IMG/VR virus record: IMGVR_UViG_3300025030_000041
Location: 124,001 to 188,000 of that record
Reading direction: 5' to 3' (one strand)
Length of the DNA stretch: 64,000 nt
Below are positions 1 to 64,000 of the stretch, in pieces (position 1 is the stretch's first letter; each line of letters begins with the position of its first letter). The notes beneath the pieces were generated by a model. It did no database searches. It was not told the DNA's origin and worked only from the letters and a program-made list of their open reading frames with translations. The position numbers were made by a program, and so were the translations under genes.

Positions 1-72
1 GATTTAGCAAAAAGCTATATTCTTGAAACAATTTCTTTTAATTATAATAAAAATACTCATAAATTATTTATA

Positions 73-345
73 ATGGGGCATACCCCAAAATTAGACGTAG
101 TAGCCTTAGTATTTAAAGAAATAGAAAGAGAAGCACTATACTCAGACGACTATTTTCAAAGATGGGTAAGAGCTGACGCTAAAATTAGATTAGGCAATAT
201 GCTTGGTACATACGAGTATTCTCTCGCGGGCGGGATAAAACTTAACGTGGATAGATTTATTGCAATAGGAGAAAAAGAATTACAAGAAGTAAAAGAAGCT
301 ATAAAAACTGAAAATAGTCCATCTTTTATGTTTTTTAGTTATTAA
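73..345 (+). CDS. hypothetical protein
   Basis: 90-aa ORF with ATG in A-rich context; no recognisable motif. Confidence 0.5.
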   Translation: MGHTPKLDVVALVFKEIEREALYSDDYFQRWVRADAKIRLGNMLGTYEYSLAGGIKLNVDRFIAIGEKELQEVKEAIKTENSPSFMFFSY

Positions 346-346
346 A

Positions 347-796
347 ATGAAAATGAAATATTTTTTAGTCATACTTGTTTTTTTATTTTTAAATTTAGTA
401 TCGTATTCTCAAATTAAACAATATAGTAATACATACCGAGCTTTATTTCCAAATAATTCGAGTGGGTATAACTGGCAGTTAATTGGAAATGTATGTCAAG
501 GGTGTGGAGCAGGTTATATTGGTATTGAAAGGAGTCAATTTACAAATAGCTTTGGAAATTATCAATATATAGTATATTTGTACACTTCGTCGTTTAATAA
601 TAATAACCAATTATCATATACTTATTTTAATAAAGTTAAAGTTTATGCATTATTTAATAATCAATGGATAGCCTTAGATAATAATTTACCGTTTGATATG
701 ATAGTTGGAAGTCAACCAACTATAGCATATACATTATTTAGTCCGTCGTCTTTACAATATATTTTGGTTACAATTGAAACAATAACACCTTATTAA
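347..796 (+). CDS. putative exported/membrane protein
   Basis: N-terminal K-rich then hydrophobic signal-like segment (MKYFLVILVFLFLNLVSYSQ). Confidence 0.55.
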   Translation: MKMKYFLVILVFLFLNLVSYSQIKQYSNTYRALFPNNSSGYNWQLIGNVCQGCGAGYIGIERSQFTNSFGNYQYIVYLYTSSFNNNNQLSYTYFNKVKVYALFNNQWIALDNNLPFDMIVGSQPTIAYTLFSPSSLQYILVTIETITPY

Positions 797-1048
797 ATGG
801 CAAAGAAATTATCTGAAAATAGTACAATAGTAATTCATTTAAACATAAAGACTATGCTATATATATTAGGTGTATTAATTTCAGTATATAGTGTTGGATT
901 TTATTTTTTAAATAATAAATTAATTGATGTAAATAAGTCAGTTGACCAACTTAAAAAGGAAGACATAGAAATTTTAAAAACTTCTATGAATAGAACAGAA
1001 GGCCAATTACAAATTTTAATTAAGTACGTAGATAAAAAAACAAAATAA
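797..1048 (+). CDS. single-TM plus coiled-coil protein (lysis accessory-like)
   Basis: hydrophobic MLYILGVLISVYSVGFYFL followed by heptad-like C-terminus. Confidence 0.45.
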   Translation: MAKKLSENSTIVIHLNIKTMLYILGVLISVYSVGFYFLNNKLIDVNKSVDQLKKEDIEILKTSMNRTEGQLQILIKYVDKKTK

Positions 1049-1060
1049 TATTTTATAAAA

Positions 1061-1783
1061 ATGGATAAAATAAAAGGCGGAAAATCTGATAATATGAATC
1101 AAGATGATATTGCAAAAATGCATAAAGTTGAGGTAAACCATATTTTAAATCAGCTTGAACTAGGTATTCAAGTTGAGTTTGAGCATACTAATGATTATTA
1201 TCTTGCAAAAGAAATAGCATTAGACCATCTTTATGAAAATCCAAACTATTATACTGAAAGTAGGCCAAACAAGTGGGCAGAACAAGAATTAAAAAAAGAA
1301 AAAGTTTATGAATATGTAAAAACTTTCTCCCAATTTGTTAAAGAAAATGAAAATTCTTATATAAATATTCCAAATAATTTTAAATCAAGATTAGATATTG
1401 AGAAGAAAAAGTCAGAAGGCTATTTAAAAAGTCCTATTGAATATAAATTAAAAATAAAAATACTATCTGATTTTAATTATGCTTATAATAGATTTTTAGA
1501 AACTTTAGAATATAAACAAATATATGATGAAAATTCTAATGAAGCTGAAACTATTTTTAATAGTGACTTTAAAAATATTATATTAGATAGTTTAAAATCT
1601 ACATATTATTATTTTAGTCAAGGTAAATTTACAGATTTAAATAAAATCACGTTTGACGAATTTATAAGCATTTTTAATAGCGAATTAGATAAATTTAAGT
1701 ATACGGATTTTATAGAAAATACTAAAAACAGAATTAAATTAGCTGAAGATGTATCTAATTTAGTAAGTAATAAATTAAAATAA
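1061..1783 (+). CDS. DUF5661-like domain protein with internal capsid-targeting-like motif
   Basis: LGIQVEFEHTND...AKEIALDHLYENPNYYT motif; internal YVKTFSQFVKE. Confidence 0.6.
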   Translation: MDKIKGGKSDNMNQDDIAKMHKVEVNHILNQLELGIQVEFEHTNDYYLAKEIALDHLYENPNYYTESRPNKWAEQELKKEKVYEYVKTFSQFVKENENSYINIPNNFKSRLDIEKKKSEGYLKSPIEYKLKIKILSDFNYAYNRFLETLEYKQIYDENSNEAETIFNSDFKNIILDSLKSTYYYFSQGKFTDLNKITFDEFISIFNSELDKFKYTDFIENTKNRIKLAEDVSNLVSNKLK

Positions 1784-1791
1784 ATAATTAC

Positions 1792-2154
1792 ATGTTAAGA
1801 GAACTCCCATTTAGAGATGAATTAGACCCCAATTATTTAGTAGATCATGTTGAAATAAATGACGACGTTGAAGCTCTTATATATCAACTGCAAAGCATTA
1901 TGCTAACTAGCAAAGGAGAAGTCTTAGGAGCGTCAGACTTTGGAGCAAACTTAGAAGACTTATTATTTACGTTTAATGCTAATGAATTTACAATTAATAC
2001 TACTCTAAATAGCCAAACTTATTTATTTTGCAATTTAGCAGATAAATATAAAGTTAAATTTAGTACTAAATTTATTAAAGAAGGATTCCACGATGTTGGA
2101 TTAATAGACGCTAGTATAGAAGATAAGACCGTATTTGGCGTATTATTCAAATAA
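1792..2154 (+). CDS. baseplate wedge protein, T4 gp25/GPW-like
   Basis: IMLTSKGEVLGASDFGANLEDLLF matches the gp25 T.kGE....dFG..L..lLF signature. Confidence 0.75.
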   Translation: MLRELPFRDELDPNYLVDHVEINDDVEALIYQLQSIMLTSKGEVLGASDFGANLEDLLFTFNANEFTINTTLNSQTYLFCNLADKYKVKFSTKFIKEGFHDVGLIDASIEDKTVFGVLFK

Positions 2155-2231
2155 ATGAAAATGTATTATTTTTGTAAAATGGATAAACTGTATAAGATAC
2201 TATATGTAGGTGATACCCCCTATTTAAATTA

Positions 2232-2357
2232 ATGAAAAATTTTACTGAATTTTTAACTGAAATTTTTAATTCTACTACACAGATCAAGTGGGATAATTCA
2301 AAATACCCAGATTTAACTGGATATTTTATAAGTAAGGTTTTATATAAAAAAATATAA
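2232..2357 (+). pseudogene. 5' fragment of a capsid-targeted protein gene interrupted by the tnpB element
   Basis: MKNFTEFLTEIFNSTTQIKWDNSKYPDLTGYF aligns by eye with the N-terminus of 43799-44296 (MFKNFQKFIIEGLKNPLLINWNKSQSEWIGVF). Confidence 0.6.
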
Positions 2358-2433
2358 AAATATTTAAATAAAAAGAAAAAAATAATAGTTTTTTAGATTT
2401 TTTTTTAAATTTCTAAATAAAATAAATAATATT

Positions 2434-2502
2434 ATGAAGTCTTACTCAAATAGAAGAAAACTAAATAAAATAAAAAAAGACTTAGAAACTACTACCGTCT
2501 AA
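2434..2502 (+). pseudogene. C-terminal remnant of IS607-type serine recombinase TnpA
   Basis: MKSYSNRRKLNKIKKDLE resembles the recalled YS.RR....K.L C-terminus of IS607 TnpA; directly upstream of tnpB. Confidence 0.45.
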
Positions 2503-2510
2503 CCTAACTC

Positions 2511-3872
2511 ATGCAAACTATTAAACTACCATACTATACGTCCTCTAACTCTGATAAATCTACTATTTTGTCATACCTTAAACAATACTCAAACTGCCTA
2601 CACTTTATGTTCAACCGTACAAATGATAACCTTTCTGAAACTACTATCAAACACCTACCAATCAATAATATACAACTGTTAGACAGCTGGTTTAAACAGT
2701 CTTGTGTGAAAGAGGCTACTCAAATTGCTACTACAAATAAAAATACTAAAGTAATATTTGGTGGAAAAAAGAATTTTTTCAACAGACTAAATAACAAAAT
2801 AACAAAAGACGAATACAAAATACTAAAACTTAGCCCTCTCTACTCTATAGGAGAAAAATCTAACCCTAGTGTAAAAGCTAACCGTAAATTTCATATAGAG
2901 CAAGACCTACTAAACATAACTTTCAAACCAAACAAACTTACCAAAATACCACTCAAACTTCCAATACTAAAACAAAACTACCTTAAAATACTCAAAACAC
3001 TATACCTTAGACAAGAACAAAAAAATATTTCTATAACCTATAAAATAGACACTAAATACATATACATATCTTTCGACGAAAAAGAACTATCAGTAAATCC
3101 TAATAGACCCTATACTGAAAACAGAGTACTATCTATAGACTTAAATCCTAACTATATAGGTTGGTCAATAGTTGATTGGTTGTCTGAGAGTGAGTTTAGG
3201 GTAGTAAAGAGTGGGGTATATTCGTTAAAATATTTAAATGATATAGAGAGGAAATTAAAGTTAAGTTCTAGTGATAGTAAGAGGAAGTATATTAGTGATA
3301 AGAGGAAGTGCGAGGTATTGGAGATATGTAAGAATTTGGTAGGTAAAGGTTTGTATTATGGAGTAGAAATAATTGGTATAGAGGATTTGAGTATTAGGGG
3401 GTCTGATAAGGGAAAGGGTAGGATGTTTAATAGGTTATGTAATAATAATTGGTTGAGGAATGATATTGTTAATAATATTGGTAAGAGGTGTAATATTTAT
3501 GGTATAAGGATGCAGAAAGTTAGGGCTGAGTATAGTAGTTTTGTAGGAAATATGGTATTTAGGGGGCTGAAACTACCTGATATGGTATTGAGTGCAATAG
3601 AGATAGGTAGAAGAGCTTATGAATATGTGAATCAATATATTAAGAAAATAAAAGATAAAAAAAAGAATATAATAATACCAAATGATAAATTCTATAAAGA
3701 TTTAGTAGTCAAGTCATTGGAAGAATTTGATATTAAATTTGAGTTTAGTAATTTGGTAGAGTTATATTACTTAGTAAAAAAGTCTAAAATTAGATATAGA
3801 CTTTCTTTAGAGGAGTTAGGTTTAAAGTTTTTGAGGCAAAGACATAAAAAATATGAGGCTATTATAATATAG
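2511..3872 (+). CDS. tnpB: TnpB/Cas12f-like RNA-guided RuvC endonuclease lacking the Zn finger
   Basis: RuvC-I VLSIDLNPNYIGWSI, RuvC-II IGIEDLSI, RuvC-III LPDMVLSAIEIGRR; no CxxC pairs between II and III. Confidence 0.85.
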   Translation: MQTIKLPYYTSSNSDKSTILSYLKQYSNCLHFMFNRTNDNLSETTIKHLPINNIQLLDSWFKQSCVKEATQIATTNKNTKVIFGGKKNFFNRLNNKITKDEYKILKLSPLYSIGEKSNPSVKANRKFHIEQDLLNITFKPNKLTKIPLKLPILKQNYLKILKTLYLRQEQKNISITYKIDTKYIYISFDEKELSVNPNRPYTENRVLSIDLNPNYIGWSIVDWLSESEFRVVKSGVYSLKYLNDIERKLKLSSSDSKRKYISDKRKCEVLEICKNLVGKGLYYGVEIIGIEDLSIRGSDKGKGRMFNRLCNNNWLRNDIVNNIGKRCNIYGIRMQKVRAEYSSFVGNMVFRGLKLPDMVLSAIEIGRRAYEYVNQYIKKIKDKKKNIIIPNDKFYKDLVVKSLEEFDIKFEFSNLVELYYLVKKSKIRYRLSLEELGLKFLRQRHKKYEAIII

Positions 3873-3896
3873 TATTATATTTTTTAATATTTTTGA

Positions 3897-4142
3897 TATT
3901 TAAATAAATCTAATCCTGACATTTTATTTTATACAACACACGAAGAAAAAAGACAAAACCGTTATGAAAATTTAACAGATTTTCTTTTACAAACTTAGAT
4001 TGGAAATACTTATAGCTACACTATATTTGATATTGGAAATAACGGTAAAATTTATGTATTGACTAAAAATGGAATTGATAAAAACTTAATTAATCAATTA
4101 GAAATTAATGATACCTTTATGAATTGGATAAATGAATTATAA
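3897..4142 (+). pseudogene. 3' fragment of the interrupted gene, with internal TAG at 3996
   Basis: YLNKSNPDILFYTTHEEKRQNRYENL resembles FIEEIQPESFIFCALDESKTRRLFYDRF of 43799-44296; no start codon, in-frame stop. Confidence 0.5.
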
Positions 4143-4167
4143 AAAATAATAGGGCTTTTTATTTTGT

Positions 4168-4194
4168 AAAGGACTCAAAAATGAGTCCTTTTTT
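4168..4194 (+). terminator. intrinsic terminator
   Basis: AAAGGACTCA-AAAA-TGAGTCCTTT hairpin followed by T-run. Confidence 0.7.
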
Positions 4195-4215
4195 GTTTGA
4201 ATAAATAATAATATA

Positions 4216-5967
4216 ATGGCAGATTTAATAGTTTCAATTACTCCAAGTGAAGATACTAATTATTTAACATATAATGGTAATTATAGAATTTATACTACAT
4301 GTGAACTAATTGCAAGTGTAGTATCTATTACTGGTTATATGGAAAATATTAATTTTCAAACGTATGACCAACTTGGTATGAAGAGGTCATTTAGATATTC
4401 AACAGACAAACTAAATTGGTCATTATGGATAGACTTCGATTCATCTGATTTAAGCCCACTAACAACTTTACAATTAGATAAACCAATTTATATAAGTATA
4501 AAATATTTTTATAATTCGTCTATACAATTAGAAGGAGAACATTTAATACCTAATATTAAGATTGAGCAGTTTCAGTTATCATTTAAACCAAGTGTAGAAA
4601 CTTTGCCAGATTATATATATATGCCTCCAGTGGAATGTAGTGATGAATTTAGTCCAAATATTGTAGTATGTAGGAATCTGAAATTTGATCCATATAAATT
4701 AGCACCGATTGTTAATATAATTAAACAATTAAATAATAGTGTAAATCAACAATTTGGACATGAAGTTCTATATTTTAGAACTGGAAGTACTGCACCAGAT
4801 TATACATTTAAAGAATATACTTTACAAAAAGTAATAGATAAAAAGTGTATTAAAGTATTAGTATTAAATAATCAATTTCCAGATAATAAACCCGTATTTG
4901 CAGAATTTGGAGTAGACTTTGAAACTCCTTTTGAAATACATATAGTTAATGAATACTTTGAAGAACAATTTGGTAAAAACTCAAGACCTAGAAAAAGAGA
5001 TTTTATGTATTTTCAAAAATTAAATAGGGTATATGAAATACAAGGAAGTTATTCTTATAGAGATATTAATATGGAAGAAATGTATCATAGAGTACAATTA
5101 GTTAAGTATAACCCAAATATTGATATGCAAATGAATGCTGAAAATCAACAGGCAATAGATGATTTAATAGTATCAACAGATGAGTTATTTAAAGATGAAT
5201 TGAAAAAAGAAAAAGATGATGCTATATTACCTCAGCAATTTAATACTACAAATAGAATAAAAGGAGATTCTAGAAAATCTATTGATAAAGGACTATTAAT
5301 ATCTGATTATAACCAATTAATGAATTGGGGACCTATTATTAATAATTATTATGATCTTTCAAAAATGACAAATAATGTTGCAGTAAATTATAAATATGAA
5401 TCTAATCTTTTAGAAAATGATAATTTAACATTTAGTACTTATTTTAAATTAATAGGTAAAACATCAGGAAATGTAATTTTCCTAGATGGAAGTTTAGGTA
5501 GTCCTATTGATGGATTAAAAATTAGCGGGCAATATAATAGAACAAATAATATATTAGTTTTAAATATAAATTTAAATACATTATTAAAAACATATACACT
5601 CACTGATATAATTTTTGATAATTGGTATAATTTAATAATAGAAATATCAAATGAATTTCAACAAATTGGAGTATACTTATATGAACCTATAATAGATTCA
5701 TCAATGACAAATAACTGGAATGATTTTACTCAAATATTTAAGAAAATAGAAACATTAACTAGAACTATAATTAATACTACTGAAAATTATAAATTATTAA
5801 AGGGTGACTTATATTTATCTAATATAAGATTATTTAATTATTTAGTAAAAGAAGAAAATCATAAATTAGTAATGAGTATGCTAACTATAAAAGATGAAGG
5901 AAATTCTCCCATTGTAGATAATTGCAAAAGAGAACTAAAGATACCATATATTGCATTAAACAAATAA
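4216..5967 (+). CDS. neck/head-completion protein (T4 gp14-like core) with extra N- and C-terminal domains
   Basis: FGHEVLYFR...FGVDFETPFEIHI...FG...PRKRDFMYF...NRVYEI gp14-like motif series; adjacent to terL. Confidence 0.6.
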   Translation: MADLIVSITPSEDTNYLTYNGNYRIYTTCELIASVVSITGYMENINFQTYDQLGMKRSFRYSTDKLNWSLWIDFDSSDLSPLTTLQLDKPIYISIKYFYNSSIQLEGEHLIPNIKIEQFQLSFKPSVETLPDYIYMPPVECSDEFSPNIVVCRNLKFDPYKLAPIVNIIKQLNNSVNQQFGHEVLYFRTGSTAPDYTFKEYTLQKVIDKKCIKVLVLNNQFPDNKPVFAEFGVDFETPFEIHIVNEYFEEQFGKNSRPRKRDFMYFQKLNRVYEIQGSYSYRDINMEEMYHRVQLVKYNPNIDMQMNAENQQAIDDLIVSTDELFKDELKKEKDDAILPQQFNTTNRIKGDSRKSIDKGLLISDYNQLMNWGPIINNYYDLSKMTNNVAVNYKYESNLLENDNLTFSTYFKLIGKTSGNVIFLDGSLGSPIDGLKISGQYNRTNNILVLNINLNTLLKTYTLTDIIFDNWYNLIIEISNEFQQIGVYLYEPIIDSSMTNNWNDFTQIFKKIETLTRTIINTTENYKLLKGDLYLSNIRLFNYLVKEENHKLVMSMLTIKDEGNSPIVDNCKRELKIPYIALNK

Positions 5968-5978
5968 TAAAAAATAAA

Positions 5979-6608
5979 ATGAAACATATAAAACTTTTTG
6001 AACAGTTTATATCTGAAGAAGACATACCTAAACTTAGTCGTAAAGATATATTTATACCTAGGAGGCTTAAAGAAAGATGGGATGACTTACTTATCCATTA
6101 CCTTAATAAAGGGTATACCAAAGAACAAATATTCGTTGCTAAACCTTTTAATGAACTTATTTTTATAACTAAAAATAATATAGAAGATTTTAAGAATATT
6201 AAAGTTATAATTGGTAATGTTAGAATAAGCGAAATACATGATTTAAGAGAGCTAAGTATAGAAGAAGTAAATGGATATTTTAGTTGCTCTTATAATAACT
6301 TAACTAGTCTAGATGGCGTCCCTAAAAAAGTTGACGAATTTTATTGTTCTAATAATAAACTAACTAATCTCAAAGGATCTCCTAGTATAGTTAACGGTGG
6401 TTTTTATTGTTCTAATAATAAACTAACTAGTTTAGAGGGAGCTCCTAATAATGTTAATGAATTTGATTGTTCTTATAATTATTTAACTAGTCTAGAAGAT
6501 GCTCCTAAAATAGTTAATGGAAATTTTTTTATTACTTATAATTATAAAGATTTTACAGAAAAAGAAGTAAGAGAAGTAATCGATGTTAAAGGAATAGCTT
6601 ATGTTTAA
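5979..6608 (+). CDS. capsid-targeted 21-aa LRR protein, paralogue 1 (4 repeats)
   Basis: MKHIKLFEQFISEE, IFIPRRLKERWDD core, FxCSxNxLTSLEGAP repeats; start moved from 5922 to the conserved ATG. Confidence 0.85.
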   Translation: MKHIKLFEQFISEEDIPKLSRKDIFIPRRLKERWDDLLIHYLNKGYTKEQIFVAKPFNELIFITKNNIEDFKNIKVIIGNVRISEIHDLRELSIEEVNGYFSCSYNNLTSLDGVPKKVDEFYCSNNKLTNLKGSPSIVNGGFYCSNNKLTSLEGAPNNVNEFDCSYNYLTSLEDAPKIVNGNFFITYNYKDFTEKEVREVIDVKGIAYV

Positions 6609-6623
6609 AATAATTATTATTAT

Positions 6624-8585
6624 TTGCGTGATTTTTTAAAAGATGGAAATTTTACATCTATCAAGTTATCAGATAGTGAGAGTAAAATTAAAACTGATCC
6701 AAAAACAGGAGAGGTTATATCTCAGTCTTCCTCTTTTATTTGGACATCTGATAAAATAAATGATATTCTTCAAAAATATAATGACGGTTTAGTTGAAATT
6801 AAAGGGATGTCAAATAGTCCTTTTTTTACTGGAGATATAGAATTGCGCCGAGGAAATATATTGTTTGAGTATACTCCATATGAATTAAATGAAATTAGAA
6901 AATGTAGAGAAGATATATTATATTTTGCAGATACATACTGTAAACTAATGACTGACAATGGGTATGAATTAATAAAAACTGCACCACATCAAAGAGAAGT
7001 ATTACTAAATTATGTAAATAATAAATTTACAATTAGTATGCAATCTAGACAATCATTTAAGTCTACTACTGCTAGTATATTTATAGCATGGGTTACATGT
7101 TTTTCTTATGATAAGAATGTATTAATGATTGCTGATGTTAGTGAAACCACTAAAGAAATAATAGATAAGTTCTGGAATATTTATCGTACTTTGCCATTTT
7201 TTATAAAACCTGGTGTAATAAATGATTCAGTTATGTCAAAGAAATTTGATAATTTATGTAGAATATTTGGCAGAAATACTAGTACTAAAAGTGCTATTGG
7301 AGTAACTGCATCTATTGTTTATATTGATGAGTTTGCTCATATTGAGCCGTCGTTTATAGAAAAATTCTATAAATCTGTTTACCCAACTATTAGTTCTAAG
7401 CCTGATGGAAAAGTTATAATAACATCTACTCCAAATGGTCCAAATAAATTTTATGAATTATACTTAGGAGCATTAGATAAACAAAATGAATATGTTCCAA
7501 TTAGAGTAGACTGGTGGCAAATACCAGGAAGAGACGAAAAATGGAAAAATCAAGAAATTGCTAACTTAGGTAATATAGAGTCATTTAATCAAGAATATGG
7601 TTTACAGTTTTTTTCGAGCGACTCATTATTATTAACTTCAGATAATATAAAGAAAATAAACAACTTAAAAACTTCATTTATACATAAATCAATATTTAAT
7701 TTTGAAGATGAAGAGATAACATATACTGAATTAAAATGGCATCCTAATTTTAAATTAGATAATTTAAAAAATGATAAACATTGTTATGTATTTACTGTAG
7801 ATACTGCTGACGGTATAGAAAACGATTATTCTGTTATTAATATATGGAAATTAACAACTATTCCTTTTAAATCATTATTTAAAAATAGAGATCTATTTAG
7901 AAATGAAATAGATTGCTTTGGATTAGTACAAGTTGGAGTATTTAGAAGTAATACAACTGATATTAATCAATTTAGCCGTATATTAGAAATATTATCATTT
8001 AAAGTATTTAATACTGATCATGTAAGAATAATACTTGAAATGAATCATAAGGGTGACCTATTAGTTAATAAATTGGAAAATAATAATTCTTATTGGCCAG
8101 GATTATTATTATACAGCAAGCACTCTAATGAATCTAAAATATTAAAACCTGGTATAAAAACTACATCATCTAATAAAGTCAGGTTTTGTGAAAGATTAAA
8201 TTATTTTATAACGTTAGATAAAATAATGCCGACTGACTCTGAAACTATTAAAGAATTAAATGCATTTGGTAAAACTAAAAACGGGTCATATAGAGGACAA
8301 AATGGTCATGACGATTTAAGTATGAGCTGTGTATTTTTAAGTGCATTTTATGAAAGTTCATTATTTATAGAATTAGCAAGTGAAAGCTACGATTTAATAC
8401 AAAATGTTGAATATAAGAAAAAATTTGAAAATGAAATATTAAAATATAATACTGAACGCGAATATAGTACTAATTCTGTAAATTTCAATTCATTAAACCA
8501 AATAAATAATCTTTTTAATAATGTTAATAATGGAAATTACTTACCACATTCATTGATAAATAGTGAAGACCCTTATAAAATTTAA
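6624..8585 (+). CDS. terL: terminase large subunit (T4 gp17-like)
   Basis: SRQxxKST Walker A region, YIDEFAH Walker B, ITSTPNG coupling motif, TVDTADG and GHDDL RNase H-like nuclease motifs. Confidence 0.92.
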   Translation: MRDFLKDGNFTSIKLSDSESKIKTDPKTGEVISQSSSFIWTSDKINDILQKYNDGLVEIKGMSNSPFFTGDIELRRGNILFEYTPYELNEIRKCREDILYFADTYCKLMTDNGYELIKTAPHQREVLLNYVNNKFTISMQSRQSFKSTTASIFIAWVTCFSYDKNVLMIADVSETTKEIIDKFWNIYRTLPFFIKPGVINDSVMSKKFDNLCRIFGRNTSTKSAIGVTASIVYIDEFAHIEPSFIEKFYKSVYPTISSKPDGKVIITSTPNGPNKFYELYLGALDKQNEYVPIRVDWWQIPGRDEKWKNQEIANLGNIESFNQEYGLQFFSSDSLLLTSDNIKKINNLKTSFIHKSIFNFEDEEITYTELKWHPNFKLDNLKNDKHCYVFTVDTADGIENDYSVINIWKLTTIPFKSLFKNRDLFRNEIDCFGLVQVGVFRSNTTDINQFSRILEILSFKVFNTDHVRIILEMNHKGDLLVNKLENNNSYWPGLLLYSKHSNESKILKPGIKTTSSNKVRFCERLNYFITLDKIMPTDSETIKELNAFGKTKNGSYRGQNGHDDLSMSCVFLSAFYESSLFIELASESYDLIQNVEYKKKFENEILKYNTEREYSTNSVNFNSLNQINNLFNNVNNGNYLPHSLINSEDPYKI

Positions 8586-8592
8586 TTTAAAT

Positions 8593-9228
8593 ATGAAACA
8601 TATAAAACTATTTGAACAATTCATATCTGAAGAAGACACTCCTAAGCTTAGTGCTAAAGATATATTTATACCTAGAAGACTTAAAGAAAGATGGGATGAC
8701 CTGTTACTTCCTTACCTAAATAAAGGTTATACCAAAGAACAAATATTTGTAGCTAAACCCTTTGATGAACCTATTGTTATAACTAAAAATAATATAGGAG
8801 ACTTTAAAAGTATTAAAGTTATAATTGGTAATGTTAGAATACGTGGAATAACTGATTTGAGGAAGTTAGGTATAGAGGAAGTAACTGGTTTTTTTGATTG
8901 TTCTAATAATAGCTTAACTAGTCTAGAAGGAAGTCCTATTATAGTTGGAGGATTTTTCTATTGTTATAATAATAATTTAACTAGTCTTGAAGGAGCTCCT
9001 GCTACATTTAATGGATGGTTTAATTGTTCATTTAATAGCTTAACTAGTCTTGAAGGAGCTCCTGCTACATTTAATGGATGGTTTAATTGTTCATTTAATA
9101 GCTTAACTAGTCTAGAAGGAGCTCCTAAAGTAGTTAATGGCAAATTTGCTATTAATGATAATATAAAGAACTTTACAGAAAAAGAAGTAAGAGAAGTAGT
9201 TGATGTAAAAGGAAAAGTTATTGTTTAA
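8593..9228 (+). CDS. capsid-targeted LRR protein, paralogue 2 (4 repeats)
   Basis: same architecture; near-perfect 63-bp tandem duplication around 8990-9120. Confidence 0.85.
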   Translation: MKHIKLFEQFISEEDTPKLSAKDIFIPRRLKERWDDLLLPYLNKGYTKEQIFVAKPFDEPIVITKNNIGDFKSIKVIIGNVRIRGITDLRKLGIEEVTGFFDCSNNSLTSLEGSPIIVGGFFYCYNNNLTSLEGAPATFNGWFNCSFNSLTSLEGAPATFNGWFNCSFNSLTSLEGAPKVVNGKFAINDNIKNFTEKEVREVVDVKGKVIV

Positions 9229-9229
9229 A

Positions 9230-9856
9230 ATGAAACATATTAAATTATTTGAAGAATATATTAATAGTATAGAACTAATTACTGAATTAGCGATTAGCCT
9301 TGAAACACTACTTGATATTAATAATAAGTCTATTGCATTAGTTATGCAAGAACTTAAACATAAAAAGTATAAATACTCTATTTATGATTTTGAAAATTCT
9401 AAAGTTCTTGGATTTATGGAAATTGCTGAAGACGACGGCATAATGCAAGTATCTAAGGTTGCTTCTGAAAAAGGTTATGGCCCGCTATTATACGATATAT
9501 CCATGATGAATATTTATCCAAACGGACTTTCACCAGATAGAAGCTCAATAACTAGTGGAGCTCTAAATTTATGGAAATACTATTATGAAAATAGGCGAGA
9601 TATTATAAAAAAAGAAATTAAACCAGGAGATCCTGCCTATATGGAATCATATAAAATGGGAGAAGACCTTACTATACATACTAACCCTGAAATTTTAAAA
9701 CTATTAAACACTATTTATTATTTAAAACCAACTACTACATATTATAAATATACATCATTAAGCAATCAAATAATTAATGATAAAAATGCTTCGCCTAACT
9801 ATATTTTAAATAAAGGCCAAACTTACTTTTGGAAAAAATACCTTAATAAAGTATAA
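9230..9856 (+). CDS. capsid-targeted protein with GNAT-like fold
   Basis: MKHIKLFEEYI N-terminus; QVSKVASEKGYGPLLYD resembles the GNAT acetyl-CoA motif A; SPDRSSITSGALNLWKYY. Confidence 0.55.
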   Translation: MKHIKLFEEYINSIELITELAISLETLLDINNKSIALVMQELKHKKYKYSIYDFENSKVLGFMEIAEDDGIMQVSKVASEKGYGPLLYDISMMNIYPNGLSPDRSSITSGALNLWKYYYENRRDIIKKEIKPGDPAYMESYKMGEDLTIHTNPEILKLLNTIYYLKPTTTYYKYTSLSNQIINDKNASPNYILNKGQTYFWKKYLNKV

Positions 9857-10097
9857 AAAACTCTAAATTTAAATACTTATTTACCAATCTATTATAAAAA
9901 CAGTTAATATAGATAGGGACAAGTATTTGTCTAATTATTTTAAGTTTATTTAAAACTTTTTTTGGTTTTAATAATATATCTTAAATAAATTCTCTTTGAA
10001 AAATACAGACTAGAGTTTGCCTAGCAATAACTAGAGTCTTTCTGGTAGTTGAATAAACTTAACTTCAATCATTGAGAATTATCTTATTTAATTAAAT

Positions 10098-10170
10098 TCC
10101 TCTGTAGCTCAGTTGGTAGAGCACATAACTGTTAATTATGTGGTCGGTGGATCATGCCCATCCAGAGGAG
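10098..10170 (+). tRNA. tRNA-Asn(GTT)
   Basis: acceptor TCCTCTG/CAGAGGA, D arm GCTC/GAGC, anticodon arm CATAA-CTGTTAA-TTATG, discriminator G; atypical T loop, no encoded CCA. Confidence 0.88.
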
Positions 10171-10188
10171 CATAAAAACTTTTATTTT

Positions 10189-10455
10189 ATGAATGATACT
10201 ACTAAATTTAAAGAAAACATTGAAAGTATATTAAATGAAATTGGATCTCTTTTAATAGAAAAAAATAGAAAATACGGTAATTCTGCCCTTAATCCAATTA
10301 GAATTATGAGTAAAGTAGGGCCTACTGAACAGATTCTAATTAGAATAGATGATAAACTAAATCGTATTAAAAATCAGCAATTAGATGAAGACGAGGATGT
10401 TATTAATGATTTAATTGGATATTTAATTTTATTAAAAATTGCAAGAAAAAAATAG
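10189..10455 (+). CDS. DUF1599-like (nucleotide-modification-associated) protein
   Basis: LLIEKNRKYGNS...IRIDDKLNRI...DLIGYLIL; start moved to 10189 because 10138 lies inside the tRNA. Confidence 0.7.
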   Translation: MNDTTKFKENIESILNEIGSLLIEKNRKYGNSALNPIRIMSKVGPTEQILIRIDDKLNRIKNQQLDEDEDVINDLIGYLILLKIARKK

Positions 10456-10492
10456 ATGCTGTAAAATAAATAGTTAAAAAAAACTATTTAAT

Positions 10493-10618
10493 ATGGCAAA
10501 GGGTAAAAACTCCGGAAATTTCAAAATAAGTTTAAATAAAAAGAAAACAAATAGAAAACCAAAAAGTAAAAAAAGAGGAGGTAACTTTAAGCACTCTTTA
10601 TTAGGCCATTCTAAATAG
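10493..10618 (+). CDS. 41-aa highly basic peptide
   Basis: own translation MAKGKNSGNFKISLNKKKTNRKPKSKKRGGNFKHSLLGHSK fills the gap before the topoisomerase gene. Confidence 0.55.
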   Translation: MAKGKNSGNFKISLNKKKTNRKPKSKKRGGNFKHSLLGHSK

Positions 10619-10625
10619 CATATAT

Positions 10626-12467
10626 ATGTCAAAGGAATCTATAGACGGAAAATATAAAAAATTAACAGATATTGAGCATATTTTAATTAGACCTGGAATG
10701 TATATAGGGTCTATTAAACCTCATAAAGAAGTTAAATATATTTTAAATGAGAATAATAAGTTTGAATTAAAAGAGATAGAGTATATTCCAGCATTTATTA
10801 AAATATTTGATGAAATTTTAATAAATTCAGTAGATGAGTCAAAGAGAAAAGGAAGTAAACTTACTACCATAAAAGTTAATATTGATAATAATAAAATTAT
10901 TATTATTGATAACGGAGGAATACCTGTTATTAAGCACACTGAGTACAAGGAGTGGATACCAGAAATGATATTTTCTAATATGAAGTCTGGTAGTAATTTT
11001 AATGATAACGAGCAAAGAGAATCAGCTGGAACTAATGGGGTAGGATCAACTATTACTAATGTATTTTCAACAGAATTCTATATATCAACGTGTGATGGTA
11101 AAAAACGATTTGAACAAACCTTTTCTAATAATATGAGAAGCCGGTCAACCCCTAAAATAACTACCTCAAATAAAAATCACACTATTATATCATATATACC
11201 AGATTTAGAAAAATTTGGTTTGACTGCAATAGATGAAACTCATTTTAATTTAATTAAAAAACGAGTTTACGATATTGCTGGGTGTAACCCAAAATTAAAA
11301 GTTTATTTTAATAATGAAGAAATAAAAATAAAATCATTCCAAGACTATACTAAATATTATATTGATTCCTGTTTTTATGAAGAAGATAAAAGATGGAATA
11401 TTGGAATTGCTTTAAGTACAGACGGATTTCAACAAGTAAGTTTTGCTAATAGTACAGAAACTTATGCTGGTGGAACTCATACTGACTATATAACATCACA
11501 AATTATAAATCAATTACGAGAATATTTTAATAAAAAACATAAAGTTGATATTAAGCCGTCTGATCTTAAAAGTCATTTATTTTTATTCATTAATAGTACT
11601 ATCATAAACCCAGCATTTAATAGTCAAACTAAAGAAAAACTAATAACTGAAACAAAAGATTTTGGGTCAGAATATATTATTACTAATAAAACAATTCAAT
11701 TAATATTAAAATCAGAAATAGTAGAGCACATCTTAGACTGGATACAACGTAAAAAAGATGCAGAAGAAAATAAATTAGCAAGAGAACTTAATAAAAATCT
11801 TAATAAAATTAAAGTTGATAATTTAATTGATGCAAAGGGCAAAGAACGAATGAAATGCTCTATATTTTTATTCGAAGGATTATCAGCAGGAGCAGCTTTT
11901 AGAAAATATAGAGTTCCAGAGTATCAGGGTAGTTTTTCATTAAGAGGTAAATTCATTAATGCAATGGAAATACCAAATTCTAAATTAGTTGAAAATACTG
12001 AAGTTGTTAATATAATGGCGGCAGTTGGTCTTAAATTAGGGCATAAACCTGACTTAAAACAAATTAGATATGGCAAAATAATAATTGCCGTTGATATGGA
12101 TGTAGATGGTAACTCGATTTGTGGGTTACTAATTAATTTCTTTTATAAATATTGGCCCGAATTGTTTGATTATGGTATAATATCGAAATTAGAGTCACCG
12201 TTAGTAGTAGTAAAAAATATAAAAACTAAAAAGAAAATATCTTTCTATTCTCAAACTGATTATGATACCTGGGCAATCTCTAATAATCTTAAAGAATATG
12301 AAGTATCTTATAAAAAAGGATTAGCTGCACTTGTTGAAGAAGAATATAAAGATATAATACAAACTCCTAAATTATTAACATTAAAAAATAATGAGGATAG
12401 TAAAAAATATTTAAATATTTGGTTTGGCAAAGACTCTAATTTACGAAAAATAGAAATTTTGAAATAG
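10626..12467 (+). CDS. type IIA DNA topoisomerase ATPase/TOPRIM subunit (T4 gp39+gp60-like)
   Basis: EHILIRPGMYIGS, EILINSVDE, GTNGVGS (GHKL), FEGLSA and DMDVDG (TOPRIM), YKKGLA. Confidence 0.95.
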   Translation: MSKESIDGKYKKLTDIEHILIRPGMYIGSIKPHKEVKYILNENNKFELKEIEYIPAFIKIFDEILINSVDESKRKGSKLTTIKVNIDNNKIIIIDNGGIPVIKHTEYKEWIPEMIFSNMKSGSNFNDNEQRESAGTNGVGSTITNVFSTEFYISTCDGKKRFEQTFSNNMRSRSTPKITTSNKNHTIISYIPDLEKFGLTAIDETHFNLIKKRVYDIAGCNPKLKVYFNNEEIKIKSFQDYTKYYIDSCFYEEDKRWNIGIALSTDGFQQVSFANSTETYAGGTHTDYITSQIINQLREYFNKKHKVDIKPSDLKSHLFLFINSTIINPAFNSQTKEKLITETKDFGSEYIITNKTIQLILKSEIVEHILDWIQRKKDAEENKLARELNKNLNKIKVDNLIDAKGKERMKCSIFLFEGLSAGAAFRKYRVPEYQGSFSLRGKFINAMEIPNSKLVENTEVVNIMAAVGLKLGHKPDLKQIRYGKIIIAVDMDVDGNSICGLLINFFYKYWPELFDYGIISKLESPLVVVKNIKTKKKISFYSQTDYDTWAISNNLKEYEVSYKKGLAALVEEEYKDIIQTPKLLTLKNNEDSKKYLNIWFGKDSNLRKIEILK

Positions 12468-12471
12468 TTAT

Positions 12472-13809
12472 ATGGAAAAAACTATAAAAGACTTTTTAAA
12501 TGAAGAATATAAAGATTTCTCATTATATACAATAGAACAACGAGCTATTCCATCAGTAATAGATGGGTTTAAGCCAACTGCTCGTAAAATAGTTGCATGT
12601 AGTATTTCAATATGGAAAAACGGAACTGAAAAACCTCTTAAAGTATTTCAATTAGTAGGACAAGTTGCAAGTACAATGCATTATCACCATGGTAACTCTA
12701 GTGCTGAATCTGCTGTTATTACACTAGCCCAAAAATTTAAAAATAATTTACCTCTACTAGATGAAGTTGGCCAATTTGGCTCAATAAGATCTCCTGACCC
12801 AGGCGCAGCTCGATATATTGGAACTAAACTTACTAAAGTATTCAATTTAATTTATAAAGATAATGACTTAGTATCATATAAATATGATGAAGGAGATAAA
12901 ATAGAGCCTAATTACTATTTACCAATTATACCTATGGTTTTAATAAATGGCAGCTCTGGCATAGCAGTTGGATTTAGTAGTAATATCTTAAATAGAAATC
13001 CGTCTGACATTACTAACGCCTGTCTAAATATCCTAAATGATAAAAAATTTTATAAAATAAAACCATTTAATAACTATTTTTCTGGAGAATATAAAAATGA
13101 CCCTGAAAATAATAAAAGATGGATTATTAGAGGTAAATATACTGTAGAAAATACATCAACTATTAAAATAGTAGAACTACCTCCTAGCATGACATATGAA
13201 AAATATGAAAAAGTTTTAGATAAACTAGTTGAAAATAGACATATAGCGTCATATACAGATAATTGTAAAGATAATATCGACTACACTATTAAATTTAATA
13301 GAGAAAAATTAGCAAGTCTAACTGAAGACGAAATATTTAATTTATTAAAACTAGAAGAATCTGAAACTGAAATGTTTTCAACTTTAGACGAATATGGTAA
13401 ACTTAAAATATTTGAAAGTGCAGAAGATATTATTTACTATTTTGTCAATTTCAGACTAAACTTTTATATAAAAAGAAAAAATAGTTTAATAGATAAATTA
13501 AATCATGAACTAAAAATAATAGCAAATAAAGCTAAATTTATTAAAACTATTATTGATAATAAATTATCAATTAATAATCGTAAAAAAGACGATATATGCA
13601 ATGATATAGAAAAACTTAGCCTGGATAAAATAGAAGGGTCCTGGGACTATCTTTTACGATTACCAATATATTCCCTTACTAAGGAGTTATATGATAAATT
13701 AAAGGACGATTTTAAGTTTAAAATAGAAGAGTTGGATAAGCTTAAGAAGAAGGATCCAAAGTCTATGTATATAGAAGATTTAGAAGAACTAAAACGAAAC
13801 TTAAGATAA
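12472..13809 (+). CDS. type IIA DNA topoisomerase breakage-reunion subunit (T4 gp52-like)
   Basis: RAIPSVIDGFKPTARK, YHHGNSS, AARY catalytic tyrosine, LINGSSGIAVGF. Confidence 0.95.
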   Translation: MEKTIKDFLNEEYKDFSLYTIEQRAIPSVIDGFKPTARKIVACSISIWKNGTEKPLKVFQLVGQVASTMHYHHGNSSAESAVITLAQKFKNNLPLLDEVGQFGSIRSPDPGAARYIGTKLTKVFNLIYKDNDLVSYKYDEGDKIEPNYYLPIIPMVLINGSSGIAVGFSSNILNRNPSDITNACLNILNDKKFYKIKPFNNYFSGEYKNDPENNKRWIIRGKYTVENTSTIKIVELPPSMTYEKYEKVLDKLVENRHIASYTDNCKDNIDYTIKFNREKLASLTEDEIFNLLKLEESETEMFSTLDEYGKLKIFESAEDIIYYFVNFRLNFYIKRKNSLIDKLNHELKIIANKAKFIKTIIDNKLSINNRKKDDICNDIEKLSLDKIEGSWDYLLRLPIYSLTKELYDKLKDDFKFKIEELDKLKKKDPKSMYIEDLEELKRNLR

Positions 13810-16623
13810 TCCGAGTTTAAATTCTGCAATTTGTATAGTACTACTCGGGCTTCCTAATGTTCCAGTGATAGAGTATTTAAGTTGAGTACCTGCTGGTAAA
13901 AATATAGTTGGAAGTGATATATAGTAGTGAGTCGGACTAACGTTATCCCTAGTAATTATTTGATTGCTAGTTCCATTCCAAATTTTAAATATAATTTCAA
14001 ATGTTCCAGTCGTACCGCCTAAGTACAAATATATTACTCTATCATATGTTGCTGAGCCAACTAGTATATCGTCTAGCGTTAAGGTAAGCTGGGCCTGCCC
14101 ATATGTTAAAGTCTTATTCAATACTTTAACTCCACTCGTATTCCATTCTAGGTGTGTTGTCTTAGTAGAGGTACCATTATTCGTAGATAACTCACCTCCG
14201 CTATAACCGTTTAAATAAGTTTTACCCTGGGGTGCTGCTAATAAAGTTGGAGTCCACAGGGAACCTACCCCTGCCCCTATAACGGTGGTACCTCCAACTC
14301 CACTCCAAATCGCGCCGCCGCCTGATGTAGTATCAATACCTAATGTTAATATAAAGTCTGAAGAAGATGAATTAAGTGTACTTATTGCTAAGTGCTTAAA
14401 TATATTATTAGCAAAGGCAGAATGAAGATGTAAATTATAGTCTGGACTAGTCGTGCCAATACCAACTTTGCCCAATACTCCAGTTGATGTTGTATTTAAT
14501 ATTAAATTAGTTAATGTAGAATCGGTAATTGAAGTTGCAGTTCGTAAATGGGCTTTACCAGATTCAGTTTTAATAACTAATTCTGGATATAAATTATCAT
14601 AATTTGTAGCAAATCTAAATTCTTTTGAAGTAGATCCTGTATTAAATCTACTTATGTCCGTGGTTACTTGTAAATAGGTAGACTGTGTGATGTCATCTCC
14701 TACGGCGAATTGTCCAGTTGCAGTTTGATTATAAAAATAGAAGTAGTTACTTTGGGAGTCGTCAGCTGGTTTAATCCTAAGCATTGGCATATTAATCTTA
14801 GTCGTTCCAACGTCTCCTGCTAGATTAATCCAAAATTCTGTGTTTTTATTATTATAATCTGCGAAATATAGTCCACCCCATGATTTTTTAGTTATATATC
14901 TTCCACTTGAAGCAATTCCACCAAAAGTTAATCCATAAATATTTGCAGAGTATTCTCCTCCACCTCCTGTTGCTACTGTAGTAGAACTTGGCATTAAATG
15001 AATAGTTCCAATATCTTTATTTAATCCAGCAATATCAATGAGTGGGTGTTGATTAGCATAAGCTGATACATATGAACTTTGTATTAATACTTTTGTAGTA
15101 GAACTAGATCTATTAGTAGAATCTTGTGTTAAACTTAATAAATCAGAATAGTATGTTCCTAGATTATCATATGCATTAGTTAAAACAAATTGTCCATTTC
15201 TTGTATTAATTGCAGCAGTTATTCTATCATTAATACTATTATAATTAATATCAGGAGTTCCACTAGTTTTATTATTTCTAAGAGTAAATCCTATTATTGG
15301 TACATTAGAATCTGAGGTGCTTCTATATCCTGGATTTAATACAATTCCATAGTCGGTTGTATCAGTCGAGTTTCGGGTGTCGTCATTACGTATATATAAT
15401 CCTGTTGATTTAAAGTTATCAGTTACTAGTGTAACAGTAAAAGTTCTATGATATTCTATAGCAAAATTACTTACATTATTTTCCGCAAGTCTACTATATC
15501 TTAGTAAATTTAAAGTAGTATTTTTAGTATATCCAAAAATTTGATTATTTGTATTAACATCTATTAAAGCGTTAACAGTTTCTCCACCTTTAAATATTCC
15601 TATTTTTTCATTATCAAATCTAGTATATTCAGTTGTTCCATTTGTTCCACCAAAAAAATTAATACTAGATACATTTCTTTTAAATAAAATATTATTAGTT
15701 CCTTGCTCCCAACCTATTCCAAATTTATTAGTTCCTAGTTCTAGAGTTGTGCCATTCAGCCAACTAGATTTACCAATTCTAAATACATGTTCTTTATCAG
15801 AAGGATTAGTTTTATCTCTAGTGATAATATTCATACTTGTATTAAAATCTGTTCCAGGTTCAGCTGATCCAATAGTAGATAATAATAAATTTAATTGAAA
15901 TTCGCCATTAGTTGGAGTTCCAGTATAATCATAACTAAGTTTTGCTGTTTCGTTTTTATCAGTTAGTCTAGTAATAGGAGTTCCTGACGTATAATCATCT
16001 GTAAAAAATGATCCTATTGCTATATGGTATCTTGCACTATTATTTTTTCTAAAAATTGATAATAATGAATTATATAGTCCAGTATTTGAAAAATTTTTAT
16101 TAGTAATCGTAGAAGATAATGGGTCAAAATTTGTTAATAATAAGGAGTCGTTAAATATATCTGGACCATCATTATTATTTTTAAATACAATAAATTGATT
16201 TTCATTACCAGGTATAGCAATATCGGATATTAGTCTTTTAAATTCATTTCCAGTTTGAGCAAAAATTGGATTAGAAAATGAAAAAGAAGTTGGAACGAAT
16301 ACGTTTGAACTTTCTATCCAACTGTATACGTCACCTGTACTTGTATTTACCCAAAGATCACCGTCTAATATTTCAGGAATAGGACTAGTTAATGATGGGT
16401 CAGTTGATGAAATTAGCCATTGTGTTCCTCTATCTCCAGTATCTCCTGTTATTCCTTTAGGTCCAGGAGGCCCGGGAATACCTTGGTCTCCTTGCTCTCC
16501 AGCTTCTCCGATTGTTCCTATTCCAAGTTCTAATAATTTGCGTAAATTATAATTTATTTTCTCAGTATAAATTGATTGAGAGTCTGAACTAAATAATTCT
16601 TTTATATTAATTTTAATTGCCAA
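13801..16623 (-). CDS. tail fibre-like structural protein with collagen-like segment
   Basis: Gly-X-Y run GEAGEQGDQGIPGPPGPKGITGDTGDRG followed by RGTQW..DGDLWVNTSTGDVY; VGIGTTSP motif; Thr/Gly/Asn-rich. Confidence 0.65.
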   Translation of the reverse strand: MAIKINIKELFSSDSQSIYTEKINYNLRKLLELGIGTIGEAGEQGDQGIPGPPGPKGITGDTGDRGTQWLISSTDPSLTSPIPEILDGDLWVNTSTGDVYSWIESSNVFVPTSFSFSNPIFAQTGNEFKRLISDIAIPGNENQFIVFKNNNDGPDIFNDSLLLTNFDPLSSTITNKNFSNTGLYNSLLSIFRKNNSARYHIAIGSFFTDDYTSGTPITRLTDKNETAKLSYDYTGTPTNGEFQLNLLLSTIGSAEPGTDFNTSMNIITRDKTNPSDKEHVFRIGKSSWLNGTTLELGTNKFGIGWEQGTNNILFKRNVSSINFFGGTNGTTEYTRFDNEKIGIFKGGETVNALIDVNTNNQIFGYTKNTTLNLLRYSRLAENNVSNFAIEYHRTFTVTLVTDNFKSTGLYIRNDDTRNSTDTTDYGIVLNPGYRSTSDSNVPIIGFTLRNNKTSGTPDINYNSINDRITAAINTRNGQFVLTNAYDNLGTYYSDLLSLTQDSTNRSSSTTKVLIQSSYVSAYANQHPLIDIAGLNKDIGTIHLMPSSTTVATGGGGEYSANIYGLTFGGIASSGRYITKKSWGGLYFADYNNKNTEFWINLAGDVGTTKINMPMLRIKPADDSQSNYFYFYNQTATGQFAVGDDITQSTYLQVTTDISRFNTGSTSKEFRFATNYDNLYPELVIKTESGKAHLRTATSITDSTLTNLILNTTSTGVLGKVGIGTTSPDYNLHLHSAFANNIFKHLAISTLNSSSSDFILTLGIDTTSGGGAIWSGVGGTTVIGAGVGSLWTPTLLAAPQGKTYLNGYSGGELSTNNGTSTKTTHLEWNTSGVKVLNKTLTYGQAQLTLTLDDILVGSATYDRVIYLYLGGTTGTFEIIFKIWNGTSNQIITRDNVSPTHYYISLPTIFLPAGTQLKYSITGTLGSPSSTIQIAEFKLGLS

Positions 16624-16664
16624 AATGTATAAATTCTTTTTGTATAAATTTATTTATTTAAAGT

Positions 16665-17495
16665 TTAAAGTATTTCATTAATATCAGAAGATGTAATATT
16701 ATTTTGAGTAGTATCATCTGTATTATTTGTTCTAATCATATCATCTGAAATATTTAATGTTTTCATTAGTTCAGATTTCATATTTGGATTAGTTAAAGCA
16801 TATGACTCTTTATCTTTATTTAGTTCTTTTATTTTTTCAATTGGAATTTCTTCATTAATTTGTTTTATTAAATTACGTGTTCCTACTCCAACATAATATT
16901 CATTTTTTAATATTTCAGTCGGAGTAGACATAGAGTCAATATTATGAGTATTTGTAGTATATTCTTCTTGATTATTTTTTTCCTGATAGTCTAATTTTAA
17001 TTTTTTATATGAATCTTCTAAGAATAATAAATAATTTGCCTTTGTTTTAATTACATTAGTTAGTTGTCCTTGCATTGCTGACATAACTTCTAGTAGTCTA
17101 GGGTGAGTATTTCCGCTTGTTATTTCTTCCATTGCCTTCTTAATGCATATCTTTATAGTTTCTAATTGAAACTCAATATCATTCATACTCTCCTCATCTA
17201 GACGTTTCTTATATTTAAAGTAATCGTCATTATTTATTACACCGAGGTCTATGTAAAAATTAAAAAGACTAGTTAAAAGTTCGTTGCTTTTTATTTTAAA
17301 TTTAGATTCCATTTCATCAAAATTTATTAATGATACTGTATCATTTGCTAAATCTGATATTGTACTTTTTAATTCATCTTGATTATTATTTAATTCGTCT
17401 GAAATTTTAGTATTAGAATCTAAATTTAATAAAGACTCAATTTCTTCTTTTAATGCAATCTTTTTATCTTTATTTAAAATATTTTTATTTGACAT
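16665..17495 (-). CDS. probable terminase small subunit (T4 gp16-like)
   Basis: HPRLLEVMSAMQ resembles the HPRxYEV motif of T4-like gp16; helical. Confidence 0.5.
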   Translation of the reverse strand: MSNKNILNKDKKIALKEEIESLLNLDSNTKISDELNNNQDELKSTISDLANDTVSLINFDEMESKFKIKSNELLTSLFNFYIDLGVINNDDYFKYKKRLDEESMNDIEFQLETIKICIKKAMEEITSGNTHPRLLEVMSAMQGQLTNVIKTKANYLLFLEDSYKKLKLDYQEKNNQEEYTTNTHNIDSMSTPTEILKNEYYVGVGTRNLIKQINEEIPIEKIKELNKDKESYALTNPNMKSELMKTLNISDDMIRTNNTDDTTQNNITSSDINEIL

Positions 17496-17499
17496 ATCG

Positions 17500-18393
17500 T
17501 TAACTATAAACTTTTCCTTTTACATCAATTAATTCTCTTACTTCTTTTTGTGTAAATTTCTTTATATTATTATCAATCCAAACATTTCCTTTAACTATTT
17601 CAGGGGCTCCGTCAAGACTAGTTAGCATATTGTTATTACACATAAAACTTTCATTAATTATTCGTGGAGTTCCAATTAAATTAGTTAATATATTATAAGC
17701 ACACTTAAAGTATCTACTGACTATATTAGGGCCGCCTTCAAGACTAGTTAAGTTATTATTAGAACAATCAAAATATCCATTAACTGCAGTAGGACATCCT
17801 TCTAGACTAGTTAGTTTATTAGTATTACAATCAACATATCCATTAATCAATTTAGGCAAGTTGACTAGACTAGTTAAGTTATTATAAGAACAACTAAACG
17901 CACCACTTACTGTTTTTGGACCTCCTTCAAGACTAGTTAAGTTATTATTAGAACAATCAAAATATCCATTAACTGTAACAGGAGCTCCTTCAAGACTAGT
18001 TAAATTATTAGCATAACAATAAAAATTTCCATTCACTATAGTAGGAGATCCGTCTAAACTAGTTAAGGCATTATCAGAACAATCAAAAAAACCATCTATT
18101 TCATCTATACTTAATACTCTTAAATCATTTATACCTTTCACTCTAACATTACCTATTATTACTTTAATATTTTTAAAGTCTTCTATATTAGTATGCCCTA
18201 TACTAATAGCTTCATTAATAGGTTTCACTACAAATATTTGGTCTTTGGTATAACCTTTATTAAGGTAAGGAATAAGTAAGTCATCCCATCTTTCTTTTAG
18301 CCTTCTAGGTATAAATATATCTTTAGCGCTAAGCTTAGGAGTAGGGCTTTCTTCTTCAGATATAAATTGTTCAAATAGTTTTATATGTTTCAT
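17500..18393 (-). CDS. capsid-targeted LRR protein, paralogue 3 (8 repeats)
   Basis: conserved N-terminal core plus eight 21-aa repeats. Confidence 0.85.
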   Translation of the reverse strand: MKHIKLFEQFISEEESPTPKLSAKDIFIPRRLKERWDDLLIPYLNKGYTKDQIFVVKPINEAISIGHTNIEDFKNIKVIIGNVRVKGINDLRVLSIDEIDGFFDCSDNALTSLDGSPTIVNGNFYCYANNLTSLEGAPVTVNGYFDCSNNNLTSLEGGPKTVSGAFSCSYNNLTSLVNLPKLINGYVDCNTNKLTSLEGCPTAVNGYFDCSNNNLTSLEGGPNIVSRYFKCAYNILTNLIGTPRIINESFMCNNNMLTSLDGAPEIVKGNVWIDNNIKKFTQKEVRELIDVKGKVYS

Positions 18394-19676
18394 TATGCTC
18401 CAAAACCTATAATATTAAGAAAATTATTTAAATCATGACTACTAAAAATATTATCTGCGGCGTCATACGCTTCTAATTTACCATTTGGAAAGCTAACTAC
18501 TGCAACTTTAAATAAATCTTCTATTTTTGAGGGTTTTAACTCTCTTTTTAGTTTTTCAACTCTATTAATAAACGATTTTTCAGTTTTTAGTTTTGATTTT
18601 ATTATATTAGACCTAATATCTACATAATAAAATGTTACGTTATCACTATACTGATACTTTATCCAATGAGTATTAGTATTAGCCGTAGTACACCATTTTG
18701 TTCCTGCCCCGTATATACAAGACGCTTCATGAGTATGAGGCACTATAATAAACATATCAGAGTTATCTACAATAATGTCAGCTTGCTTTTTAATACCTCT
18801 TTCAAATTCACTTTTTGTTTTTATTTTATTTAATTCTTCTACTAAATCATATAATTCTTTAAAAGTTTTAAAACGATTTATATCTTTTTTTTCTACTGGA
18901 ACAACTCTTTTATTTAAGAGAGCGTCATATTCTTCTATTTTATTTCTAATATCATTAATACCAATTCCTTCTAAATAAGATTTACCCATAAATGGTAAAT
19001 ACTTTTTAGTTTTACTAGGATCTATAGATACTAATTGATTAAAAATATCCTCAGGTATAAGATTAGTTTCTAAATATTTTTGTTTAGCTATTTTAACTGA
19101 CTCGTCAGTTCTTTCTCCTTTACTTGCAGCAAACCATTTTGAACTAAAATACTCTAAATCTTTATAATCTAGCTTCTTGAGACTTTCTTTAACATTATCA
19201 TCAATATATCCAAGTTCGTTTAACCTTGCATATAAGTCATTAAACAAATTTATGTTGCTGTGATAAAAGTCTGTATCTTCATGCATACTAATTAAAAAGT
19301 CTATCATATCTTCTTTAGTTTTGAAGTATGTACTTTCTTTTACTGCAAATTTACCGTTATTCCAACTTTGCATTCCAGGCAATTTTCTTTTATCTTCTTC
19401 TGGTTTAAATGTACCTTCTACTTTAGAATCAAATTCAGTATACTTAGGAGTATCGGCCTTATGCCTTCCTTTAGAAGAACCAATTATAGATCTATATGTA
19501 TAATCATAATGAGGATGTTTAAAATTTTCGCCTCTATCTATCTCATGTTGATACCCTTTTAAAATTTTAGGGTAATCCTTAAATTCTATACGTTTAGACG
19601 CTCCGCCTTCTTTTACCCATTTAAGATAACCTTCATAATCTAAAAGATCTCTTCTTTTTACATTAAATGTATCCAT
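18393..19676 (-). CDS. multi-domain phage protein with C-terminal ASCxYGxGTKWC module
   Basis: 427-aa ORF; PHTHEASCIYGAGTKWCT motif; several VKE/LxE sites. Confidence 0.55.
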   Translation of the reverse strand: MDTFNVKRRDLLDYEGYLKWVKEGGASKRIEFKDYPKILKGYQHEIDRGENFKHPHYDYTYRSIIGSSKGRHKADTPKYTEFDSKVEGTFKPEEDKRKLPGMQSWNNGKFAVKESTYFKTKEDMIDFLISMHEDTDFYHSNINLFNDLYARLNELGYIDDNVKESLKKLDYKDLEYFSSKWFAASKGERTDESVKIAKQKYLETNLIPEDIFNQLVSIDPSKTKKYLPFMGKSYLEGIGINDIRNKIEEYDALLNKRVVPVEKKDINRFKTFKELYDLVEELNKIKTKSEFERGIKKQADIIVDNSDMFIIVPHTHEASCIYGAGTKWCTTANTNTHWIKYQYSDNVTFYYVDIRSNIIKSKLKTEKSFINRVEKLKRELKPSKIEDLFKVAVVSFPNGKLEAYDAADNIFSSHDLNNFLNIIGFGA

Positions 19677-19699
19677 TATACTAACTTTATTTTTTATTT

Positions 19700-20275
19700 T
19701 TAAACATAAACTTTTCCTTTAACATCAACTACTCCTTTTACCTCTTCTTCGGTAAAGTTCTTTGTATTATCATTAATAGCAAAGTCGTCATTAACTACTT
19801 TAGGAGCTCCTTTAAGGTTAGTTAGTTTGTTATGACTGCAATAAAATCCAGCGTTAACTATAATAGGAGCTCCTTCTAGACTAGTTAACGTATTATTACT
19901 ACAAAAATAATCTTTAGTTACTAATAATTTAGGTCCTCCTTTTAAGCTAGTTAATCTATTAAATGAACAATTGAAATCTCCAGACACTTCATCTAAATTT
20001 AATTCTTTTAAAATATCTCCATTTATTATAACATCACCTATTATTACTTTAATATCCTTAAATTCTTTTACATTATTTTTAGTTATCTCTAGCTCTTCAT
20101 CAAGGGGTTTAGCAACGAATATTTGTTCTTTAGTATAACCTTTATTAAGGTAAGGAAGTACTAAGTCATCCCACCTTTCTTTTAGTCTCCTAGGTATAAA
20201 GATGTCTTTAGCACTAAGTTTAGGTTTCTTAGAGTCTTCAAGTATAAATTGTTCAAATAGTTTTATAGGTTTCAC
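19700..20275 (-). CDS. capsid-targeted LRR protein, paralogue 4 (3 repeats, GTG start)
   Basis: MKPIKLFEQFILED plus family core and repeats. Confidence 0.85.
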   Translation of the reverse strand: MKPIKLFEQFILEDSKKPKLSAKDIFIPRRLKERWDDLVLPYLNKGYTKEQIFVAKPLDEELEITKNNVKEFKDIKVIIGDVIINGDILKELNLDEVSGDFNCSFNRLTSLKGGPKLLVTKDYFCSNNTLTSLEGAPIIVNAGFYCSHNKLTNLKGAPKVVNDDFAINDNTKNFTEEEVKGVVDVKGKVYV

Positions 20276-20281
20276 GTTATA

Positions 20282-21685
20282 TTACTTTTGATTTTTATCT
20301 AATCCATCTTTACTTTCTCCACTCTTTTCAATTTTTAATTTATCAGTTTTTGCATCTGTATAAGACGGATTTTGTCCAAACACAGGCTTAACTTTAGATT
20401 TTTTAAATTCTTCGAAATTCATAACATAGTTTGAATTAGAAGATTTAGAATTAAGTAAAGGATGTTTAAATGATATTTTTTCATCTAAACTTTCCACTTC
20501 ATCTAGCTTTTCTTTAGATTTAACTAAAACTCCATCATCTCCATAATGATATACTATAGTATCTCCAATATGATGATCAAAACTTTCAAAATCATCAACT
20601 AGTACTACAGCAACATAATTATCATCGTCAGAATCATAAAACTCCAAATAATCGGAATAACTAGCTTGACTTCCTATCATATCGTTTTTTAAAGATTCAA
20701 GCGTACCTTTTTTAATAATTTTAACTAATTCATCATTATAGTCTGAACCTACCATTCCAGGTTTAACCTCATCAAATTCCAAGTATATATTTTTAGAATT
20801 TTCATCTATTTTTTCTTCAGTTTCTTCTTCATCTTCTGTATCTAATAGATTTAATAGTGCTTTGGGTTTAGGAGTTTCTTCAGGAGATTTTTTACCTGGT
20901 CTAAATGGATTAACATGAGGTTTACCTTTTTCTTTTTCCTTCTCTTTTTCTTTTGGCTTAACTTCGGGTAATACTTCTACTTCTTCAGTATTAGTTTCAT
21001 CAATAGATTCGGAATTACATTTACATTTTCCTTTTACTATTGTACATTCACATTTTTCACATAATTTATCAATTTTTTCTTCAATTTTTTTCATTTCATC
21101 TAAATAAAAAGTTGTTAAAACTTTATCATCTTTAATTATTTCTAAGTAACCCCCTAAACTTGAATAATATAAATCATAATCACTACCCTTTACAGTCTCA
21201 TCTTCTTCAGGATAATCATATTGTTCTAAAGCTTGCTCTCCATCATTAAGCTCAATATAATTATCTGCAAAATATATTTGATATTCGTCAAATTCATCAT
21301 AATAAGTATTTCCAATATATAAATTAAAATCTTTTATATTTTCAGTAATATTATTTTCATTTAAAAACTTTTCTCTTTTTAAGATACTATATACTCGTTC
21401 AATTGCCTCTAAAACAAATTGTGGCTCTGTACCAAACCTATTTTGATTTCTTAATGCGAACTCAACAATATCGTCAATTGATATATATAGACTTGCATTA
21501 AAAATAAATTCCTCAACATTTTTATCATACTGTGATAATGCTCTCTCTATTTTAGAATATAATTCATCAGATATATCAGAAGACCTACTTGCTATTTCGG
21601 ATAATTGCAATTTAGCAGATTTTAATTCACTTGAATATTGAATTAAAAAGTCAGAATATGATTTCTCATTAATTATAGTTTCCAT
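20282..21685 (-). CDS. acidic putative head-core/internal protein
   Basis: very D/E-rich; Pro/Lys linker EVKPKEKEKEKEKGKPHVNPFRP; many I/LxE sites (IINE, FLNE, IDE, LDE). Confidence 0.5.
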   Translation of the reverse strand: METIINEKSYSDFLIQYSSELKSAKLQLSEIASRSSDISDELYSKIERALSQYDKNVEEFIFNASLYISIDDIVEFALRNQNRFGTEPQFVLEAIERVYSILKREKFLNENNITENIKDFNLYIGNTYYDEFDEYQIYFADNYIELNDGEQALEQYDYPEEDETVKGSDYDLYYSSLGGYLEIIKDDKVLTTFYLDEMKKIEEKIDKLCEKCECTIVKGKCKCNSESIDETNTEEVEVLPEVKPKEKEKEKEKGKPHVNPFRPGKKSPEETPKPKALLNLLDTEDEEETEEKIDENSKNIYLEFDEVKPGMVGSDYNDELVKIIKKGTLESLKNDMIGSQASYSDYLEFYDSDDDNYVAVVLVDDFESFDHHIGDTIVYHYGDDGVLVKSKEKLDEVESLDEKISFKHPLLNSKSSNSNYVMNFEEFKKSKVKPVFGQNPSYTDAKTDKLKIEKSGESKDGLDKNQK

Positions 21686-21708
21686 TTAATAATATTATTT
21701 TTTTTTAT

Positions 21709-23685
21709 TTATTCAATTTTTTTTAGATTATTCCATTCAAATTTATAATTCCCACAATCATACACTCTATAAATATTCCTACTTATCATTATATCATGTT
21801 CAGTCATATTACTGTCATAACCCTCTGCTATCAATTTATCCTTTCTAAAATTAAACCTATGCCTCCTTACTCCATCTACTACATACCAATAATTAGGTCT
21901 GCTGGTACTCACATACTCAAATCCTAATTTAATATACAAGTTATTATCCTTGGCGTTTGTCCAACATCTATTAGCATAACTTATAATTTTAATAGGAGTA
22001 TACTCTTCCACAAAATATTTAAATAGTTTAGACGCTGCACCTATTACACTAGTATTTAACTTATTACAAAACCTTAATAACTCATACTCTCCATTTTTAG
22101 ATACTTGGCCTAAACTTTTTCTTTTATTACCAAATGTCATCAAACTAACTAACTCCTCTCCATAATACAAACCTATATTATATTTACTTACACACTTGCC
22201 CTGCAAATGATTATCTTCTAAAAACTGATTAGACTCTTTAAACGAGACTTCTTTAATTCTACACTTCCTAGAATATATTCTATTAAGAGTCTTATTTAAA
22301 AGGTTAAGTATACGTGATTTAATAATATCTTGCATATAAGTCCAGTCATCTTCCCATATATGAATTAAAGTTATATCATTTTTAATAGCAAGTTCAGTTT
22401 TTGTTAAATGATAGTTTTTATCTCTATATAATTCATTATGCCAATATACTCCATTAAATTCAAATGCTAATTTATAATCAGGTAAATATACGTCAAGTTC
22501 CTTTGGAGAAATAACACTTCTGTCATTAACTGTAATACTTATTAGAGTGTCTATTGATAAAATAAAATCATAAATACTTTTTTGAGAATCAGAGTAACTA
22601 TATACTGGATTACAATGAATACACGGAGTAACTTTATATCTTATTACTCTTAAATATAAAAAATTTAAAAGTATTGAGTACTCATTATTACATTTATCAC
22701 ATAAAATTTTAATATTTCTATTTAAATCTATACTTAGAATATTTAAATTATCATATTTTTCTTTTATTCTAATGATAGATTTTTTTAAATTATTATCTTT
22801 TATTTTATCAGTAATATATTTAGATTTAGTTGGATTATCTACCCCATACTTTTCTATTAAAGACTTTTTTATTTTATCTTTAACTAAACCAAATTGAACA
22901 TTATAGTCAACTTGGTATTTATCATTACATGTATTTTTTCTTTTAATATTTGAAGTTTGTATTTCTTCTTTATCTCTATTTAAATGAGAATTTTTAATTT
23001 TATTTCTTATTTTTTCTGATTGATTCGGATGGCTAACACCATACTTTTTAATAGAAGTATTTTTAATTTTATCTCTAATTTCTTTAGATTGAGAAATATA
23101 TTCTACTCCGCGTCTTTCTAAATTAGTTTTTTTAATTTTTTCTTTAACTTTTTCTAATTGAAAGACATTATCTATTCCATATTTTTGTTTTATTTTTAGT
23201 CTAATTTCGTCTTTGCTCTTATTAAATGGATGGTCAGTTTTTGTTTTACCATTCTTATAAGCAACTTCCCATGGAGAGTTACCTCCATTTTTTTTCATAG
23301 TTTCTTTTTTAAGTAGAATCGTTTCTTCATTAATTACGCATTGTGAACAACAATACTTTCTATACCCAATTGAAATATTTCTATAATCAACAATATTATT
23401 ACATTCTTTATTATTACATTTAATTATAGAAGTTATATCATTTATATAATGATATAATAATTGATTAAAATATTTATCATTTCTTAATAAACTTTCCAAA
23501 CTATTTTTAATACTGTAATTTAAAACTTCTAAATATAAATTAAAATAATTTTTCTTTATATATTTTTCAGTACATCTGGACGCTGGCCTATCTAATATAA
23601 AATCTATTATACCATTATACGAATCTTTAGGTTTTTCTGTAAAAACATTTTCTTCTAAAAGACTAATAACTTTATTTTTATCCAT
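21709..23685 (-). CDS. Hef-like homing endonuclease
   Basis: Cys clusters, KYGVxN repeats, ELDVYLPDYKLAFEFNGVYWH nuclease motif, C-terminal FLEDNHLQG...YELLRFC domain; free-standing downstream of tail tube. Confidence 0.75.
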   Translation of the reverse strand: MDKNKVISLLEENVFTEKPKDSYNGIIDFILDRPASRCTEKYIKKNYFNLYLEVLNYSIKNSLESLLRNDKYFNQLLYHYINDITSIIKCNNKECNNIVDYRNISIGYRKYCCSQCVINEETILLKKETMKKNGGNSPWEVAYKNGKTKTDHPFNKSKDEIRLKIKQKYGIDNVFQLEKVKEKIKKTNLERRGVEYISQSKEIRDKIKNTSIKKYGVSHPNQSEKIRNKIKNSHLNRDKEEIQTSNIKRKNTCNDKYQVDYNVQFGLVKDKIKKSLIEKYGVDNPTKSKYITDKIKDNNLKKSIIRIKEKYDNLNILSIDLNRNIKILCDKCNNEYSILLNFLYLRVIRYKVTPCIHCNPVYSYSDSQKSIYDFILSIDTLISITVNDRSVISPKELDVYLPDYKLAFEFNGVYWHNELYRDKNYHLTKTELAIKNDITLIHIWEDDWTYMQDIIKSRILNLLNKTLNRIYSRKCRIKEVSFKESNQFLEDNHLQGKCVSKYNIGLYYGEELVSLMTFGNKRKSLGQVSKNGEYELLRFCNKLNTSVIGAASKLFKYFVEEYTPIKIISYANRCWTNAKDNNLYIKLGFEYVSTSRPNYWYVVDGVRRHRFNFRKDKLIAEGYDSNMTEHDIMISRNIYRVYDCGNYKFEWNNLKKIE

Positions 23686-23703
23686 TTCTGTATTTGCTAA
23701 ACT

Positions 23704-23731
23704 AAAAGAGCTGCATTATGCAGCTCTTTTT
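23704..23731 (-). terminator. intrinsic terminator after tail tube gene
   Basis: AAAAGAGCTGCA-TTA-TGCAGCTCTTTT perfect 12-bp stem. Confidence 0.8.
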
Positions 23732-23758
23732 ATATTAAAAAGAATTAGTTTTGTTTTT

Positions 23759-24319
23759 TTATGGTTTTCTTATTTCTGTCCAAGAGTCTGCTCTTAATGA
23801 TAAGTCTAATGCATAAAGTTCTTCTGAATTATAATCTAAAGCCATAGGATTAAATTTTTCATTTAATATAACGGGACTAAATTTAAATTCTCTAAAAATA
23901 TCTCCGTTTTTGTTGTGTATAGCAATATAACATTCTCCGGCATAATCTTTTTTAAGTCCTTGTGATCCTGTCTCAGGGTCAAATTGAATATCTGCCCATT
24001 TACGTAGTATATTATATACGTACATACTATTATTATCGTTTAAGTTAACGGTGAAGTTAATTTTAAGATCTGCTGTAGTATTTTCAGGTTTAGACTTAGC
24101 ATATGACCTAGTCGAGAATTTATATTTTTGTTCAACGACTCCAACTGGCGTAATTTCAGGTAGTCCTTCTATTTTTAGAACGTGTTCAACTAAAATTTCA
24201 GATCCTGCTGAAACTGTAGCCGGAGGAGTTATAATAACTTGAAATTGATTTAAAAATACAGGTTCGTAGTTTTTTACACTAGCTGTTGAATTTTTAAAAT
24301 GTGGTAAGCCTGATGCCAT
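23759..24319 (-). CDS. tail tube protein (T4 gp19-like)
   Basis: 186 aa; YEPVFLNQFQV, INFTVNLND, LRKWADIQFDPETG..G.KKDY tube signature. Confidence 0.8.
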   Translation of the reverse strand: MASGLPHFKNSTASVKNYEPVFLNQFQVIITPPATVSAGSEILVEHVLKIEGLPEITPVGVVEQKYKFSTRSYAKSKPENTTADLKINFTVNLNDNNSMYVYNILRKWADIQFDPETGSQGLKKDYAGECYIAIHNKNGDIFREFKFSPVILNEKFNPMALDYNSEELYALDLSLRADSWTEIRKP

Positions 24320-24375
24320 CTATATAGTATTATTTTTAGTTATTTATTTTATTTATTTATTCAAAAAAAAAACTT

Positions 24376-25011
24376 TTAAACATAAACGTCTTCTTTTACA
24401 TCAATTACTTCTATTACTTCTTTTTTTGTAAATTTCTTTGTATTATTAGAACAATCAAACCATCCATTAATTGTAGTAGGAGCTCCTTCAAGACTAGTTA
24501 AATAATTATAAGAACAATCAAAACCTCCATTAACTGTAACAGGGGCTCCTTCAAGACTAGTTAACTTATTATTAGAACAATAAAAATATCCATTAACTGT
24601 AACAGGAGCTCCTTCAAGACTAGTTAACTTATTATAAAAACATGAAAAATATCCATTAACCGTCATAGGAGCTCCTTCTAGACTAGTTAAGTTAGTATTA
24701 GAACAATCAAAATTTCCAACTACTTCTTCTATATTTAGCTCTCTTAAATCGTTTATTTCCTTTATTCTAACATTACTAATTATGACTTTAATATTCTTAA
24801 AGTCTTCTATATTATTTTTAGTTATAAGCATATCTTTATTAAAAGGTTTAGCAATAAATATTTGTTCTTTGGTATAGCCTTTATTTAGGTAAGGAAGTAA
24901 CAGGTCATCCCAACGTTCTTTAAGTCTTCTAGGTATAAATATATCTTTAGCACTAAGTTTAGGAGTTTCTTCTTCAGATATAAATTGTTCAAACAGCTTC
25001 ATATGTTTCAT
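24376..25011 (-). CDS. capsid-targeted LRR protein, paralogue 5 (4 repeats)
   Basis: family core and repeats. Confidence 0.85.
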   Translation of the reverse strand: MKHMKLFEQFISEEETPKLSAKDIFIPRRLKERWDDLLLPYLNKGYTKEQIFIAKPFNKDMLITKNNIEDFKNIKVIISNVRIKEINDLRELNIEEVVGNFDCSNTNLTSLEGAPMTVNGYFSCFYNKLTSLEGAPVTVNGYFYCSNNKLTSLEGAPVTVNGGFDCSYNYLTSLEGAPTTINGWFDCSNNTKKFTKKEVIEVIDVKEDVYV

Positions 25012-25016
25012 TATTT

Positions 25017-25343
25017 TTATGAATTTATTTGAGTAGAAGTATCTATTGTTTGCGATGTATCTGACAATTTTACAACTTCGTCTGATACAGATGGTCCAGT
25101 TGATAATTTGCGTACACCTAATAATGATGCTCCTAATGTTATTATACCAGATGAGTAAAAAATTATGTCGTTTTTATTACTTATATATGAAAAATCTATG
25201 CATCCATATATAAAGCATAATAGTCCTATTAAGATTGTAATAACTCCACATACTCCAGTAGAACTAGTTTTTCCATCGGAATTAGACAGCATTTGTTGCC
25301 AGCTAAATTTATTAATATTTTCTTTTAAATCTTCAATTGTCAT
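25017..25343 (-). CDS. two-TM membrane protein (holin-like)
   Basis: SNSDGKTSS followed by two hydrophobic helices. Confidence 0.5.
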   Translation of the reverse strand: MTIEDLKENINKFSWQQMLSNSDGKTSSTGVCGVITILIGLLCFIYGCIDFSYISNKNDIIFYSSGIITLGASLLGVRKLSTGPSVSDEVVKLSDTSQTIDTSTQINS

Positions 25344-25350
25344 TTTTTAT

Positions 25351-25533
25351 TTATATTTTTATTTCTCCTCTATATATAATTTGATTAAAATCGCTCATAT
25401 GGTCTATTACGAATCGTTTAGCAGAATCTTCAGATTTAAAATATAAAAAATCATATTTATCTATTACTCCAATAAGATAATTAATTTTTACTTCATATCT
25501 ATAGTTATCATCAGACTTATATGTATAATCCAT
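25351..25533 (-). CDS. hypothetical protein
   Basis: 60-aa ORF filling an operon gap. Confidence 0.5.
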   Translation of the reverse strand: MDYTYKSDDNYRYEVKINYLIGVIDKYDFLYFKSEDSAKRFVIDHMSDFNQIIYRGEIKI

Positions 25534-25545
25534 ATTATTTAATTT

Positions 25546-26175
25546 TTATTTAGGAGGGGTAGTCGCTGCTTCTTTTTTTCTATCTATTACTCCATAAATT
25601 ATTTTACTTCCTTTTTTAAAGTCTTGAATACTCCTAAATCTAAAAAATGTGGATCCTTCTACTACTATTGCAGTATAAGAAATTTTTGAATTTCCTAATT
25701 CAGTTTTAGCTTTAGATATATTTTGTGGATTTATTAATTCAATTTGTAATTGATTTGTTGTATCATCTGCTTCATTTAATGGAAATGTAAAGTATATAAT
25801 ATACACGTCACCAGATCTCCAATTATCAGAGTATAGTATGCCATCTAATTCGTCTTTATCAGAATCATCTAAGTTTCTCCATTTTTCTATTTTATAATTT
25901 CCTTTTTTAAATCCAATTGGTGAATCCCTTTCCATATTTCCAACTGAATATCCTTCGTCTTTTAAGTATTTTCTTGCATCATAAAATGCTTGAAAATCAG
26001 TTTCTCCTTTATCTACTTTTTCGGCTAATGCTACGTTTCTATTTTCGATTCCAAAATCATTTTTAATTAAATCAATATCAGATACTTTTTTATTAATGAA
26101 ATCATATAAGGTTTCATTTTTAATACTTACTAAATTTTCTTGTATAAATTCTTCAAATAATTTTATAAATTTCAT
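25546..26175 (-). CDS. capsid-targeted hypothetical protein
   Basis: MKFIKLFEEFIQE; alternative upstream ATG (26205) overlaps the LRR-6 stop. Confidence 0.7.
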   Translation of the reverse strand: MKFIKLFEEFIQENLVSIKNETLYDFINKKVSDIDLIKNDFGIENRNVALAEKVDKGETDFQAFYDARKYLKDEGYSVGNMERDSPIGFKKGNYKIEKWRNLDDSDKDELDGILYSDNWRSGDVYIIYFTFPLNEADDTTNQLQIELINPQNISKAKTELGNSKISYTAIVVEGSTFFRFRSIQDFKKGSKIIYGVIDRKKEAATTPPK

Positions 26176-26197
26176 ATTTTTATTTTTATTTTTATTT

Positions 26198-26833
26198 TTA
26201 AACATAAACCTTTCCTTTTACATCAATTACTTCTCTTACTTCTTTTTCTGTAAATTTCTTTGTATTATTAGAACAATCAAACCATCCATTAATTGTAGTA
26301 GGAGCTCCTTCAAGACTAGTTAGTTTATTCGTATTACAATCAAAATATCCATTAAATGTAGCAGGAGCTCCTTCAAGACTAGTTATATTATTAATAAAAC
26401 AATAATAACTTCCCTTAGCTATAGTAGGACCCCCTTCAAGACTATTTAACTTATTATTAGAACAATAAAAACCTCCATTAACTGTAGTAGGAGATCCTTC
26501 AAGACTAGTTAAACTATTATTAGAACAATAAAAAAAACCAGTTACTTCGTCTATATCTAGCCCACTCAAATAAGTTATTTCATGTATTCTAACGTTACCT
26601 ATTATAACTTTAATATTCTTAAAGTCTTCTATATTATTTTTAGTTATAAGCATATCTTTATTAAAAGGTTTAGCGACAAATATTTGTTCTTTAGTATAAC
26701 CTTTATTTAGGTAAGGAAGTAACAGGTCATCCCAACGTTCTTTAAGTCTTCTAGGTATAAATATATCTTTAGCACTAAGTTTAGGAGTTTCTTCTTCAGA
26801 TATAAACTGCTCAAAAAGTTTTATATGTTTCAT
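26198..26833 (-). CDS. capsid-targeted LRR protein, paralogue 6 (4 repeats)
   Basis: family core; N- and C-terminal blocks nearly identical to paralogue 5. Confidence 0.85.
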   Translation of the reverse strand: MKHIKLFEQFISEEETPKLSAKDIFIPRRLKERWDDLLLPYLNKGYTKEQIFVAKPFNKDMLITKNNIEDFKNIKVIIGNVRIHEITYLSGLDIDEVTGFFYCSNNSLTSLEGSPTTVNGGFYCSNNKLNSLEGGPTIAKGSYYCFINNITSLEGAPATFNGYFDCNTNKLTSLEGAPTTINGWFDCSNNTKKFTEKEVREVIDVKGKVYV

Positions 26834-27525
26834 TTTAATTCGTCTTGATTTAAATCTAGTACTTTATTAAAATTGTCATTTGATATTAACACAACTTTCA
26901 TAGGCTGGTTATTAGTATATTCTAAGTAATTTAATTTTGGGAATGCTATAAATTTAATATCATTATATTCAAACAAAAATGGGGATTCAATTTGTTCTTT
27001 AAATATATCAGATCCTGATGGTAATGTAATACTAGTTTTTTTAGATTTTACCCCTATATTTTTAGCAAAAAACTCTACAATATTTTTATTTGAAGTTTCA
27101 GTAAATATTAATAGACTATTAATATTCGTTTCTAAAGTTTTTAAAAGACTTGGGAATAATGTATTGTTTAAATAAGTAAAATATTGTTGTTCTTTAAGTA
27201 TATTTTCAGCTTGCTTAATTGATTCATCATCTTTAGTGTCATTCGCAGGCTCAGCTTCATTAATGAATGATAAAAAATCTTTAGTATATTGTTCATCTAT
27301 TTTATAAGTAAACCAGTTTGATTTTTCATTTAATTTAATACCAAATAATGATTTATTATTATAATTTATAGTTGAAATATAAAATTTTTTATTATTTGTT
27401 AGTTCTATTAATCTTATAGATTCTTTATTATTTTCTTTTATTAAAGAAATATTTTTTATTCTATTAGGTAAAATATTATTAGAATATAAAAAATTAGAGA
27501 TTATAGTATTTAATTGTCTTTCCAT
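26830..27525 (-). CDS. hypothetical protein
   Basis: 231-aa ORF coupled by ATGA overlap. Confidence 0.6.
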   Translation of the reverse strand: MERQLNTIISNFLYSNNILPNRIKNISLIKENNKESIRLIELTNNKKFYISTINYNNKSLFGIKLNEKSNWFTYKIDEQYTKDFLSFINEAEPANDTKDDESIKQAENILKEQQYFTYLNNTLFPSLLKTLETNINSLLIFTETSNKNIVEFFAKNIGVKSKKTSITLPSGSDIFKEQIESPFLFEYNDIKFIAFPKLNYLEYTNNQPMKVVLISNDNFNKVLDLNQDELK

Positions 27526-27825
27526 TTAATTTAATTTATTTTGAATAAAATATGTTATTTTAATACTACCATCAGCTTGAGTATCTATATCAAATAATTC
27601 AGTATCCCATAGATCTCCTAGGACATCATTCATTAGTTCTATGGTTAAAGTATCTTCTGGAATAACATTATACACATAATTTCCATCTGTAGTTACTCCA
27701 TCATATTCTATATCTCTAGCATGTTCTTTAAAGGTATTCCATAATATTTTTTTAATTTCATCTGGGTGATACTCTTCAAATTCATTAATAAATTCCTCAA
27801 ATATTTTAATGTGTTTCATTTTCAT
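27526..27825 (-). CDS. capsid-targeted small acidic protein
   Basis: MKHIKIFEEFINE. Confidence 0.7.
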   Translation of the reverse strand: MKMKHIKIFEEFINEFEEYHPDEIKKILWNTFKEHARDIEYDGVTTDGNYVYNVIPEDTLTIELMNDVLGDLWDTELFDIDTQADGSIKITYFIQNKLN

Positions 27826-28520
27826 GTATAAACTCCACCTTTTACTTTAACAGCGTTTCTCACTTCTTTTTCTGTAAATACTTTACTATTATAAGTAATA
27901 GTAAAATTTCCACCAACAATAGTAGGAGCTCCTTCTAGACTAATTAACATATTATCAGAACAATGAAAATTTCCAGTAACTGTAGTAGGAGCTCCTTCTA
28001 GACTAATTAACATATTATCAGAACAATGAAAATTTTCATTAACTGTAGTAGGAGCTCCTTCTAGACTAGTTAATTTATTATTAAAACAATAAAAATCTCC
28101 ATTAACTATAATAGGGCTTCCTTCAAGACTAGTTAATTTATTATTAAAACAATAAAAATCTCCATTAACTATAATAGGGCTTCCTTCAAGACTAGTTAGC
28201 TTATTATTAGAACAATTAAAATATCCAGTTACTTCTTCTATACCTAGTGCTCTCAGATCAGTTATTTCTTTTATTCTAACACCACCTATTATTACTTTAA
28301 TATTTTTAAAGTCTTCTATATTATCTTTAGTTATAATAATAGGTTCATTAAATGGTTTAGCAACAAGTATTTGTTCTTTGGTATAACCTTTATTTAGGTA
28401 AGGAATGAGCAAATCATCCCATCTTTCTTTAAGCCTCCTAGGTATAAATATATCTTTAGCGCTAGGCTTAGGAGTTTCTTCTTCAGATATGAATTGTTCA
28501 AAAAGTTTTATATATTTCAT
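27822..28520 (-). CDS. capsid-targeted LRR protein, paralogue 7 (5 repeats)
   Basis: family core; two pairs of near-identical 63-bp repeats. Confidence 0.85.
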   Translation of the reverse strand: MKYIKLFEQFISEEETPKPSAKDIFIPRRLKERWDDLLIPYLNKGYTKEQILVAKPFNEPIIITKDNIEDFKNIKVIIGGVRIKEITDLRALGIEEVTGYFNCSNNKLTSLEGSPIIVNGDFYCFNNKLTSLEGSPIIVNGDFYCFNNKLTSLEGAPTTVNENFHCSDNMLISLEGAPTTVTGNFHCSDNMLISLEGAPTIVGGNFTITYNSKVFTEKEVRNAVKVKGGVYT

Positions 28521-28981
28521 TTTCCTCCAATGTGATCTCCTATTATTGCTCCAACTGAGGCATTAAATAATCTACTTGTTAATAGGTCATATAAAATACC
28601 TTTTTCAATTCCTAGAGCTTTTGATATAGCTTTACCAATCCATGGTCCAGCAATAAACCCTGTTACGCCTCCTACTAATTTAGATATTATGCCTTCGTCT
28701 AATTTAGAAATTTCAGGATCCTTTTTTAGTTCTTCTAGTAGTTTAGTTTCTATTTCTTTATAGATACATAAAATGTCTTCATCATTTAATGATTCTTTAG
28801 TATTTTCATTAATTTTATAAATAATACTAATATTTTCTGCAATTCTAAGTATATTAGAAACAATTAGGTCTTTATTATCAATGAAGATAATTGTATCATC
28901 CAATTCCTCTAAAATATTTGCAGATATTATTTCTTTATCTAAAATAATAGTTTCTACTATACAGTCATTAAATAATTTCAT
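28517..28981 (-). CDS. hypothetical protein with Gly-rich amphipathic C-terminus
   Basis: KLDEGIISKLVGGVTGFIAGPWIGKAISKALGI; start moved to ATG 28981. Confidence 0.55.
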   Translation of the reverse strand: MKLFNDCIVETIILDKEIISANILEELDDTIIFIDNKDLIVSNILRIAENISIIYKINENTKESLNDEDILCIYKEIETKLLEELKKDPEISKLDEGIISKLVGGVTGFIAGPWIGKAISKALGIEKGILYDLLTSRLFNASVGAIIGDHIGGK

Positions 28982-28985
28982 ATTA

Positions 28986-29612
28986 TTATTTATATAAATT
29001 ATGTAGTTTTTCTTTAGCATTTTTTAATTTATGCTTATCCTCACTAGATAGTTTCGTGCCTGCTCTATTAATATAATAATTTAGTCTAGACATTGCTTGT
29101 TTTAGGCTATCCGATTCTTTCTTAAGATATTTAGCTATTTCAATTGCATTTTTTGTAAAAATTCCTTCTTTAGGCTCCCATTTAGTTTTAACTTTTCCAG
29201 ACCATTTCTTTTCAAATACATGTTTTTCATTTAATTTAAGTGATTCGTCATAAGTAACTTCTTCCCAAGATATAATTTCTTTTAATATTCTTTCATAAAT
29301 AAGACCAGTTAATCGATCTTCTATAGTTACTGATTTTGGTCCTTTTTCATTATCAAGTTTAATATCTTTTGCTGCTTTTAATGCATCATCAATTGATGTA
29401 TATTCACCGATAACTGTAATTCCAGAGTTATCTTCATAATACTCTGAGTCAATATCTAAAAATGTATTACTAACACTAACCCAAAACATATTAGGTTCTT
29501 TATCATCCCCTACCATCTCTTTTGCATTTTTAGCAGCTTCTGTATTTTCAGTATAGTTAGCATAGGATTCATTTACAGATTTCCAGTCAGAATATTTTTT
29601 AATATAATTCAT
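28986..29612 (-). CDS. capsid-targeted hypothetical protein
   Basis: MNYIKKYSDWKSVNE variant of the motif; KLNE internal site. Confidence 0.65.
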   Translation of the reverse strand: MNYIKKYSDWKSVNESYANYTENTEAAKNAKEMVGDDKEPNMFWVSVSNTFLDIDSEYYEDNSGITVIGEYTSIDDALKAAKDIKLDNEKGPKSVTIEDRLTGLIYERILKEIISWEEVTYDESLKLNEKHVFEKKWSGKVKTKWEPKEGIFTKNAIEIAKYLKKESDSLKQAMSRLNYYINRAGTKLSSEDKHKLKNAKEKLHNLYK

Positions 29613-29630
29613 TTTAAATTTTTGTTTTTT

Positions 29631-29930
29631 TTATTTATTTTGAAATTCATTTAGTATTTTTAAGTTATTATGTAATTTTTCACATAGAGACATAAAATCG
29701 GGTCTTTCATTTTCTATTAAATAAAACCATTCTCCATTTATTTTGTGGTGTTTCCATATTCTATGAAAAAACCCTTCTAAATTCCTTGCATATTTACTTT
29801 TAAATGTTGAAATTACTTCAATTTTATTTGGACATCCAGTTTGTAAATTTTTTAATCTTGACTCTAAATCTCGAGTAATCCCAATTTTATAATTATCAGT
29901 TTGGTCTTGTCTTAGTAAATAAATTAGCAT
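29631..29930 (-). CDS. GIY-YIG superfamily (T5orf172/MUG113-like) protein
   Basis: IYLL..YKIGITRDLESRLKNLQTG...E..FH...GEWF. Confidence 0.8.
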   Translation of the reverse strand: MLIYLLRQDQTDNYKIGITRDLESRLKNLQTGCPNKIEVISTFKSKYARNLEGFFHRIWKHHKINGEWFYLIENERPDFMSLCEKLHNNLKILNEFQNK

Positions 29931-30211
29931 TACTTTGTTAATTCAAAATATTTTTCACCAGAATCTATTTTATAACCAGATTTTTCTAGAAAATACTTCC
30001 ATTCATTAGGATTATGACTTTTTAAAAAATCTTTTAGCTGAGCAATTTCATCTTCGATGTATATATCATATATTGTAAAATTAATTGATGAATCTAAATT
30101 TGAACCAATAAATAGGAGGTTATTATCCGGAGAATATAAAATACCTATAGTTTCATCCAAAAAATTCTTTTCTTGTTCAACTATGTAATCTTTAAATGAT
30201 TGAATTTTCAT
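29930..30211 (-). CDS. capsid-targeted small protein
   Basis: MKIQSFKDYIVE. Confidence 0.6.
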   Translation of the reverse strand: MKIQSFKDYIVEQEKNFLDETIGILYSPDNNLLFIGSNLDSSINFTIYDIYIEDEIAQLKDFLKSHNPNEWKYFLEKSGYKIDSGEKYFELTK

Positions 30212-30416
30212 ATTAAAATGTTTATTTAACTCTAATTTATTTATTTATTCAAAATGTGTTAATCCATTTGTATTAAATAATAGTAATTGGTTTCTTTACT
30301 TATACTTATAGTAGTGTGTAAATGATAAACAATAGAGTTAAAACAATTTAGCTATAAAAACATACATAAAGTATATATTAACTTAAAAATGGTGAGCCTT
30401 TAATACTTTAAATTTA

Positions 30417-32066
30417 ATGGAAGTCATATCTAAAAAACTCATAATAGATAAATTAAATTCTTATAAATTTAAAGTTAAAGAATTTCAAGTAGATATTATT
30501 TATGAAATACTAGACTCATTTTTAAATGGATATACTAATGTTATATTGAATGCTCCAACTGGTGTAGGAAAAAGTGTAATTGGATTTATTGTAGCGGATA
30601 TACTAGGAGATATTGAGAAAGAAAAATTAAAATCAATAATATTAATACAAAATAATTCATTAGTCGATCAATATAAAGATATGTTTCAATATTTTTCAAA
30701 TACTGAAATTATAAAAGGTGCCGATAATTATGAATGTGAAATTTTAAATAAAAGTGCAAAGTACTGTATTTATAATATATTAAAAGAACAAAAAAGTAAA
30801 GGTAAATTATATAATTGTTATAACTGTAAATTTAAGAAGTCAAGACAAAAAATAAATGAAATACCTCATCTTATAACAAATTATCAATATTTTTTCATAT
30901 CGCGACTATATTCAGACCATTTAGAAAAACGATTAATTACAATATATGATGAGTGCCATGAAATTAATGACGCTTTTTCTAATAGTTATACAATATATAT
31001 TTCTGAGCAATTACTAAATGAATATTTAAAAGAATTACAAAGTGAAGACCCTAATATTCTAAGTAGAGCTTTAAATATATTTAATTTTGTATCAATATTA
31101 GATAAAGATTATCGTAAAACCTTAAATTTTTTATTTGAAGCATATTCGTTATTAGAAAAATATTTTCATGATAAAGCATTAGAAAGAGTTTTGAAAAATG
31201 ATTATAAAGGGTACTATAAATATAAATCTAAAGAAATAAAATATAAAGGGCTAGGTTGTAAAATTGATGATTTATTAAAATATAACTACACTCACACTGT
31301 AGATATTAATAATGTAACTAACGAGCTAACTATAAAACCTGTATTTATAAATGATTTGTTTAGTAGTATTACTTTTTCAAAATTTAATCTATTCATGAGC
31401 GCAACAATTCATCAAGATTTTATAATTAAAACTTTAAATTTAGATAAAAATGCTATAAAATTCATAGGAGCAGACTCTCCATTTAAAAAAGAAAATAAAA
31501 AAGTTATATTTTTAAATTCACATACTTTAAATTATAAGAATACTAAAGACTCGGGTGTTATACAAAAAATATCAGATATATGTAATTTAATAATTGAAAA
31601 AAAACATAAAAACGAAAAAGGTATTATCTTAACACCATCTTTTTATTTAACAAATGAAATATTTAATAATTTTATAAAATTAAATTCAATTAAAGTATTT
31701 AAACATGAAAGTGGACAAATCCTAAATTTAATCATAAATGATTTTAAGTTATATAATGGTCCAGCTTTACTAATATCTCCATCTCTATTTATAGGAATAG
31801 ACTTACCAAACGATTTTTCAAGATTTCAAATAATGATAAAGGCACCATTTCATTCTTTAGGAGATTCGCGTATGTCATATATATTAAAAAATTACCCTGA
31901 TATTTATAATATAATTACAATGTTTAAAATTATACAAGGATTTGGAAGAAGCACTAGAAATGAACATGACTACTCGACTACATACTGCCTAGATACTAAT
32001 ATCAAACGGCTATTTAATATCGCCCCACTGGAAATACAAAATCAATTTGATATAATAAATGTATAA
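30417..32066 (+). CDS. DinG/XPD-family SF2 helicase
   Basis: APTGVGKS Walker A, YDECH Walker B, MSATI motif III, GIDLP and IQGFGRSTR motif VI; Cys residues at the Fe-S position. Confidence 0.85.
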   Translation: MEVISKKLIIDKLNSYKFKVKEFQVDIIYEILDSFLNGYTNVILNAPTGVGKSVIGFIVADILGDIEKEKLKSIILIQNNSLVDQYKDMFQYFSNTEIIKGADNYECEILNKSAKYCIYNILKEQKSKGKLYNCYNCKFKKSRQKINEIPHLITNYQYFFISRLYSDHLEKRLITIYDECHEINDAFSNSYTIYISEQLLNEYLKELQSEDPNILSRALNIFNFVSILDKDYRKTLNFLFEAYSLLEKYFHDKALERVLKNDYKGYYKYKSKEIKYKGLGCKIDDLLKYNYTHTVDINNVTNELTIKPVFINDLFSSITFSKFNLFMSATIHQDFIIKTLNLDKNAIKFIGADSPFKKENKKVIFLNSHTLNYKNTKDSGVIQKISDICNLIIEKKHKNEKGIILTPSFYLTNEIFNNFIKLNSIKVFKHESGQILNLIINDFKLYNGPALLISPSLFIGIDLPNDFSRFQIMIKAPFHSLGDSRMSYILKNYPDIYNIITMFKIIQGFGRSTRNEHDYSTTYCLDTNIKRLFNIAPLEIQNQFDIINV

Positions 32067-32094
32067 AAATAAACGATTGATTATCAATTAATTA

Positions 32095-32169
32095 TATTTA
32101 GTTCAAAAATAAAGTACTTAAAAATTTTAATATATCAAACTTATTTCTTATTTTTGTATTAAATATAAC
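32095..32169 (+). promoter_or_regulatory. gene-less promoter module, copy 1 (upstream GTTA deleted)
   Basis: near-identical to 35873-35950 and 56282-56359; TATTTTTG at 32149 fits the Bacteroidota -7 box TAnnTTTG. Confidence 0.65.
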
Positions 32170-32263
32170 GGTTACAGCCTTATTTAGTGTGGGCAAAATT
32201 TTTGTTTTCTTTTTTCTCCTCACAGTTCGTAGTAATGTTGATACGAAGCACGGTTATTGCATG

Positions 32264-32471
32264 TAACGTTTTCGGGCTTGGAGATAGTTTTTAATGCGAT
32301 TTAAACAACAGAAATATGTTAGAAAAGATACAGAAAAAAGTAGAAGACCTTAGAATAAAGGTATATGCTGGACAGAACAACGAAGACACAGAAAAATACT
32401 TATATGACATTGAGCAAATGATATTCAAAGCGATGGACGAAGCATTAAAGATTTCTTCCAAGCCAGTGTTA
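32264..32471 (+). repeat. attC-like hairpin H1 (208 bp, contains start of ORF 32316)
   Basis: TAAC gttttcg GGCTTGGA ... TCCAAGCC agt GTTA. Confidence 0.75.
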
Positions 32472-32564
32472 GCAGATAGTTGCCAACATAATTGGCTGAA
32501 ATCTCATTCAAGGCATATGCTCTATTGTGGGAGCTGCGGTAAATATAAACCCGAAGGCTCTTAG
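32316..32564 (+). CDS. cassette protein crossing the GTTA junction, CxxxW...CxxC C-terminus
   Basis: junction at KPV|LADS; Zn-ribbon-like CQHNW..CGSCG. Confidence 0.65.
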   Translation: MLEKIQKKVEDLRIKVYAGQNNEDTEKYLYDIEQMIFKAMDEALKISSKPVLADSCQHNWLKSHSRHMLYCGSCGKYKPEGS

Positions 32565-32578
32565 TTGGCAATTTCTGC

Positions 32579-32658
32579 TAACGTTTTGCAGATAAGCGAA
32601 GGCACAAATAGCTTTGGCTTTGTGGGGTGGGATTTGGGCTTTTGCTTATGTGCTGTTA
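32579..32658 (+). repeat. attC-like hairpin H2 (80 bp)
   Basis: TAAC gttttgc AGATAAGCGAAGGC ... GCTTTTGCTTATGT gct GTTA. Confidence 0.85.
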
Positions 32659-32733
32659 TGTGTCTGTAAAATTTTTAATAATTATTTTTTGCGTGGGAAT
32701 TAATCAATTTAATCATTTAATAAAAACAACAAA

Positions 32734-33264
32734 ATGGAAACTTTAAACAAATTATTTACCGAACAAGATGTAGAAAATGTATCAGAAAAAATACTTTCAT
32801 CAACTAAACAAAAAATCAAAGACCAAATTGCTGATACCTTTTACGAAGAAATGTCAGATTGTTTGTTTGAACATTACAACAATTTCAAAGACGGAATGAA
32901 AGCCGATTTGCTAAAGGAAATTACAGACCAATATGTAAGCGACCCTGTAAATTATCAATTTAGAGAATTTAGAAATAAGCTATTTGCAGAGAACAAAGAT
33001 GTAATTCTAAAATCATTGACCGACCAAGCAATTTTTGAAACAGTTGAGAGTATCATTTTAGAATATACTCATAAACAACAAACTTTTGGATGGATGTGGA
33101 ATGAGGCTATCGCAAAAATTGTATTAGCAAATTGGGGTAAATTCAAAGATGATGAAAGAATACAAATGTCATTTGGTAGAGAAATTGATAATTTGAAAGG
33201 ACAAATACAAAGACTGCAAGAACGACTAAATGAAGTTTCATCAATAGTAGACGAAAATCATTAA
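32734..33264 (+). CDS. cassette hypothetical protein (helical, C-terminal coiled coil)
   Basis: 176-aa ORF inside module 32655-33315. Confidence 0.7.
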   Translation: METLNKLFTEQDVENVSEKILSSTKQKIKDQIADTFYEEMSDCLFEHYNNFKDGMKADLLKEITDQYVSDPVNYQFREFRNKLFAENKDVILKSLTDQAIFETVESIILEYTHKQQTFGWMWNEAIAKIVLANWGKFKDDERIQMSFGREIDNLKGQIQRLQERLNEVSSIVDENH

Positions 33265-33311
33265 ATCATTTGTGCGGTGGGAAAAATAATTATTAAAAAT
33301 TTTATTGCACA

Positions 33312-33401
33312 TAACGGTTGGGGGTTTGCGATAGTGCCGCTTACCACAAATTCCAATTTCAGCACTAAACTTCATAGCGGCATTTTGCAAACCCTGTGTT
33401 A
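33312..33401 (+). repeat. attC-like hairpin H3 (90 bp)
   Basis: TAAC ggttgg GGGTTTGCGATAGTGCCGCT ... AGCGGCATTTTGCAAACCC tgt GTTA. Confidence 0.85.
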
Positions 33402-33448
33402 TATGAAGTTTTATTTTTTGAAGGGCGGGCAACAAACAAATTATTAAA

Positions 33449-33718
33449 ATGGAAAAATTAACATCAATCAGATTGCAGCCAATGATTAACATCAATAAAC
33501 CCAATATGGATTTGTGGTGTCCGACATTAAATTTTGGAAGAAAGAAAGCAGGTAAATTCAAATTTCCAATAGTATTTAAAAGTATTAAACCTGCTGAAAA
33601 ACTTTACGATGAACTCCAAAATTTAATTGGCAAATCATTGGACGAAGTGAAAGCTGCATCTGAACCGCTTTATGATAAATACAAGAAGTACGATTATCGG
33701 GTGGGTGGTAAAAAATAA
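33449..33718 (+). CDS. cassette hypothetical protein
   Basis: 89-aa ORF in module 33398-33731. Confidence 0.65.
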   Translation: MEKLTSIRLQPMININKPNMDLWCPTLNFGRKKAGKFKFPIVFKSIKPAEKLYDELQNLIGKSLDEVKAASEPLYDKYKKYDYRVGGKK

Positions 33719-33727
33719 AATTTCCTA

Positions 33728-33841
33728 TAACGGTTTGGTATAAACGCAGTGTTTAACTAAACTTAATTTGAAATACAAAACTTAAAATTATGATAAAGAC
33801 ATTGATTGAAAAACTGGAAACATTACGTTTATACTTTGTTA
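33728..33841 (+). repeat. attC-like hairpin H4 (114 bp, contains start of ORF 33790)
   Basis: TAAC ggtttg GTATAAACGCAGTGTTT ... AAACATTACGTTTATAC ttt GTTA. Confidence 0.85.
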
Positions 33842-33996
33842 GTAAACGCTGTTTTAAAGTAACTTATAAAAGTAAATTGAATGGTAATATAGGAACAATT
33901 GGATATTATGGTAAATCAATTGATGGTGTTAAGAAAAAGTTTCAAAAAGAATTTGAAAATTCAATTATTTTAGACGTTTCTTACAATGTTTACTAA
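33790..33996 (+). CDS. cassette protein crossing the GTTA junction
   Basis: LRLYFV|SKR; stop codon is the TAA of the next TAAC. Confidence 0.65.
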   Translation: MIKTLIEKLETLRLYFVSKRCFKVTYKSKLNGNIGTIGYYGKSIDGVKKKFQKEFENSIILDVSYNVY

Positions 33997-34365
33997 CGTT
34001 ATCGGGCTTGGCGAAGGGCGATTATTAACCGAGAATGTTACTACGAAGAACTAAACAAAAATTTAATAAATAAAAAAAGCGATGGAAATAGATGTAAAAA
34101 AACTGATGCCAGAAGTAACAGATAATCATTTTGAAACGATAGACTTGTTACTTAAAGCAAACCAAGAAATAATTGAAGCATTACATATTATGCAATCCAG
34201 CATTGACAATTGGGATGATGCAGAATGTATGCAAATCAATAAAGACAGAATGATAAAATACTTTAATAGATTTAGTAAGGAGGTGTAGGCTTTTTATTTA
34301 TTAAATTTTTGAACCGAAATGATAATACGAAGCGATAAACTAAGCCTTTTGCCAAGCCTGTGTTA
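33994..34365 (+). repeat. attC-like hairpin H5 (372 bp, encloses ORF 34082-34288)
   Basis: TAAC gttatcg GGCTTGGCGAAGGGC ... GCCTTTTGCCAAGCC tgt GTTA. Confidence 0.8.
34082..34288 (+). CDS. hypothetical protein inside hairpin loop
   Basis: 68-aa ORF with A-rich leader. Confidence 0.6.
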   Translation: MEIDVKKLMPEVTDNHFETIDLLLKANQEIIEALHIMQSSIDNWDDAECMQINKDRMIKYFNRFSKEV

Positions 34366-34404
34366 TAAGGCGAAGCGAACCGTTGGCTTTTCGCCAATGG
34401 CTTA

Positions 34405-34533
34405 TAACGGTTTGCAGGTTTATTCAGTTGCGACTTTAAAAACGAAAAATTATGATAACAGAAAAACAATACTTAAAAGCGAAAAAGTTAATTGCAGACT
34501 ACGAAAGCCAGCAATTGAATAAACATGTTGTTA
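34405..34533 (+). repeat. attC-like hairpin H6 (129 bp, contains start of ORF 34452)
   Basis: TAAC ggtttgc AGGTTTATTCAGTTGC ... GCAATTGAATAAACAT gtt GTTA. Confidence 0.85.
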
Positions 34534-34622
34534 TAAGCAGTAAGCCGACCTCAAAAAAGAAGAAGGTGATTATAGATGCAGATAAATTTTCAAAGATGTG
34601 TGATGTTATTAAACGGATATAG
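34452..34622 (+). CDS. 56-aa cassette protein crossing the GTTA junction (not in ORF track)
   Basis: own translation MITEKQYLKAKKLIADYESQQLNKHVV|ISSKPTSKKKKVIIDADKFSKMCDVIKRI. Confidence 0.6.
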   Translation: MITEKQYLKAKKLIADYESQQLNKHVVISSKPTSKKKKVIIDADKFSKMCDVIKRI

Positions 34623-34634
34623 GCTTATTGCTGC

Positions 34635-34758
34635 TAACGGCTACAAACATGCTTAGTGCCTAATTAAATAGTAATTAACAATCAAAATAGTAGAATTATG
34701 AAAATAGCAAAAATGTTCAAAACTGCACTACAACAGGCATTAAGTATGTTTGTTGTTA
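34635..34758 (+). repeat. attC-like hairpin H7 (124 bp, contains start of ORF 34698)
   Basis: TAAC ggctac AAACATGCTTAGTGCCT ... AGGCATTAAGTATGTTT gtt GTTA. Confidence 0.85.
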
Positions 34759-34958
34759 GCAACCATGTTTACTGGGTTTTCCGTAAATTCAAACGACTTG
34801 AAACAATGGAAACTGCACCTGAAACATGGTTAATTGATGTGGATTTTGCAATCCATTTTGTAGAGCCATTTAAAAGTTATAAAGAGGCAAAGAAAGCAGT
34901 TGACTTTGCAAAACATTTACAACCTTGGCAAGAGTTTGTCATCTTACATGGTTGCTAA
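34698..34958 (+). CDS. cassette protein crossing the GTTA junction
   Basis: ALSMFVV|SNH; stop codon is the TAA of the next TAAT core. Confidence 0.65.
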   Translation: MKIAKMFKTALQQALSMFVVSNHVYWVFRKFKRLETMETAPETWLIDVDFAIHFVEPFKSYKEAKKAVDFAKHLQPWQEFVILHGC

Positions 34959-35045
34959 TGGTTGAGTGTATGAGTAGTGTGGCTTTGCACATACTTTCAA
35001 CTTACAGATAAACTTATTTAGCCACATTACTTATACACTTTGTTA
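34956..35045 (+). repeat. attC-like hairpin H8 (90 bp, TAAT core)
   Basis: TAAT ggttga GTGTATGAGTAGTGTGGCT ... AGCCACATTACTTATACAC ttt GTTA. Confidence 0.85.
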
Positions 35046-35067
35046 TAGGTATGTAAAATTTACGGAT

Positions 35068-35292
35068 ATGAAATTTATAAAAAAACAATTACTTAGAAGT
35101 ATAAACTTTGTTAAACGCTATTGGGAATTTATCGTTGTAGAATTTGCCGAAGATTTGGATTTAACTTGGTTTGGTAAATGGTTTTTAAGAACAATGATGT
35201 TTGGTTTATTTATGTGTTATATTCCAATAGTAATTGTTTTTATGCCACTATGGTTAATTATATTCAAATACGATGAAAGTTTAGGAATGTAG
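35068..35292 (+). CDS. cassette membrane protein (one TM)
   Basis: hydrophobic MMFGLFMCYIPIVIVFMPLWLIIF. Confidence 0.6.
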   Translation: MKFIKKQLLRSINFVKRYWEFIVVEFAEDLDLTWFGKWFLRTMMFGLFMCYIPIVIVFMPLWLIIFKYDESLGM

Positions 35293-35312
35293 GTAGTAAA
35301 TTTTATTACCTA

Positions 35313-35400
35313 TAACATTTAGGTGTATGAGAAGGTTTGCTTAGATGAACTTTCAAATTACCGACAATACTTATAGCAAACTTTCTTATACACCTTGTTA
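35313..35400 (+). repeat. attC-like hairpin H9 (88 bp; second copy at 55317)
   Basis: TAAC atttag GTGTATGAGAAGGTTTGCT ... AGCAAACTTTCTTATACAC ctt GTTA. Confidence 0.85.
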
Positions 35401-35460
35401 TAACCAGTACGATAAAATTAGTAGAAACTTAAATTGAAACATAAATAAAATTTTTTAAAT

Positions 35461-35781
35461 ATGAACGAATACAAATTAAAATTATTGGATTACATCTCAA
35501 AAAATTATGAGAATGTGGTAAAATCAGCACAAGGTGGTGAATATATTGAAATAGATTTAATACCAAACAGCCACGATGGATTACACGATTTACCCGAAAT
35601 TTTGGAATGTTGTGAAAAAAACGGAATTGATGTATATATGTTTTTACGTAGTTATCCAATGGATATTGGTGATGGTATTAGAATGGGAAGATATATGTAT
35701 TATATGCAAAAAACCACCAAGGCAATACTGGATGATTTAAAAAATTTTAACACAGAAACTCAAAACGAAGAACAAAAGTAA
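35461..35781 (+). CDS. cassette hypothetical protein
   Basis: 106-aa ORF in module 35397-35794. Confidence 0.65.
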   Translation: MNEYKLKLLDYISKNYENVVKSAQGGEYIEIDLIPNSHDGLHDLPEILECCEKNGIDVYMFLRSYPMDIGDGIRMGRYMYYMQKTTKAILDDLKNFNTETQNEEQK

Positions 35782-35790
35782 TATTGGTTA

Positions 35791-35876
35791 TAACGTTCTG
35801 TAAATATGATTAGTTGAAGAGTACTGTCATTTATAATTTAGTAGATTGATTATCAATTAATTATATTTACTTGTTA
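35791..35876 (+). repeat. attC-like hairpin H10 (86 bp; copies at 56199 and partial at 32075)
   Basis: TAAC gttct GTAAATATGATTAGTTGA ... TCAATTAATTATATTTAC tt GTTA. Confidence 0.85.
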
Positions 35877-35950
35877 TATTTAGTTCAAAAATAAAGTACT
35901 AAACGTGTTAATATATCAAAAATATTTCTTATTTTTGTATTAAATATAAC
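35873..35950 (+). promoter_or_regulatory. gene-less promoter module, copy 2
   Basis: GTTATATTTAGTTCAAAAATAA...TTATTTTTGTATTAAATATAAC; TAnnTTTG at 35930. Confidence 0.7.
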
Positions 35951-36070
35951 GGTTGAGAATATAAGTAGTAACCGATTTGAAACAAAAATGTTAAATTAAC
36001 GTATAATGATATTAAAAGGTAGTAACTTAAATAAACCACATAACTCGGTTATTACTTATATTCTTTGTTA
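35947..36070 (+). repeat. attC-like hairpin H11 (124 bp)
   Basis: TAAC ggttga GAATATAAGTAGTAACCGA ... TCGGTTATTACTTATATTC ttt GTTA. Confidence 0.85.
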
Positions 36071-36097
36071 TGTGTATGTAAAAATAAATTTATACCA

Positions 36098-36373
36098 ATG
36101 AAAAAAGAAATTAAAATAGGTGACAAGACGTTTGAATTTGAGAGTCCAAACATCTTAGATAAATCAACAACAGATATGATGAATGACTGGTGTAGATTAG
36201 TAGAACAACAAAAGAGTGATGAAGATGTTTGGACGGTGATACCTGAACTACCAGAATACAAATTCAAAAATCTTAAAATAGAGAGTAGTCCGTTTGAAAC
36301 AACAGAAGAAACTACTGAAATGACAGTAACTTTTAAGTATGATGATTTTGAATTTGATGATAAAAACTCATAA
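36098..36373 (+). CDS. cassette acidic hypothetical protein
   Basis: ATG at 36098 in module 36067-36395. Confidence 0.65.
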   Translation: MKKEIKIGDKTFEFESPNILDKSTTDMMNDWCRLVEQQKSDEDVWTVIPELPEYKFKNLKIESSPFETTEETTEMTVTFKYDDFEFDDKNS

Positions 36374-36391
36374 ATTTATTTTTATTACACA

Positions 36392-36474
36392 TAACGGTTG
36401 AGGGTTTATGCAGTTAAATTTTTACCAATAAAAAATAGAAATGAAAAAATTTTATTGCATTAAACCCTGTGTTA
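36392..36474 (+). repeat. attC-like hairpin H12 (83 bp)
   Basis: TAAC ggttga GGGTTTATGCAGTTAAATTTTT ... AAAAATTTTATTGCATTAAACCC tgt GTTA. Confidence 0.85.
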
Positions 36475-36552
36475 GCCGTCTGTATTTTTTAAACATTATT
36501 TTTTTAGGGAGGCATTTAATTAATCAATTTAATCATTAATAAAAACAAAAAA

Positions 36553-37110
36553 ATGGAACAAGTAAAAAAAGCATACGAAGAAATATTCAAAGCGTTAAAG
36601 AAACACAAGGACATTTGCGTTTTTGATGTAGAAGATTTGGAAAGAAAATCAAAAGTTCATCTTTTCGGGCTTACATTAAAAGAGGAATATGGCTTAAACA
36701 TAGACCCGAAGCAAGTTCAGGCGGTAAACTATTTTAAACCATCAGACCATACTTGGATTGGATGGTATGGCGAAAAGCATAATCGAACAATAAGCTGGAG
36801 CGTTGATGGCAGACAGCCCGAAGATGAACTTTTATTGCAAATCGGATTTCCAACAGGGGCTTATATTTTTGGCGAAGATTATGCAACCGATTTCTTTCAA
36901 AAGTTTTGGTTGGAATTGAAAACATACAAGCCCGATTATATTGATGAAGCGAACTGTTGCTTGTATTGGAACATCAAAAACGCAAAAGAGATTTTCAATT
37001 CATATAACGCTTTGCTAAAAAAATATTACGAACTAAATAAAGAGGATGCGAAACAAAGACTAATTGATAAAATGAAAAAGGAATTGGAGCAGTTAGAAAA
37101 ATCATCTTAA
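36553..37110 (+). CDS. cassette hypothetical protein
   Basis: 185-aa ORF in module 36471-37159; ISWSVDGRQP, FPTGAYIFG motifs. Confidence 0.7.
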   Translation: MEQVKKAYEEIFKALKKHKDICVFDVEDLERKSKVHLFGLTLKEEYGLNIDPKQVQAVNYFKPSDHTWIGWYGEKHNRTISWSVDGRQPEDELLLQIGFPTGAYIFGEDYATDFFQKFWLELKTYKPDYIDEANCCLYWNIKNAKEIFNSYNALLKKYYELNKEDAKQRLIDKMKKELEQLEKSS

Positions 37111-37283
37111 TCATTGGAGCGTTGGCAAAAAATAATGTTTAAAAAATATTGCGGCTAACTATTATATATATACAAGTATGCTTAATATATTGAATATGAA
37201 TACTAAATTCGATTGCATTATCAGACAATTTAAAAAAACTCAGATAACCCCTTAATACACATCAAATAAAACAATTTAAACTT

Positions 37284-37484
37284 ATGAAAATTGAAAAAAT
37301 AAAATGTGAAAGATGTGGTGAAATACTAAATCCTAAAACTACTAAATGGCTTGAACTTTCACAAACTGATGGCAATTATTATGACGCCATACCTATTGGT
37401 CATATATCACAAGGAGGATTTAGTTTCGGAACTACATGTGCAATTATACAACTTAAAGAAACTATAAAATGTTTAAAAAATTAA
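37284..37484 (+). CDS. small Zn-binding-like protein
   Basis: CERCGE...W.EL...C. Confidence 0.55.
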   Translation: MKIEKIKCERCGEILNPKTTKWLELSQTDGNYYDAIPIGHISQGGFSFGTTCAIIQLKETIKCLKN

Positions 37485-37693
37485 GTCAAGACCAAATTAA
37501 TGAAGTCTTAAATCATGCAAAAGATATGATAAGACAACACCCAGAATACAGATGGGGCCAATCTGTATTTAATTCACTATGCCAGTTTTACCCAGACACA
37601 GCTAATGCAATCCGCACAACTGAAAATGATCCGTATTATAATGATGGTATAGTTGACCAGTGTATTAATTTTATAAAAGAAAAAGAGGATTAA
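37469..37693 (+). CDS. small phage protein
   Basis: YRWGQSVFN...DPYY motif. Confidence 0.6.
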   Translation: MFKKLSQDQINEVLNHAKDMIRQHPEYRWGQSVFNSLCQFYPDTANAIRTTENDPYYNDGIVDQCINFIKEKED

Positions 37694-37716
37694 AAATTTA
37701 ATTTTAATCCTCTTTT
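37681..37716. terminator. bidirectional intrinsic terminator between convergent genes
   Basis: AAAAGAGGATTAAAA-ATTTAA-TTTTAATCCTCTTTT. Confidence 0.75.
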
Positions 37717-37735
37717 CTTATTTTAAATTATTAAT

Positions 37736-40564
37736 TTAAAAGCTTGGAATAAACCCTGTTGACGAACTTGATAGTTGGCCATTAGCTCTAGTAATAGTGA
37801 TTCTATTAACTATTTTATGTAGAGCTCTAGTAAAGTTTACACTAATATCTATTATACCAGTATTAGTTTCAATTACTTCAGACGTATTATTTGAAGCATC
37901 CATTATTACTTCAAATGAAGTTAATCCTCCTGCAGCTTTAACCGCTTCTAAATAGTTTTCTACAATTGTTCTTATTCTTAATCTTGTAATTTCATCATTA
38001 AAATCAAATAAGAAGTTGAATAATATTCTTTCAATATCATTTTCAATTGTAATTAAGCTATCTCTAACATGTAGGTTATTTAATGCAGATTGGATTTTTT
38101 GGTATCCTGTGTTATTACTCATTAACATAATACCAAATCCTCTTTTTCTTGTAATTAGATTAAATCCTATAGGTTCAAGATAGTCTCTATCAGTTTTAGT
38201 TAATTCATATTCTATACCAATTACTTCCGAATCGCTTATTATACCTCTTTTTGCGGCTGTTGCAGTAAATGGATTTCCTCCAGTAAATTTACGCATAAAC
38301 AAATTCGCTACATACATAGCTGGAGGTATTAACTTATTTTGTCCAGCCTCTCTTATGATTAACCACGGCATACAATATGCGGCAAACGTAGACATATTAA
38401 TACCACCAATTTGCTCATCTACTAAGTTAAAAGTAAACGAAGGGTTTAATGATAAATCTCCGCCTTGTGATATATATTGTGAACTTACTAATCCCGTTGT
38501 TGAATCAATAAAAGATGGGTCATTTGATTTTTCAAATTGTTCAAATGATGGAGCATTCACAAATGCAATCATTCGTTGATGCATTGCTGCAAGTTTAATT
38601 AAAGGATTTTTACTTGCTCCACTTATATCGCCTGACCAACAATCAATTAAATATCTAACATTAACGATTTCTCGTTCCGCAAGAGTAGATGGAATATTAG
38701 TACTATCAAATAAGTAATTTAGAATAGTATTTTGATTAATTCCATTAGCCAAATGCCTATTAATATCTAATTTAAATTCTTTAAGAGTTTGTCCTTTAAT
38801 TTCAGTAATAAATGTATCAACTCCTTTAATTGAAGTAACTGATACTGGACTTCCATTTACTAAAATTTCATCTTTACATTTTACAGTTAAATATGTAGTA
38901 GTAACTAAAGGAGATCCACTATCAACTTTAGTTTCTTTAACTGATAAAATTCTAGTAAGTCGAGGTCTTCCTTCAGATACTGACGCTCTTAAAAATTGTC
39001 CAGGTTTTAAAAATTCTGAAGTATTAGTTGAGTTATCATATGTTGTAGTATTACCTTGTACTATTTTTTTAACAATAACAACTTCAGTTGGACTAACTTG
39101 AGAATCAACATTAAAATCTAAAGAAAATTCAGTTTGAGATGTATTAAATTCTATAACTGTATCTGGCCCGGATGTATATGTTAATATATCGCTTTGATTT
39201 AATAAAGTTATATCGTCATATGCTTTAATTGTAATATATTTTAAATTACCATTTCCAGTATCTACAAATGATCCTTCAACTTTAATATATTTAACAGTTG
39301 GTGAAGGAAGATTATCAGTATTTATATCACCCGTTTTAATAAATCCATCAAAATATGATTTATAAAGGGGAGTTCCTTCATATGCTCGTACTACTTTAGT
39401 AGTTCCACTTACATATGCGGTGTTACTAGTAATAGTACCAGGAACTGTATTTGTTCCATCAGCATCATCTTGATATAATAAAATACTAGATACTGGCTTT
39501 TTATAAGAAATAACATCTATTAATTTAGTACCGTAATCATCAGCATCTTTAGTTAATTCAGAATATCCATGACCAATTAAATCTAACCTATGTGACTCAA
39601 TACTTAAATCTGTAAAAGTATCATTAGTTAAATCAATTAGCTCAGTTTTTTCTGTATCTATTGCACAAAGCACTTCAGTTATAGGAAATAAATTATTAAC
39701 TAATCTTGAAATATCAATTATTCTACCTCCTCTATCTTTAAAATCAGGAATCATACACCCTTGAGTTCTTCCAAGAACTTTTATTTCTTTAAGTTGTAAA
39801 AACTCATTAATTAAAGACTTTTTAAGTCCTTCTGCTGTAAAATATTTACCAAATACTGCGTCTTTAGATAAAGATATATAGTCATTATAAGTACCTTCTA
39901 TTATAAGAACATCAACAAAATAATCACTTATATAATCTTTAGGATGTATAAAAGATGGAACTGGAATTTGGTCAGCTAATGAGCCATACCACTCTTGAAC
40001 AGTTATGTCATACCCTAAAATTTCAGCTTTTTTAGTAAAAATAGTAACAGGTTTTTTACCTAAATTAGAGAATGATAATATTTTGTTTACCTCAGATGTT
40101 CCAGTTAAGCCAGACGCATTATTTTTAACCTTAGTAAGTTGTTTATCACTTGCAAACCAAAGTTTTTGTGTATTGAAAAATTTAGAGTATCCATCTTGAG
40201 CTGGTAAACTTATAGTATTTCCAGTAGATACTTCAGTATTAAATGTAGTAAAATACGCCTTATCTAGTGTATCATCAATAGGGCCAACGTTCATTACATA
40301 TACTGGGCCTTCTTTAAGAGCTATCTCAATTGCTCTATGAAAAAAACATCCTCTATTTTCTAAATAAGGATCTTTATCACCAAAAACTGAATTTCTAGTT
40401 CTTAAATCTGGTATAAATACTATACTATTAATTGGGCCTTTGCGGCTATTTCCAATTATTAATCTGCCAGTAGTAATAGGCAAAGAAATATTAGAACTTT
40501 GGTCTATTTCGATTTGGTATACACCAGATGATTTAAATTGTTGTAAATTTAATGTTTCAGCCAT
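37736..40564 (-). CDS. contractile tail sheath protein (T4 gp18-like)
   Basis: FKSSGVYQIEIDQS, GNSRKGP, PPAMYVANLF, AAKRGII, SALNNLHVRD.L, LFNFLFDFNDEITR, DASNNT.EVI sheath motifs. Confidence 0.92.
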   Translation of the reverse strand: MAETLNLQQFKSSGVYQIEIDQSSNISLPITTGRLIIGNSRKGPINSIVFIPDLRTRNSVFGDKDPYLENRGCFFHRAIEIALKEGPVYVMNVGPIDDTLDKAYFTTFNTEVSTGNTISLPAQDGYSKFFNTQKLWFASDKQLTKVKNNASGLTGTSEVNKILSFSNLGKKPVTIFTKKAEILGYDITVQEWYGSLADQIPVPSFIHPKDYISDYFVDVLIIEGTYNDYISLSKDAVFGKYFTAEGLKKSLINEFLQLKEIKVLGRTQGCMIPDFKDRGGRIIDISRLVNNLFPITEVLCAIDTEKTELIDLTNDTFTDLSIESHRLDLIGHGYSELTKDADDYGTKLIDVISYKKPVSSILLYQDDADGTNTVPGTITSNTAYVSGTTKVVRAYEGTPLYKSYFDGFIKTGDINTDNLPSPTVKYIKVEGSFVDTGNGNLKYITIKAYDDITLLNQSDILTYTSGPDTVIEFNTSQTEFSLDFNVDSQVSPTEVVIVKKIVQGNTTTYDNSTNTSEFLKPGQFLRASVSEGRPRLTRILSVKETKVDSGSPLVTTTYLTVKCKDEILVNGSPVSVTSIKGVDTFITEIKGQTLKEFKLDINRHLANGINQNTILNYLFDSTNIPSTLAEREIVNVRYLIDCWSGDISGASKNPLIKLAAMHQRMIAFVNAPSFEQFEKSNDPSFIDSTTGLVSSQYISQGGDLSLNPSFTFNLVDEQIGGINMSTFAAYCMPWLIIREAGQNKLIPPAMYVANLFMRKFTGGNPFTATAAKRGIISDSEVIGIEYELTKTDRDYLEPIGFNLITRKRGFGIMLMSNNTGYQKIQSALNNLHVRDSLITIENDIERILFNFLFDFNDEITRLRIRTIVENYLEAVKAAGGLTSFEVIMDASNNTSEVIETNTGIIDISVNFTRALHKIVNRITITRANGQLSSSSTGFIPSF

Positions 40565-40647
40565 TTCTTAAAATTTATTTTTATATTTTTATTTATTTAA
40601 AAAATAATGCAAAAAAAAATAAAATGACAGAAAAATAAATTATTATT

Positions 40648-41094
40648 TTAAGTATAGACATCACCTTTTACATCAATTAATTTTCGTACTTCTTCTTCTG
40701 TAAATTTCTTCTTATTATTATTACTAAAAAAATTTCCATTAACTATTTTAGGAGCGCCTTCTAGACTAATTAAGTTATTATAAGAACAACTAAAATATCC
40801 AACTACTTCTTCTATATTTAGCTCTCTTAAATCGTTTATTTCCTTTATTTTAGCATTACCTATTAAAACCGTAATATTCTTAAAATCTTTCATATTATCT
40901 TTAGTTATAATAAAAGTGTCATTAATGGGTTTCACTACAAATATTTGTTCTTTGGTATAACCTTTATTAAGGTAAGGAAGTAATAAGTCATCCCATCTTT
41001 CTTTAAGCCTCCTAGGTATAAATATATCTTTAGCGCTAAGCTTAGGAGTTTCTTCTTCGGATATAAATTGTTCAAATAGTTTTATGTGTTTCAT
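40648..41094 (-). CDS. capsid-targeted LRR protein, paralogue 8 (1 repeat)
   Basis: minimal member with intact N- and C-caps. Confidence 0.85.
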   Translation of the reverse strand: MKHIKLFEQFISEEETPKLSAKDIFIPRRLKERWDDLLLPYLNKGYTKEQIFVVKPINDTFIITKDNMKDFKNITVLIGNAKIKEINDLRELNIEEVVGYFSCSYNNLISLEGAPKIVNGNFFSNNNKKKFTEEEVRKLIDVKGDVYT

Positions 41095-43191
41095 TTATCT
41101 AATCCTGTCAGTTCTAAAAGTTAAATTTTGTATAGTACTATCTATACAAATTATATCAAAAATTGGTTTATATAAAAATAAGGTAGAACCTGCGAAGTCT
41201 GCATCACTAAATATGTCTATTACGTCTATGTAGTTATTTGTAGAATTTGTTAATAATTTAATACTAAACGTGTTTGGAACAATTTCATCATTAAAAATTA
41301 GTCTAAATACTTGGCCGTTTTTCCATTTATTTTTAGAATCGTCTATTATAATTTCAACATCTCCATTTAATACTATTCTAGTACCAGAGTTAACATGTCT
41401 TAAGTAGTTAGTAAATTGTTTTAATTCTATTGTTGTTACATTTATAATATTTACTTCTGGAGAATTTGATAAATTATAATTTTGTACAGTATTAGTTATT
41501 CCAATTTTATTCGGAACATTTTTATCAATTGAAATTCCATCACCGTTTTTTATTGCGTCTATATTATACGAAACTTGGATAGACGTTTTATTATTATAAA
41601 TATTACTAATTTCATCATAATTTTTATTAATTAAACTCATTATAGTTTCGGTATTATCAAATAATGCTTGGTTTGAATTTAATGAATCCTCTATTGTTTT
41701 AAGTCTAGTATCTATTGAAGTAGTCACAGCAGAATCTATTATTAATGATTTTAAATCTGTAATTTCATTTTTTATATTAACAATTTCACTAATATTATCT
41801 CCATAAATTCTAGTTAAATCTTTAAATTGAGTAAGAACATCAGTGTAAAGGTCTAATGAAAATGTAGAATAATCATTAATACTTTTTTCTATAAATACAG
41901 TATCAATAGATGTATCAAATTTAAAATTAGCTTTAAATGCATATGATGTTCCATTAGTATTATTAATAGGGTCTGGCCGATATTTCATTAAAGTTGGAAT
42001 TTTAAAATTAATTCCAGATTGTTCAGGTTTATTTAAAAATAAAATACCATATAAATTAGTAGAAGTATCAGCTGGATTATTTTGATCAAATACATCATAA
42101 TATATTAATACAGCATTAAATTCAAAAGATTTACTTCCAGCGTCATCAGCTAATTGGCTTAAAGATTTAATTGATAAATTTTGTGAAGCTAATGTATAAT
42201 CATTTAATGTAAAATCCAAAGATATACCGTCTAAAGTAGACCTCTTATATTCTACCGTAGTAGATCCTTTTATTTTTCTTATTTTTTCAGTTAATGCACT
42301 ATGAAAATTAGTTATGGAATCAGTAAAATATGAATTATTAGTTTGATTTGGTGAATGCCAATATCTTTCTTCCCATTGAGATAACTGGTAATTATATATT
42401 TCTTGTGTTACACTTCTATCATCAATATCAAAAAATGATTTAATAGATAATCCGTATGGATGAGTATCAAAATAATTTCTTCCAACTAAATATTCAGTAT
42501 TTAATGGATTATCAGGAATATTAGTTAAATTCATTCCAGGTGCATAATTCTCGTCTTCTACTGAATCAAATAATACATAAGGCGTATTACCAACGGAGGT
42601 AGGAGTATGAATATATACCTCAGTATACGCATTTTTAGAATGTTTAACACTATTAACAACATCTATATCTGCAATATATCGTACAACTTTTTTATAATTT
42701 GATGGAGTATTAGTATTACTTAATAGGTGTTCATCTTCTTCAACAAATAAATCTTTAACATTTGTAATTGAATTTTCAAATGGAGTAGCTTTTCTAAATC
42801 GCATAACCCCTAATTCTTTAAGCCATTTCCAAAATACTCTTTCACTTACATTTCTTTTTAATTCTCTATTATAAGCACTCCTACTTGTAATTAAACTTTC
42901 TAAGTTTAAACAATAATTTTGAAATGACTCACTTAAATTAATAGATTGGTCAGTATTTACTCCTTCTATTAATGGGGTTTCTCCTAATACATTAAATTGT
43001 AAAAAATTTTGGTTAGTTTCAGCGTCATTTATTTTACCTATTTCTGGGATACGTAATAATGCAAATTTGCTAAATACAAACTTATTTCCTGTATTATTTG
43101 CAGTAGTCGTTAAGTCTTCAATTGAAGACGGAAATGAATAAAAAATACCCTCGCTGCTTTTTATTGGTTTTATAAATGGAGTTGTTGCCAT
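41095..43191 (-). CDS. large putative virion structural protein
   Basis: 698 aa beside sheath gene; FVFSKFALLRIP, ERVFWKWLKE, AYTEVYIH motifs; coiled-coil segment. Confidence 0.55.
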   Translation of the reverse strand: MATTPFIKPIKSSEGIFYSFPSSIEDLTTTANNTGNKFVFSKFALLRIPEIGKINDAETNQNFLQFNVLGETPLIEGVNTDQSINLSESFQNYCLNLESLITSRSAYNRELKRNVSERVFWKWLKELGVMRFRKATPFENSITNVKDLFVEEDEHLLSNTNTPSNYKKVVRYIADIDVVNSVKHSKNAYTEVYIHTPTSVGNTPYVLFDSVEDENYAPGMNLTNIPDNPLNTEYLVGRNYFDTHPYGLSIKSFFDIDDRSVTQEIYNYQLSQWEERYWHSPNQTNNSYFTDSITNFHSALTEKIRKIKGSTTVEYKRSTLDGISLDFTLNDYTLASQNLSIKSLSQLADDAGSKSFEFNAVLIYYDVFDQNNPADTSTNLYGILFLNKPEQSGINFKIPTLMKYRPDPINNTNGTSYAFKANFKFDTSIDTVFIEKSINDYSTFSLDLYTDVLTQFKDLTRIYGDNISEIVNIKNEITDLKSLIIDSAVTTSIDTRLKTIEDSLNSNQALFDNTETIMSLINKNYDEISNIYNNKTSIQVSYNIDAIKNGDGISIDKNVPNKIGITNTVQNYNLSNSPEVNIINVTTIELKQFTNYLRHVNSGTRIVLNGDVEIIIDDSKNKWKNGQVFRLIFNDEIVPNTFSIKLLTNSTNNYIDVIDIFSDADFAGSTLFLYKPIFDIICIDSTIQNLTFRTDRIR

Positions 43192-43233
43192 TATTTAATA
43201 TTTTTTTAAGATAATTAGAGCTATATGTAGGTA

Positions 43234-43749
43234 TTAATAATTAATAATTCCAGCTTTAGTATCAATTGCATGTTTTATTTCTTTTTGTAAAAACTTTTTG
43301 CCTCTATTTTGGGATATGATAACATCATCTGTAACTAATTTAGGAGCTCCTTCTAGACTAGTTAATGCATTAAAAGTACTAATGAATCTGCCATTTACTA
43401 TTTTAGGACTACCTTTACGATTAGTTAAATTATTGCTAGAACAATTAAAATCTCCAAGCACCTCATCTATATCTATATCCCATTTATTCATATCGCCGTT
43501 TATATAAACTAAACCAACTATAATTTTAATATCTTTAAAATCTTTTACATTATTATCATTTATAATAACTTCATCTCTAAGAGATTTAGCAACTACTATT
43601 TGTTCTTTTGTATAACCTTTATTAAGGTAAGGGATAAGAAGGTCATCCCATCTTTCTTTAAGTCTTCTAGGTATAAATATATTTTTACGACTAAGTTTAG
43701 GTATGTCTTCTTCAGATATAAACTGTTCAAATAATTTAATACGTCTCAT
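43234..43749 (-). CDS. capsid-targeted LRR protein, paralogue 9 (2 repeats, divergent)
   Basis: MRRIKLFEQFISEE plus family core. Confidence 0.8.
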   Translation of the reverse strand: MRRIKLFEQFISEEDIPKLSRKNIFIPRRLKERWDDLLIPYLNKGYTKEQIVVAKSLRDEVIINDNNVKDFKDIKIIVGLVYINGDMNKWDIDIDEVLGDFNCSSNNLTNRKGSPKIVNGRFISTFNALTSLEGAPKLVTDDVIISQNRGKKFLQKEIKHAIDTKAGIINY

Positions 43750-43798
43750 TATTTTTATTTATATAAAAATTAAAAAAAAATATGATTTGCTCCTTGAA

Positions 43799-44296
43799 TT
43801 AAAAATTAAAATCTTTTGCAATTTTAGTTATATTGTTATCTAATTCAGTTAGGTCACACTCTTTAGATTTTAATATATAAAAATCCAAATTAAAAAATTG
43901 TAATGGCTTATGTGTATACTTTAAAGATGACCTGTATTTTTTAACAATTTTATAACAAAACCTATCATAAAAAAGTCTTCTAGTTTTAGATTCGTCTAAT
44001 GCACAAAAAATAAAAGACTCTGGCTGTATTTCTTCTATAAATTGAATGGCTGCTGAATCGATAGTAGGAATAGATAAAAAAGCTTTTTTAGGATCATTTA
44101 ACAACTTAAATTCTCCATTTGCTTTAAACTTAAATAACCAGTGGTTTTGTAAAGTTGAATAGTTTGTGATAGCTATATCATATTTAATATCATCTATTTT
44201 AAATACTCCTATCCATTCGCTTTGCGATTTATTCCAATTTATTAATAACGGATTTTTTAATCCTTCTATAATAAATTTTTGAAAATTTTTAAACAT
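43799..44296 (-). CDS. capsid-targeted protein (intact relative of pseudogene at 2232/3897)
   Basis: MFKNFQKFIIE; RRLFYDRF motif. Confidence 0.65.
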   Translation of the reverse strand: MFKNFQKFIIEGLKNPLLINWNKSQSEWIGVFKIDDIKYDIAITNYSTLQNHWLFKFKANGEFKLLNDPKKAFLSIPTIDSAAIQFIEEIQPESFIFCALDESKTRRLFYDRFCYKIVKKYRSSLKYTHKPLQFFNLDFYILKSKECDLTELDNNITKIAKDFNF

Positions 44297-44993
44297 AAAC
44301 TTCTCCTTTTATATCAATAACATGTCTTACTTCTTTTTCTGTAAATTTCTTTAAATTATTGCTTATATTAAAATCTCCTCTTATTATAGAGGGTGTCCCT
44401 TCAAGGCTAGTTAATCTATTATAAGAACAATCAAAAAAGCCATTAACTATAACGGGACCACCATCTAAACTAGTTAAGATATTATTAGAACAATTAAAGT
44501 TACCTCCTATTGTGGAAAGGCATCCTTCAAGACTAGTTAACTTATTATTAGAGCATGAGAAATTTCCATTAACTGATACAGGACTTCCTTCTAAACTAGT
44601 TAAGTTATTATTAGAACAACTAAAATACCCATTAACTATAGTAGGACCGCCTTCTAAACTAGTTAGTTTATTTAACTTATTTAAGTAACAATCAAAATTT
44701 CCTGATATTTCATCTACCCTTAATACTCTCAAATCATTTATTCCTCGTATTATAGCATTACCTATTATAACTTTAATATTCTTAAAGTCTTTTATATTAT
44801 TTTTAGTTATACTAATAACTTCATTAAAGGGTTTAGTTACAAATATTTGGTCTTTTGTATAACCTTTATTTAGATATGGAATACACAAAGAATCTCGTCT
44901 TTCTTTAAGTGGTATAAATATATCTTTGACACTATAATTATGATTCTTAAATTTATTAGATGCATTACAGTCTAATAGACTATGATATTTCAT
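44289..44993 (-). CDS. LRR protein, paralogue 10 (5 repeats; targeting peptide replaced)
   Basis: family core from KDIFIP onward, unrelated first ~20 aa. Confidence 0.8.
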   Translation of the reverse strand: MKYHSLLDCNASNKFKNHNYSVKDIFIPLKERRDSLCIPYLNKGYTKDQIFVTKPFNEVISITKNNIKDFKNIKVIIGNAIIRGINDLRVLRVDEISGNFDCYLNKLNKLTSLEGGPTIVNGYFSCSNNNLTSLEGSPVSVNGNFSCSNNKLTSLEGCLSTIGGNFNCSNNILTSLDGGPVIVNGFFDCSYNRLTSLEGTPSIIRGDFNISNNLKKFTEKEVRHVIDIKGEVYV

Positions 44994-44995
44994 TT

Positions 44996-46429
44996 TTATA
45001 AAGTATCTACTGTTAATTTAATTAAGTCAGCCATAGATTTAAATGGTTGTTTACTATTTATTACTTTCTTTAGTGCATCTTCTACTAATTTTTCGTCGAA
45101 CCCAGCTTTAATTAATTTAGTTTTAGCTTTACTTAAAATCTCCGAGTCTTTTATATTTTTTGCTTTATTTACTTCAGGTTTATTTACAGCGTCTTTAATT
45201 GTAAAAGTTACAAAATTTTCTACAGTTTCTTCTGCTTGTTTAGTAACTTTCTCTAATTCTTTCTTTTTAGTTTCATCTTCTTTTTGTTTTAGTTGAGTTT
45301 CTAATTTAAAAATAAGTTCTTTTTGTTTTTTTAATTCTTCTACATATTTAGAAGTATCAGTTGGTTTAACAACAGTATTTAATTTATTAATATCAGTATT
45401 TAAATTTTGTTCTTCCTCTTTTAATCTCTTATTTAAACCGGATATTTCGACTTGAATTTTTTCTTTTTCTTTTTTAGTAATATTGGCACTATTAATAATA
45501 TTTTCTTTTTGCCTAATAGATTTTTTAATAATTATAATATTTTTATTAGTTATATCAATCTGTTCTTTTAAATCATTAATACTAGCCCGAGGAGCTTCTT
45601 CTTTTTTTTCGGTAGGCACTTCTTTTTTTTCAGTAGGCCCTTCTTTTTTCTCAATAGGTATTTCTAATTTCGAAATACTTTCTGTAGCTTGCTTATTACT
45701 TTCAATAAATTCATTTTTAAATTTTTCTAAGTCTTTAAATAATGGGTCTTTACTAATATCTTCTGATGGAATTAAAGCCTGCCTAACATCTGCTTCTAAA
45801 TTAGTCAAAGCAACTTTAATAAGATTAAACCGGTTCAATAATATATCTTTGATTGCCACTAACTCTTTAACTCTTTTCGGTTTATCATGGTATTTTTCTG
45901 CTAACTTTTTTAAATCATTTACGAAATTATCAAATTTATTTTCTATAAATTCTATATTAGATGTTTTAGCTTTTCGCAAAGCTTCCTTTGCATTTTTAGT
46001 TCTTTCATATAATATTTCAGTTCTTGTTTTCAATTCGTCATACTCAGGCAATCCTCGCTGCTGAGATTTTTTCAATTGCTTTAATGCAATTGTTCCTTTG
46101 TAATATTCCTCTTCTAACATTAATTCTCTAAATAATAAAGTTAAATACGTTTTTAATAATTTACTAGAACTAATAGTAGAATCACCTAACACAGCGTCAG
46201 CTATATCTCTTACAGATTGACCTTTAAATTTTCTAAATTTCTTAAATCTTAAATCTTTAGCATCTATACTTTCTTCTAAAGAATCTAACCCTACTATATC
46301 TTCACCTTCTTTTTTTATTTTTAAAGACTCTTTATCAAATTTAGCCTTAGTAAATAACCCATGTATAAAACTAAATAACCCCTCGTTAATACTATTTTCT
46401 TGCATTTTATTTTTTTTATTTTTAAGCAA
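44996..46429 (-). CDS. Lys/Glu-rich coiled-coil protein, putative internal head protein
   Basis: SINE|GLFSFI possible processing site; long heptad stretches. Confidence 0.5.
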   Translation of the reverse strand: MLKNKKNKMQENSINEGLFSFIHGLFTKAKFDKESLKIKKEGEDIVGLDSLEESIDAKDLRFKKFRKFKGQSVRDIADAVLGDSTISSSKLLKTYLTLLFRELMLEEEYYKGTIALKQLKKSQQRGLPEYDELKTRTEILYERTKNAKEALRKAKTSNIEFIENKFDNFVNDLKKLAEKYHDKPKRVKELVAIKDILLNRFNLIKVALTNLEADVRQALIPSEDISKDPLFKDLEKFKNEFIESNKQATESISKLEIPIEKKEGPTEKKEVPTEKKEEAPRASINDLKEQIDITNKNIIIIKKSIRQKENIINSANITKKEKEKIQVEISGLNKRLKEEEQNLNTDINKLNTVVKPTDTSKYVEELKKQKELIFKLETQLKQKEDETKKKELEKVTKQAEETVENFVTFTIKDAVNKPEVNKAKNIKDSEILSKAKTKLIKAGFDEKLVEDALKKVINSKQPFKSMADLIKLTVDTL

Positions 46430-49400
46430 CTTTTAATAAAGTTAAAATTCTATTTCCCATTGTTGCAGTTGCTCCAGACGTTAACCATCTTCCTTCTATT
46501 GCTTGCCCAGCTGAAACTGTTACAATAGCAGTTGTAGTAGCTATAAATCTATCATTATTACCATTATTTAATAATACAGTTTTATCTGAATTAGTTACTA
46601 AAGATCCATTTGCATATACTGATATAGTTATTGATCTAGAATTTGTAGTATGCGTTAAATCTGTATTAAACCATACAATATATGTTCCAGCTCCAGGAGT
46701 AATTGTCATATCAGTAGCAAGAACTGCAGTAGCAGAAGCCGTTGTAATATTTCCAGCAGCATTTACACTATTATATGGCAAGTTAGGAGCTCCCCATTCT
46801 ATTCCATTAGCTGCCCCTGAATTTGCAATTATAGCTTGCCCATTAGTTCCTACCCCTAGCCTAACATTATTAGTTCCACTATGAGTTATAATATCTCCTT
46901 TAGTAGTTAAAGGAGATAAATTATTAAATCCAGTAGTTTGAGTAGAAGCATTAGTTCCTCCATTTGCTATAGGCAATACTCCAGTAACTCCTGTAGTTAA
47001 TGAAATATTAGTTATTGTATTTAAACTACCATTTATTGTTTTATTTGTTAATGACTGAATAAAATCTTGAAATACAAACGTATCATTTCCAGTTAATAAT
47101 GGTAAAGATATAGTTCTATCTGCTAAAACGGCTGATCCACTAAAAATATAATTAAATGTATTACCAGGATTTCTTAATTTTAAATATGTATCTCTAAATA
47201 TTTGTTCAAATAATCCAAATGTATTAGATTGGTCATTATATATAATACCTGAATTTAATTGTACTTTATTAGTAATTGTTATTTTAGTAGACGTATGTGT
47301 ATTAATATTAATGTCTGATACTGCATTTGTTCCAATTGAATGTTGATGGTCAGACTTAGCAAAGCTATTTGCAATTCCTATACTATTAGATGTACTAACT
47401 GAAATAGGGATTCCACTAGTTAATGGGTCACTTCCATTAGGTAAGTGTCTAGATGCATGAGATGTTACATCTATTCCATCTACTAGATTTATATTAATAA
47501 TATTATTATTATTTAAATCTAAATTGCCAGTTAACAAACGAGTTCCATTAGTTAATAAATATTGTGGATGGTCATCATCACTTAATCCTAATAAATTACC
47601 ATGGTTAGCTCCGGCACTAATTGCACTTGAACTTCCAGCAAAAGTTGGTCTCTCGTCTCTAATTTGTATTATATTAAAGGTTCCTTCTTTAACTACAATT
47701 GATGCAATAGGAGTAACTGAATCTATAAAAAATGGAGGAGGAAGAGGTAATGCCGCAGACTCAACTTCAATTAGTGTTGCATATTCGGCTTGTGCGTATA
47801 TTAGCATATACCGTTCAGTATTGCCTTCTCCTGATAAATATAATGAATGTTTAGCATAATATCCTGATGTTATTGGAGTTAATGTTCCAGTGTTAGTATC
47901 ATAATATGTATTACTTGCAGTATTTTGAGAATATTTATACCAACTGTTACTACCATCTCTATAAAAGGCTTCCCATGTTATAGAGGTTCCCCCCGTTGGA
48001 AGATACTCTTTAGTTCCAAAATGATAATGACCTCCTGTTACATCTAGTTGTCTGTCTATAGCAGATTCAGAAACAGTAGATCCTGAATTAAATATTGTTC
48101 CAATTACTTCTCTTATATAATCTTCTAATTCATTTGCATGATTATTAATATTAATTGAACTTGTATCTATAAAATTTAAAGATCCATCTCTAACTGCAGC
48201 TCGACCTAATATAACATTATATTTTAAATCAGGGTCTGATGCAGAAACAGCTACAGTAGAACTAGAGTTTACATAAACATAATTATGTGAATTATTAGTT
48301 AAATTTAAAACGGTAGTATTCCAACTAACTTCTTTTTTATAATTTAGAAGTTGATCTGTTAAAAATCCAGTTCCAGCTTCAACTAATACTTGTAATGCAG
48401 GCGAGCCATATTCTGATAAATTTCCACCAGTTAATACTCCAGTTACTATACTAGATTTAAGTAATTTAGTTATATTAGTAAGTCTATCAGTTCTAAGCCC
48501 TTGATAAATATCTCCAGTTACAACATTTCCACCAACTACTCCTGATTCATTAAATGATATACTAAACGAGGCATTATCTGGATTTATAAAAATTCTACTT
48601 CTACTTCCTATTCCAGTATAACCCCCAATTGTTAATGGATGTAAAACTGATAAATCCTCTTCATTTTCAGCTAAAATACTACCAGCTACTATAATAGTAC
48701 ATCCACTTCCTACATTTCCATTTTCAATTCCAATATTCCAGTGTTTAATTTCAGTACTTAAAATATCACAAGATGCTCCATTTTGTAAATATATTCCAAC
48801 TCCTACTAAAGGCGAACCTCCTGGACCATATAACTCTCCTCCTATTATTCCTAATTCGGCCTCAACTCCAGTTGCATAAATTCCATACGAATCCCCTATA
48901 GCGTGAAGATGAATCGTATCGATATGAGTAGATGCCTCATATCCGTTATTTGAATCTATACATATTCCTTTCGAAAAATTTCCAGTTATACTAATTCCGT
49001 TTATAAAAGACTCTGTATCTTGATTTTCAGATTTAATTAATACTCCTATATCACAATCATTAATACTTATATTATAAATAGAATCGTGTGTAACTTCAGC
49101 GTCATTAATATAAATTGCAGAGTAGTCAGATCCTGCATTTTTTAGCGCTAGATTAGATATTTGGGTATATTCGCCAAGACTTATGATATGATGTAAACTT
49201 GAGTCAGGCTCTATTATTATATTCGTATTAGAGTGTCCTATTATAGAAACATAAGGCTTATTTTTTAAATCTATTAAGGGTTCAGTATATGTACCTGGGC
49301 CAACTCGTAGTTCATACCTATTATTTATAGTATTATTTGTAATACTATTTAATGCAGTAACAATAGATGAATAATCTCCTCCAAGTTTAGCTACATTTAT

Positions 49401-50540
49401 TACATTTTTATCTTGACCTTGAATATAAATAGCACTTCCATTTAATTCAGATTTAGTTCTATCTATTAAACCATTAAATACTCCAACTGCATTAGAATTT
49501 TCAACAACTAAGTCTTGGGTACAGTCTTCAAAACTAACAGCATTTGCAAATAAAGTTTGGCCTGCTCCAGTATTAGGAAGCCAAATACCTTTAGCAAATC
49601 CTCTTAAATTTAGTCCAATTAATCTTAGTTTACCTCCATTTATAGCTTTAATTCCAGTATTTCCTGCTCCTGGACATCTAATTTGTACAGAATTTGTAAT
49701 AAATTCACAATTTAATCCATCAACGATAGCGACTTCAGTAGGATATGGAGTAGACATTCCAGTAGTTATACTATTCTGTAATGCGATTTTACCAATTCCT
49801 GAACCATTATTTGTTGCAATAAATCCTTTATTAAATTGGTAATTGCTACCAATCATGCCTTTGTTTATAAAAACAGTAGAGTCATTTCCAGGAGCTTCAC
49901 ATTTTACTAAAATGTCGTTATTACCAAATCTTACAAATTCTACATGAAATGCGTCATTAGTTGTTCCAGTTAGACTAGAATGATATACTGCGGCATATCC
50001 TGTTCCAGTTGCTCCTGTTAAAGTACAACAACTAACTTCAGAATTAATTGATCCAATGATTACATGTTTATTAGGAGAATCAACCTGTATTATAGTGACA
50101 TCTTCATTAGTTCCACTAAGATAAACGTATGGTTTTAATGTAATAGTATCTTCAGTAAATATTCCAGGCCCAGTTTTTACATAATATCTATTAGATGAAG
50201 TATTATCAGTTATAGAATCTATTGCGGTTTTTATTGAAGAGAATTCTCCAATTCCAGGATTTAGTTTTACATTTATTACATTTTCTGTAAAAAGTCTATT
50301 ATCATTAATAAATATAGTATTATTTAAATCAGATAATGAAGTTATATCAATACCATTAAATTTTGCAGTGATATAGCCTAAGTCTAGTGCATTTCCTAAA
50401 TCTGTTGAATTTCTAAGTTCATCAGAACTATATTCTTGTTCTAAATCATAGTTTGTAGTAGGATGTGTAAATGTTCTTTTTCCTAAATCATTGAATATTA
50501 TAGTTCCTAATGTTCCAGTCGTTGTTATTAAAAAAGCCAT
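46422..50540 (-). CDS. tail fibre/tailspike with two beta-helix-like modules
   Basis: duplicated GxFSSIxxAxxSITxN...Y...GPG.Y.E pectinesterase-like openers; Gly/Thr/Asn-rich fibre C-terminus. Confidence 0.7.
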   Translation of the reverse strand: MAFLITTTGTLGTIIFNDLGKRTFTHPTTNYDLEQEYSSDELRNSTDLGNALDLGYITAKFNGIDITSLSDLNNTIFINDNRLFTENVINVKLNPGIGEFSSIKTAIDSITDNTSSNRYYVKTGPGIFTEDTITLKPYVYLSGTNEDVTIIQVDSPNKHVIIGSINSEVSCCTLTGATGTGYAAVYHSSLTGTTNDAFHVEFVRFGNNDILVKCEAPGNDSTVFINKGMIGSNYQFNKGFIATNNGSGIGKIALQNSITTGMSTPYPTEVAIVDGLNCEFITNSVQIRCPGAGNTGIKAINGGKLRLIGLNLRGFAKGIWLPNTGAGQTLFANAVSFEDCTQDLVVENSNAVGVFNGLIDRTKSELNGSAIYIQGQDKNVINVAKLGGDYSSIVTALNSITNNTINNRYELRVGPGTYTEPLIDLKNKPYVSIIGHSNTNIIIEPDSSLHHIISLGEYTQISNLALKNAGSDYSAIYINDAEVTHDSIYNISINDCDIGVLIKSENQDTESFINGISITGNFSKGICIDSNNGYEASTHIDTIHLHAIGDSYGIYATGVEAELGIIGGELYGPGGSPLVGVGIYLQNGASCDILSTEIKHWNIGIENGNVGSGCTIIVAGSILAENEEDLSVLHPLTIGGYTGIGSRSRIFINPDNASFSISFNESGVVGGNVVTGDIYQGLRTDRLTNITKLLKSSIVTGVLTGGNLSEYGSPALQVLVEAGTGFLTDQLLNYKKEVSWNTTVLNLTNNSHNYVYVNSSSTVAVSASDPDLKYNVILGRAAVRDGSLNFIDTSSININNHANELEDYIREVIGTIFNSGSTVSESAIDRQLDVTGGHYHFGTKEYLPTGGTSITWEAFYRDGSNSWYKYSQNTASNTYYDTNTGTLTPITSGYYAKHSLYLSGEGNTERYMLIYAQAEYATLIEVESAALPLPPPFFIDSVTPIASIVVKEGTFNIIQIRDERPTFAGSSSAISAGANHGNLLGLSDDDHPQYLLTNGTRLLTGNLDLNNNNIININLVDGIDVTSHASRHLPNGSDPLTSGIPISVSTSNSIGIANSFAKSDHQHSIGTNAVSDININTHTSTKITITNKVQLNSGIIYNDQSNTFGLFEQIFRDTYLKLRNPGNTFNYIFSGSAVLADRTISLPLLTGNDTFVFQDFIQSLTNKTINGSLNTITNISLTTGVTGVLPIANGGTNASTQTTGFNNLSPLTTKGDIITHSGTNNVRLGVGTNGQAIIANSGAANGIEWGAPNLPYNSVNAAGNITTASATAVLATDMTITPGAGTYIVWFNTDLTHTTNSRSITISVYANGSLVTNSDKTVLLNNGNNDRFIATTTAIVTVSAGQAIEGRWLTSGATATMGNRILTLLKVA

Positions 50541-50548
50541 TTATTATC

Positions 50549-51004
50549 TTATCTTATTTTAAATACTGCTTCAATTGTTGGGTGGTCAATTAAAGTCCCA
50601 TTACAATATAATTGAACCTTATCTCCTGCATTAAAATTTATATTATATGATGAATATCCAGAATTGGTTGCACTTATATTTAAAAATGCTCCTGTTACTA
50701 AAACTTCATTAACATGAACTTCAGCTGACCATGTGAAATTACCATCTGTTGCAGCACTTATGTATAATAGAGTCGCATTAAACGGTAAAATAAAAGGGCT
50801 TTGATTCATATAGATTGAGTCTAATCCTTTTAAATACGAATTAGTGGTATTTCCATTTTTACCACCAAGAACTTGTATAGTTTTAGTTAATGAATCTATA
50901 TTTACATAATTCATATTAACACCATCAGTTCCAACATCAGGAGAACCAACATTAATTAATTTGTTATTATCTAGGTCTATATCAGTAAGAAAGGTCTTTG
51001 CCAT
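50549..51004 (-). CDS. tail fibre-associated protein
   Basis: IDLDNNKLINVGSP...DGVNMNYV fibre motif; upstream of the large fibre gene. Confidence 0.55.
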   Translation of the reverse strand: MAKTFLTDIDLDNNKLINVGSPDVGTDGVNMNYVNIDSLTKTIQVLGGKNGNTTNSYLKGLDSIYMNQSPFILPFNATLLYISAATDGNFTWSAEVHVNEVLVTGAFLNISATNSGYSSYNINFNAGDKVQLYCNGTLIDHPTIEAVFKIR

Positions 51005-51101
51005 TTAGTTTATTTATTTTCTTTTTAAAATTATCTTTTAAAAATTTATTTATTTTAAAATCTATTTTCAAATAAATAATAAGAAAATATTGTATATAAA
51101 A

Positions 51102-51614
51102 ATGGGATATGCTAAATTATATGAAGAGTTTCTTTTTGAAGTATCAGTAGAAGCTGAAGATGTAAAAACAGAAGATTTAATATCAGAAGATAAGTTTAAA
51201 TCTCTAATTACTAAATTAGTTAAACATGAATTAAAAGAAGAACTTGATCCAGAAGAAGAAACTAAAGAAGTTTCTATGGAAGGTTTAACTAAAGAAGAAC
51301 TTGAGAAAGTAAATAAGTTTATTGAAACTTTATGGGTTAATGAAGAACCTAGTAAAAATGAAGTAAATGAAGCTGATTGGTTTGGATTAAAAAGAAAAAA
51401 ATTAGAAGAAAATTTAAATAGTAAAGTAAAAGTATGGGTTCCTAACGCTATGAATAAGCCTACTCAAGAAATTCTTAATAAATTCTGGGAAGATGCTAAA
51501 AACGATAGTTATGACGGACTTCCTAGTATAGGCGAAGATAAAAACTTAATATATAGACCATCCAGTTCAATAAAATGGGGTACAAAACGACATGCTTTTG
51601 GCGGCGGTAAATAA
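51102..51614 (+). CDS. capsid-targeted acidic protein
   Basis: MGYAKLYEEFLFE; VNE|AD site; ATG at 51102. Confidence 0.6.
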   Translation: MGYAKLYEEFLFEVSVEAEDVKTEDLISEDKFKSLITKLVKHELKEELDPEEETKEVSMEGLTKEELEKVNKFIETLWVNEEPSKNEVNEADWFGLKRKKLEENLNSKVKVWVPNAMNKPTQEILNKFWEDAKNDSYDGLPSIGEDKNLIYRPSSSIKWGTKRHAFGGGK

Positions 51615-51743
51615 TTTTATTTAATTAGACACCAATAAGTTATATAATATATGATATATTTATTTTTATATATCGCATATTTTTATTAATTTTACAGTAC
51701 AATTAGTTCTTTATTATTGTTTAACAATTAAAACTTAGAACTC

Positions 51744-52088
51744 ATGGAAGCATTACTTATAACATTTAATAATGGAGTATTTTCACCATTATTATACGAT
51801 TCTAAAACTAATAAAATGTTAGTTATTATTAATAGAATGTGTTTAGAAAATGATTGTGAATTAATTCTTAATATAGAAGATTTTGAGTTATTAAAGCTTA
51901 CATATAATAAAGAAAATAAATTATACAATGGGCCTGGCATTTATAATAATAAATGCGAAAAAACTAATTATATAAAAGCCAATGATGTAATAGCGTATTT
52001 TACTAGAAAATATAGCGAGATTGGTGAAATGTCTGATGCTAAGTCTACTCAAATTAATATAAATAAGTCTTTACAATTCTTTAATTAA
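51744..52088 (+). CDS. hypothetical protein
   Basis: 114-aa ORF. Confidence 0.55.
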   Translation: MEALLITFNNGVFSPLLYDSKTNKMLVIINRMCLENDCELILNIEDFELLKLTYNKENKLYNGPGIYNNKCEKTNYIKANDVIAYFTRKYSEIGEMSDAKSTQININKSLQFFN

Positions 52089-52234
52089 TAATACACGAAA
52101 CATTTCTTTCTAAAGTATGAGGAGAAAATGATAAGTTCAGAATATATACTTTATTAATAATTCAACTAAATTCTATTTTTACACAGAGAGTATTACTAAT
52201 TTTTATATTTAAATTAAACTAAAAACTATAAATC

Positions 52235-54364
52235 ATGAAAAAAATTCTTTTATTTTTAAGTATTGGATATTTATCAATTCAATTTTCAAGTGCTCAGTTT
52301 GCAATAATAAAAACACAAACTAATGCAACATGTGTAGGAGATAGTAATGGTACAGCAAAAGTTTCAGTAAGTAGACGAACCCCTCCATATACTTACTCTT
52401 GGTCTAAAGACGGATCAACCGATGTTATTGGAATATCTGATAGTCTAAGTGGGTTAACTGCAGGGTCTTATAATTGCAATATTACAGACGTTGAGGGATT
52501 CCAAACTACCATCTCATTTACTATTACTTATAAAAGTCGTATTATTAGTACAACTGGGGGGTTTGGGTGTGAGACCATACTTCCATCATGTAGTTCTAGT
52601 AATACCGGGTCAGCATGTATACAAGTTTGGCAAGGAATTCCTCCATATACCTATTCTTGGAATACTACTCCTATACAGACAACTGAGACGGCCATTAATC
52701 TTTCCGAAGGATATTACACATATAGTATTACAGATTCACTTGGATGTTCAGATACTAATTCTTTTTATTTACCCTCAGCTATTCCTAACTTCAATCTTTC
52801 ATTCGCGGCAAGCCCACAAACTGGAGTATCACCTCTTGCTGTAGCTTTTAATAATAATACACCAAATATTGATAATTATACTTTTAAATGGTTTTTTGGT
52901 GATGGAAACTCTATTGATGATAGCAGTAGTACAGTATTTCATACATATCAATACTCAGGTAGCTATGATATAGCGCTAATTGCAATTGATAAAAATACTG
53001 GGTGTAGCGACACTCTTTTAAAAAATGGATTTATTTATACAACTGGAGCAGGATGTACACATAGCGCAACAATTACTACACTAAGTTCTACTACAGCGTG
53101 CCAAGGAGATACTATAATTCTTTCTGCAAATATAGACACATCTTTTACTTATAAATGGAATATAAACGGCACGGCTATTGATGGAGAAACTAATAATATA
53201 TTAAAAGCTACTCAAACTGGATATTATTCCGTAACTGTTTTAAAAGATAATTGTCCAGTTACCTCAAATGCTACACCAGTAACATTTAAAAATGGGCCAC
53301 CTATTCCTACTATTACTTCGGTAGGAACAATTGAGCCATGTATAGGTGGAGCAGTTACATTATCAGTTATGCCTATATATGGAATAAACTATTTATGGAA
53401 TACTGGAGATACTACTAATTCTATAACTACACATAATACTGGAATTTATTCAGTATCATTAGTAGATACTATATCAGGGTGTAGTAAAATGTCTGATATA
53501 TATAGACTTAGCACAACTCTATCTATACAAGATATTTGTATGGTAACATCAAATGATTCTTCAACTCATAATATTATTATTTGGGAAAAACCCATATCTA
53601 CTAATATAGATAGCTTTATAATTTATAGAGAAGTTGTAACGAATGTATATAATAAAATTGCAAGTATTAATTACAATTCATTAAGTGAATATCATGATTA
53701 TGACGCTAATCCAAATGTAACATCGTATAAGTATAAAATTGAAGTCATTGATACATGTGGCTCAGTGAGCCAATTAAGTAATTTTCATAACAGTATTCAT
53801 TTACAAAATTTAGGTAATGGTAATTTTCAGTGGACTCTATATAATATAGAAAATTCTATTAATCCTATCCAGTATTATATAATGTATCGTGACAATTATA
53901 GAAATGGCAGTTTTTTGCCAATAAGTAGTACTATTCCATCTGGAAATTCAACGTATACAGACTTAGAGTATTCAATGTATCCAGATGCTAAGTATAGAGT
54001 CGCAGCTTTATGGAATATTTCATGTATTCCTACTAAAAAAACTAATGAAATACCTCCAAATACTACGTATTCTAATATAAAAAATCAGGAAAGTATACCC
54101 ACTGGAATTTCATTTAATAATATAGATTTAAGTATCTCAGCTTACCCTAACCCTACAAATAATATAGTAAATATAGAAGGATTAGGACAGATTAAAAAAG
54201 GATCAATACAAATTATTAATATTACTGGACAAATCCTTTACACTGAGCATATTTCAAGCACTCCTAATATAAAACAAATAGATATTAGTAGTTACTATAA
54301 TGGATTTTATACTATAGTTATAGAAAATCATGGAATTAAAACCTATAAAAAAATAAAAAAATAA
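52235..54364 (+). CDS. T9SS-cargo-like surface protein: signal peptide, SprB-like repeats, PKD and Ig-like domains, type A C-terminal sorting domain
   Basis: MKKILLFLSIGYL signal; C..S.G.A....G.PPYTYSW repeats; WFFGDG...HTY...G.Y PKD; AYPNPTNNIVNI...IDISSYYNGFYTIVI...YKKIKK CTD. Confidence 0.85.
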   Translation: MKKILLFLSIGYLSIQFSSAQFAIIKTQTNATCVGDSNGTAKVSVSRRTPPYTYSWSKDGSTDVIGISDSLSGLTAGSYNCNITDVEGFQTTISFTITYKSRIISTTGGFGCETILPSCSSSNTGSACIQVWQGIPPYTYSWNTTPIQTTETAINLSEGYYTYSITDSLGCSDTNSFYLPSAIPNFNLSFAASPQTGVSPLAVAFNNNTPNIDNYTFKWFFGDGNSIDDSSSTVFHTYQYSGSYDIALIAIDKNTGCSDTLLKNGFIYTTGAGCTHSATITTLSSTTACQGDTIILSANIDTSFTYKWNINGTAIDGETNNILKATQTGYYSVTVLKDNCPVTSNATPVTFKNGPPIPTITSVGTIEPCIGGAVTLSVMPIYGINYLWNTGDTTNSITTHNTGIYSVSLVDTISGCSKMSDIYRLSTTLSIQDICMVTSNDSSTHNIIIWEKPISTNIDSFIIYREVVTNVYNKIASINYNSLSEYHDYDANPNVTSYKYKIEVIDTCGSVSQLSNFHNSIHLQNLGNGNFQWTLYNIENSINPIQYYIMYRDNYRNGSFLPISSTIPSGNSTYTDLEYSMYPDAKYRVAALWNISCIPTKKTNEIPPNTTYSNIKNQESIPTGISFNNIDLSISAYPNPTNNIVNIEGLGQIKKGSIQIINITGQILYTEHISSTPNIKQIDISSYYNGFYTIVIENHGIKTYKKIKK

Positions 54365-54423
54365 TTAAATATTAAATACTGCTAAATTACAATATACTTT
54401 TGTATTATTTTAATACAAGTATG

Positions 54424-54460
54424 TATATCAAAAACTTTTCTTATATTTGTATTAAATACT
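54424..54460 (+). promoter_or_regulatory. Bacteroidota-type promoter related to the promoter module
   Basis: TATATCAAAAACTTTTCTTATATTTGTATTAAATA; TATATTTG at 54442. Confidence 0.6.
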
Positions 54461-54492
54461 AAGTTTTATTTTTAACCTAAAACCTATATATC

Positions 54493-54906
54493 ATGACATT
54501 AGATGAATCTATAAAAGTACTTGAATTATTTAACAAGTGGAGAAGAGGTGAAGAGATACCTCAAGAAAACCCGACTAAAATTGGAATAGCAATTGATATT
54601 GTTTTAGATGAATTAAAAAAGTTAAGCCACTTTACGCATAATACAGTAGAATGTGATAAAAATAGGATAGGCCCTACTGATTTAATAGACTTAGAAAAAA
54701 ATGATTTAGTTAAATTATTAACAGTTACATTGCCATATTATTCAAAACTAAGTGAATCTGAAAAAGACCTAGTTGCTAAAGGTGGATTATTACCAAATGG
54801 TAGTACTACAGGAGAGCTATATTGGAATTATTGTAAGTTAGTTAGTATGGACCGGCTAGATTTATTTAAATTATATGTTATATGCAAAGACAGTTGGAAG
54901 AGATAA
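54493..54906 (+). CDS. hypothetical phage protein (possibly fused modules)
   Basis: N-terminal FNKWRRG...KIGIAID motif. Confidence 0.65.
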   Translation: MTLDESIKVLELFNKWRRGEEIPQENPTKIGIAIDIVLDELKKLSHFTHNTVECDKNRIGPTDLIDLEKNDLVKLLTVTLPYYSKLSESEKDLVAKGGLLPNGSTTGELYWNYCKLVSMDRLDLFKLYVICKDSWKR

Positions 54907-55046
54907 CCCCAAACTATTGATTATAAAAGAGCAATGACTCATTTTTTAAAAATTAATATTTGCATAGCTTTCATAGATTTTTAAAGTGCAGTCTAAACAT
55001 ATATACATAATAGCCAAAAATTAAATAGACCTAACAAACTTAGAAA

Positions 55047-55309
55047 ATGCAAACGAAAATTTGGATAACATATAAGCCTGATATTGACAAATTTCGGGAA
55101 TGGGATATTATGATGCCAACTCATTGGATAAAACTTCCTGATAATCCGAAAGAGTATTATTTTTTAGTTTATTAATAGAAACAAAAGAAGGAACAATGAA
55201 AGTATGTCGGGATGATTGGATTATCAAAGAACCATTTCAAACAGGCAATATATATATTTATCCTTGTAAAGACGATATTTTTCAAAGTACCTACTACGTC
55301 GTCTTATAA
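55047..55309 (+). pseudogene. two overlapping truncated gene remnants
   Basis: PTHWIKLPDNP (DUF551-like C-terminus) and TKEGTM...DWIIKE...YPCKDDIF.STY, in different frames, both lacking N-termini. Confidence 0.55.
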
Positions 55310-55316
55310 TTGGTAG

Positions 55317-55393
55317 TAATGATTTAGTGTATGAGAAGGATTGCTTAGATGAACTACCAAATTAACTACAGTTGTTGATAGCAAACTTTCTTG
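55317..55393 (+). repeat. truncated copy of hairpin H9
   Basis: GTGTATGAGAAGGATTGCTTAGATGAACT...AGCAAACTTTCTT, with terminal ATACAC..GTTA missing. Confidence 0.75.
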
Positions 55394-55414
55394 TAAAATT
55401 TAACTTTTTGAGCT

Positions 55415-55585
55415 ATGGATAGAATAAGAATTGAAATATTAGAATACAATTATTGGGAGCATTTTAAAGCACTAAAAGATATTGCATTGATTTTACCAAT
55501 TGAACACCCAAAAAGAAAGAAACTTGAAAAAGCTACAAACGAAATATTGAAAGAATTACACGAACTAAAGAGTGGTGGCAGTTAA
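55415..55585 (+). CDS. 56-aa cassette protein (not in ORF track)
   Basis: own translation MDRIRIEILEYNYWEHFKALKDIALILPIEHPKRKKLEKATNEILKELHELKSGGS. Confidence 0.6.
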   Translation: MDRIRIEILEYNYWEHFKALKDIALILPIEHPKRKKLEKATNEILKELHELKSGGS

Positions 55586-55598
55586 ATTTTATTTCTGC

Positions 55599-55722
55599 TA
55601 ACAGTTGGGGGTATATGTAGTGCGAGATTTTAAACACTAAACTTGACTTAACCCCAGAACTTAATTAGAAGTAGAAATGTTGAATAAATCGCTGAACCTC
55701 ACATTACATATACACCTTGTTA
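55599..55722 (+). repeat. attC-like hairpin H13 (124 bp)
   Basis: TAAC agttg GGGGTATATGTAGTGCGAG ... CTCACATTACATATACACC tt GTTA. Confidence 0.85.
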
Positions 55723-55772
55723 TACCCCGTATTTCGTGGGTTGGAAATTATAAACTTAATAAATAAATAAAA

Positions 55773-56003
55773 ATGAAAAATCTAATAGTAGAAAAACCAG
55801 AAGTAAAATTGAATGAAGAAGAAAAAGTAAATTCCTTCATTGAAAACTCAAAAAGTAATGATGGTGTTATCATTAAAATTCAAAATAATGTATATAGACA
55901 TTTAATAGATAAAGATGGTAAATGTTTTATTAAAAATATAACACCTATTTTTGAGTTTGATAGTTACGATGAATTGGAAACGATTTTAAAAACACAAATA
56001 TGA
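55773..56003 (+). CDS. cassette hypothetical protein
   Basis: 76-aa ORF in module 55719-56202. Confidence 0.6.
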   Translation: MKNLIVEKPEVKLNEEEKVNSFIENSKSNDGVIIKIQNNVYRHLIDKDGKCFIKNITPIFEFDSYDELETILKTQI

Positions 56004-56185
56004 TAACATTAATTTATTTAGGTATAGGGTGGTTAATTGGATTTTTAATAATTCAAACTTATCAAAAATTAGGTACTATAATAGTAGATACTAACGTAGA
56101 TAGTTATAGATTGAGAGTTAAATGTTTACTTTCATTTTTAGGTATTATAAATTTAATAGTAGTTCCTATTTTGAGGGTAAGGTAA
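56000..56185 (+). CDS. cassette two-TM membrane protein
   Basis: two hydrophobic segments; ATGA overlap with previous ORF. Confidence 0.55.
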   Translation: MITLIYLGIGWLIGFLIIQTYQKLGTIIVDTNVDSYRLRVKCLLSFLGIINLIVVPILRVR

Positions 56186-56198
56186 AAAATATTGTGTA

Positions 56199-56285
56199 TA
56201 ATGCCCCGTAAATATAATTTAGTTAAAGAGTACTGTCATTTATAATTTAGTAGATTGATTATCAATTAATTATATTTACCTGTTA
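56199..56285 (+). repeat. attC-like hairpin H14 (copy of H10)
   Basis: TAAT gcccc GTAAATATAATTTAGTT ... ATCAATTAATTATATTTAC ct GTTA; loop nearly identical to H10. Confidence 0.85.
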
Positions 56286-56359
56286 TATTTAGTTCAAAAA
56301 TAAAGTACTAAAAATGTTAATATATCAAAAACATTTCTTATTTTTGTATTAAATATAAT
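56282..56359 (+). promoter_or_regulatory. gene-less promoter module, copy 3 (no downstream + strand gene)
   Basis: near-identical to copy 2; TAnnTTTG at 56339. Confidence 0.7.
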
Positions 56360-56469
56360 ATATATATATTCAATTAACGTTATCATATTGATTATTAATA
56401 TATTTAGTTAAAAATATTTAAAGATTCATTTTAAAACTTTAAAAATAGAGACTGTCTTATTTAACCTAC

Positions 56470-57270
56470 TTACTTACTTACTTTTACAGTATCAGATAGT
56501 GCCATTATTTTATATAATTCAGTTAAATTAACACATAATCCGGGTGTACTATTCATTTTAGTATCAATAATTTCGGCCAGGGTTCTTAGTAAAATAAATA
56601 AAGGTTCTCCTAATACAGCTTTATACTGAGGAATATGCCCAATTTTAACAGTTGCTCCATCAGTCCAAATTTCATTTGATATATCATGAATACTACTTCC
56701 TGCTGTAGTATTAACTTGAGAACTACTATTAATTGTTATAATTCCTCCTTTTAATTCTATCATAGACTGAGTTCCTTTATGTTCTAATACTATAGAATTA
56801 TCTGGCAGAATATTAACTTTAGATTCATCTAATTCAAAAGTTAATCCTTTAGTCGTAGTATAATACATTTTTAGTTTTACATCGCCATCAAAACAAAATA
56901 TATGAGTTCCATCATACTCACTTTGTAATTGGTCTTTAACGTCTTTTGCTAATTCTTGGTGAAAATGATATTCTGGACAGTAAATATCTTGGTTATCAAA
57001 AGTAACTTTAAGAATAGCCCCATTTTTAGGTATTGAGATTTGTCCAGATAATCCGTCTTGCCCAAAAATATTACCTAAACGAGGATACGCCCATGGTAAA
57101 TCTTCAGTTGCTAAATTATCAAAAACGCCAAATACATTAATTTTACATCTTCCTTTTTTTTCAGGATCTTGATTATCTACAACCTTACCTAAAAAATCTC
57201 TACCTAAAAATTCATCTCTACCTAAATTATAAATATCTCTATTTTGGCCTATTTGCCTTGATAAACTCAT
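56470..57270 (-). CDS. baseplate central spike/hub, gp5/VgrG N-terminal OB-fold type, no lysozyme domain
   Basis: FLGKVVDNQDPEKKGRCKINVFG...DLPWAYP...SIPK.G..L.V.F. Confidence 0.8.
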   Translation of the reverse strand: MSLSRQIGQNRDIYNLGRDEFLGRDFLGKVVDNQDPEKKGRCKINVFGVFDNLATEDLPWAYPRLGNIFGQDGLSGQISIPKNGAILKVTFDNQDIYCPEYHFHQELAKDVKDQLQSEYDGTHIFCFDGDVKLKMYYTTTKGLTFELDESKVNILPDNSIVLEHKGTQSMIELKGGIITINSSSQVNTTAGSSIHDISNEIWTDGATVKIGHIPQYKAVLGEPLFILLRTLAEIIDTKMNSTPGLCVNLTELYKIMALSDTVKVSK

Positions 57271-57304
57271 AATACTAAACTCTTAATTTATTTGTAAACA
57301 TTTC

Positions 57305-58480
57305 TTATCGTTGAGGTTTCTTATCATATACATTTCCTAACTCAGTTCTTATATTAGGTGGTATAAATTTATTAATATCATCATAAACTTTCTTATTAGT
57401 TAATGGTAAGTTAAGAAGCAAGGGTTTTCCTTTATATACATTACCCATTGGAGTTAATTTAGATTCTAACTTATTTACAACTCCACCTATTAATTCTGCT
57501 GGAGCTCTTCCTATTTTACCTAATACATTATCTTTAATAATGTCAGCTTTTTTAATTGCATTACTAAAAATTCCAAAATTATCTCCAGTATAAGCTGTTT
57601 TTAATTTATTAGTTTCGTCTAATCTAATTTTATCTACATTATACTCATCTTGTGTTTGCGGGGCATGCCCGACTCCTCTTATCATTGTTGTATCAAAATA
57701 TGGAAATTTATTTTTTTCATACCACTTATGTACTTTAATTTTAAATTTGCCATTAGCCATTTTAGGATCTGCATTATCAACAGAATCTCCACCTGGAAAA
57801 CTTTCACTAAAATCAAATTCACATTGAGTAAATACAAATTCTATATAGTTTAATTGATTTACTATACTTTCTAATCGTAAAAGCCGTTCCTCATCAGTTA
57901 AAGCATTCATTTTTACATTATCTAATGCATCCAATGTTGCTCTAATATTTCTAAATTCACAAACTTGAATACTCATCTCAAAATATCTTAAATTTTCTGG
58001 AACTACTTCTCGCATATATACAGTGTCATAAATTGCGCTTCTATATAAATTTGCTAAAAATGCCATCCGCAAATCAACTGATTCTAAACAATTAAAAGTT
58101 AAAACTGCAGTTTGAAGCGGCTTACTTATATCAGTACTCAATTTCCATACTTCATTTAAGCCTTCAATAGACTGAAAATACCAAGGAGTAGTATCCTGTA
58201 TCCAACTTATAATATCTCTAAACTTATCTAAATAATCAGACTCCTTTTTATATCCTAATAAACTTAAATATTCAATTGCGCCATACCCATCACCTGGACG
58301 AGTAAATAACGGTGAATTCATTAATTTGCTATCATATTGTAAAAAAGAATTTAAATTAAATTGAACATTAAATGAAAGAAAGGTTGGATCTTCAATTCCA
58401 TATTTACTTTCAAATAAAAATCCTCTTCTAAAATTTTGAAATTCATTAGTATTTACAAAACTTCTTAGATTAGTAGCCAT
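57305..58480 (-). CDS. putative baseplate/tube-initiator structural protein
   Basis: EDPTFLSF, PWYFQSIEGL, CLESVDLR, REVVPENLRYF; baseplate cluster context. Confidence 0.45.
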   Translation of the reverse strand: MATNLRSFVNTNEFQNFRRGFLFESKYGIEDPTFLSFNVQFNLNSFLQYDSKLMNSPLFTRPGDGYGAIEYLSLLGYKKESDYLDKFRDIISWIQDTTPWYFQSIEGLNEVWKLSTDISKPLQTAVLTFNCLESVDLRMAFLANLYRSAIYDTVYMREVVPENLRYFEMSIQVCEFRNIRATLDALDNVKMNALTDEERLLRLESIVNQLNYIEFVFTQCEFDFSESFPGGDSVDNADPKMANGKFKIKVHKWYEKNKFPYFDTTMIRGVGHAPQTQDEYNVDKIRLDETNKLKTAYTGDNFGIFSNAIKKADIIKDNVLGKIGRAPAELIGGVVNKLESKLTPMGNVYKGKPLLLNLPLTNKKVYDDINKFIPPNIRTELGNVYDKKPQR

Positions 58481-58493
58481 TTAATTTATTTAT

Positions 58494-60008
58494 TTAAACT
58501 GCTGAATTTGGATTAGTACTACCTATTTCAGGTATAGGCTTCCACTCTCGCTTTGTTAAAATCATCTGAGTCCAAAAATTAGTTGTATCACCTGTATATT
58601 GGTTACTTCCCTTACTATAATTTACTATTAAACTATCTACATAATAATAATCAGATAAAAATCTATCAATTTTTATATTTAATTGTTTTTCAGCTTGATA
58701 GATACTTCCATCTAAATCTTTTTCTTCATATTCTTCACTATGTACAGAATCTGACGAGTTTTCATTTACTATTACAATTGGTATTCTCATACCTCTAATT
58801 ACAGATGGATTATACCCAAGAGTAGTTATTTTTAATTGGATTTTATTTAATTCAATATTATTTTGAAAATTATGAAATTTGCTATATATATAATTCATAT
58901 GTCTATTATCGTATTCTATTCCAGCCCATTTATGTACTTCTAAATCTTTTAAAACATCATTTGTCGGTTTCAAACTATTCTTTTTAGATTTCATATTTCG
59001 AGTAACTAATGACTCTACAAATAAATCTTGATATTTATTAGTTTCTAGATTAGCTTCATAATAATTCATTTTACGTCTTACTCCATTCTCAATTAAGTTA
59101 CTTCCTAAATTAGAAACTAAATTATAACTTGTAATAAACATTGGAGACTTTCTATATTTAGAAAAATTACTAAATAATAATCTCATAGTATCGTCTTCTA
59201 TTTCTTTTTTATCATTTAATAAATAATCAGTCATAGTTAATGAATAAAAAATAAAATCATCTATTGTTTGCTCATCACTAAATTGGTTATTGACATTAAT
59301 TAAATTTAAATAATAGTACTTATCAATAAATGTTCTATAAAAAGATTCATCATTTTTCCAAATATGTTTTACTGTATCTTTTATAAAACCTTCATAATTC
59401 CAATTTGGATTAATCCATGTCATTTTATCATCCATGGAGTCTTCATTTGTAGCATATCCAATCTGCATTTCAATAGCTAATTGTTTAAATAAATCAAAAG
59501 ATGTTAAGTCTTTATACGCTTTAATATTATATTTCCATAAAGTCGGAACAAATAAAATACCACTTATTGTAAATGTTTTATTTTTACCATGCATTTCCAT
59601 TTCTCCACTTCCACTTGACATTGGAGTTGCATCAATTATTAAAAAATCAGCGCGTATAGGTTTATATTGCTCTTTTTTAGACCTAATATATATACTTATC
59701 TTTTCATCAGATTTAGGAAAAAAAGCACTATTTAAATTTCCATTTACATCTAATACTGTTACAGTAATACTTGGCAAAAATGAATCTTCTTCTAATCTCA
59801 ATGACCTAATAGTATCATATGCAAACCTATATTTACCAATTTGAATAAATGGAAATAAATCCCCGTATATTCTAGATTCATCTCTTAACGAATCTTTCCT
59901 TTGTTCAGGTTTAACACTTGGATTATCTAAAACAGTATCCATAGTAGACATCTTTTCTAATGGTATCTTAGGATCAACTAGAGTAAGTATTTTATTTGAA
60001 ACTCCCAT
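58494..60008 (-). CDS. putative baseplate hub protein (gp27/GpD-like)
   Basis: position between gp53-like and gp5-like genes; FIDKYYYLNLINVN motif. Confidence 0.5.
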   Translation of the reverse strand: MGVSNKILTLVDPKIPLEKMSTMDTVLDNPSVKPEQRKDSLRDESRIYGDLFPFIQIGKYRFAYDTIRSLRLEEDSFLPSITVTVLDVNGNLNSAFFPKSDEKISIYIRSKKEQYKPIRADFLIIDATPMSSGSGEMEMHGKNKTFTISGILFVPTLWKYNIKAYKDLTSFDLFKQLAIEMQIGYATNEDSMDDKMTWINPNWNYEGFIKDTVKHIWKNDESFYRTFIDKYYYLNLINVNNQFSDEQTIDDFIFYSLTMTDYLLNDKKEIEDDTMRLLFSNFSKYRKSPMFITSYNLVSNLGSNLIENGVRRKMNYYEANLETNKYQDLFVESLVTRNMKSKKNSLKPTNDVLKDLEVHKWAGIEYDNRHMNYIYSKFHNFQNNIELNKIQLKITTLGYNPSVIRGMRIPIVIVNENSSDSVHSEEYEEKDLDGSIYQAEKQLNIKIDRFLSDYYYVDSLIVNYSKGSNQYTGDTTNFWTQMILTKREWKPIPEIGSTNPNSAV

Positions 60009-60019
60009 GTATTAAATAG

Positions 60020-60610
60020 TTAACCAAATATTTTTTTAGTAAGTAATCTTTCTTTTAATCTAGCCTTACTTAATGGTTCAGGACAATTTTGAGTAGTTAT
60101 TTGAGTAACATCTGGGCCGAATACAATTTCTCCATTTTCTATTTTAATATTCTGAGTTCCGGGCTTAGATATATTAGGAGGTAATACTTCTTTTTTTCCT
60201 AACTCTACCTTCTGCTTAATTAAATCTAACCTCTTTTTATCTTTAACTGTTTCAGCCTTTATTGCAATCTCTTCTTTTTTATTTTGATTTTCATTTATAC
60301 CATCAGACGGAGTAACTATCATTGCATCCATCTCGCTTCTCTCTGGGATTAGCAGGATTTGCCCAGGCTCAATTGATAATGGATTTGATATTCCATTATA
60401 AGTTAATATATAATCTAACAGAGACTCATCCCCGTACTTTAATTTAGCTATTAAATCAGGTCGCATTGCAAATTCATCTGTTACTACTACAATGTCTTTA
60501 ATAGCTGGAGCAAATTTATATTTAATAGTATTAACAGCTAAGTCAACTATAACATCGTTATTAGGTTTTTTAAAAAACCTTTTATTAAGAAGAGTCGTTA
60601 AATTTAGCAT
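60020..60610 (-). CDS. baseplate wedge protein, gp53/LysM-like
   Basis: MRPDLIAKLKYGD....DYILTYNGISNPLSIEPGQILLIP. Confidence 0.75.
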   Translation of the reverse strand: MLNLTTLLNKRFFKKPNNDVIVDLAVNTIKYKFAPAIKDIVVVTDEFAMRPDLIAKLKYGDESLLDYILTYNGISNPLSIEPGQILLIPERSEMDAMIVTPSDGINENQNKKEEIAIKAETVKDKKRLDLIKQKVELGKKEVLPPNISKPGTQNIKIENGEIVFGPDVTQITTQNCPEPLSKARLKERLLTKKIFG

Positions 60611-60613
60611 TAA

Positions 60614-62344
60614 TTAGAAATTAGTTTTTGTTCCATCAATAAATGCAGGAAGAGCTGGGTTATTTGCCATATATTCACCCCATCTAACTTTAACTCTATC
60701 TCTTATGACATCTACATCTCGCTTATTTCCTCTAGCTGAATCATTATCTTTTTTAAGAGTTTCTGCTGTATTTTTATTAGTTGGTATTCCATTAACATCT
60801 GCCCCGGGAAATGTATTTCTTTCAGATGGTAATTGGCCAAGAGTAGAATAATACATTCGGCCTGTTCCTAAATTTAACATACTTTCTATATCTCCTTTAT
60901 CTCTAGGTTTTCCATGTTTTAATTTAACAGTAAAAGTTACTTCAGTAGGAAAATCCTCTGCACCTAATTTTTCTGAAAATTCAAGAGTACTGTCATCTAA
61001 TATTAAATTACCAATAACTGCTATAGGATTTAACGGATTTCCAATTGCTAAATGCCATTCTCCAATAGGCTCACCTGTTAATAATGATTTAACAGATAAC
61101 ATCTTAGGTCTAGACTGAGACGCTAAGTTACCCATCGCTAAGTTTAATCCGCCCTTTATTAATTCTTCTAACCCTGCTCCTGAAAATAATTTACTTAAAA
61201 AAGACTCTCCACCTTTAGTTGCAGCGCCGAGCTGGCTTTTTATAGAATCATAATATTTACCACTATAAAATAAGTTTTGATCTCCTAAGAAACCAACTTT
61301 ATTAGATTTTGGAAAATACCGTCTCGCACCACCCCAAAATTTAGCATTAGAAAATGTTAATAATAAAAAATTAGATATAATATCTAGCATTGCAACCTTA
61401 GGACTTATCTTATCATAAGAATTTAATTTATAATGAAATTTAACAGTAATTGGATTATCAAATTTAAGTCCACGAGTTCTCATATGTGTTTTATCAATAA
61501 CATTAACAGGTCCGTATACTCTATTTTGAAATGACCCACTAGACGGATCGTATATGCCTTTGGCCCACTCATTATAGTTTTCCTTTCTTCCATCCCAATC
61601 GCCATTCCCTTGACCTGCTTGTATTAATCCAAGAGCTTTCTGTATTTTATCTGGTGCAAATTGTTCAATTCCGCTACCAAACTGGGTCTCATTACCATCA
61701 ATATTTTGCACTTCAGACTTTAGTTCCTCCCAATTATATCCATATGTAAATTTTAAAATATCTTTAAGTGAATTGCCTGGGTCTTCACCTAACCAACTAA
61801 CCGACTGAGCAATTGGTACTAATATTTGGTCTTCTGTGCCTTTAAGATTATCTAAAACAGGCATTGGATAACGTCTTAAAGTAATCATATAATTATTAGG
61901 TATTTTACCATAATGTTTACAATATAAAAAATCATTCCATGAATACGGAGCTGGACCAAATACTGAATTTTCATCTTTTTGATCTTGAGACCATTTAATA
62001 ATTTTAGCAGCAGTTGGGGTAGATGCCTCTGGGGCGTATTGATCATTTAAATTTGTAAGATAATGTGAAGTCTCATTATACTCGGCTTTATTTAATCCAT
62101 ATCCATTCTTTGCAACTCTAAATACAACATAATTATTAAATAATGAATTAGTACCACTAATAGAAGGTATATCACCAGTTAATACCTTATCAGTATATCC
62201 TCCTGTAATATTTTCAGTGATAGACTTAGTAGTAACACTACTTGCAACATTTTCTTGTTGAGTATCTAGCATATCATCCAATAATTCTGGATTCATACCA
62301 GCAGCAAGCATTTGCTCTCGTCGACTCTTAGGATCAATTGCCAT
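60614..62344 (-). CDS. putative baseplate structural protein
   Basis: FLYCKHYGKIPNNYMITLRRYP; GEWHLAIGNPLNPIAVIGNLI...GAEDFPTE....V.LKHGKPRD; baseplate cluster. Confidence 0.5.
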   Translation of the reverse strand: MAIDPKSRREQMLAAGMNPELLDDMLDTQQENVASSVTTKSITENITGGYTDKVLTGDIPSISGTNSLFNNYVVFRVAKNGYGLNKAEYNETSHYLTNLNDQYAPEASTPTAAKIIKWSQDQKDENSVFGPAPYSWNDFLYCKHYGKIPNNYMITLRRYPMPVLDNLKGTEDQILVPIAQSVSWLGEDPGNSLKDILKFTYGYNWEELKSEVQNIDGNETQFGSGIEQFAPDKIQKALGLIQAGQGNGDWDGRKENYNEWAKGIYDPSSGSFQNRVYGPVNVIDKTHMRTRGLKFDNPITVKFHYKLNSYDKISPKVAMLDIISNFLLLTFSNAKFWGGARRYFPKSNKVGFLGDQNLFYSGKYYDSIKSQLGAATKGGESFLSKLFSGAGLEELIKGGLNLAMGNLASQSRPKMLSVKSLLTGEPIGEWHLAIGNPLNPIAVIGNLILDDSTLEFSEKLGAEDFPTEVTFTVKLKHGKPRDKGDIESMLNLGTGRMYYSTLGQLPSERNTFPGADVNGIPTNKNTAETLKKDNDSARGNKRDVDVIRDRVKVRWGEYMANNPALPAFIDGTKTNF

Positions 62345-62380
62345 ATATTAATACCTCTTTTTTATTATTTATTAAAAATA

Positions 62381-62410
62381 AAAAAAGCCTTAAAAAATTA
62401 AGGCCTTTTT
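62381..62410 (-). terminator. probable intrinsic terminator
   Basis: AAAAAAGCCTTAA-AAAA-TTAAGGCCTTTTT imperfect hairpin downstream of 62431-62832. Confidence 0.55.
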
Positions 62411-62430
62411 AAAATTATGTTAAATATGCA

Positions 62431-62832
62431 TTATTCAGTTGGAAATAACTCCCTAATATCGTCATGATCAATAGATTTATCACCAGATACTGTTTTTAGT
62501 ATGCGACCATCACCATCTTCATCATGCTGACCAAATTTAACTTTAGCAACTGTAGTAAAATGTTCACGAATTTTAGAAAAATAATTTATTTCATCTTCAT
62601 CATAATCATCAATACTAAATGGAATAGCATATACTGGTAAAATACTATACCCTGCATCATTTTTATCATAATGCTCCCAATGGCCTTCATCAACAAAAAT
62701 ATAGTATATATCCTTTTTTAATTTATTTTTTTCATATTTTTGTTTTTGTTTTTCAAAGTCAGGGTCCCCATCATATTTATATTTTGGTCTAGGCGACTTA
62801 AATTCTTCAAATAATTTTACATATTTTTTCAT
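62431..62832 (-). CDS. capsid-targeted acidic protein
   Basis: MKKYVKLFEEF. Confidence 0.65.
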   Translation of the reverse strand: MKKYVKLFEEFKSPRPKYKYDGDPDFEKQKQKYEKNKLKKDIYYIFVDEGHWEHYDKNDAGYSILPVYAIPFSIDDYDEDEINYFSKIREHFTTVAKVKFGQHDEDGDGRILKTVSGDKSIDHDDIRELFPTE

Positions 62833-62892
62833 TTTCTTATTATATTTTTAATTATTTATATTGAAAAATTTCAGAAAACTTATAAAAACTAG

Positions 62893-62918
62893 TATATATA
62901 TATATATATATATATATA
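62893..62918. repeat. (TA)13 microsatellite
   Basis: direct count in intergenic DNA. Confidence 0.9.
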
Positions 62919-62945
62919 ACATTGATACACAATTAAATAAAATTT

Positions 62946-63578
62946 TCAAAAATAAACTTCTCCTTTTATATCAACTATGCCTCTTATTTCTTCTTCTGTA
63001 AATTTCTTCACATTATCGATAATCATAAAATCTCCTTTAACTATCTTAGGAGCTCCTTCTATACTAGTTATAATATTATAAGAACACTTAAAATCTCCAT
63101 TAACTATCGTAGGAGCTCCTACTAGACTAGTTATATCATTAGTAGAACAACTAAAATCTCCATTAGATATAGTAGGGCCGCCTTCTAGACTAGTTAACTT
63201 ATTATGAAAACAACTAAAATCTCCATTAGATATAGTAGGAGATCCTTTTAAACTAGTTAATCCATTAAATGAACAATTAAACTCTCCAGATACTTCTTCT
63301 AAATTTAATTCTTTTAAAATATCACCATTTATTCTAACACCACCTATTATTACTTTAATATCCTTAAATTCTTTTACATTAGTGTTATTTATACTAATAA
63401 ATTCATTAAAATCTTTAGATACATATATTTGGTCTTTAGTATACCCTTTATTTAGGTATGGAATAAGTAAGTCATCCCATCTTTCTTTAAGTCTTCTTGG
63501 TATAAATATATCTTTAGCACTAAGTTTAGGAGCTTCTTCTTTGAGTATAAATTGTTCAAATAGTTTTATATGTTTCAT
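62946..63578 (-). CDS. capsid-targeted LRR protein, paralogue 11 (4 repeats)
   Basis: family core; middle block shared with paralogue 4. Confidence 0.85.
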   Translation of the reverse strand: MKHIKLFEQFILKEEAPKLSAKDIFIPRRLKERWDDLLIPYLNKGYTKDQIYVSKDFNEFISINNTNVKEFKDIKVIIGGVRINGDILKELNLEEVSGEFNCSFNGLTSLKGSPTISNGDFSCFHNKLTSLEGGPTISNGDFSCSTNDITSLVGAPTIVNGDFKCSYNIITSIEGAPKIVKGDFMIIDNVKKFTEEEIRGIVDIKGEVYF

Positions 63579-64000
63579 TTCTTAAATTCTCTTTTAACAA
63601 AACTATAAGTATTAATATTTTCAGGTTTTATAAAAATTTCAGTTTCAGTAGGTCTATTAACTAATGTGAAGCTATTACCTTTATCTTCTATAAATCCATT
63701 AAATTTTGCAGCAGAATACACAATTTCCCCATTTTTAGTCATATCATAAACTTTATATACTGAATCTTTTATTAAATTATCTTCCATATTACGTGATTCT
63801 TTAGAAAACGCTAAGTAATCATTATTATTTTGAAATTTTGAAGAAGACTTTTCATCAATACTTTCATTTTCTTTTTCCGGTACATTATACCCTTTTCTTT
63901 TAGCATATGAATAAGCTATTGCAATAGCTTGTTGTTGAGGGTATCCTTCATGCCTTAATTTAGAAATCTTTTTACTTATATAATCTTGAGCATCTTTACT
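63575..64000 (-). CDS. partial phage protein (5' end outside window)
   Basis: frame is open from 64000 to 63575; contains ISKKISKLRHEGYPQQQAIAIAYS motif. Confidence 0.6.
   Translation of the reverse strand, partial: SKDAQDYISKKISKLRHEGYPQQQAIAIAYSYAKRKGYNVPEKENESIDEKSSSKFQNNNDYLAFSKESRNMEDNLIKDSVYKVYDMTKNGEIVYSAAKFNGFIEDKGNSFTLVNRPTETEIFIKPENINTYSFVKREFKK

Follow-up and report, generated by a model that had tools for sequence, protein, structure and literature searches.

Positions 32,075 to 37,159 of a 64,000-nucleotide stretch of a large Bacteroidota phage (IMG/VR record IMGVR_UViG_3300025030_000041, positions 124,001 to 188,000; this whole stretch is referred to as the window) hold small co-oriented open reading frames (ORFs) separated by twelve conserved DNA hairpins, and a second, smaller array lies at 55,307 to 56,360 (Table 1). 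Contigs used for comparison are designated by L numbers. The initial annotation had described the locus as an integron-like cassette array in a jumbo phage, with an invariant junction code and no integrase in view. To determine if the hairpins could be recovered independently, the window was scanned for TAAY...TGTTA pairs with complementary arms. Exactly 12 hairpins of 80 to 372 nt, all on the + strand, were recovered from the main array, along with a thirteenth in array 2, and the observation was thereby confirmed.

Table 1. Features of the hairpin arrays and their boundaries (window coordinates)
Position	Strand	Feature	Observations
32075..32165	+	Copy 1 of a ~95-nt repeat	Remnant of a 35791-type 3' arm, an inverse (GTTAT...ATAAC) palindrome and a Bacteroidetes-type -7 box (TAnnTTTG at 32149); marks the array start just after the helicase stop at 32066
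32166..32263	+	Orphan 5' core	ATT-N5-TAACGGTT with AG at positions 21-22; no matching 3' arm
32264..32471	+	Hairpin 1	208 nt, long-range pairing; encloses the start of ORF 32316-32564
32579..32658	+	Hairpin 2	80 nt; same allele at about 90% identity in L040 and L111
32734..33264	+	Cassette ORF	176 aa, no family hit; preceded by a T-run, a GGGNGG box and an A-rich leader
33312..33401	+	Hairpin 3	90 nt
33449..33718	+	Cassette ORF	89 aa
33728..33841	+	Hairpin 4	114 nt; loop carries a leader, the ATG at 33790 and 17 codons; 90-94% identical to copies in LR756500.1 and L004 (two copies), where the flanks are unrelated
33790..33996	+	Cassette ORF	68 aa; starts inside hairpin 4 and stops on the TAA of the next TAAC core
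33994..34365	+	Hairpin 5	372 nt, long-range pairing of 17 bp with three G.T pairs; encloses the whole ORF 34082-34288
34366..34404	+	ORF-less module between two cores	With both cores (34355-34415), 100% identical in L083, where the flanking hairpins are different
34405..34533	+	Hairpin 6	129 nt; encloses the start of ORF 34452-34622
34635..34758	+	Hairpin 7	124 nt; best covariance-model hit; encloses the ATG at 34698
34698..34958	+	Cassette ORF	86 aa; stops on the TAA of the TAAT core of hairpin 8
34956..35045	+	Hairpin 8	90 nt; same allele at 96.5% identity in L099
35068..35292	+	Cassette ORF	74 aa, with hydrophobic stretches
35313..35400	+	Hairpin 9	88 nt; allele at 86-94% identity in L044 (three copies), L065, L118, L132 and L141; decayed paralogue at 55307-55412
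35461..35781	+	Cassette ORF	106 aa; with its leader 90% identical in L083, the homology ending at the TAACG core
35791..35876	+	Hairpin 10	86 nt; paralogue at 56189-56295
35877..35946	+	ORF-less module	Equal to copy 2 of the 95-nt repeat; forms an inverse palindrome and carries TAnnTTTG at 35930
35947..36070	+	Hairpin 11	124 nt
36098..36373	+	Cassette ORF	91 aa
36392..36474	+	Hairpin 12	83 nt
36553..37110	+	Cassette ORF	185 aa; member of a large uncharacterised family (more than 350 homologues); found in five different neighbourhoods, three of them flanked by hairpins of this family
37140..37151	+	Last module end	ATT-N5-TAAC; not followed by a recognisable hairpin
37680..37717	.	Bidirectional intrinsic terminator	Canonical, GC-containing stem plus T-runs, at the convergent boundary with the sheath gene; form differs from the TAAC-GTTA hairpins
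55307..55412	+	Array 2, decayed copy of hairpin 9	Both cores lost
55599..55722	+	Array 2, intact hairpin	124 nt; followed by a GGGTTGG box, an A-rich leader and ORF 55773-56003
56189..56360	+	Array 2, paralogue of hairpin 10 plus copy 3 of the 95-nt repeat	92% identical to 35780-35949; at the end of the + strand gene cluster

The junction code was likewise reproduced. ATK at positions -8 to -6 before TAAC was present in 20 of 20 hairpins examined (13 from the window and 7 from LR756500.1), and the pattern ATKN5TAACGKT occurred 13 times in the window against 0.58 expected, with 0 of 100 shuffles reaching 13; ten of those 13 lay within 32158-36398, all on the + strand. A covariance model built from the hairpins hit the window only on the + strand and only in 32569-36484 and 55307-56295. 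As single-stranded DNA, the six hairpins tested folded with z-scores of -2.3 to -6.3. Two of the twelve (hairpins 1 and 5) are long-range pairings, however, and three others (hairpins 4, 6 and 7) enclose a start codon. As the initial annotation had stated, two ORFs stop on the TAA of a core. No integrase, transposase or HUH domain was found in window ORFs of 120 aa or more, nor was there a tblastn hit in the window to the recombinases found in association with these hairpins elsewhere.

To determine whether the hairpins constitute one structured family, members were aligned and tested for covariation. RNAalifold found 22 pairs, 15 of them with compensatory changes. In 48 hairpins from 7 contigs, 94.6% of pair cells were paired compared to 67.4% in shuffles (0 of 500 reached the observed value), the covariation score was 0.661 against 0.183, and slid controls gave 34-46%. 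Each element has a conserved base helix, in which TAAC(G) is paired with (T)GTTA and closed by a G.T pair, followed by an asymmetric unpaired spacer of 4-5 nt on the 5' side and 1-3 nt on the 3' side and then by a stem of 17 bp or more, whose sequence covaries freely but which keeps a wobble or mismatch at two fixed positions. The loop ranges from 11 nt to about 300 nt and can hold a leader plus start codon or a whole ORF.

The initial annotation had proposed a phage-borne platform in a jumbo phage. The family is not specific to this phage, nor to jumbo phages, since it is spread through small and large Bacteroidota phages and through Bacteroidota chromosomes. Arrays occur in other huge phages, in LR756500.1 and contigs L004, L009 and L014, and in the cultured Polaribacter phage P12002L. 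A pattern for the short-loop subfamily hit at least 120 IMG/VR viral contigs and at least 120 genome contigs, mostly Bacteroidota; own arms were complementary in 60-91% of those hits, against 5-13% for mismatched arms. Some chromosomal arrays carry one hairpin per gene: in Fluviicola one hairpin follows nearly every one of about 15 co-oriented genes, and in Flavivirga the array carries immunity and toxin-antitoxin genes behind two Xer/IntI-like recombinase fragments. In L060, a full-length SAM_4 plus integrase recombinase is followed by co-oriented genes with hairpin cores between them, identified there as TAACG cores mapped on the - strand and not with the covariance model. On the other hand, no recombinase is annotated in P12002L, and LR756500.1 has no close homologue of the hairpin-associated recombinase family at E <= 1e-20. 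That family is also the ordinary integrase of flavophages such as Freya, whose integrase region has no hairpins, so the association may be partly incidental.

We next compared related loci to locate the points at which homology begins and ends. Hairpin 4 is shared by three phages whose helicases have only 29% amino acid identity, and its flanks are unrelated from ATAAC to TGTTAG. The 185-aa gene module is shared by L014, L021 and L022 from exactly GCTGTTAT to exactly TATAACGT, with unrelated hairpins on both sides. L083, a related contig, carries two window modules, at 90% and 100% identity, in reversed order and with nothing else shared, and hairpin alleles recur at 85-98% identity with unrelated cargo. 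These comparisons showed that ORF modules (GTTA...TAAC) and hairpins (TAAC...GTTA) are exchanged separately, with breakpoints exactly at both cores. Cassette-like shuffling is therefore real, and the hairpins mark the exact points at which genes are swapped, like an integron but not a canonical one.

We considered the possibility that the hairpins are instead nonautonomous mobile palindromes of the MITE, REP or RPE type, copied or inserted by an unidentified transposase or nuclease into permissive sites at gene ends, such that the cassette appearance would be a by-product of their accumulation in nonessential regions. Hairpin-only units are 90-98% identical in otherwise unrelated phages and at several sites in one genome (three copies in L014, three in L044 and two in L004), and an identical 47-nt hairpin occurs in Flavivirga jejuensis and in an unrelated Flavobacteriales MAG with different flanks. 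Moreover, singletons lie in tight intergenic gaps of ordinary chromosomal genes, divergent intergenic regions are avoided (1 case against 7 convergent), and MITEs shared between Flavobacterium and its phages are documented (PMC11602168). However, no target-site duplication was discernible, most stems differ through compensatory change rather than being recent copies, ORF modules move as units bounded by the same cores, arrays have strictly uniform polarity with about one hairpin per gene, and no DDE or HUH transposase was found in the window. This reading appears unlikely.

The elements resemble integron attC sites in having invariant AAC/GTT triplets, an imperfect palindrome with an unpaired spacer, a stem with fixed irregularities, a variable loop and a stop codon in the inverse core. 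Indeed, one family member, P12002L_attC1, had already been called an attC by HattCI, and other phage-borne predicted attCs with ATAAC...TTGTTAT ends were recombined by IntI1 (PMC9892861, Table S3). Nevertheless, a canonical cassette array (CALIN) recombined by an integron integrase (IntI) encoded elsewhere in the phage or by the host is very unlikely. The GTTRRRY/RYYYAAC consensus is not met, the fifth base being T in most cases and 0 of 12 window hairpins fitting. An ORF does not keep its downstream hairpin, because both cores are junctions, and exchange at both cores is not what the integron mechanism produces. P12002L_attC1, the only family member tested with IntI1, was the one site of six that did not recombine with it (PMC9892861). 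Hairpins are also sense to genes in phages and antisense in chromosomes. Complete integrons are almost absent from Bacteroidetes, one having been found, in Salinibacter ruber (bioRxiv 2022.02.28.482270), and recombinases found near hairpins score far below the integron-integrase cutoffs (51.7-68 bits against 265).

The strongest alternative, although still unlikely, is that the hairpins are purely regulatory RNA punctuation like the PeSLs (PMC2839356; PMC4122927), i.e., sense-strand structures that attenuate, terminate, insulate or are processed between cistrons, often followed by a promoter-like box and an A-rich leader, with mosaicism arising only from relaxed or short-homology recombination between these conserved motifs in coinfecting phages. 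Hairpins are on the coding strand in 121 of 123 classifiable viral hits. Two G.U pairs are near-invariant (42 of 48 and 36 of 43), and outside the three wobble-rich columns (those two plus 28/175) G.T outnumbers A.C by 29 to 11. The + strand, which is the sense strand, was more stable in 6 of 6 hairpins tested; conserved G.U pairs and this greater stability fit an RNA role at least as well as a DNA role. In hairpin orientation, 46-62% have a T-run a few nucleotides downstream, against 12-25% with an A-run upstream, and downstream boxes recur (xTGTA, a T-run ending in G, GGGNGG and an A-rich leader). Some loops hold a leader plus AUG, and ERF, Rad52 and YqaJ recombination genes occur in related contigs. 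By contrast, on large chromosomal contigs 10 of 11 hairpins are antisense to the flanking genes, and genome loci split 52 opposite to 48 same. The phage's own canonical terminator looks different, sigma-70 promoter-like sites are not enriched (33 found, 33.1 expected), and several hairpins sit only about 20-30 nt before the next ATG, which leaves no room for a promoter. Finally, exchanges have no flanking homology beyond 5-to-9-nt cores, which is short for homologous recombination, and crossovers inside stems would give hybrid hairpins, which are not seen.

Together, these results favor, tentatively and with a probability of roughly 45%, a reading in which the region is a hyperplastic array of small accessory ORFs whose boundaries are set by members of a Bacteroidota-wide family of attC-like palindromic junction elements, here called TAAC-GTTA hairpins. 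The architecture of the elements, their occurrence in many phages and in host chromosomes, the inheritance of modules and hairpins as separate units with breakpoints at the two cores, and the differing module order between related contigs were established directly by the analysis. What is inferred, from sequence comparison alone, is that the cores are the crossover points of a site- or structure-specific recombination reaction on folded or extruded hairpins, and that this reaction is carried out in trans, because the window encodes no recombinase; the likeliest enzyme would be a Xer/IntI-like tyrosine recombinase of the kind found at the head of some chromosomal arrays. The phage array would therefore be the recombinase-less (CALIN-like) form of an integron analogue. 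The interpretation in the initial annotation, a site-specific gene capture and shuffling platform related to but distinct from canonical attC arrays, is thus supported only in part: the array, its junction code, the exchangeable cassettes and the lack of a recombinase in the window held up, but the platform is not specifically a jumbo-phage one, several defining integron features fail, and an RNA-level role for the sense-oriented hairpins is not excluded. It is also inferred that, because the hairpins lie in sense orientation in phages, they are transcribed as G.U-stabilized RNA stems that punctuate the polycistronic message by attenuation, processing or insulation ahead of promoter-like boxes, which would explain why phages keep them in sense orientation and chromosomal arrays keep them antisense. 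The closest precedents are phage "CALINs" (Qi 2023), Bacteroidales rAID arrays (Ross 2019) and T4 PeSLs.

To determine whether the proposed array is present, we scanned the 64-kb window, which is 26% G+C, for TAAY...TGTTA pairs with complementary arms. The window encodes a T4-type large terminase, topoisomerase II subunits, a sheath-like protein and proteins with Por_Secre_tail and SprB domains, and it is therefore part of a large myovirus (246-kb contig) of a Bacteroidota host. Between a helicase gene and a convergent sheath gene lies a run of small + strand ORFs, and here the scan recovered exactly the twelve hairpins (80 to 372 nt) that the initial annotation had described, plus one further hairpin outside this run. 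The 5' flank carried ATK at -8..-6 in 20 of 20 hairpins examined. The motif ATKN5TAACGKT occurred 13 times against 0.58 expected, with ten of those sites in the array on the + strand, and two ORFs stopped on the TAA of the core. The description of modules running GTTA...TAAY was likewise accurate; the ATK-N5 motif belongs to the module end, which often also forms a small hairpin of its own. The observation made in the initial annotation stands. Two other approaches added little: a hairpin census with loose mismatch rules was too noisy in this AT-rich DNA to be useful, and a fixed-spacing TAAY-N16-AGK motif was not enriched across the window. Rfam searches, at gathering thresholds and in permissive mode, found no family for the hairpins and returned only a tRNA-Asn and a chance miRNA hit, and searches of Pfam and PHROGs returned no function for the cassette ORFs.

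To determine whether the hairpins form a single family, seventeen hairpins from the window and from LR756500.1 (462 kb), the only GenBank phage with a DNA hit to a hairpin, were aligned at both ends. RNAalifold predicted 22 pairs, 15 of them with compensatory double changes. A covariance model built from these hairpins then collected 48 members from seven contigs. In these members, 94.6% of pair cells were standard pairs, compared to 67.4% in shuffles (0 of 500 reached the observed value) and 34 to 46% in slid registers, and the covariation score was 0.661 against 0.183. The AAC and GTT triplets were invariant (48 of 48). Invariant or nearly so were the base helix U-A, A-U, A-U, C-G, a closing G.U (42 of 48), a UAU/AUA block in the stem and a second G.U thirteen pairs into the stem (36 of 43); where this second G.U was missing, a small internal loop (TCG/TG) took its place. 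One subfamily had a conserved apical loop, TCGTTTTAATG, on stems of unrelated sequence. Mismatches that would be wobbles on the + strand outnumbered those that would be wobbles on the - strand by 45 to 9 in the first set and, outside the conserved columns, by 29 to 11 in the larger set. Folded as DNA, the + strand was the more stable in 6 of 6 hairpins, but both strands folded.

The covariance model hit the window only in the two small-ORF clusters and only on the coding strand. Similar arrays were found in several other places. LR756500.1 has 14 hairpins in 4.5 kb; it comes from the same sample as the phage of the window, yet the two helicases share only 29% amino acid identity. Further arrays lie in a 154/223-kb contig (L004/L007), a 21-kb contig (L009) and a 250-to-300-kb freshwater phage (L014 to L017; 13 hairpins), and the cultured siphovirus Polaribacter phage P12002L has five hits on the coding strand of its early region. 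A pattern for the short-loop subfamily, expected roughly 4 to 26 times by chance in the genome collection on our estimate from base composition, found at least 120 genome contigs and at least 120 viral contigs. The two arms, which the pattern does not constrain, were complementary in 60 to 91% of hits, against 5 to 13% for mismatched arms. The genome hits were almost all in Bacteroidota (Flavobacteriales, Cytophagales, Bacteroidales, Chitinophagales and Saprospiraceae), with one Ignavibacterium hit outside the phylum, and included isolates (Flavivirga jejuensis, Aquimarina macrocephali and Marinilabilia salmonicolor) and a complete Fluviicola chromosome. Several short contigs in non-Bacteroidota MAGs, namely L044 and L065 (binned as Methanolobus sp.), L083 (binned as Gammaproteobacteria) and L048/L051 (Magasanikbacteria), are packed with these hairpins (13 to 14 in 5.5 kb) and look like misbinned Bacteroidota phage fragments.

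Coordinates of features in the window and in related loci
Feature	Sequence	Coordinates	Description
Repeat of ~640 bp	Window	5958-6610, 8587-9230, 17754-18403, 19802-20301, 24374-25012, 26196-26834, 27887-28231, 40712-41096, 43342-43758, 44417-44934, 62935-63580	At least eleven copies on both strands, 75-89% nucleotide identity
tRNA-Asn (GTT) gene	Window	10098-10171	Apart from the chance miRNA match, the only Rfam or ARAGORN hit in the window
Helicase gene, end	Window	32066	
Repeat of ~95 nt	Window	32075-32165, 35848-35946, 56254-56360	Inverse (GTTAT...ATAAC) palindrome between two hairpin cores with a Bacteroidetes-type TAnnTTTG box; the third copy lies at the end of a gene cluster with nothing downstream on its strand
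TAnnTTTG boxes, + strand	Window	32149, 32609, 34745, 35930, 36864	Only 32149 and 35930 lie in the promoter-like 95-nt repeat
ATKN5TAACGKT sites (ten of 13)	Window	32158-36398	+ strand
114-nt hairpin	Window	33728-33841	
114-nt hairpin allele	L001	10002-10115	
114-nt hairpin allele	L004	994-1107 and 1266-1380	
ORF-less module	Window	34355-34415	100% identical in L083
Module of ORF 35461	Window		90% identical in L083
185-aa ORF	Window	36553-37110	Member of a family of more than 350 proteins
Intrinsic terminator	Window	37680-37717	Perfect and bidirectional, between the converging accessory cluster and the sheath-like gene
ORFs with Por_Secre_tail, SprB and PKD hits in Pfam	Window	Among 43234-62832	
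Additional hairpin	Window	55599-55722	
Duplicated recombinase C-terminal fragment with about 90 nt upstream	L143 (Flavivirga jejuensis)	1758-1845 and 3112-3198	96% amino acid identity, next to an IS-type DDE transposase gene

Four independent comparisons showed that the two cores are homology breakpoints. First, the 114-nt hairpin is 90 to 94% identical in the phage of the window, in LR756500.1 and twice in L004, with identity starting at ATAAC and ending at TGTTAG and unrelated sequence on both sides. This allele acts as a portable gene start, as its loop supplies a leader, the ATG and the same 17-residue N terminus (MIK(R/T)LIEKL(K/E)TLRLYFV) to four different ORF bodies in three phages, and at least two of those ORFs end on the TAA of the next core. 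Second, the module of the 185-aa ORF is shared by L014 and by two further contigs, L021 and L022, from exactly GCTGTTAT to exactly TATAACGT, while the hairpins on either side are unrelated and all other array genes differ. Third, L083 shares only two pieces with the window, the module of ORF 35461 and an ORF-less module, which lie in the opposite order, and homology again ends at TAACG. Fourth, individual hairpin alleles recur at 85 to 98% identity in several contigs, and several times within one array, with unrelated cargo. Identical module order everywhere, which had been set beforehand as an outcome that would count against shuffling, was therefore not observed. Searches for related loci with the helicase and with the 185-aa ORF returned only the phage of the window itself, so that no close relative entered a synteny comparison, and L014 to L017 and L018 to L020 are 100% identical across samples and thus say nothing about array stability.

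We next compared the array with integron attC sites and CALINs, including the phage-borne CALINs of Qi et al. 2023 (PMC9892861), who reported attC clusters without an integrase in virulent phages, P12002L among them. As in those systems, small, co-oriented, unrelated ORFs are separated by imperfect palindromes with conserved AAC...GTT ends, an unpaired spacer, a stem with fixed irregularities and a variable loop, a stop codon can lie in the inverse core, and the array has no integrase. The primer table of that study shows that P12002L_attC1 fits the short-loop subfamily pattern used here; it was the one site of six that gave no verified recombinants with IntI1. However, the extended R-box consensus (RYYYAAC and GTTRRRY) does not hold, because the window cores read GTTAT(G/A)N or GTTAG(C/T)N and 0 of 12 fit RRRY. 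Nor does the array fit a cassette made of an ORF plus its own downstream attC with crossover only at the 3' core (G|TT), since homology breaks at both cores and the hairpin is not tied to either neighboring ORF. In attC sites the bottom strand, antisense to the ORFs, is the folded substrate and carries extrahelical bases; here strand preference pointed both ways, the better-pairing strand being the sense strand in phages and antisense in large chromosomal contigs, while the fixed irregularities are mismatch or wobble (G.T/A.C) positions rather than bulged bases. A conserved apical loop exists in one subfamily. No tyrosine recombinase was found in the 64-kb window, and recombinases near hairpins elsewhere scored 51.7 to 68 bits against TIGR02249, the cutoff of which is 265. 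The hosts are Bacteroidota, in which integrons are almost absent (bioRxiv 2022.02.28.482270). A canonical integron therefore appears very unlikely to us, although attC finders flag these elements as CALINs.

The orientation of the hairpins relative to genes differed between phages and hosts. In viral contigs the hairpin lay on the coding strand in 121 classifiable cases and on the other strand in 2, whereas in genome contigs the split was 49 to 52, and on contigs over 100 kb it was antisense in 10 of 11. Hairpins avoided divergent intergenic regions (1 case against 7 convergent). In hairpin orientation a T-run tended to follow a few nt downstream, far more often than an A-run preceded. We infer that the element is polar at the RNA level and that in hairpin orientation it would act as a G.U-stabilized stem plus a U-rich tail that attenuates transcription. 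In this view, phages, in which many modules carry their own promoter-like boxes, would tolerate or use that orientation, and chromosomal arrays read from one end would keep the hairpins antisense; because both units begin and end with reverse-complementary cores, either could be inverted without changing the junction code.

These features raise the alternative of a purely regulatory role with short-homology exchange, like that of the promoter-early stem-loops (PeSLs) of T4-type phages (PMC2839356, PMC4122927), which are the closest phage analogue in behavior but differ in anatomy. PeSLs are likewise repeated composite motifs in hyperplastic regions immediately next to ORFans, serve as points of exchange between otherwise unrelated sequences, place a stem-loop before promoter-like sequence and a translation start, and have G-T pairs noted in their stems. 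Consistent with this, boundaries of segments shared between contigs fell at the elements, next to cargo ORFs without Pfam or PHROG function. PeSLs, however, are defined by a sigma-70 promoter plus a short, often G/C-tract terminator stem, and they exchange by homologous recombination. Here, sigma-70-like sites numbered 33 against 33.1 expected, TAnnTTTG boxes occurred at only five + strand positions in the region, the stems are long, AT-rich and covarying with invariant TAAC/GTTA cores, breakpoints fall at 4-to-5-nt cores, and the same family also sits in host chromosomes. The elements did not match the form of intrinsic terminators either, a short GC-rich stem followed immediately by a U-tract. 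The terminator scan found none of the 12 hairpins and only the bidirectional terminator at the cluster boundary, which shows what an ordinary terminator looks like in this phage, and T-runs began about 5 to 10 nt after the hairpin in only about half of the family. The sigma-70 promoter and terminator scan did not explain the elements, and we regard the purely regulatory reading as less likely than recombination, though it remains the strongest of the alternatives.

The possibility that the hairpins are selfish elements was also considered. REP/BIME elements with RAYT transposases, MITEs such as Correia elements and Rickettsia palindromic elements (RPEs) are short imperfect palindromes repeated through a genome, mostly at gene ends; some are transcribed into mRNA hairpins, and some (RPEs) contribute coding sequence, as the 114-nt hairpin does here. 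They are shared between hosts and their phages, and MITEs shared between Flavobacterium and its phages are documented (PMC11602168). Near-identical hairpin alleles with unrelated flanks do exist. On the other hand, no target-site duplication was visible, no RAYT, HUH or DDE gene was nearby and no transposase was found in the window, and most members differed by compensatory changes, with stems covarying far more than in MITE copies. Furthermore, arrays have uniform polarity with one hairpin per gene, and ORF modules are exchanged at the same cores. With evidence on both sides, a MITE/REP-like origin was considered less likely than the regulatory reading but was not ruled out.

To determine whether a recombinase accompanies the hairpins in hosts, chromosomal arrays were examined. 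In Fluviicola, about 15 co-oriented genes, including those for a beta-lactamase-family protein, LRR proteins, a cation efflux protein and Por_Secre_tail proteins, are nearly all followed by one antisense hairpin, with two further hairpins downstream; no recombinase was found within roughly 4 kb upstream and 10 kb downstream. In Flavivirga jejuensis (locus L143), a hairpin-punctuated array carries a GAD-like/T6SS_Tdi1_C immunity gene, ParDE and others, and follows, in the same orientation, two 111-aa C-terminal fragments of a Xer/IntI-like recombinase. The duplication of this fragment next to an IS-type transposase gene suggests that the recombinase of the array was inactivated by IS activity. 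Five other genome loci hold full-length recombinases (Phage_int_SAM_4 plus Phage_integrase) that are 36 to 48% identical to one another and 35 to 56% identical to the Flavivirga fragments, and in one of them, L060, the recombinase heads four co-oriented genes with hairpin cores between them. Homologues also sit a few kilobases from hairpins in about ten of the viral loci, whereas the Xer-like recombinase inside the L009 array is only distantly related to this family. The same family, however, is the annotated integrase of Cellulophaga and Polaribacter phages. Polaribacter phage Freya_10 had no TAAC-GTTA hairpins near its integrase or in its first 9 kb, and LR756500.1 has no close homologue; the association is therefore suggestive rather than established. 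P12002L has no recombinase annotated. The ten near-identical isolates Freya_1 to Freya_10 (MT732463-MT732472) differ by up to 4.9 kb in genome length, and the integrase sits at different record positions.

The architecture of the Flavivirga and L060 arrays fits that of the rAID-1 (recombinase-associated acquired interbacterial defense) arrays of Bacteroidales (Ross et al. 2019, bioRxiv 10.1101/471110; PMC12247911). Those arrays, also from Bacteroidota, hold short, co-oriented, low-GC genes with "repetitive intergenic sequences reminiscent of integrons" and a Xer-family tyrosine recombinase at the 5' end, and L143 carries immunity-type cargo (GAD-like plus T6SS_Tdi1_C). The array of the window differs in being in a virulent-type large phage, in having no recombinase within the window and in its cargo without assigned function, and hairpin polarity relative to genes is reversed in phages.

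Taken together, our most likely reading, held at a probability of only about 0.45, is that the region is a recombinase-less cassette array of a Bacteroidota-specific, attC-like junction system, in which the cores would be crossover points for a trans-acting, probably Xer/IntI-like, enzyme working on folded hairpins, and the sense-oriented hairpins would double as RNA punctuation in the phage. The analysis demonstrates the structure, the distribution, the two-core junction rule, the reordering and the polarity flip, whereas the enzyme, its recombination at the cores, the strand that reacts and the RNA effect are inferences from sequence. The interpretation in the initial annotation, a phage-borne gene capture and shuffling platform related to but distinct from canonical attC arrays, was partly supported. 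A more far-reaching and doubtful possibility, which the data nevertheless allow, is that Bacteroidota and their phages, including jumbo phages, share an integron analogue of their own with TAAC-GTTA hairpins as its recombination sites. Both cores would be crossover points, so that genes and hairpins would reassort independently and modules could sit in either polarity, and a SAM_4-type Xer/IntI-like recombinase family, present in host arrays and temperate flavophages, would act in trans, giving virulent phages access to a common cassette pool with their hosts. If the cores are true recombination sites, there would be a second, phylum-specific solution to gene-cassette capture alongside integrons, in a phylum where integrons are almost absent, bridging host chromosomes with both small and huge phages, and this would explain how hyperplastic ORFan regions of Bacteroidota phages are built. 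The covariance model would also give a sequence handle for finding accessory, counterdefense and immunity cargo in metagenomes, and the hairpin could supply the missing "intergenic repeat" of rAID-type arrays. Even if the RNA reading were correct, the family would be a widespread, unnamed cis element of Bacteroidota gene expression with a striking phage-versus-host polarity rule.

The ~640-bp segment repeated through the window was checked as a possible mobility enzyme. It corresponds to ORFs of about 190 to 300 aa with weak LRR-like Pfam hits and is LRR-like, not a nuclease or recombinase, which makes it a large paralogous gene family inside one phage genome. Other phage ORFs carry a type IX secretion C-terminal sorting domain, SprB repeats and PKD domains, which point to a Flavobacteriia-type host and possibly to host-surface mimicry.

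What the first reader, a model, noticed from the sequence alone, without database searches (positions are those of the whole stretch)
32468..37159. Modules carry extended self-complementary ends (8-35 bp) with a conserved G at +11/+12
Seen: the start of each module is complementary to its own end well beyond a 7-bp core. Examples: GTTAGCCGTCTGTATTTTTTAAACATTATTTTTT vs AAAAAATAATGTTTAAAAAATATTGCGGCTAAC (36471/37159), and about 35 bp for 32655/33315. Most start arms have G at position 11 (wobble) or 12 (with a 1-nt bulge). Inference: in a circular intermediate these arms would extend the hairpin stem outward and form a second protein-binding box with an extrahelical base. Their persistence implies modules move or are selected as intact units.
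Basis: partly seen in the sequence, partly recalled or inferred. Interest (0 to 1): 0.65.

Follow-up and report, generated by a model that had tools for sequence, protein, structure and literature searches.

The report
Self-pairing ends of phage gene cassettes
In this large phage, each small mobile gene cassette has a start and an end that pair with each other for 10-35 bases around one fixed G-T mismatch. This looks like the outer arm of an integron-type folded-DNA recombination site, used by a Xer-like recombinase that lacks the domain integron integrases are thought to need.

Summary
In the window, 12 modules (GTTA...TAAC, 32468-37159) pair start-to-own-end far better than start-to-other-end (mean score 13.6 vs 2.4; permutation p<1e-5). 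The G is at +11 or +12 in 11 of 12, and its partner T at -11 is present in 12 of 12.

The region is an integron-like cassette array in a 246-kb phage from groundwater metagenomes. The mobile unit is TAA|C-hairpin-GTTA-module-TAA. The array ends at a conserved TAAC|TATTATATATA junction that elsewhere sits just upstream of a Xer-like tyrosine recombinase lacking the IntI insertion.

In 285 non-redundant modules from about 70 related phage contigs, delimited only by their flanking hairpins, the rule holds:
- about 10 bp of cassette-specific pairing;
- an obligate G.T (G in 282/285, T in 283/285);
- at least 4 more bp in 72%, at least 10 more in 23%.

Neighbouring cassettes do not pair (2.4 of 6 matches, equal to random), so the full stem exists only when a cassette's own ends meet. 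Bacteroidota chromosomal arrays follow the same rule with ORFs on the opposite strand, which argues against an mRNA structure.

Class 1 integron cassettes also pair 8-12 bp, so the principle is integron-like. The regular G.T, the long arms and the recombinase lacking the I2 insertion are new as far as I could find. Protein binding and recombination are untested.

The parts
32075..32267 (+). Start of the array. It holds a copy of the promoter-like ORF-less repeat that ends in ATATAAC (32167-32170) and a degenerate site.
32264..32471 (+). Hairpin H0 (TAAC-GTTTTCG-GGCTTGG ... CCAAGCC-AGT-GTTA). Its loop holds the start of ORF 32316-32564.
32468..32582 (+). Module M1. Arms are 9 bp, then a bulge with G at +12, then 9 bp.
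32579..32658 (+). Hairpin H1
32655..33315 (+). Module M2 (ORF 32734-33264). Arms are 8 bp, then a TCTG/CAA internal loop with G at +12, then 23 perfect bp.
   Evidence: I4
33312..33401 (+). Hairpin H2 (TAAC-GGTTG-stem ... stem-TGT-GTTA)
33398..33731 (+). Module M3 (ORF 33449-33718). The arm is 22 nt at 91% complementarity, with G.T at +11.
   Evidence: I20
33728..33841 (+). Hairpin H3. The start of ORF 33790-33996 lies in its loop.
33838..33997 (+). Module M4. 10 bp, then G.T at +11.
33994..34365 (+). Hairpin H4 (GGCTTGGCGAAGG / CCTTTTGCCAAGCC). A nested insert sits in its loop.
34028..34341 (+). Nested element in the H4 loop: ORF 34082-34288 flanked by 21-bp perfect inverted repeats (34056-34076 and 34291-34311). 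Contigs of an unrelated sediment metagenome lack it.
   Evidence: I11; joints 34027>34342 and 34029>34341
34362..34408 (+). Module M6, 47 nt and ORF-less. 8 bp, with G at +11.
34405..34638 (+). Whole cassette: hairpin H6 (34405-34533) plus module M7 (34530-34638, ORF 34452-34622). It has two further copies in the genome, at 75296-75532 (99%) and 234808-234532 (93%).
34635..34758 (+). Hairpin H7. The start of ORF 34698-34958 lies in its loop.
34755..34959 (+). Module M8, the exception. 13 bp pair with no G.T, and the core after it is TAAT.
34956..35045 (+). Hairpin H8
35042..35316 (+). Module M9 (ORF 35068-35292). 10 bp, then TG/A with G at +12, then 10 bp.
35313..35400 (+). Hairpin H9
35397..35794 (+). 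Module M10 (ORF 35461-35781). 10 bp, then G.T at +11, then 2 bp.
35791..35876 (+). Hairpin H10
35873..35950 (+). Module M11, ORF-less. It is the promoter-like repeat, present about 17 times in the genome. 10 bp, then G.T at +11, then 9 bp.
   Evidence: I16
35947..36070 (+). Hairpin H11
36067..36395 (+). Module M12 (ORF 36065/36089-36373). 10 bp, then TG/A with G at +12, then 15 bp.
36392..36474 (+). Hairpin H12
36471..37159 (+). Module M13 (ORF 36553-37110). 8 bp, then TCTG/CAA with G at +12, then 22 perfect bp.
   Evidence: I8
37156..37247 (+). attI-like junction TAAC|TATTATATATATACAAG followed by a remnant of the first ~29 codons of the recombinase gene. The intact copy is at genome 77290-78156.

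Best explanation
The arms are the outer half of an integron-type (attC-like) recombination site that works as folded single-stranded DNA.

On the strand read 5'-TAAC...GTTA-3' (the coding strand in this phage), a cassette is C, a 5-nt spacer, a stem-loop, a 1-2-nt spacer, GTTA, the start arm, the cargo, the end arm, then TAA.

The arm next to the crossover needs about 10 bp of duplex. Only the 4-bp core is common to all cassettes. The next 6 bp are specific to each cassette and are supplied by its own two ends. They are closed by a fixed A-T / G.T / T-A step one helical turn from the core, usually followed by 4 or more further pairs.

The complete site therefore exists only when a cassette's own ends meet. 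That happens in the excised circle, or in the array with the cargo looped out, which would also bring the two crossover points together.

A Xer-like tyrosine recombinase, encoded next to a conserved TAAC|TATTATATATA entry site, is inferred to act on this structure.

Shown here: the pairing, its cassette specificity, the G.T rule, its strand asymmetry, the cassette boundaries, and the linkage to the recombinase.

Inferred only: folding in vivo, binding, which base is flipped out, the cleavage point inside TAAC, and any role of the long extensions.
For: 1. Own against non-own pairing. In the window the scores are 13.6 against 2.4, p<1e-5. In 285 independent modules they are 8.7 against 1.2.

2. 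Covariation. Positions 5-10 are nearly free in sequence yet match in 5.08 of 6 for own pairs, against 2.35 for random pairs and 2.42 for adjacent cassettes. M2 and M13 carry unrelated ORFs in homologous frames whose arm differences, including a 2-nt indel, are all compensated.

3. Invariant G(+11/+12) opposite T(-11): 282 and 283 of 285. In the window, 11/12 and 12/12.

4. Strand asymmetry. The junction folds better on the TAAC...GTTA strand in 97% of cases, by 4.1 kcal/mol on average. Hairpin minimum-energy folds hold 838 G.T pairs on that strand against 256 on the complement.

5. The circular junction is 7 kcal/mol more stable than the array context and forms one rod.

6. Unit and boundaries. 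Duplicated or rearranged blocks run TAAC to TAAC, and the same module can sit next to the entry site or inside an array. In an independent sample, contigs identical to the window end at 33316, 34638 and 35951.

7. Linkage to the recombinase. Of 432 hairpins, 423 are co-oriented with it and nearly all lie upstream of it. The TAAC|TAT(A)TTATATAT junction is conserved 40-60 nt before its start codon across contigs whose recombinases are only 50-57% identical to the window phage's.

8. Bacteroidota chromosomal arrays keep the same arm rule and polarity, although their ORFs lie on the other strand.

9. Precedent from established knowledge. IntI recombines folded attC bottom strands. XerCD recombines the folded single-stranded attP of CTX phage.
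Against: - No experiment or read-level evidence for circles or single-strand folding. Only contigs could be laid, and no circular junction was seen.
- The recombinase lacks the I2 insertion that the integron field holds to be the basis of attC processing (PMC7790495).
- In array context the arm next to the crossover is only the 4-bp core plus chance matches. Excision therefore needs either a weak site or the untested looped-out fold.
- In the phage the folding strand is also the mRNA strand, so an added RNA role cannot be excluded.
- The nested element at 34028-34341 has 21-bp perfect arms without an adjacent GTTA/TAAC core. Long inverted repeats around ORFs can thus exist apart from the core.
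- Arm strength does not fall with distance from the recombinase gene (rho 0.09). This fits ongoing selection but equally fits fast array turnover.
Confidence: 0.65

Rival explanations
1. RNA-level element. The arms pair the 5' and 3' ends of each cassette's mRNA, and the hairpins are RNA stem-loops that stabilise, process (RNase III-type) or terminate transcripts. The G.T would then be an ordinary G.U wobble.
For: In the phage arrays the better-folding strand is the coding strand in 261 of 276 modules. G.U pairs are tolerated in RNA. Many arms abut or include the start and stop codons. The nested element has long arms without a core.
Against: Bacteroidota chromosomal arrays keep the same G.T polarity relative to TAAC...GTTA and the recombinase, but their ORFs are on the opposite strand in 18/18. 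There the mRNA would carry C.A mismatches. Cassette boundaries, the entry-site junction and the recombinase linkage are DNA-level features. The hairpins lack the T-run of intrinsic terminators.
Confidence: 0.1
2. Passive footprint. The arms are remnants of how cassettes are made, for example an ORF placed into a pre-existing palindromic frame or hairpin loop. They persist through recent origin and copying rather than through function.
For: M2 and M13 share leader and arms but carry unrelated ORFs. Contigs from another metagenome keep the arms of M9 while replacing its ORF (joint 35067>35293). A cassette sits inside the loop of H4.
Against: All differences between the M2 and M13 arms are compensated. 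The 6 variable bp differ among nearly all of 285 modules yet stay complementary. The G.T is never 'repaired' to a Watson-Crick pair: the ungapped match at +11 is 5%. The rule is shared by phage arrays and by Bacteroidota chromosomal arrays whose recombinases are 41-57% identical to the window phage's.
Confidence: 0.12
3. Terminal inverted repeats of small transposon- or MITE-like elements, recognised as double-stranded DNA by a transposase or by the recombinase.
For: Each module is bounded by inverted repeats that begin with a shared GTTA/TAAC.
Against: The repeats are specific to each cassette, so no protein could read them all (non-own score 1.2). There are no target-site duplications and no transposase. 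Boundaries of moved blocks include the upstream hairpin and lie in the shared core. The two ends are systematically asymmetric at +11 (G against A), so they are not true inverted repeats there.
Confidence: 0.03

Closest known systems
Integron cassettes and attC sites recombined by IntI (classes 1-3, Vibrio superintegron)
   Same: - Arrays of single-ORF cassettes separated by imperfect palindromes bounded by ...AAC and GTT....
- The crossover lies in the conserved core, and the cassette carries one site.
- The entry site sits next to the integrase gene.
- The cassette's first bases pair with its own inverse core once it is circular.
- One strand folds preferentially.
- Ten class 1 cassettes that I checked pair for 8-12 bp from GTT, not just 7.
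   Different: - The recombinase is Xer-like and lacks the IntI-specific I2 insertion.
- The spacer between the two stems is asymmetric, 5 nt against 1-2 nt.
- A fixed G.T sits 10 bp outside the core, in place of or besides L-box extrahelical bases.
- About a quarter of the arms run to 20-35 bp.
- In phages the ORFs lie on the folding strand, and the array is upstream of and co-directional with the recombinase gene.
- IntegronFinder 2.0 reports almost no integrons in Bacteroidetes (PMC9024848).
CTX-phage attP(+) hairpin recombined by XerCD (and other IMEX elements)
   Same: An unmodified Xer-type recombinase acts on a folded single strand that mimics a duplex site with an unpaired centre (established knowledge).
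   Different: There it is one integration site that copies a fixed dif sequence, using host enzymes and no cassettes. Here the arm sequences are free, and only the structure, the TAAC/GTTA core and the G.T are kept.
attC clusters without an integrase (CALINs) reported in phage genomes (Qi et al. 2023, PMC9892861)
   Same: attC-type sites and cassette-like ORFs in virulent phages, including a Polaribacter phage.
   Different: Those were found with classical attC models, in clusters of at least two predicted attC sites. No dedicated phage recombinase, entry site or arm rule was described.
PeSL promoter/stem-loop cassettes of T4-type phages (PMC2839356, PMC4122927)
   Same: Small accessory ORFs in hyperplastic regions of large phages, flanked by repeated regulatory stem-loop motifs and shuffled as modules.
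   Different: PeSLs are promoter-plus-terminator motifs that shuffle modules through recombination between the repeated motifs (my recollection of those papers; here I saw only their titles and the start of their abstracts). I know of no dedicated recombinase, TAAC/GTTA core, entry site or cassette-specific self-complementary ends in them.
pdif modules of Acinetobacter plasmids (Xer-dependent; PMC7399989)
   Same: Discrete gene modules bounded by inverted Xer-type sites and arranged in arrays.
   Different: pdif sites are conserved 28-bp double-stranded sequences (established knowledge). Here the flanks vary and are conserved only in complementarity.

Membership tests
Integron (IntI + attI + attC cassettes) | Integrase carries the IntI-specific additional domain (I2 helix) inside the catalytic domain | tested here: not met
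   Aligned to VchIntIA (2a3v), query residues 179-204 face chain residues 179-250, so about 45 residues are missing. The alignment to XerA/XerC-like structures (4a8e, 5hxy) is collinear. TIGR02249 matches in two pieces and scores below its cut-off.
Integron (IntI + attI + attC cassettes) | Tyrosine recombinase with an intact catalytic set | tested here: met
   PF00589 scores 132.9 bits. R135, K160/163, H221, R224, H247 and Y256 are invariant in 17 family members.
Integron (IntI + attI + attC cassettes) | Sites are imperfect palindromes with conserved AAC/GTT ends and two paired boxes split by an unpaired spacer | tested here: met
   Sites read TAAC, 5 nt, stem, loop, stem, 1-2 nt, GTTA. There are 432 such sites in related loci and 12 in the window. 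Classical attC covariance models could not be run.
Integron (IntI + attI + attC cassettes) | Cassette is one cargo plus one site, bounded in the core, and can circularise and re-insert at a site next to the integrase | tested here: inconclusive
   Boundaries and shuffling are shown. A conserved junction next to the recombinase is shown. Circles and insertion were not observed.
Integron (IntI + attI + attC cassettes) | Cargo ORFs lie antisense to the recombinogenic (bottom) strand and are read outward from the integrase-proximal end of the array | tested here: not met
   In phage arrays, ORFs are on the folding strand in 261/276 modules and the array is upstream of the recombinase gene. In the Bacteroidota chromosomal relatives, ORFs are antisense to the folding strand in 18/18 modules, and in the loci read closely (L135, L093) the array lies downstream of and co-directional with the recombinase gene.
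Integron (IntI + attI + attC cassettes) | Folded single strand is the substrate; extrahelical bases set strand choice | not testable with these tools
   Indirect support only: G.T asymmetry and an energy bias toward one strand.
Xer/dif-type sites (dif, pdif modules) | Conserved ~28-bp duplex site: two 11-bp sequence-specific arms around a 6-8-bp centre | tested here: not met
   Apart from TAAC/GTTA and the A-G-T/A-T-T step, the arm bases are free.
Xer/dif-type sites (dif, pdif modules) | Simple two-domain Xer-like recombinase | tested here: met
   Best NCBIfam and PDB matches are XerA, XerC and XerD. The protein is 271 aa with no arm-binding domain.
PeSL cassettes of T4-type phages | Each mobile ORF is flanked by a conserved early promoter plus stem-loop motif | tested here: not met
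   Hairpins differ between cassettes. A promoter-like repeat occurs only as separate ORF-less modules.
MITE/IS elements with terminal inverted repeats | Inverted repeats shared among copies, target-site duplication, cognate transposase | tested here: not met
   Arms are cassette-specific. No duplications and no transposase were found.

The most novel reading that the evidence does not exclude
These arrays may belong to a widespread sister lineage of integrons that lacks the I2 insertion, found in Bacteroidota and their large phages. In it, each cassette's own ends build the recombinase arm, and an invariant G.T one helical turn from the core replaces the extrahelical-base/I2 recognition of classical integrons. 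Pairing of the own ends may also pre-align the two crossover points, so that a cassette synapses with itself. This lineage might be a source of some clinical cassettes: blaVEB-1 follows the same 10 bp + G.T rule.
Probability: 0.4. Interest if true: 0.9.

Novelty: new variant of a known kind. Interest (0 to 1): 0.78.

Why it matters
The integron field holds that recombining folded single-stranded attC sites became possible through the I2 insertion in IntI, and it notes a lack of evolutionary intermediates (PMC7790495). Here a plain Xer-like recombinase is tied to hundreds of attC-like cassette arrays in phages and in Bacteroidota chromosomes. These arrays share a simple structural rule: 10 bp of the cassette's own pairing, a fixed G.T, then more stem.

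That rule offers three things:
- a mutational handle for testing how a structure-reading recombinase chooses site and strand without I2;
- a sequence signature for finding such arrays, which current integron finders appear to miss in Bacteroidota (PMC9024848);
- a view of how jumbo phages trade small accessory genes.

Tried and rejected
- Megablast of the region against cultured phages found no match. The closest recombinase in cultured phages is only 36% identical. No isolate is available for comparison.
- Pfam and PHROGs on ten cargo ORFs gave nothing usable.
- Genome-wide scanning by arm complementarity alone was abandoned. The reversed-sequence control scores as high as 14.5.
- Laying public runs returned only assembled contigs. 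They showed where contigs break and that the H4 insert is optional, but they could not show circles, strand or frequency. Several joints in the source sample are other genomic copies or have unknown inserts, so I did not interpret them.
- The idea that arms decay with distance from the recombinase gene was not supported (rho 0.09, p 0.12).
- The idea that neighbouring cassettes are selected to pair in array context was not supported (2.42 against 2.35 matches).
- G-rich boxes at the inner edge of the long arms, seen in M2 and M3, are not general: 11-13 of 228 modules.
- Seven literature searches found no description of this system. Subscription-only papers are not covered.
- I did not run the large protein searches, structure prediction or complex prediction. 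The complex tool takes no DNA, so it could not address the claim.

Full report
**What the region is**

The window is bases 124001-188000 of a 246-kb virus record with 25% GC. Its sequence recurs in groundwater metagenomes. Around the finding lie a helicase gene (30417-32066), a GIY-YIG-type ORF, and a 942-aa protein with a weak, sub-threshold match to a phage tail-sheath domain.

Between 32.1 and 37.2 kb, about a dozen small + strand ORFs have no recognisable function. They are separated by imperfect hairpins of one design: TAAC, about 5 unpaired bases (often GGTTG), a stem, a loop, the stem's other half, 1-2 unpaired bases, then GTTA.

**Checking the observation**

Both quoted examples are correct: 8 bp, a 4x3 internal loop, then 22 or 23 perfect pairs (I8 and I4).

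I scored every start arm against the reverse complement of every end arm, beyond the shared 4-nt core.
- The 12 own pairs average 13.6. The 132 other pairs average 2.4 (maximum 12.5).
- None of 100,000 permutations reached the observed sum.

G is at +11 in six modules and at +12, after one extra base, in five. Its partner, T at -11 of the end arm, is present in all twelve. M8 is the single exception, and the core that follows it is mutated to TAAT.

**What the array is**

The genome encodes two Xer-like tyrosine recombinases. Their best matches are archaeal XerA and XerC/D. The integron-integrase model matches only in two pieces, and against VchIntIA about 45 residues, the IntI-specific insertion, are absent.

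One recombinase gene (genome 77.3 kb) is preceded by a second array. That array ends ...CCGCTAAC|TATTATATATATACAAG, 40 nt before the start codon. The window's array ends with the same junction followed by a remnant of the first ~29 codons of that gene (37156-37247). Two more such junctions lie on the other strand of the genome.

**The mobile unit**

One cassette of the window (34403-34639) has two further copies in the genome. The identity runs from one TAAC, through the hairpin and the module, to the next TAAC, with different neighbours on both sides.

The mobile unit is therefore TAA|C-hairpin-GTTA-module-TAA. Read on this strand, that is the geometry of the bottom strand of a classical integron cassette.

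**The family**

The recombinase has 217 relatives in IMG/VR contigs, and the 80 I kept are 50-59% identical to it, apart from one 100% match (L003) from a near-identical phage. In the contigs inspected, the gene is preceded by TAAC|TAT(A)TTATATAT.

A detector that uses only the hairpin design found 432 hairpins in these loci. Of these, 423 are co-oriented with the recombinase gene and almost all lie upstream of it.

Taking the stretches between consecutive hairpins gave 285 non-redundant modules whose arms played no part in their definition.
- Own score is 8.7 against 1.2 for non-own pairs.
- Positions 5-10 vary freely between cassettes but match their own partner in 69-90% of cases.
- At position 11 the start arm is G in 216 and the reverse-complemented end arm is A in 283, so this position almost never forms a Watson-Crick pair.
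- Positions 12-15 match 73-84%. From 16 on, the match falls to about 40%.
- Counting the class with an extra base, G is at +11 or +12 in 282/285.
- Beyond the G.T, 72% have at least 4 more pairs and 23% at least 10, against 9% and 0.3% for non-own pairs.

The window's 22-35-bp arms are the long tail of a general rule: 10 bp, G.T, then 4 or more bp.

**Movement of cassettes**

Between related contigs, blocks are rearranged at TAAC. The same module sits next to the entry junction in L049 and inside the array in L066.

Cassette-sized blocks 97-100% identical are shared by otherwise unrelated contigs and begin and end at, or within a few bases of, TAAC: L014/L046, L049/L078, L018/L060.

In an independent groundwater sample, contigs identical to the window stop at 33316, 34638 and 35951, at or one base past TAAC.

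**Folding**

With DNA parameters, own end arm plus hairpin plus own start arm folds into a single rod. The mean is -25.4 kcal/mol, against -18.3 when the preceding cassette's end arm is used, as in the array (269 cassettes).

Adjacent cassettes pair no better than random ones: 2.42 against 2.35 matches in positions 5-10, compared with 5.08 for own ends. The full site therefore exists only when a cassette's own ends meet.

The TAAC...GTTA strand folds better than its complement in 97% of junctions. Hairpin folds hold 838 G.T pairs on it against 256 on the complement. Short modules of the window fold with arms together and show the same bias.

**DNA or RNA?**

In the phages the better-folding strand is also the coding strand (261 of 276 modules). 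That leaves room for an RNA reading.

However, relatives of the recombinase (41-54% identical) in Bacteroidota genomes carry arrays with the same hairpin polarity, the same arm rule and a similar junction (TAAC|TTGTATATA). There the ORFs are on the opposite strand in 18/18 modules, as in classical integrons. The conserved polarity thus follows the recombination apparatus, not transcription.

**Comparison with classical integrons**

I fetched three class 1 arrays and read ten cassettes. Their own start and own inverse-core side pair for 8-12 bp from GTT. For example, blaVIM pairs for 11 bp, and aadA2, aadB and qacL for 12 bp.

Pairing beyond the textbook 7-bp core is therefore not unique to the phage system. 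The regular G.T at +11 is absent there with one exception. blaVEB-1 has 10 bp, then G.T on its bottom strand, then TTT, and its bottom strand reads TAAC-GGTTTGG like the phage sites.

**Mechanism proposed (inferred)**

The 10 bp next to the crossover form the recombinase arm, comparable to the 11-bp arm of a Xer site. Only 4 of them are fixed, so the rest must be supplied by complementarity of the cassette's own ends.

The A-T / G.T / T-A step one turn away marks the arm's outer edge and the correct strand. On the complement it would be a C.A mismatch.

The T lies at a fixed distance on the strand that carries TAA|C, and length variation is confined to the other strand. This fits a protein that measures along the cleaved strand.

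In the array, pairing of own ends with the cargo looped out would place the downstream TAA|C beside the cassette's own hairpin, whose 5' side carries the upstream TAA|C. The two exchange points would then be pre-aligned.

None of this has been tested, and the recombinase lacks I2, which the field regards as the basis of attC processing (PMC7790495).

**The long extensions**

M2 and M13 have unrelated ORFs inside homologous leaders and arms. All differences between their arms, including a 2-nt indel, are compensated, which argues for selection on pairing.

On the other hand, an element nested in the loop of hairpin H4 has 21-bp perfect arms without a core beside them. That element is absent from contigs of a sediment metagenome. 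The long AT-rich arms may therefore serve something besides the core rule.

**Prior knowledge**

attC clusters have been reported in phages using classical models (PMC9892861). PeSL modules shuffle ORFs in T4-type phages (PMC2839356). IntegronFinder 2.0 found almost nothing in Bacteroidetes (PMC9024848).

I found no description of this recombinase-array system or of the arm rule in seven full-text searches.

**Verdict**

It is a new variant of the integron kind.

Noticed in passing
window 37156-37247; genome 77290-77392: The window's array ends in a copy (91% over 103 nt) of the entry-site junction plus the first ~29 codons of the recombinase gene, but no recombinase follows. Two more TAACTATTATATATA junctions lie on the minus strand at genome 13199 and 108988.
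   Followed up: partly
window 32075-32170 and 35818-35950 (about 17 copies genome-wide): An ORF-less module of about 78 nt, with 30-60 nt of conserved sequence before it, recurs on both strands of the genome. Its end arm holds TATTTTTG, which fits the Bacteroidota -7 promoter motif TAnnTTTG (from memory). It may be a promoter cassette. The copy at 32092 has lost its GTTA through a 13-bp deletion between short repeats.
   Followed up: no
window 34028-34341 inside hairpin 33994-34365: A small ORF with 21-bp perfect inverted repeats sits in the loop of a hairpin, bounded by TAAC-like words. Contigs of an unrelated sediment metagenome carry the hairpin without it.
   Followed up: partly
window 32655-32740 vs 36471-36560: M2 and M13 share a leader of about 85 nt (78% identical) and related arms, but their ORFs are unrelated. 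In another metagenome the arms of M9 flank a different insert (joint 35067>35293). Cassette 'frames' seem to be reused for different cargo.
   Followed up: partly
L164 7058-8140 (blaVEB-1 cassette of a class 1 integron, Pseudomonas plasmid): This clinical cassette follows the phage/Bacteroidota rule: 10 bp, G.T at +11 on the bottom strand, then TTT, with the bottom strand reading TAAC-GGTTTGG. Nine other class 1 cassettes do not. This may hint at the cassette's origin, but it is a single case.
   Followed up: no
L083-L162, e.g. L135 8900-11000, L093 8900-12700: Flavobacterium and other Bacteroidota chromosomes carry arrays of the same hairpins downstream of a homologous recombinase lacking the I2 insertion. 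Cassettes there are larger (0.4-2.9 kb), and the arrangement is recombinase gene, entry site, then co-directional cassettes.
   Followed up: partly
window 34755-34959: M8 is the only window module without the G.T, and the core after it is TAAT instead of TAAC. It may be a cassette that can no longer move.
   Followed up: no
window 8978-9136, 27977-28072 (-), 55599-55722, 63038-63133 (-): Further hairpins of the same design lie elsewhere in the window. Others lie elsewhere in the genome (46-50 kb, 63-68 kb, 110 kb, 235 kb), so cassettes are scattered over several arrays.
   Followed up: no
genome 77341-78156 and 233.7-234.2 kb (L001, L002): There are two paralogous recombinases (51% identical), each with hairpins upstream. 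Whether they act together like XerC/XerD is unknown.
   Followed up: no
window 32690-32700, 33270-33281, 33420-33432, 33693-33705: G-rich boxes (GCGTGGG, GCGGTGGG, GGGCGGG, GGGTGGGTGG) lie at the inner edge of the long arms of M2 and M3, as direct rather than inverted repeats. They are rare in the wider set (11-13 of 228 modules).
   Followed up: yes

Follow-up and report, generated by a model that had tools for sequence, protein, structure and literature searches.

Why should a phage genome contain a series of hairpins that sit in front of short genes, have a fixed asymmetric geometry and fold preferentially on the coding strand, the reverse of what is known for canonical attC sites? To address this question, we analyzed a window of 64,000 nucleotides (IMG/VR record IMGVR_UViG_3300025030_000041, positions 124,001 to 188,000), in which an earlier note had described such hairpins from the sequence alone and had proposed either a new att geometry inverted relative to the genes or selection acting on the transcript. 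The source contig is 246,115 bp long and belongs to a T4-like phage of Bacteroidota, which encodes a T4-type terminase, topoisomerase II and a tail sheath, plus a protein with a T9SS sorting domain. The observation was confirmed, both in this window and in 395 related hairpins from 68 viral loci.

A strict hairpin detector gave 13 hits on the + strand of the window and 1 on the - strand, compared with 1.4 for both strands together in shuffled windows. The left spacer is consistently longer than the right: the window spacers (left, right) are (5,2), (5,1), (4,1), (6,2) and (6,3), with about (7,3) read by eye for the first hairpin. When spacers were left unconstrained, the left-minus-right difference was 3 in 195, 4 in 130 and 2 in 37 of 407 distinct hairpins, and the mirrored geometry was almost absent (4 hairpins against 414). 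In an alignment of 55 hairpins, 91.4% of cells pair against 68.6% in shuffles, with 297 double-change cells against 93 and a covariation score of 0.572 against 0.181, which was reached in 0 of 500 shuffles; slid controls score 0.16 or less. RNAalifold recovered the same stem independently, with 16 of 18 pairs compensated.

The two strands of these hairpins are not equivalent. Window hairpins carry 27 G:T mispairs on the + strand against 5 on the - strand, and across 395 hairpins the means are 2.14 and 0.21 per hairpin, with 372 hairpins having more on + and 5 having more on -. The conserved G that the note had placed 18-20 nt after TAAY corresponds to stem position r=15, counted from GTTA, where the right arm is T in 97%, the left arm is G in 70%, and the pair is Watson-Crick in only 6%. 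The wobbles are position-specific (r=2, 10, 12, 15), whereas the G-C-rich positions r=3-5 show 3% or less, and strand-biased C-to-T decay therefore does not explain them. The + strand is the more stable in 11 of 13 window hairpins as DNA and in 12 of 13 as RNA, and across the family in 345 of 374 as DNA (mean difference -1.9 kcal/mol) and in 334 of 374 as RNA (-4.9 kcal/mol). Notably, in canonical attC sites G:T mispairs are enriched on the recombined strand (1.24 against 0.39; PMC5027507); here, the G:T-rich strand is the coding strand.

In the window, the hairpins form part of an array of 12 cassettes (32075-37255, + strand), one of at least six arrays in this phage genome. Each cassette runs from one TAAC core to the next and consists of C, a 4-6-nt spacer, a roughly 19-bp stem with a variable loop, a 1-3-nt spacer, GTTA, a short cassette-specific word x, the gene, the complementary word x', and TAA. 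The 5' end of the array is formed by an ORF-less promoter-like element (32075-32169), which ends in the first TAAC (32166-32169) and has about 13 copies in the same genome at 82-100% identity. Its promoter role is inferred only; a sigma-70 scan showed no enrichment. The element lacks here the hairpin that precedes its mobile copies, and it occurs with different upstream hairpins or with none. It is followed by a second ORF-less unit between two TAAC cores (32166-32263), which carries a ...GATACGAAGCAC... element and no convincing stem; related elements precede the attI-like site in other contigs.

The first cassette (32264-32578) contains the weakest hairpin of the set (32264-32471, about 9-bp stem and about 200-nt loop), with an ORF (32316-32564) that starts inside the loop; its x (GTTAGCAGATAGTTGCC at 32468) pairs, as read by eye, with x' before the TAAC at 32579. 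Cassette 2 (32579-33311) has a hairpin at 32579-32658 and an ORF at 32734-33264 (176 aa, no family match), and cassette 3 (33312-33727) a hairpin at 33312-33401 and an ORF at 33449-33718. In cassette 4 (33728-33993; hairpin 33728-33841), the ORF (33790-33996) starts in the loop and its stop codon is the TAA of the next core. In cassette 5 (33994-34404), a whole ORF (34082-34288) sits in the loop of its hairpin (33994-34365), enclosed by the arms at 33994-34021 and 34340-34365; after GTTA only a short x/x' stem-loop follows (34362-34408), so the gene position is empty. Cassette 6 (34405-34634; hairpin 34405-34533), whose ORF (34452-34622) also starts in the loop, occurs at 99% identity in two other arrays of the genome, with unrelated flanks up to TAAC on both sides. 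In cassette 7 (34635-34955; hairpin 34635-34758), the ORF (34698-34958) starts in the loop and its stop codon is the TAA of the next core (TAAT). Cassette 8 (34956-35312) combines a hairpin with a 20-bp stem and two G:T pairs (34956-35045) with an ORF at 35068-35292, and cassette 9 (35313-35790) a hairpin at 35313-35400 with an ORF at 35461-35781. Cassette 10 (35791-35946) has no ORF, but contains a hairpin (35791-35876) followed by the promoter-like element (35878-35950), and it occurs at 99.4% identity in another array, bounded by TAAC on both sides. Cassette 11 (35947-36391) has a hairpin at 35947-36070 and an ORF at 36065-36373. Finally, cassette 12 (36392-37155) has a hairpin at 36392-36474 and an ORF at 36553-37110, and its x (GTTAGCCG) pairs with x' (CGGCTAAC at 37152-37159).

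The array ends in an attI-like stretch (37156-37195, +), in which TAAC is followed by TATTATATATATAC... and which is 91% identical to the stretch before the intact recombinase gene in L003, one of the loci compared. Immediately behind it lies a remnant of a tyrosine recombinase gene (37196-37255, +), in which about the first 17 codons are homologous before a stop follows and the rest is missing; the window's own array has lost its recombinase gene. A second, decayed array (54420-56370, +) holds a partial promoter-like element (54420-54458), a decayed hairpin similar to that of cassette 9 (55317-55395), a hairpin at 55599-55722, and a hairpin at 56199-56285 followed by the promoter-like element (56287-56358). 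This array ends in ...AAATATAA plus a TATATATATA run, with no recombinase.

We next asked which side of the hairpin forms the cassette boundary. One possibility is that these are ordinary attC sites recombining on the bottom (-) strand with crossover at G|TTA, so that each gene precedes its site. Indeed, the order of gene, TAAC and GTTA looks like R''...R' of attC, and small attC clusters have been reported in phages, including a Polaribacter phage (PMC9892861). However, duplicated cassettes and reading frames place the boundaries at the left core, TAA|C. Homology blocks start at TAAC 188 times and at GTTA 7 times; seven gene-containing blocks run TAAC to TAAC and none runs GTTA to GTTA; and among near-identical cassettes found in different arrays, the hairpin travels with the downstream gene in 8 cases and with the upstream gene in none. 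The ORF start lies inside the upstream hairpin, so that the reading frame crosses GTTA, in 96 of 257 cassettes and lies upstream of TAAC in 1, while the stop lies at or before the next TAAC in 256 of 257, and in 64 it is the TAA of the core itself. Together with the + strand preference in G:T pairs and folding stability, the lack of bulged extrahelical bases, and a recombinase that is not an integron integrase, these data make an ordinary integron fragment very unlikely. Identical hairpins do occur in front of unrelated genes, so the GTTA side is also a junction over evolutionary time.

The cassette ends provide a further clue, as the bases after GTTA pair with those before the next TAAC, as an excised circle would need. 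Of the 6 nt next to the cores, x and x' pair at 5.00 positions, compared with 2.38 within one hairpin in the array and 2.24 for random pairs, and all six pair in 122 of 254 cassettes against 1 of 254. In the window, a permutation test reached the observed pairing in 0 of 20,000 trials. These findings bear on the possibility that the cassettes are shuffled by homologous or microhomology-mediated recombination at the conserved (A)TAACGGTT motif without participation of the neighboring recombinase, as proposed for the PeSL promoter/stem-loop cassettes of T4-type phages, for which shuffling is documented (PMC4122927). The phage is T4-like with small ORFs in variable regions, and the longest conserved word lies at the left core, where the boundaries fall. 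Yet shared sequence between different hairpins is about 9 nt or less, the stems differ and covary, the x/x' pairing is cassette-specific with 97 distinct 5-nt words, and the recombinase gene and attI-like motif are conserved next to the arrays. We thus consider this explanation improbable.

The recombinase is linked to the arrays. Two intact paralogues (51% identical) lie elsewhere in the genome and, like the remnant in the window, each lies directly after an array. The intact 271-aa copy (L003:9748-10563) matches PF00589 at 3e-38, and the conserved catalytic motifs are among the invariant columns. At least 99 viral stretches encode relatives of this recombinase, and most of the fetched loci with upstream sequence carry co-oriented arrays: in 78 fetched loci, 414 hairpins lie on the recombinase strand and 4 on the other. 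The arrays end at a conserved TAAC|TATTATATATA motif, which lies about 35-55 nt upstream of the recombinase start codon in most of 68 distinct upstream regions. Furthermore, an identical cassette occurs both inside an array and next to the attI-like site (locus L021), and a 97.5% identical cassette lies next to attI in locus L075 but inside the array in loci L054 and L064.

The recombinase is closest to Xer-type enzymes and lacks the region that holds the I2 helix, which integron integrases are reported to have acquired for single-strand recombination (PMC7790495). This raises the alternative that it acts on double-stranded DNA at the TAAC cores, as in dif/Xer or pdif-module recombination, with the hairpins kept for another reason such as cruciform formation, regulation or RNA structure. 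The attI-like partner has no hairpin, and both cores act as junctions over evolutionary time. On the other hand, only 4-5 nt are conserved at each core, which is too little for a typical arm-spacer-arm site; the stems and the x/x' words covary, so pairing is what is selected; and the wobbles are strand- and position-specific. A purely double-stranded reaction remains possible, but seems unlikely.

Similarly, the hairpins might be RNA elements only, such as processing sites, stabilizers or translational controls of a polycistronic transcript, with the G:U bias reflecting selection on the mRNA. The wobble pairs lie on the transcribed strand, the energy difference between strands is larger as RNA, and start codons lie in the loop in 37% of cassettes. 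However, the hairpins have no T-run and are thus not intrinsic terminators, and canonical attC sites show the same G:T signature on a strand that does not encode the cassette gene. Selection on the RNA is not excluded as an extra layer, because it would act on the same strand, but it cannot explain the TAAC-bounded mobile units, the copies next to the attI-like site or the recombinase linkage, and we regard it as an unlikely sole explanation.

Taken together, these results support the first of the two readings offered in the earlier note, with two refinements. Relative to the recombinase gene and the attI-like site, the geometry is the canonical one, as the folding strand encodes the recombinase and the array lies upstream of it; what is inverted is the orientation of the cassette ORFs. 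In addition, selection on the RNA may act as an extra layer. Although no experiment supports this, and the core helix of a hairpin in the array is only 4-5 bp long, we propose with reasonable confidence that the arrays represent an integron-like gene-cassette system, in which a phage-encoded Xer-like tyrosine recombinase recognizes the site folded on the + strand and exchanges that strand inside the 5' core (TAA|C), in parallel to integron integrases, which cut the 5'-AAC-3' of the folded attC bottom strand. That the substrate is single-stranded DNA, that this recombinase catalyzes the reaction, and where it cuts within (A)TAAC(G) are inferred by analogy. Recombination between two neighboring cores would release a circle, in which x' and x close a 15-bp helix next to the core, and recombination between a circle and the conserved TAAC|TATTATATATA site would insert the cassette next to the recombinase gene. 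The conserved G:T pairs and T mismatches, together with the 3-4-nt spacer asymmetry, make the two strands unequal and probably play the part that extrahelical bases play in attC.

We found no published description of such a system, but it can be compared with several known ones. Bacterial integrons (IntI integrase, attI, attC cassettes) likewise contain an array of promoterless small-gene cassettes, each with an imperfect hairpin site flanked by AAC/GTT cores, in which structure rather than sequence is conserved. In both systems, the cassette ends pair, a tyrosine recombinase gene and a hairpin-less primary site sit at one end of the array, the folding strand is the one that encodes the recombinase, with the array upstream of it, and G:T mispairs are enriched on one strand. 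In the phage arrays, however, the ORFs lie on the folding strand and downstream of their site, so the crossover core is at the 5' end of the gene and genes are transcribed towards the recombinase, which has 271 aa and lacks about 46 aa that span the integron-specific insert. Moreover, the unpaired spacer is 4-6 nt on the left against 1-3 nt on the right, conserved G:T or T mismatches replace bulged bases, genes can sit in, or start in, the hairpin loop, one phage genome carries several arrays, and a mobile promoter-like cassette stands in for a promoter at the integrase end.

The attC clusters (CALINs) reported in phage genomes (Qi et al. 2023, PMC9892861) are also phage-borne hairpin recombination sites between small genes, including in a phage of Flavobacteriia. 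Those are a few canonical attC sites found with IntegronFinder and recombined by IntI1, with the bottom strand more efficient than the top, and no dedicated recombinase clade, inverted gene polarity or multi-array organization was described. PeSL mobile regulatory cassettes (PMC2839356, PMC4122927) likewise involve small ORFs in the variable regions of T4-like phages, each flanked by a repeated stem-loop-containing motif that marks the points of gene exchange. PeSLs are conserved promoter-plus-terminator sequences thought to act by homologous recombination, whereas here only the cores are conserved, the stems covary, the cassette ends pair, and a recombinase with a primary site is linked to the arrays. 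Finally, a parallel may be drawn with the XerCD-mediated integration of CTX-type filamentous phages, which appears to involve a Xer-family recombinase and a folded single-stranded attP, a hairpin that imitates a duplex site with an imperfect central region. In that case, a whole phage genome would be integrated at the host dif site using host enzymes, whereas here a phage enzyme is linked to arrays of many different hairpins that carry single genes.

The window has 27% G+C and encodes a T4-type large terminase, both topoisomerase II subunits, a 942-aa tail-sheath-like protein, and a DEAD/ResIII helicase. It corresponds to positions 124001-188000 of a 246,115-bp viral contig, and the same locus is present at 99.99% identity in a second sample (3300025012), which therefore revealed no cassette variation. 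Searches against isolated phages returned no match at the DNA level, while a tblastn search with the recombinase described below retrieved nothing above about 36% identity, apart from one fragment that covers 65% of the protein at 40%. The host is probably a member of the Bacteroidota, since the phage encodes a 709-aa protein (52235-54364) with an SprB repeat, PKD domains, and a C-terminal T9SS sorting domain, which also points to use of the host secretion system. Consistently, relatives of the recombinase occur in Bacteroidota genomes, and the nearest isolated-phage integrases come from Polaribacter and Cellulophaga phages. The window additionally contains a family of at least 11 paralogous genes of about 150-300 aa (5922-6608, 8563-9228, 17500-18393, 19700-20275, 24376-25011, 26198-26833, 27822-28520, 40648-41094, 43234-43749, 44289-44993, and 62946-63578), which are 74-88% identical at the DNA level and share the repeated GGAGCTCC...CTAGACTAGTTAA word; two tested members give weak leucine-rich-repeat matches. 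Outside the window, a further stretch of the same phage genome (L003) carries a family B DNA polymerase fragment with an intein splicing domain (L003 5223-6926) and, nearby, a gene for a sigma-70-like factor (L003 4076-4681).

Between the helicase gene, which ends at 32066, and the sheath gene lies a run of small + strand ORFs separated by hairpins of the form TAAC, spacer, stem, loop, stem, spacer, GTTA. A strict detector finds 13 such hairpins on the + strand of the window and 1 on the - strand, compared with 1.4 for both strands together in shuffled windows. The earlier note had proposed that these hairpins have a fixed asymmetric geometry and fold preferentially on the gene strand, and both points hold. 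The left spacer exceeds the right by 3 or 4 nt in every window hairpin, and, when spacers are left free, the difference is 3 in 195, 4 in 130, and 2 in 37 of 407 related hairpins. As DNA, the + strand folds more stably than the - strand in 11 of 13 window hairpins, and as RNA in 12 of 13. Pfam and PHROGs searches with the cassette ORFs gave no meaningful match, and the only Rfam match in the window is a tRNA at 10098-10170.

To examine the wider family, we used the recombinase to retrieve 80 further viral loci and, from these and the source genome, collected 395 non-redundant hairpins from 68 loci. The TAAC and GTTA cores are near-invariant, whereas the stem, which covers positions 3-21 counted from GTTA, is variable in sequence and pairs in register with no conserved bulge. 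Its irregularities are conserved G:T or T mismatches, mainly at position 15, where the right arm is T in 97%, the left arm is G in 70%, and the pair is Watson-Crick in only 6% of hairpins. G:T pairs are also frequent at positions 2, 10, and 12, and T:G at positions 13 and 14, while C/A and A/C combinations, which would be the wobbles of the - strand, are rare. On average, each hairpin carries 2.14 G:T mispairs on the + strand against 0.21 on the - strand, and the + strand is the more stable in 345 of 374 hairpins as DNA and in 334 of 374 as RNA. Neutral, strand-biased C-to-T decay does not explain this bias, because the wobbles sit at fixed positions while nearby G-C-rich positions show almost none. 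Comparison of 55 diverse hairpins further revealed that 91.4% of cells pair against 68.6% in shuffles, with 297 double-change cells against 93, and that controls with the partner slid by 1-3 columns collapse. RNAalifold finds the same stem unaided, and compensatory changes are seen in 16 to 18 of the pairs in the roughly 19-bp stem.

Four independent lines of evidence show that the unit of inheritance runs from one TAAC to the next, so that the hairpin belongs to the gene downstream of it. First, duplicated units are bounded in this way: window 34405-34638, which comprises a hairpin and a 56-aa gene, recurs at 99% identity in two other arrays of the same genome, with flanks that are unrelated right up to TAAC on both sides, and window 35791-35950 behaves the same way. 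Across all loci, homology blocks begin at TAAC 188 times and at GTTA 7 times, and seven gene-containing blocks run TAAC to TAAC, whereas none runs GTTA to GTTA. Second, where homologous genes sit in different contexts, the upstream hairpin is the same and the downstream one differs in 8 cases, while the converse never occurs. Third, in 257 cassettes the first in-frame ATG lies inside the upstream hairpin in 96 and upstream of TAAC in 1, and the stop codon lies at or before the next TAAC in 256 of 257, in 64 of which it is the TAA of the core itself. In the window, cassettes 1, 4, 6, and 7 start in the loop, and cassette 5 has its whole ORF there. These boundaries and reading frames, together with the strand bias, contradict the alternative that the locus is a canonical attC cluster of the kind reported in a few phages (PMC9892861).

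The fourth line of evidence is the pairing of cassette ends. The bases after GTTA of one hairpin (word x) are complementary to those before TAAC of the next (word x'), with on average 5.00 of 6 positions paired, compared with 2.38 for the two sides of one hairpin and 2.24 for random pairs. All six positions pair in 122 of 254 cassettes against 1 of 254, and in the window a permutation test reached the observed pairing in 0 of 20,000 trials. Notably, these words differ between cassettes, with 97 different 5-nt words, and the helix they would form in an excised circle runs about 15 bp and carries one more conserved + strand wobble at position 7. A transposon with terminal inverted repeats was rejected, because only 4 nt are conserved at the ends and the rest covaries. 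Homologous recombination of the type proposed for the PeSL cassettes of T4-type phages (PMC4122927) would fit the T4-like setting, but not the cassette-specific end pairing, the linkage to a recombinase, or the very short shared sequence, as different hairpins have in common only the cores and a few stem positions. Double-stranded recombination at the cores would fit the Xer-like enzyme described below, but not the covariation or the strand-specific wobbles.

Identical hairpins precede unrelated genes, and in a run from another groundwater study, contigs keep the leader and trailer of three window cassettes but carry other sequence in place of the ORF (32699-33258, 34061-34306, and 36553-37100), which suggests exchange at the level of the ORF between conserved flanks. 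The leaders of cassettes 2 and 12 are also alike (32698-32750 and 36518-36570). Some cassettes are empty, with GTTA-x and x'-TAAC joined by a small loop (window 34362-34408; L067 2330-2358, in another of the collected loci), and in other contigs the same 11-nt loop, TCGTTTTAATG, closes both these empty cassettes and the minimal 48-nt hairpins, which may bear on how genes enter cassettes. In addition, a recurrent short ORF-less element (...AAT[A/C]GAAGCAC, 4 nt, GTAGCA.TG, then x'-TAAC) is found in the window (32225-32263) and just before the attI-like motif in loci L018, L038, L039, L070, L077, L079, and L092, where it is often the last unit before the recombinase; related direct repeats (34034-34050 and 34322-34338) flank the ORF that sits inside the loop of H5, the hairpin of cassette 5. 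When contigs of four public runs were compared with the array, the joints mostly reflected paralogous arrays or related phages, and although one joint runs TAAC to TAAC (34639 to 35791) at genome-like depth, nothing in these contigs, which were examined without read data, bears on excised circles.

In another array of the same genome, the last TAAC is followed after 37 nt by a 271-aa tyrosine recombinase gene on the same strand (PF00589, 3e-38), and a 51%-identical paralogue follows a third array. The window's array ends in the same way, with TAAC at 37156 and a start codon at 37196, but only about 17 codons of the gene remain. A second, degenerate array (54420-56370) contains a decayed copy of hairpin H9 (55317-55395; 85% identical), which has lost its right core through a short deletion, and ends in an attI-like TATATATATA run with no recombinase. 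At least 99 viral stretches encode relatives of the recombinase at 47-58% identity, many on contigs of 100-360 kb, and in 78 fetched loci 414 hairpins lie on the recombinase strand and 4 on the other, mostly in the stretch just upstream of the gene. In most of 68 distinct upstream regions, a variable word followed by TAAC|TATTATATATA lies about 35-55 nt before the start codon, and the same motif precedes the recombinase remnant in the window. One 394-bp cassette occurs twice at 100% identity in one contig, once inside the array and once next to this motif, and another cassette lies next to the motif in one contig and inside the array in two others, which is what insertion at a primary site would leave behind. 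Bacteroidota genomes contain recombinase homologues of 38-57% identity over the best segment (mostly 39-50%), but these lack TAAC/GTTA arrays (15 + hits against 28 - hits in 865 kb), apart from two bins that may be viral.

The recombinase falls below the cut-offs of every NCBI family model. Its best score is with XerA-type recombinases (194.6 bits against a cut-off of 220), and integron integrases come second, with TIGR02249 matched in two stretches at 170.7 bits against a cut-off of 265. Against the Vibrio integron integrase structure (VchIntIA, 2a3v), residues 21-179 align with 18-179 and 204-260 with 250-306, so that about 46 residues of IntI, which span the integron-specific insert containing the I2 helix, have no counterpart, whereas the alignment to Xer-type structures is continuous.

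The ORFs are transcribed toward the recombinase. Transcription must enter from the far end of the array or from within it. An ORF-less, promoter-like element of about 77 nt, with about 13 copies in the phage genome, stands at the 5' end of arrays without a hairpin and also moves as a TAAC-bounded cassette behind hairpin H10 (window 32075-32169, 35878-35954, 56287-56358, and, in part, 54420-58; also L003, L008, L009, and L011). Its promoter role is an inference, and a sigma-70 promoter scan, which does not model Bacteroidota promoters, showed no enrichment. A purely RNA role of the hairpins would fit the strand of the wobbles and the start codons in the loops, but not the mobile units, the primary site, or the recombinase, although an additional RNA role remains possible. 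The hairpins are not intrinsic terminators, as none of the array hairpins was called in a terminator scan; the only terminator-like site is a bidirectional hairpin at 37681-37716, beyond the array, between the last + strand genes and the sheath gene on the - strand.

Taken together, these comparative data make it somewhat more likely than not that a separate lineage of integron-like gene-capture systems exists in large phages of Bacteroidota, built on an I2-less Xer-like recombinase that would recombine hairpins folded on the coding strand, with each cassette carrying its site at the 5' end of the gene and genes even sitting inside the loop of the site. We found no published description of such a system in the limited literature searched. 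If this reading is correct, structure-specific single-strand cassette recombination arose, or persisted, outside the IntI family, and it gives virulent phages exchangeable banks of accessory genes. It would extend cassette capture from bacterial chromosomes and plasmids to a widespread group of large phages that use their own compact recombinase and carry several arrays per genome. The arrays mark hundreds of phage accessory genes with no family match, which are candidates for host-takeover or counter-defence functions, and a 271-aa recombinase with a site as short as 48 nt could also become a tool.

Integron integrases are thought to have moved from double-strand to single-strand recombination by gaining the I2 helix (PMC7790495). 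The phage enzyme lacks that region, yet is tied to structured, strand-marked hairpins, and offers a natural test of whether the insert is needed. The sites themselves also depart from attC, as they lack bulged extrahelical bases and, instead of a roughly 5/6-nt unpaired central spacer, have spacers of 4-6 nt against 1-3 nt. In canonical integrons, the integrase cuts the 5'-AAC-3' in the 5' arm of the folded bottom strand, the gene lies on the top strand, upstream of its attC, and top-strand recombination would invert the cassette, while G:T mispairs are enriched on the recombined strand (1.24 against 0.39; PMC5027507). Read along its + strand, the phage system has the canonical layout: the array comes first, followed by the primary site and then the recombinase gene in sense, each unit begins with the C of an AAC core followed by its hairpin, and the G:T excess is on that strand. 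What differs is that the ORFs are also on that strand, and this inverted polarity would show that the link between the recombined strand and the coding strand is not fixed. One of the two readings offered in the earlier note, that the att geometry is inverted relative to the genes, is therefore supported, although the precise statement is that the genes, not the sites, are inverted relative to the recombinase.
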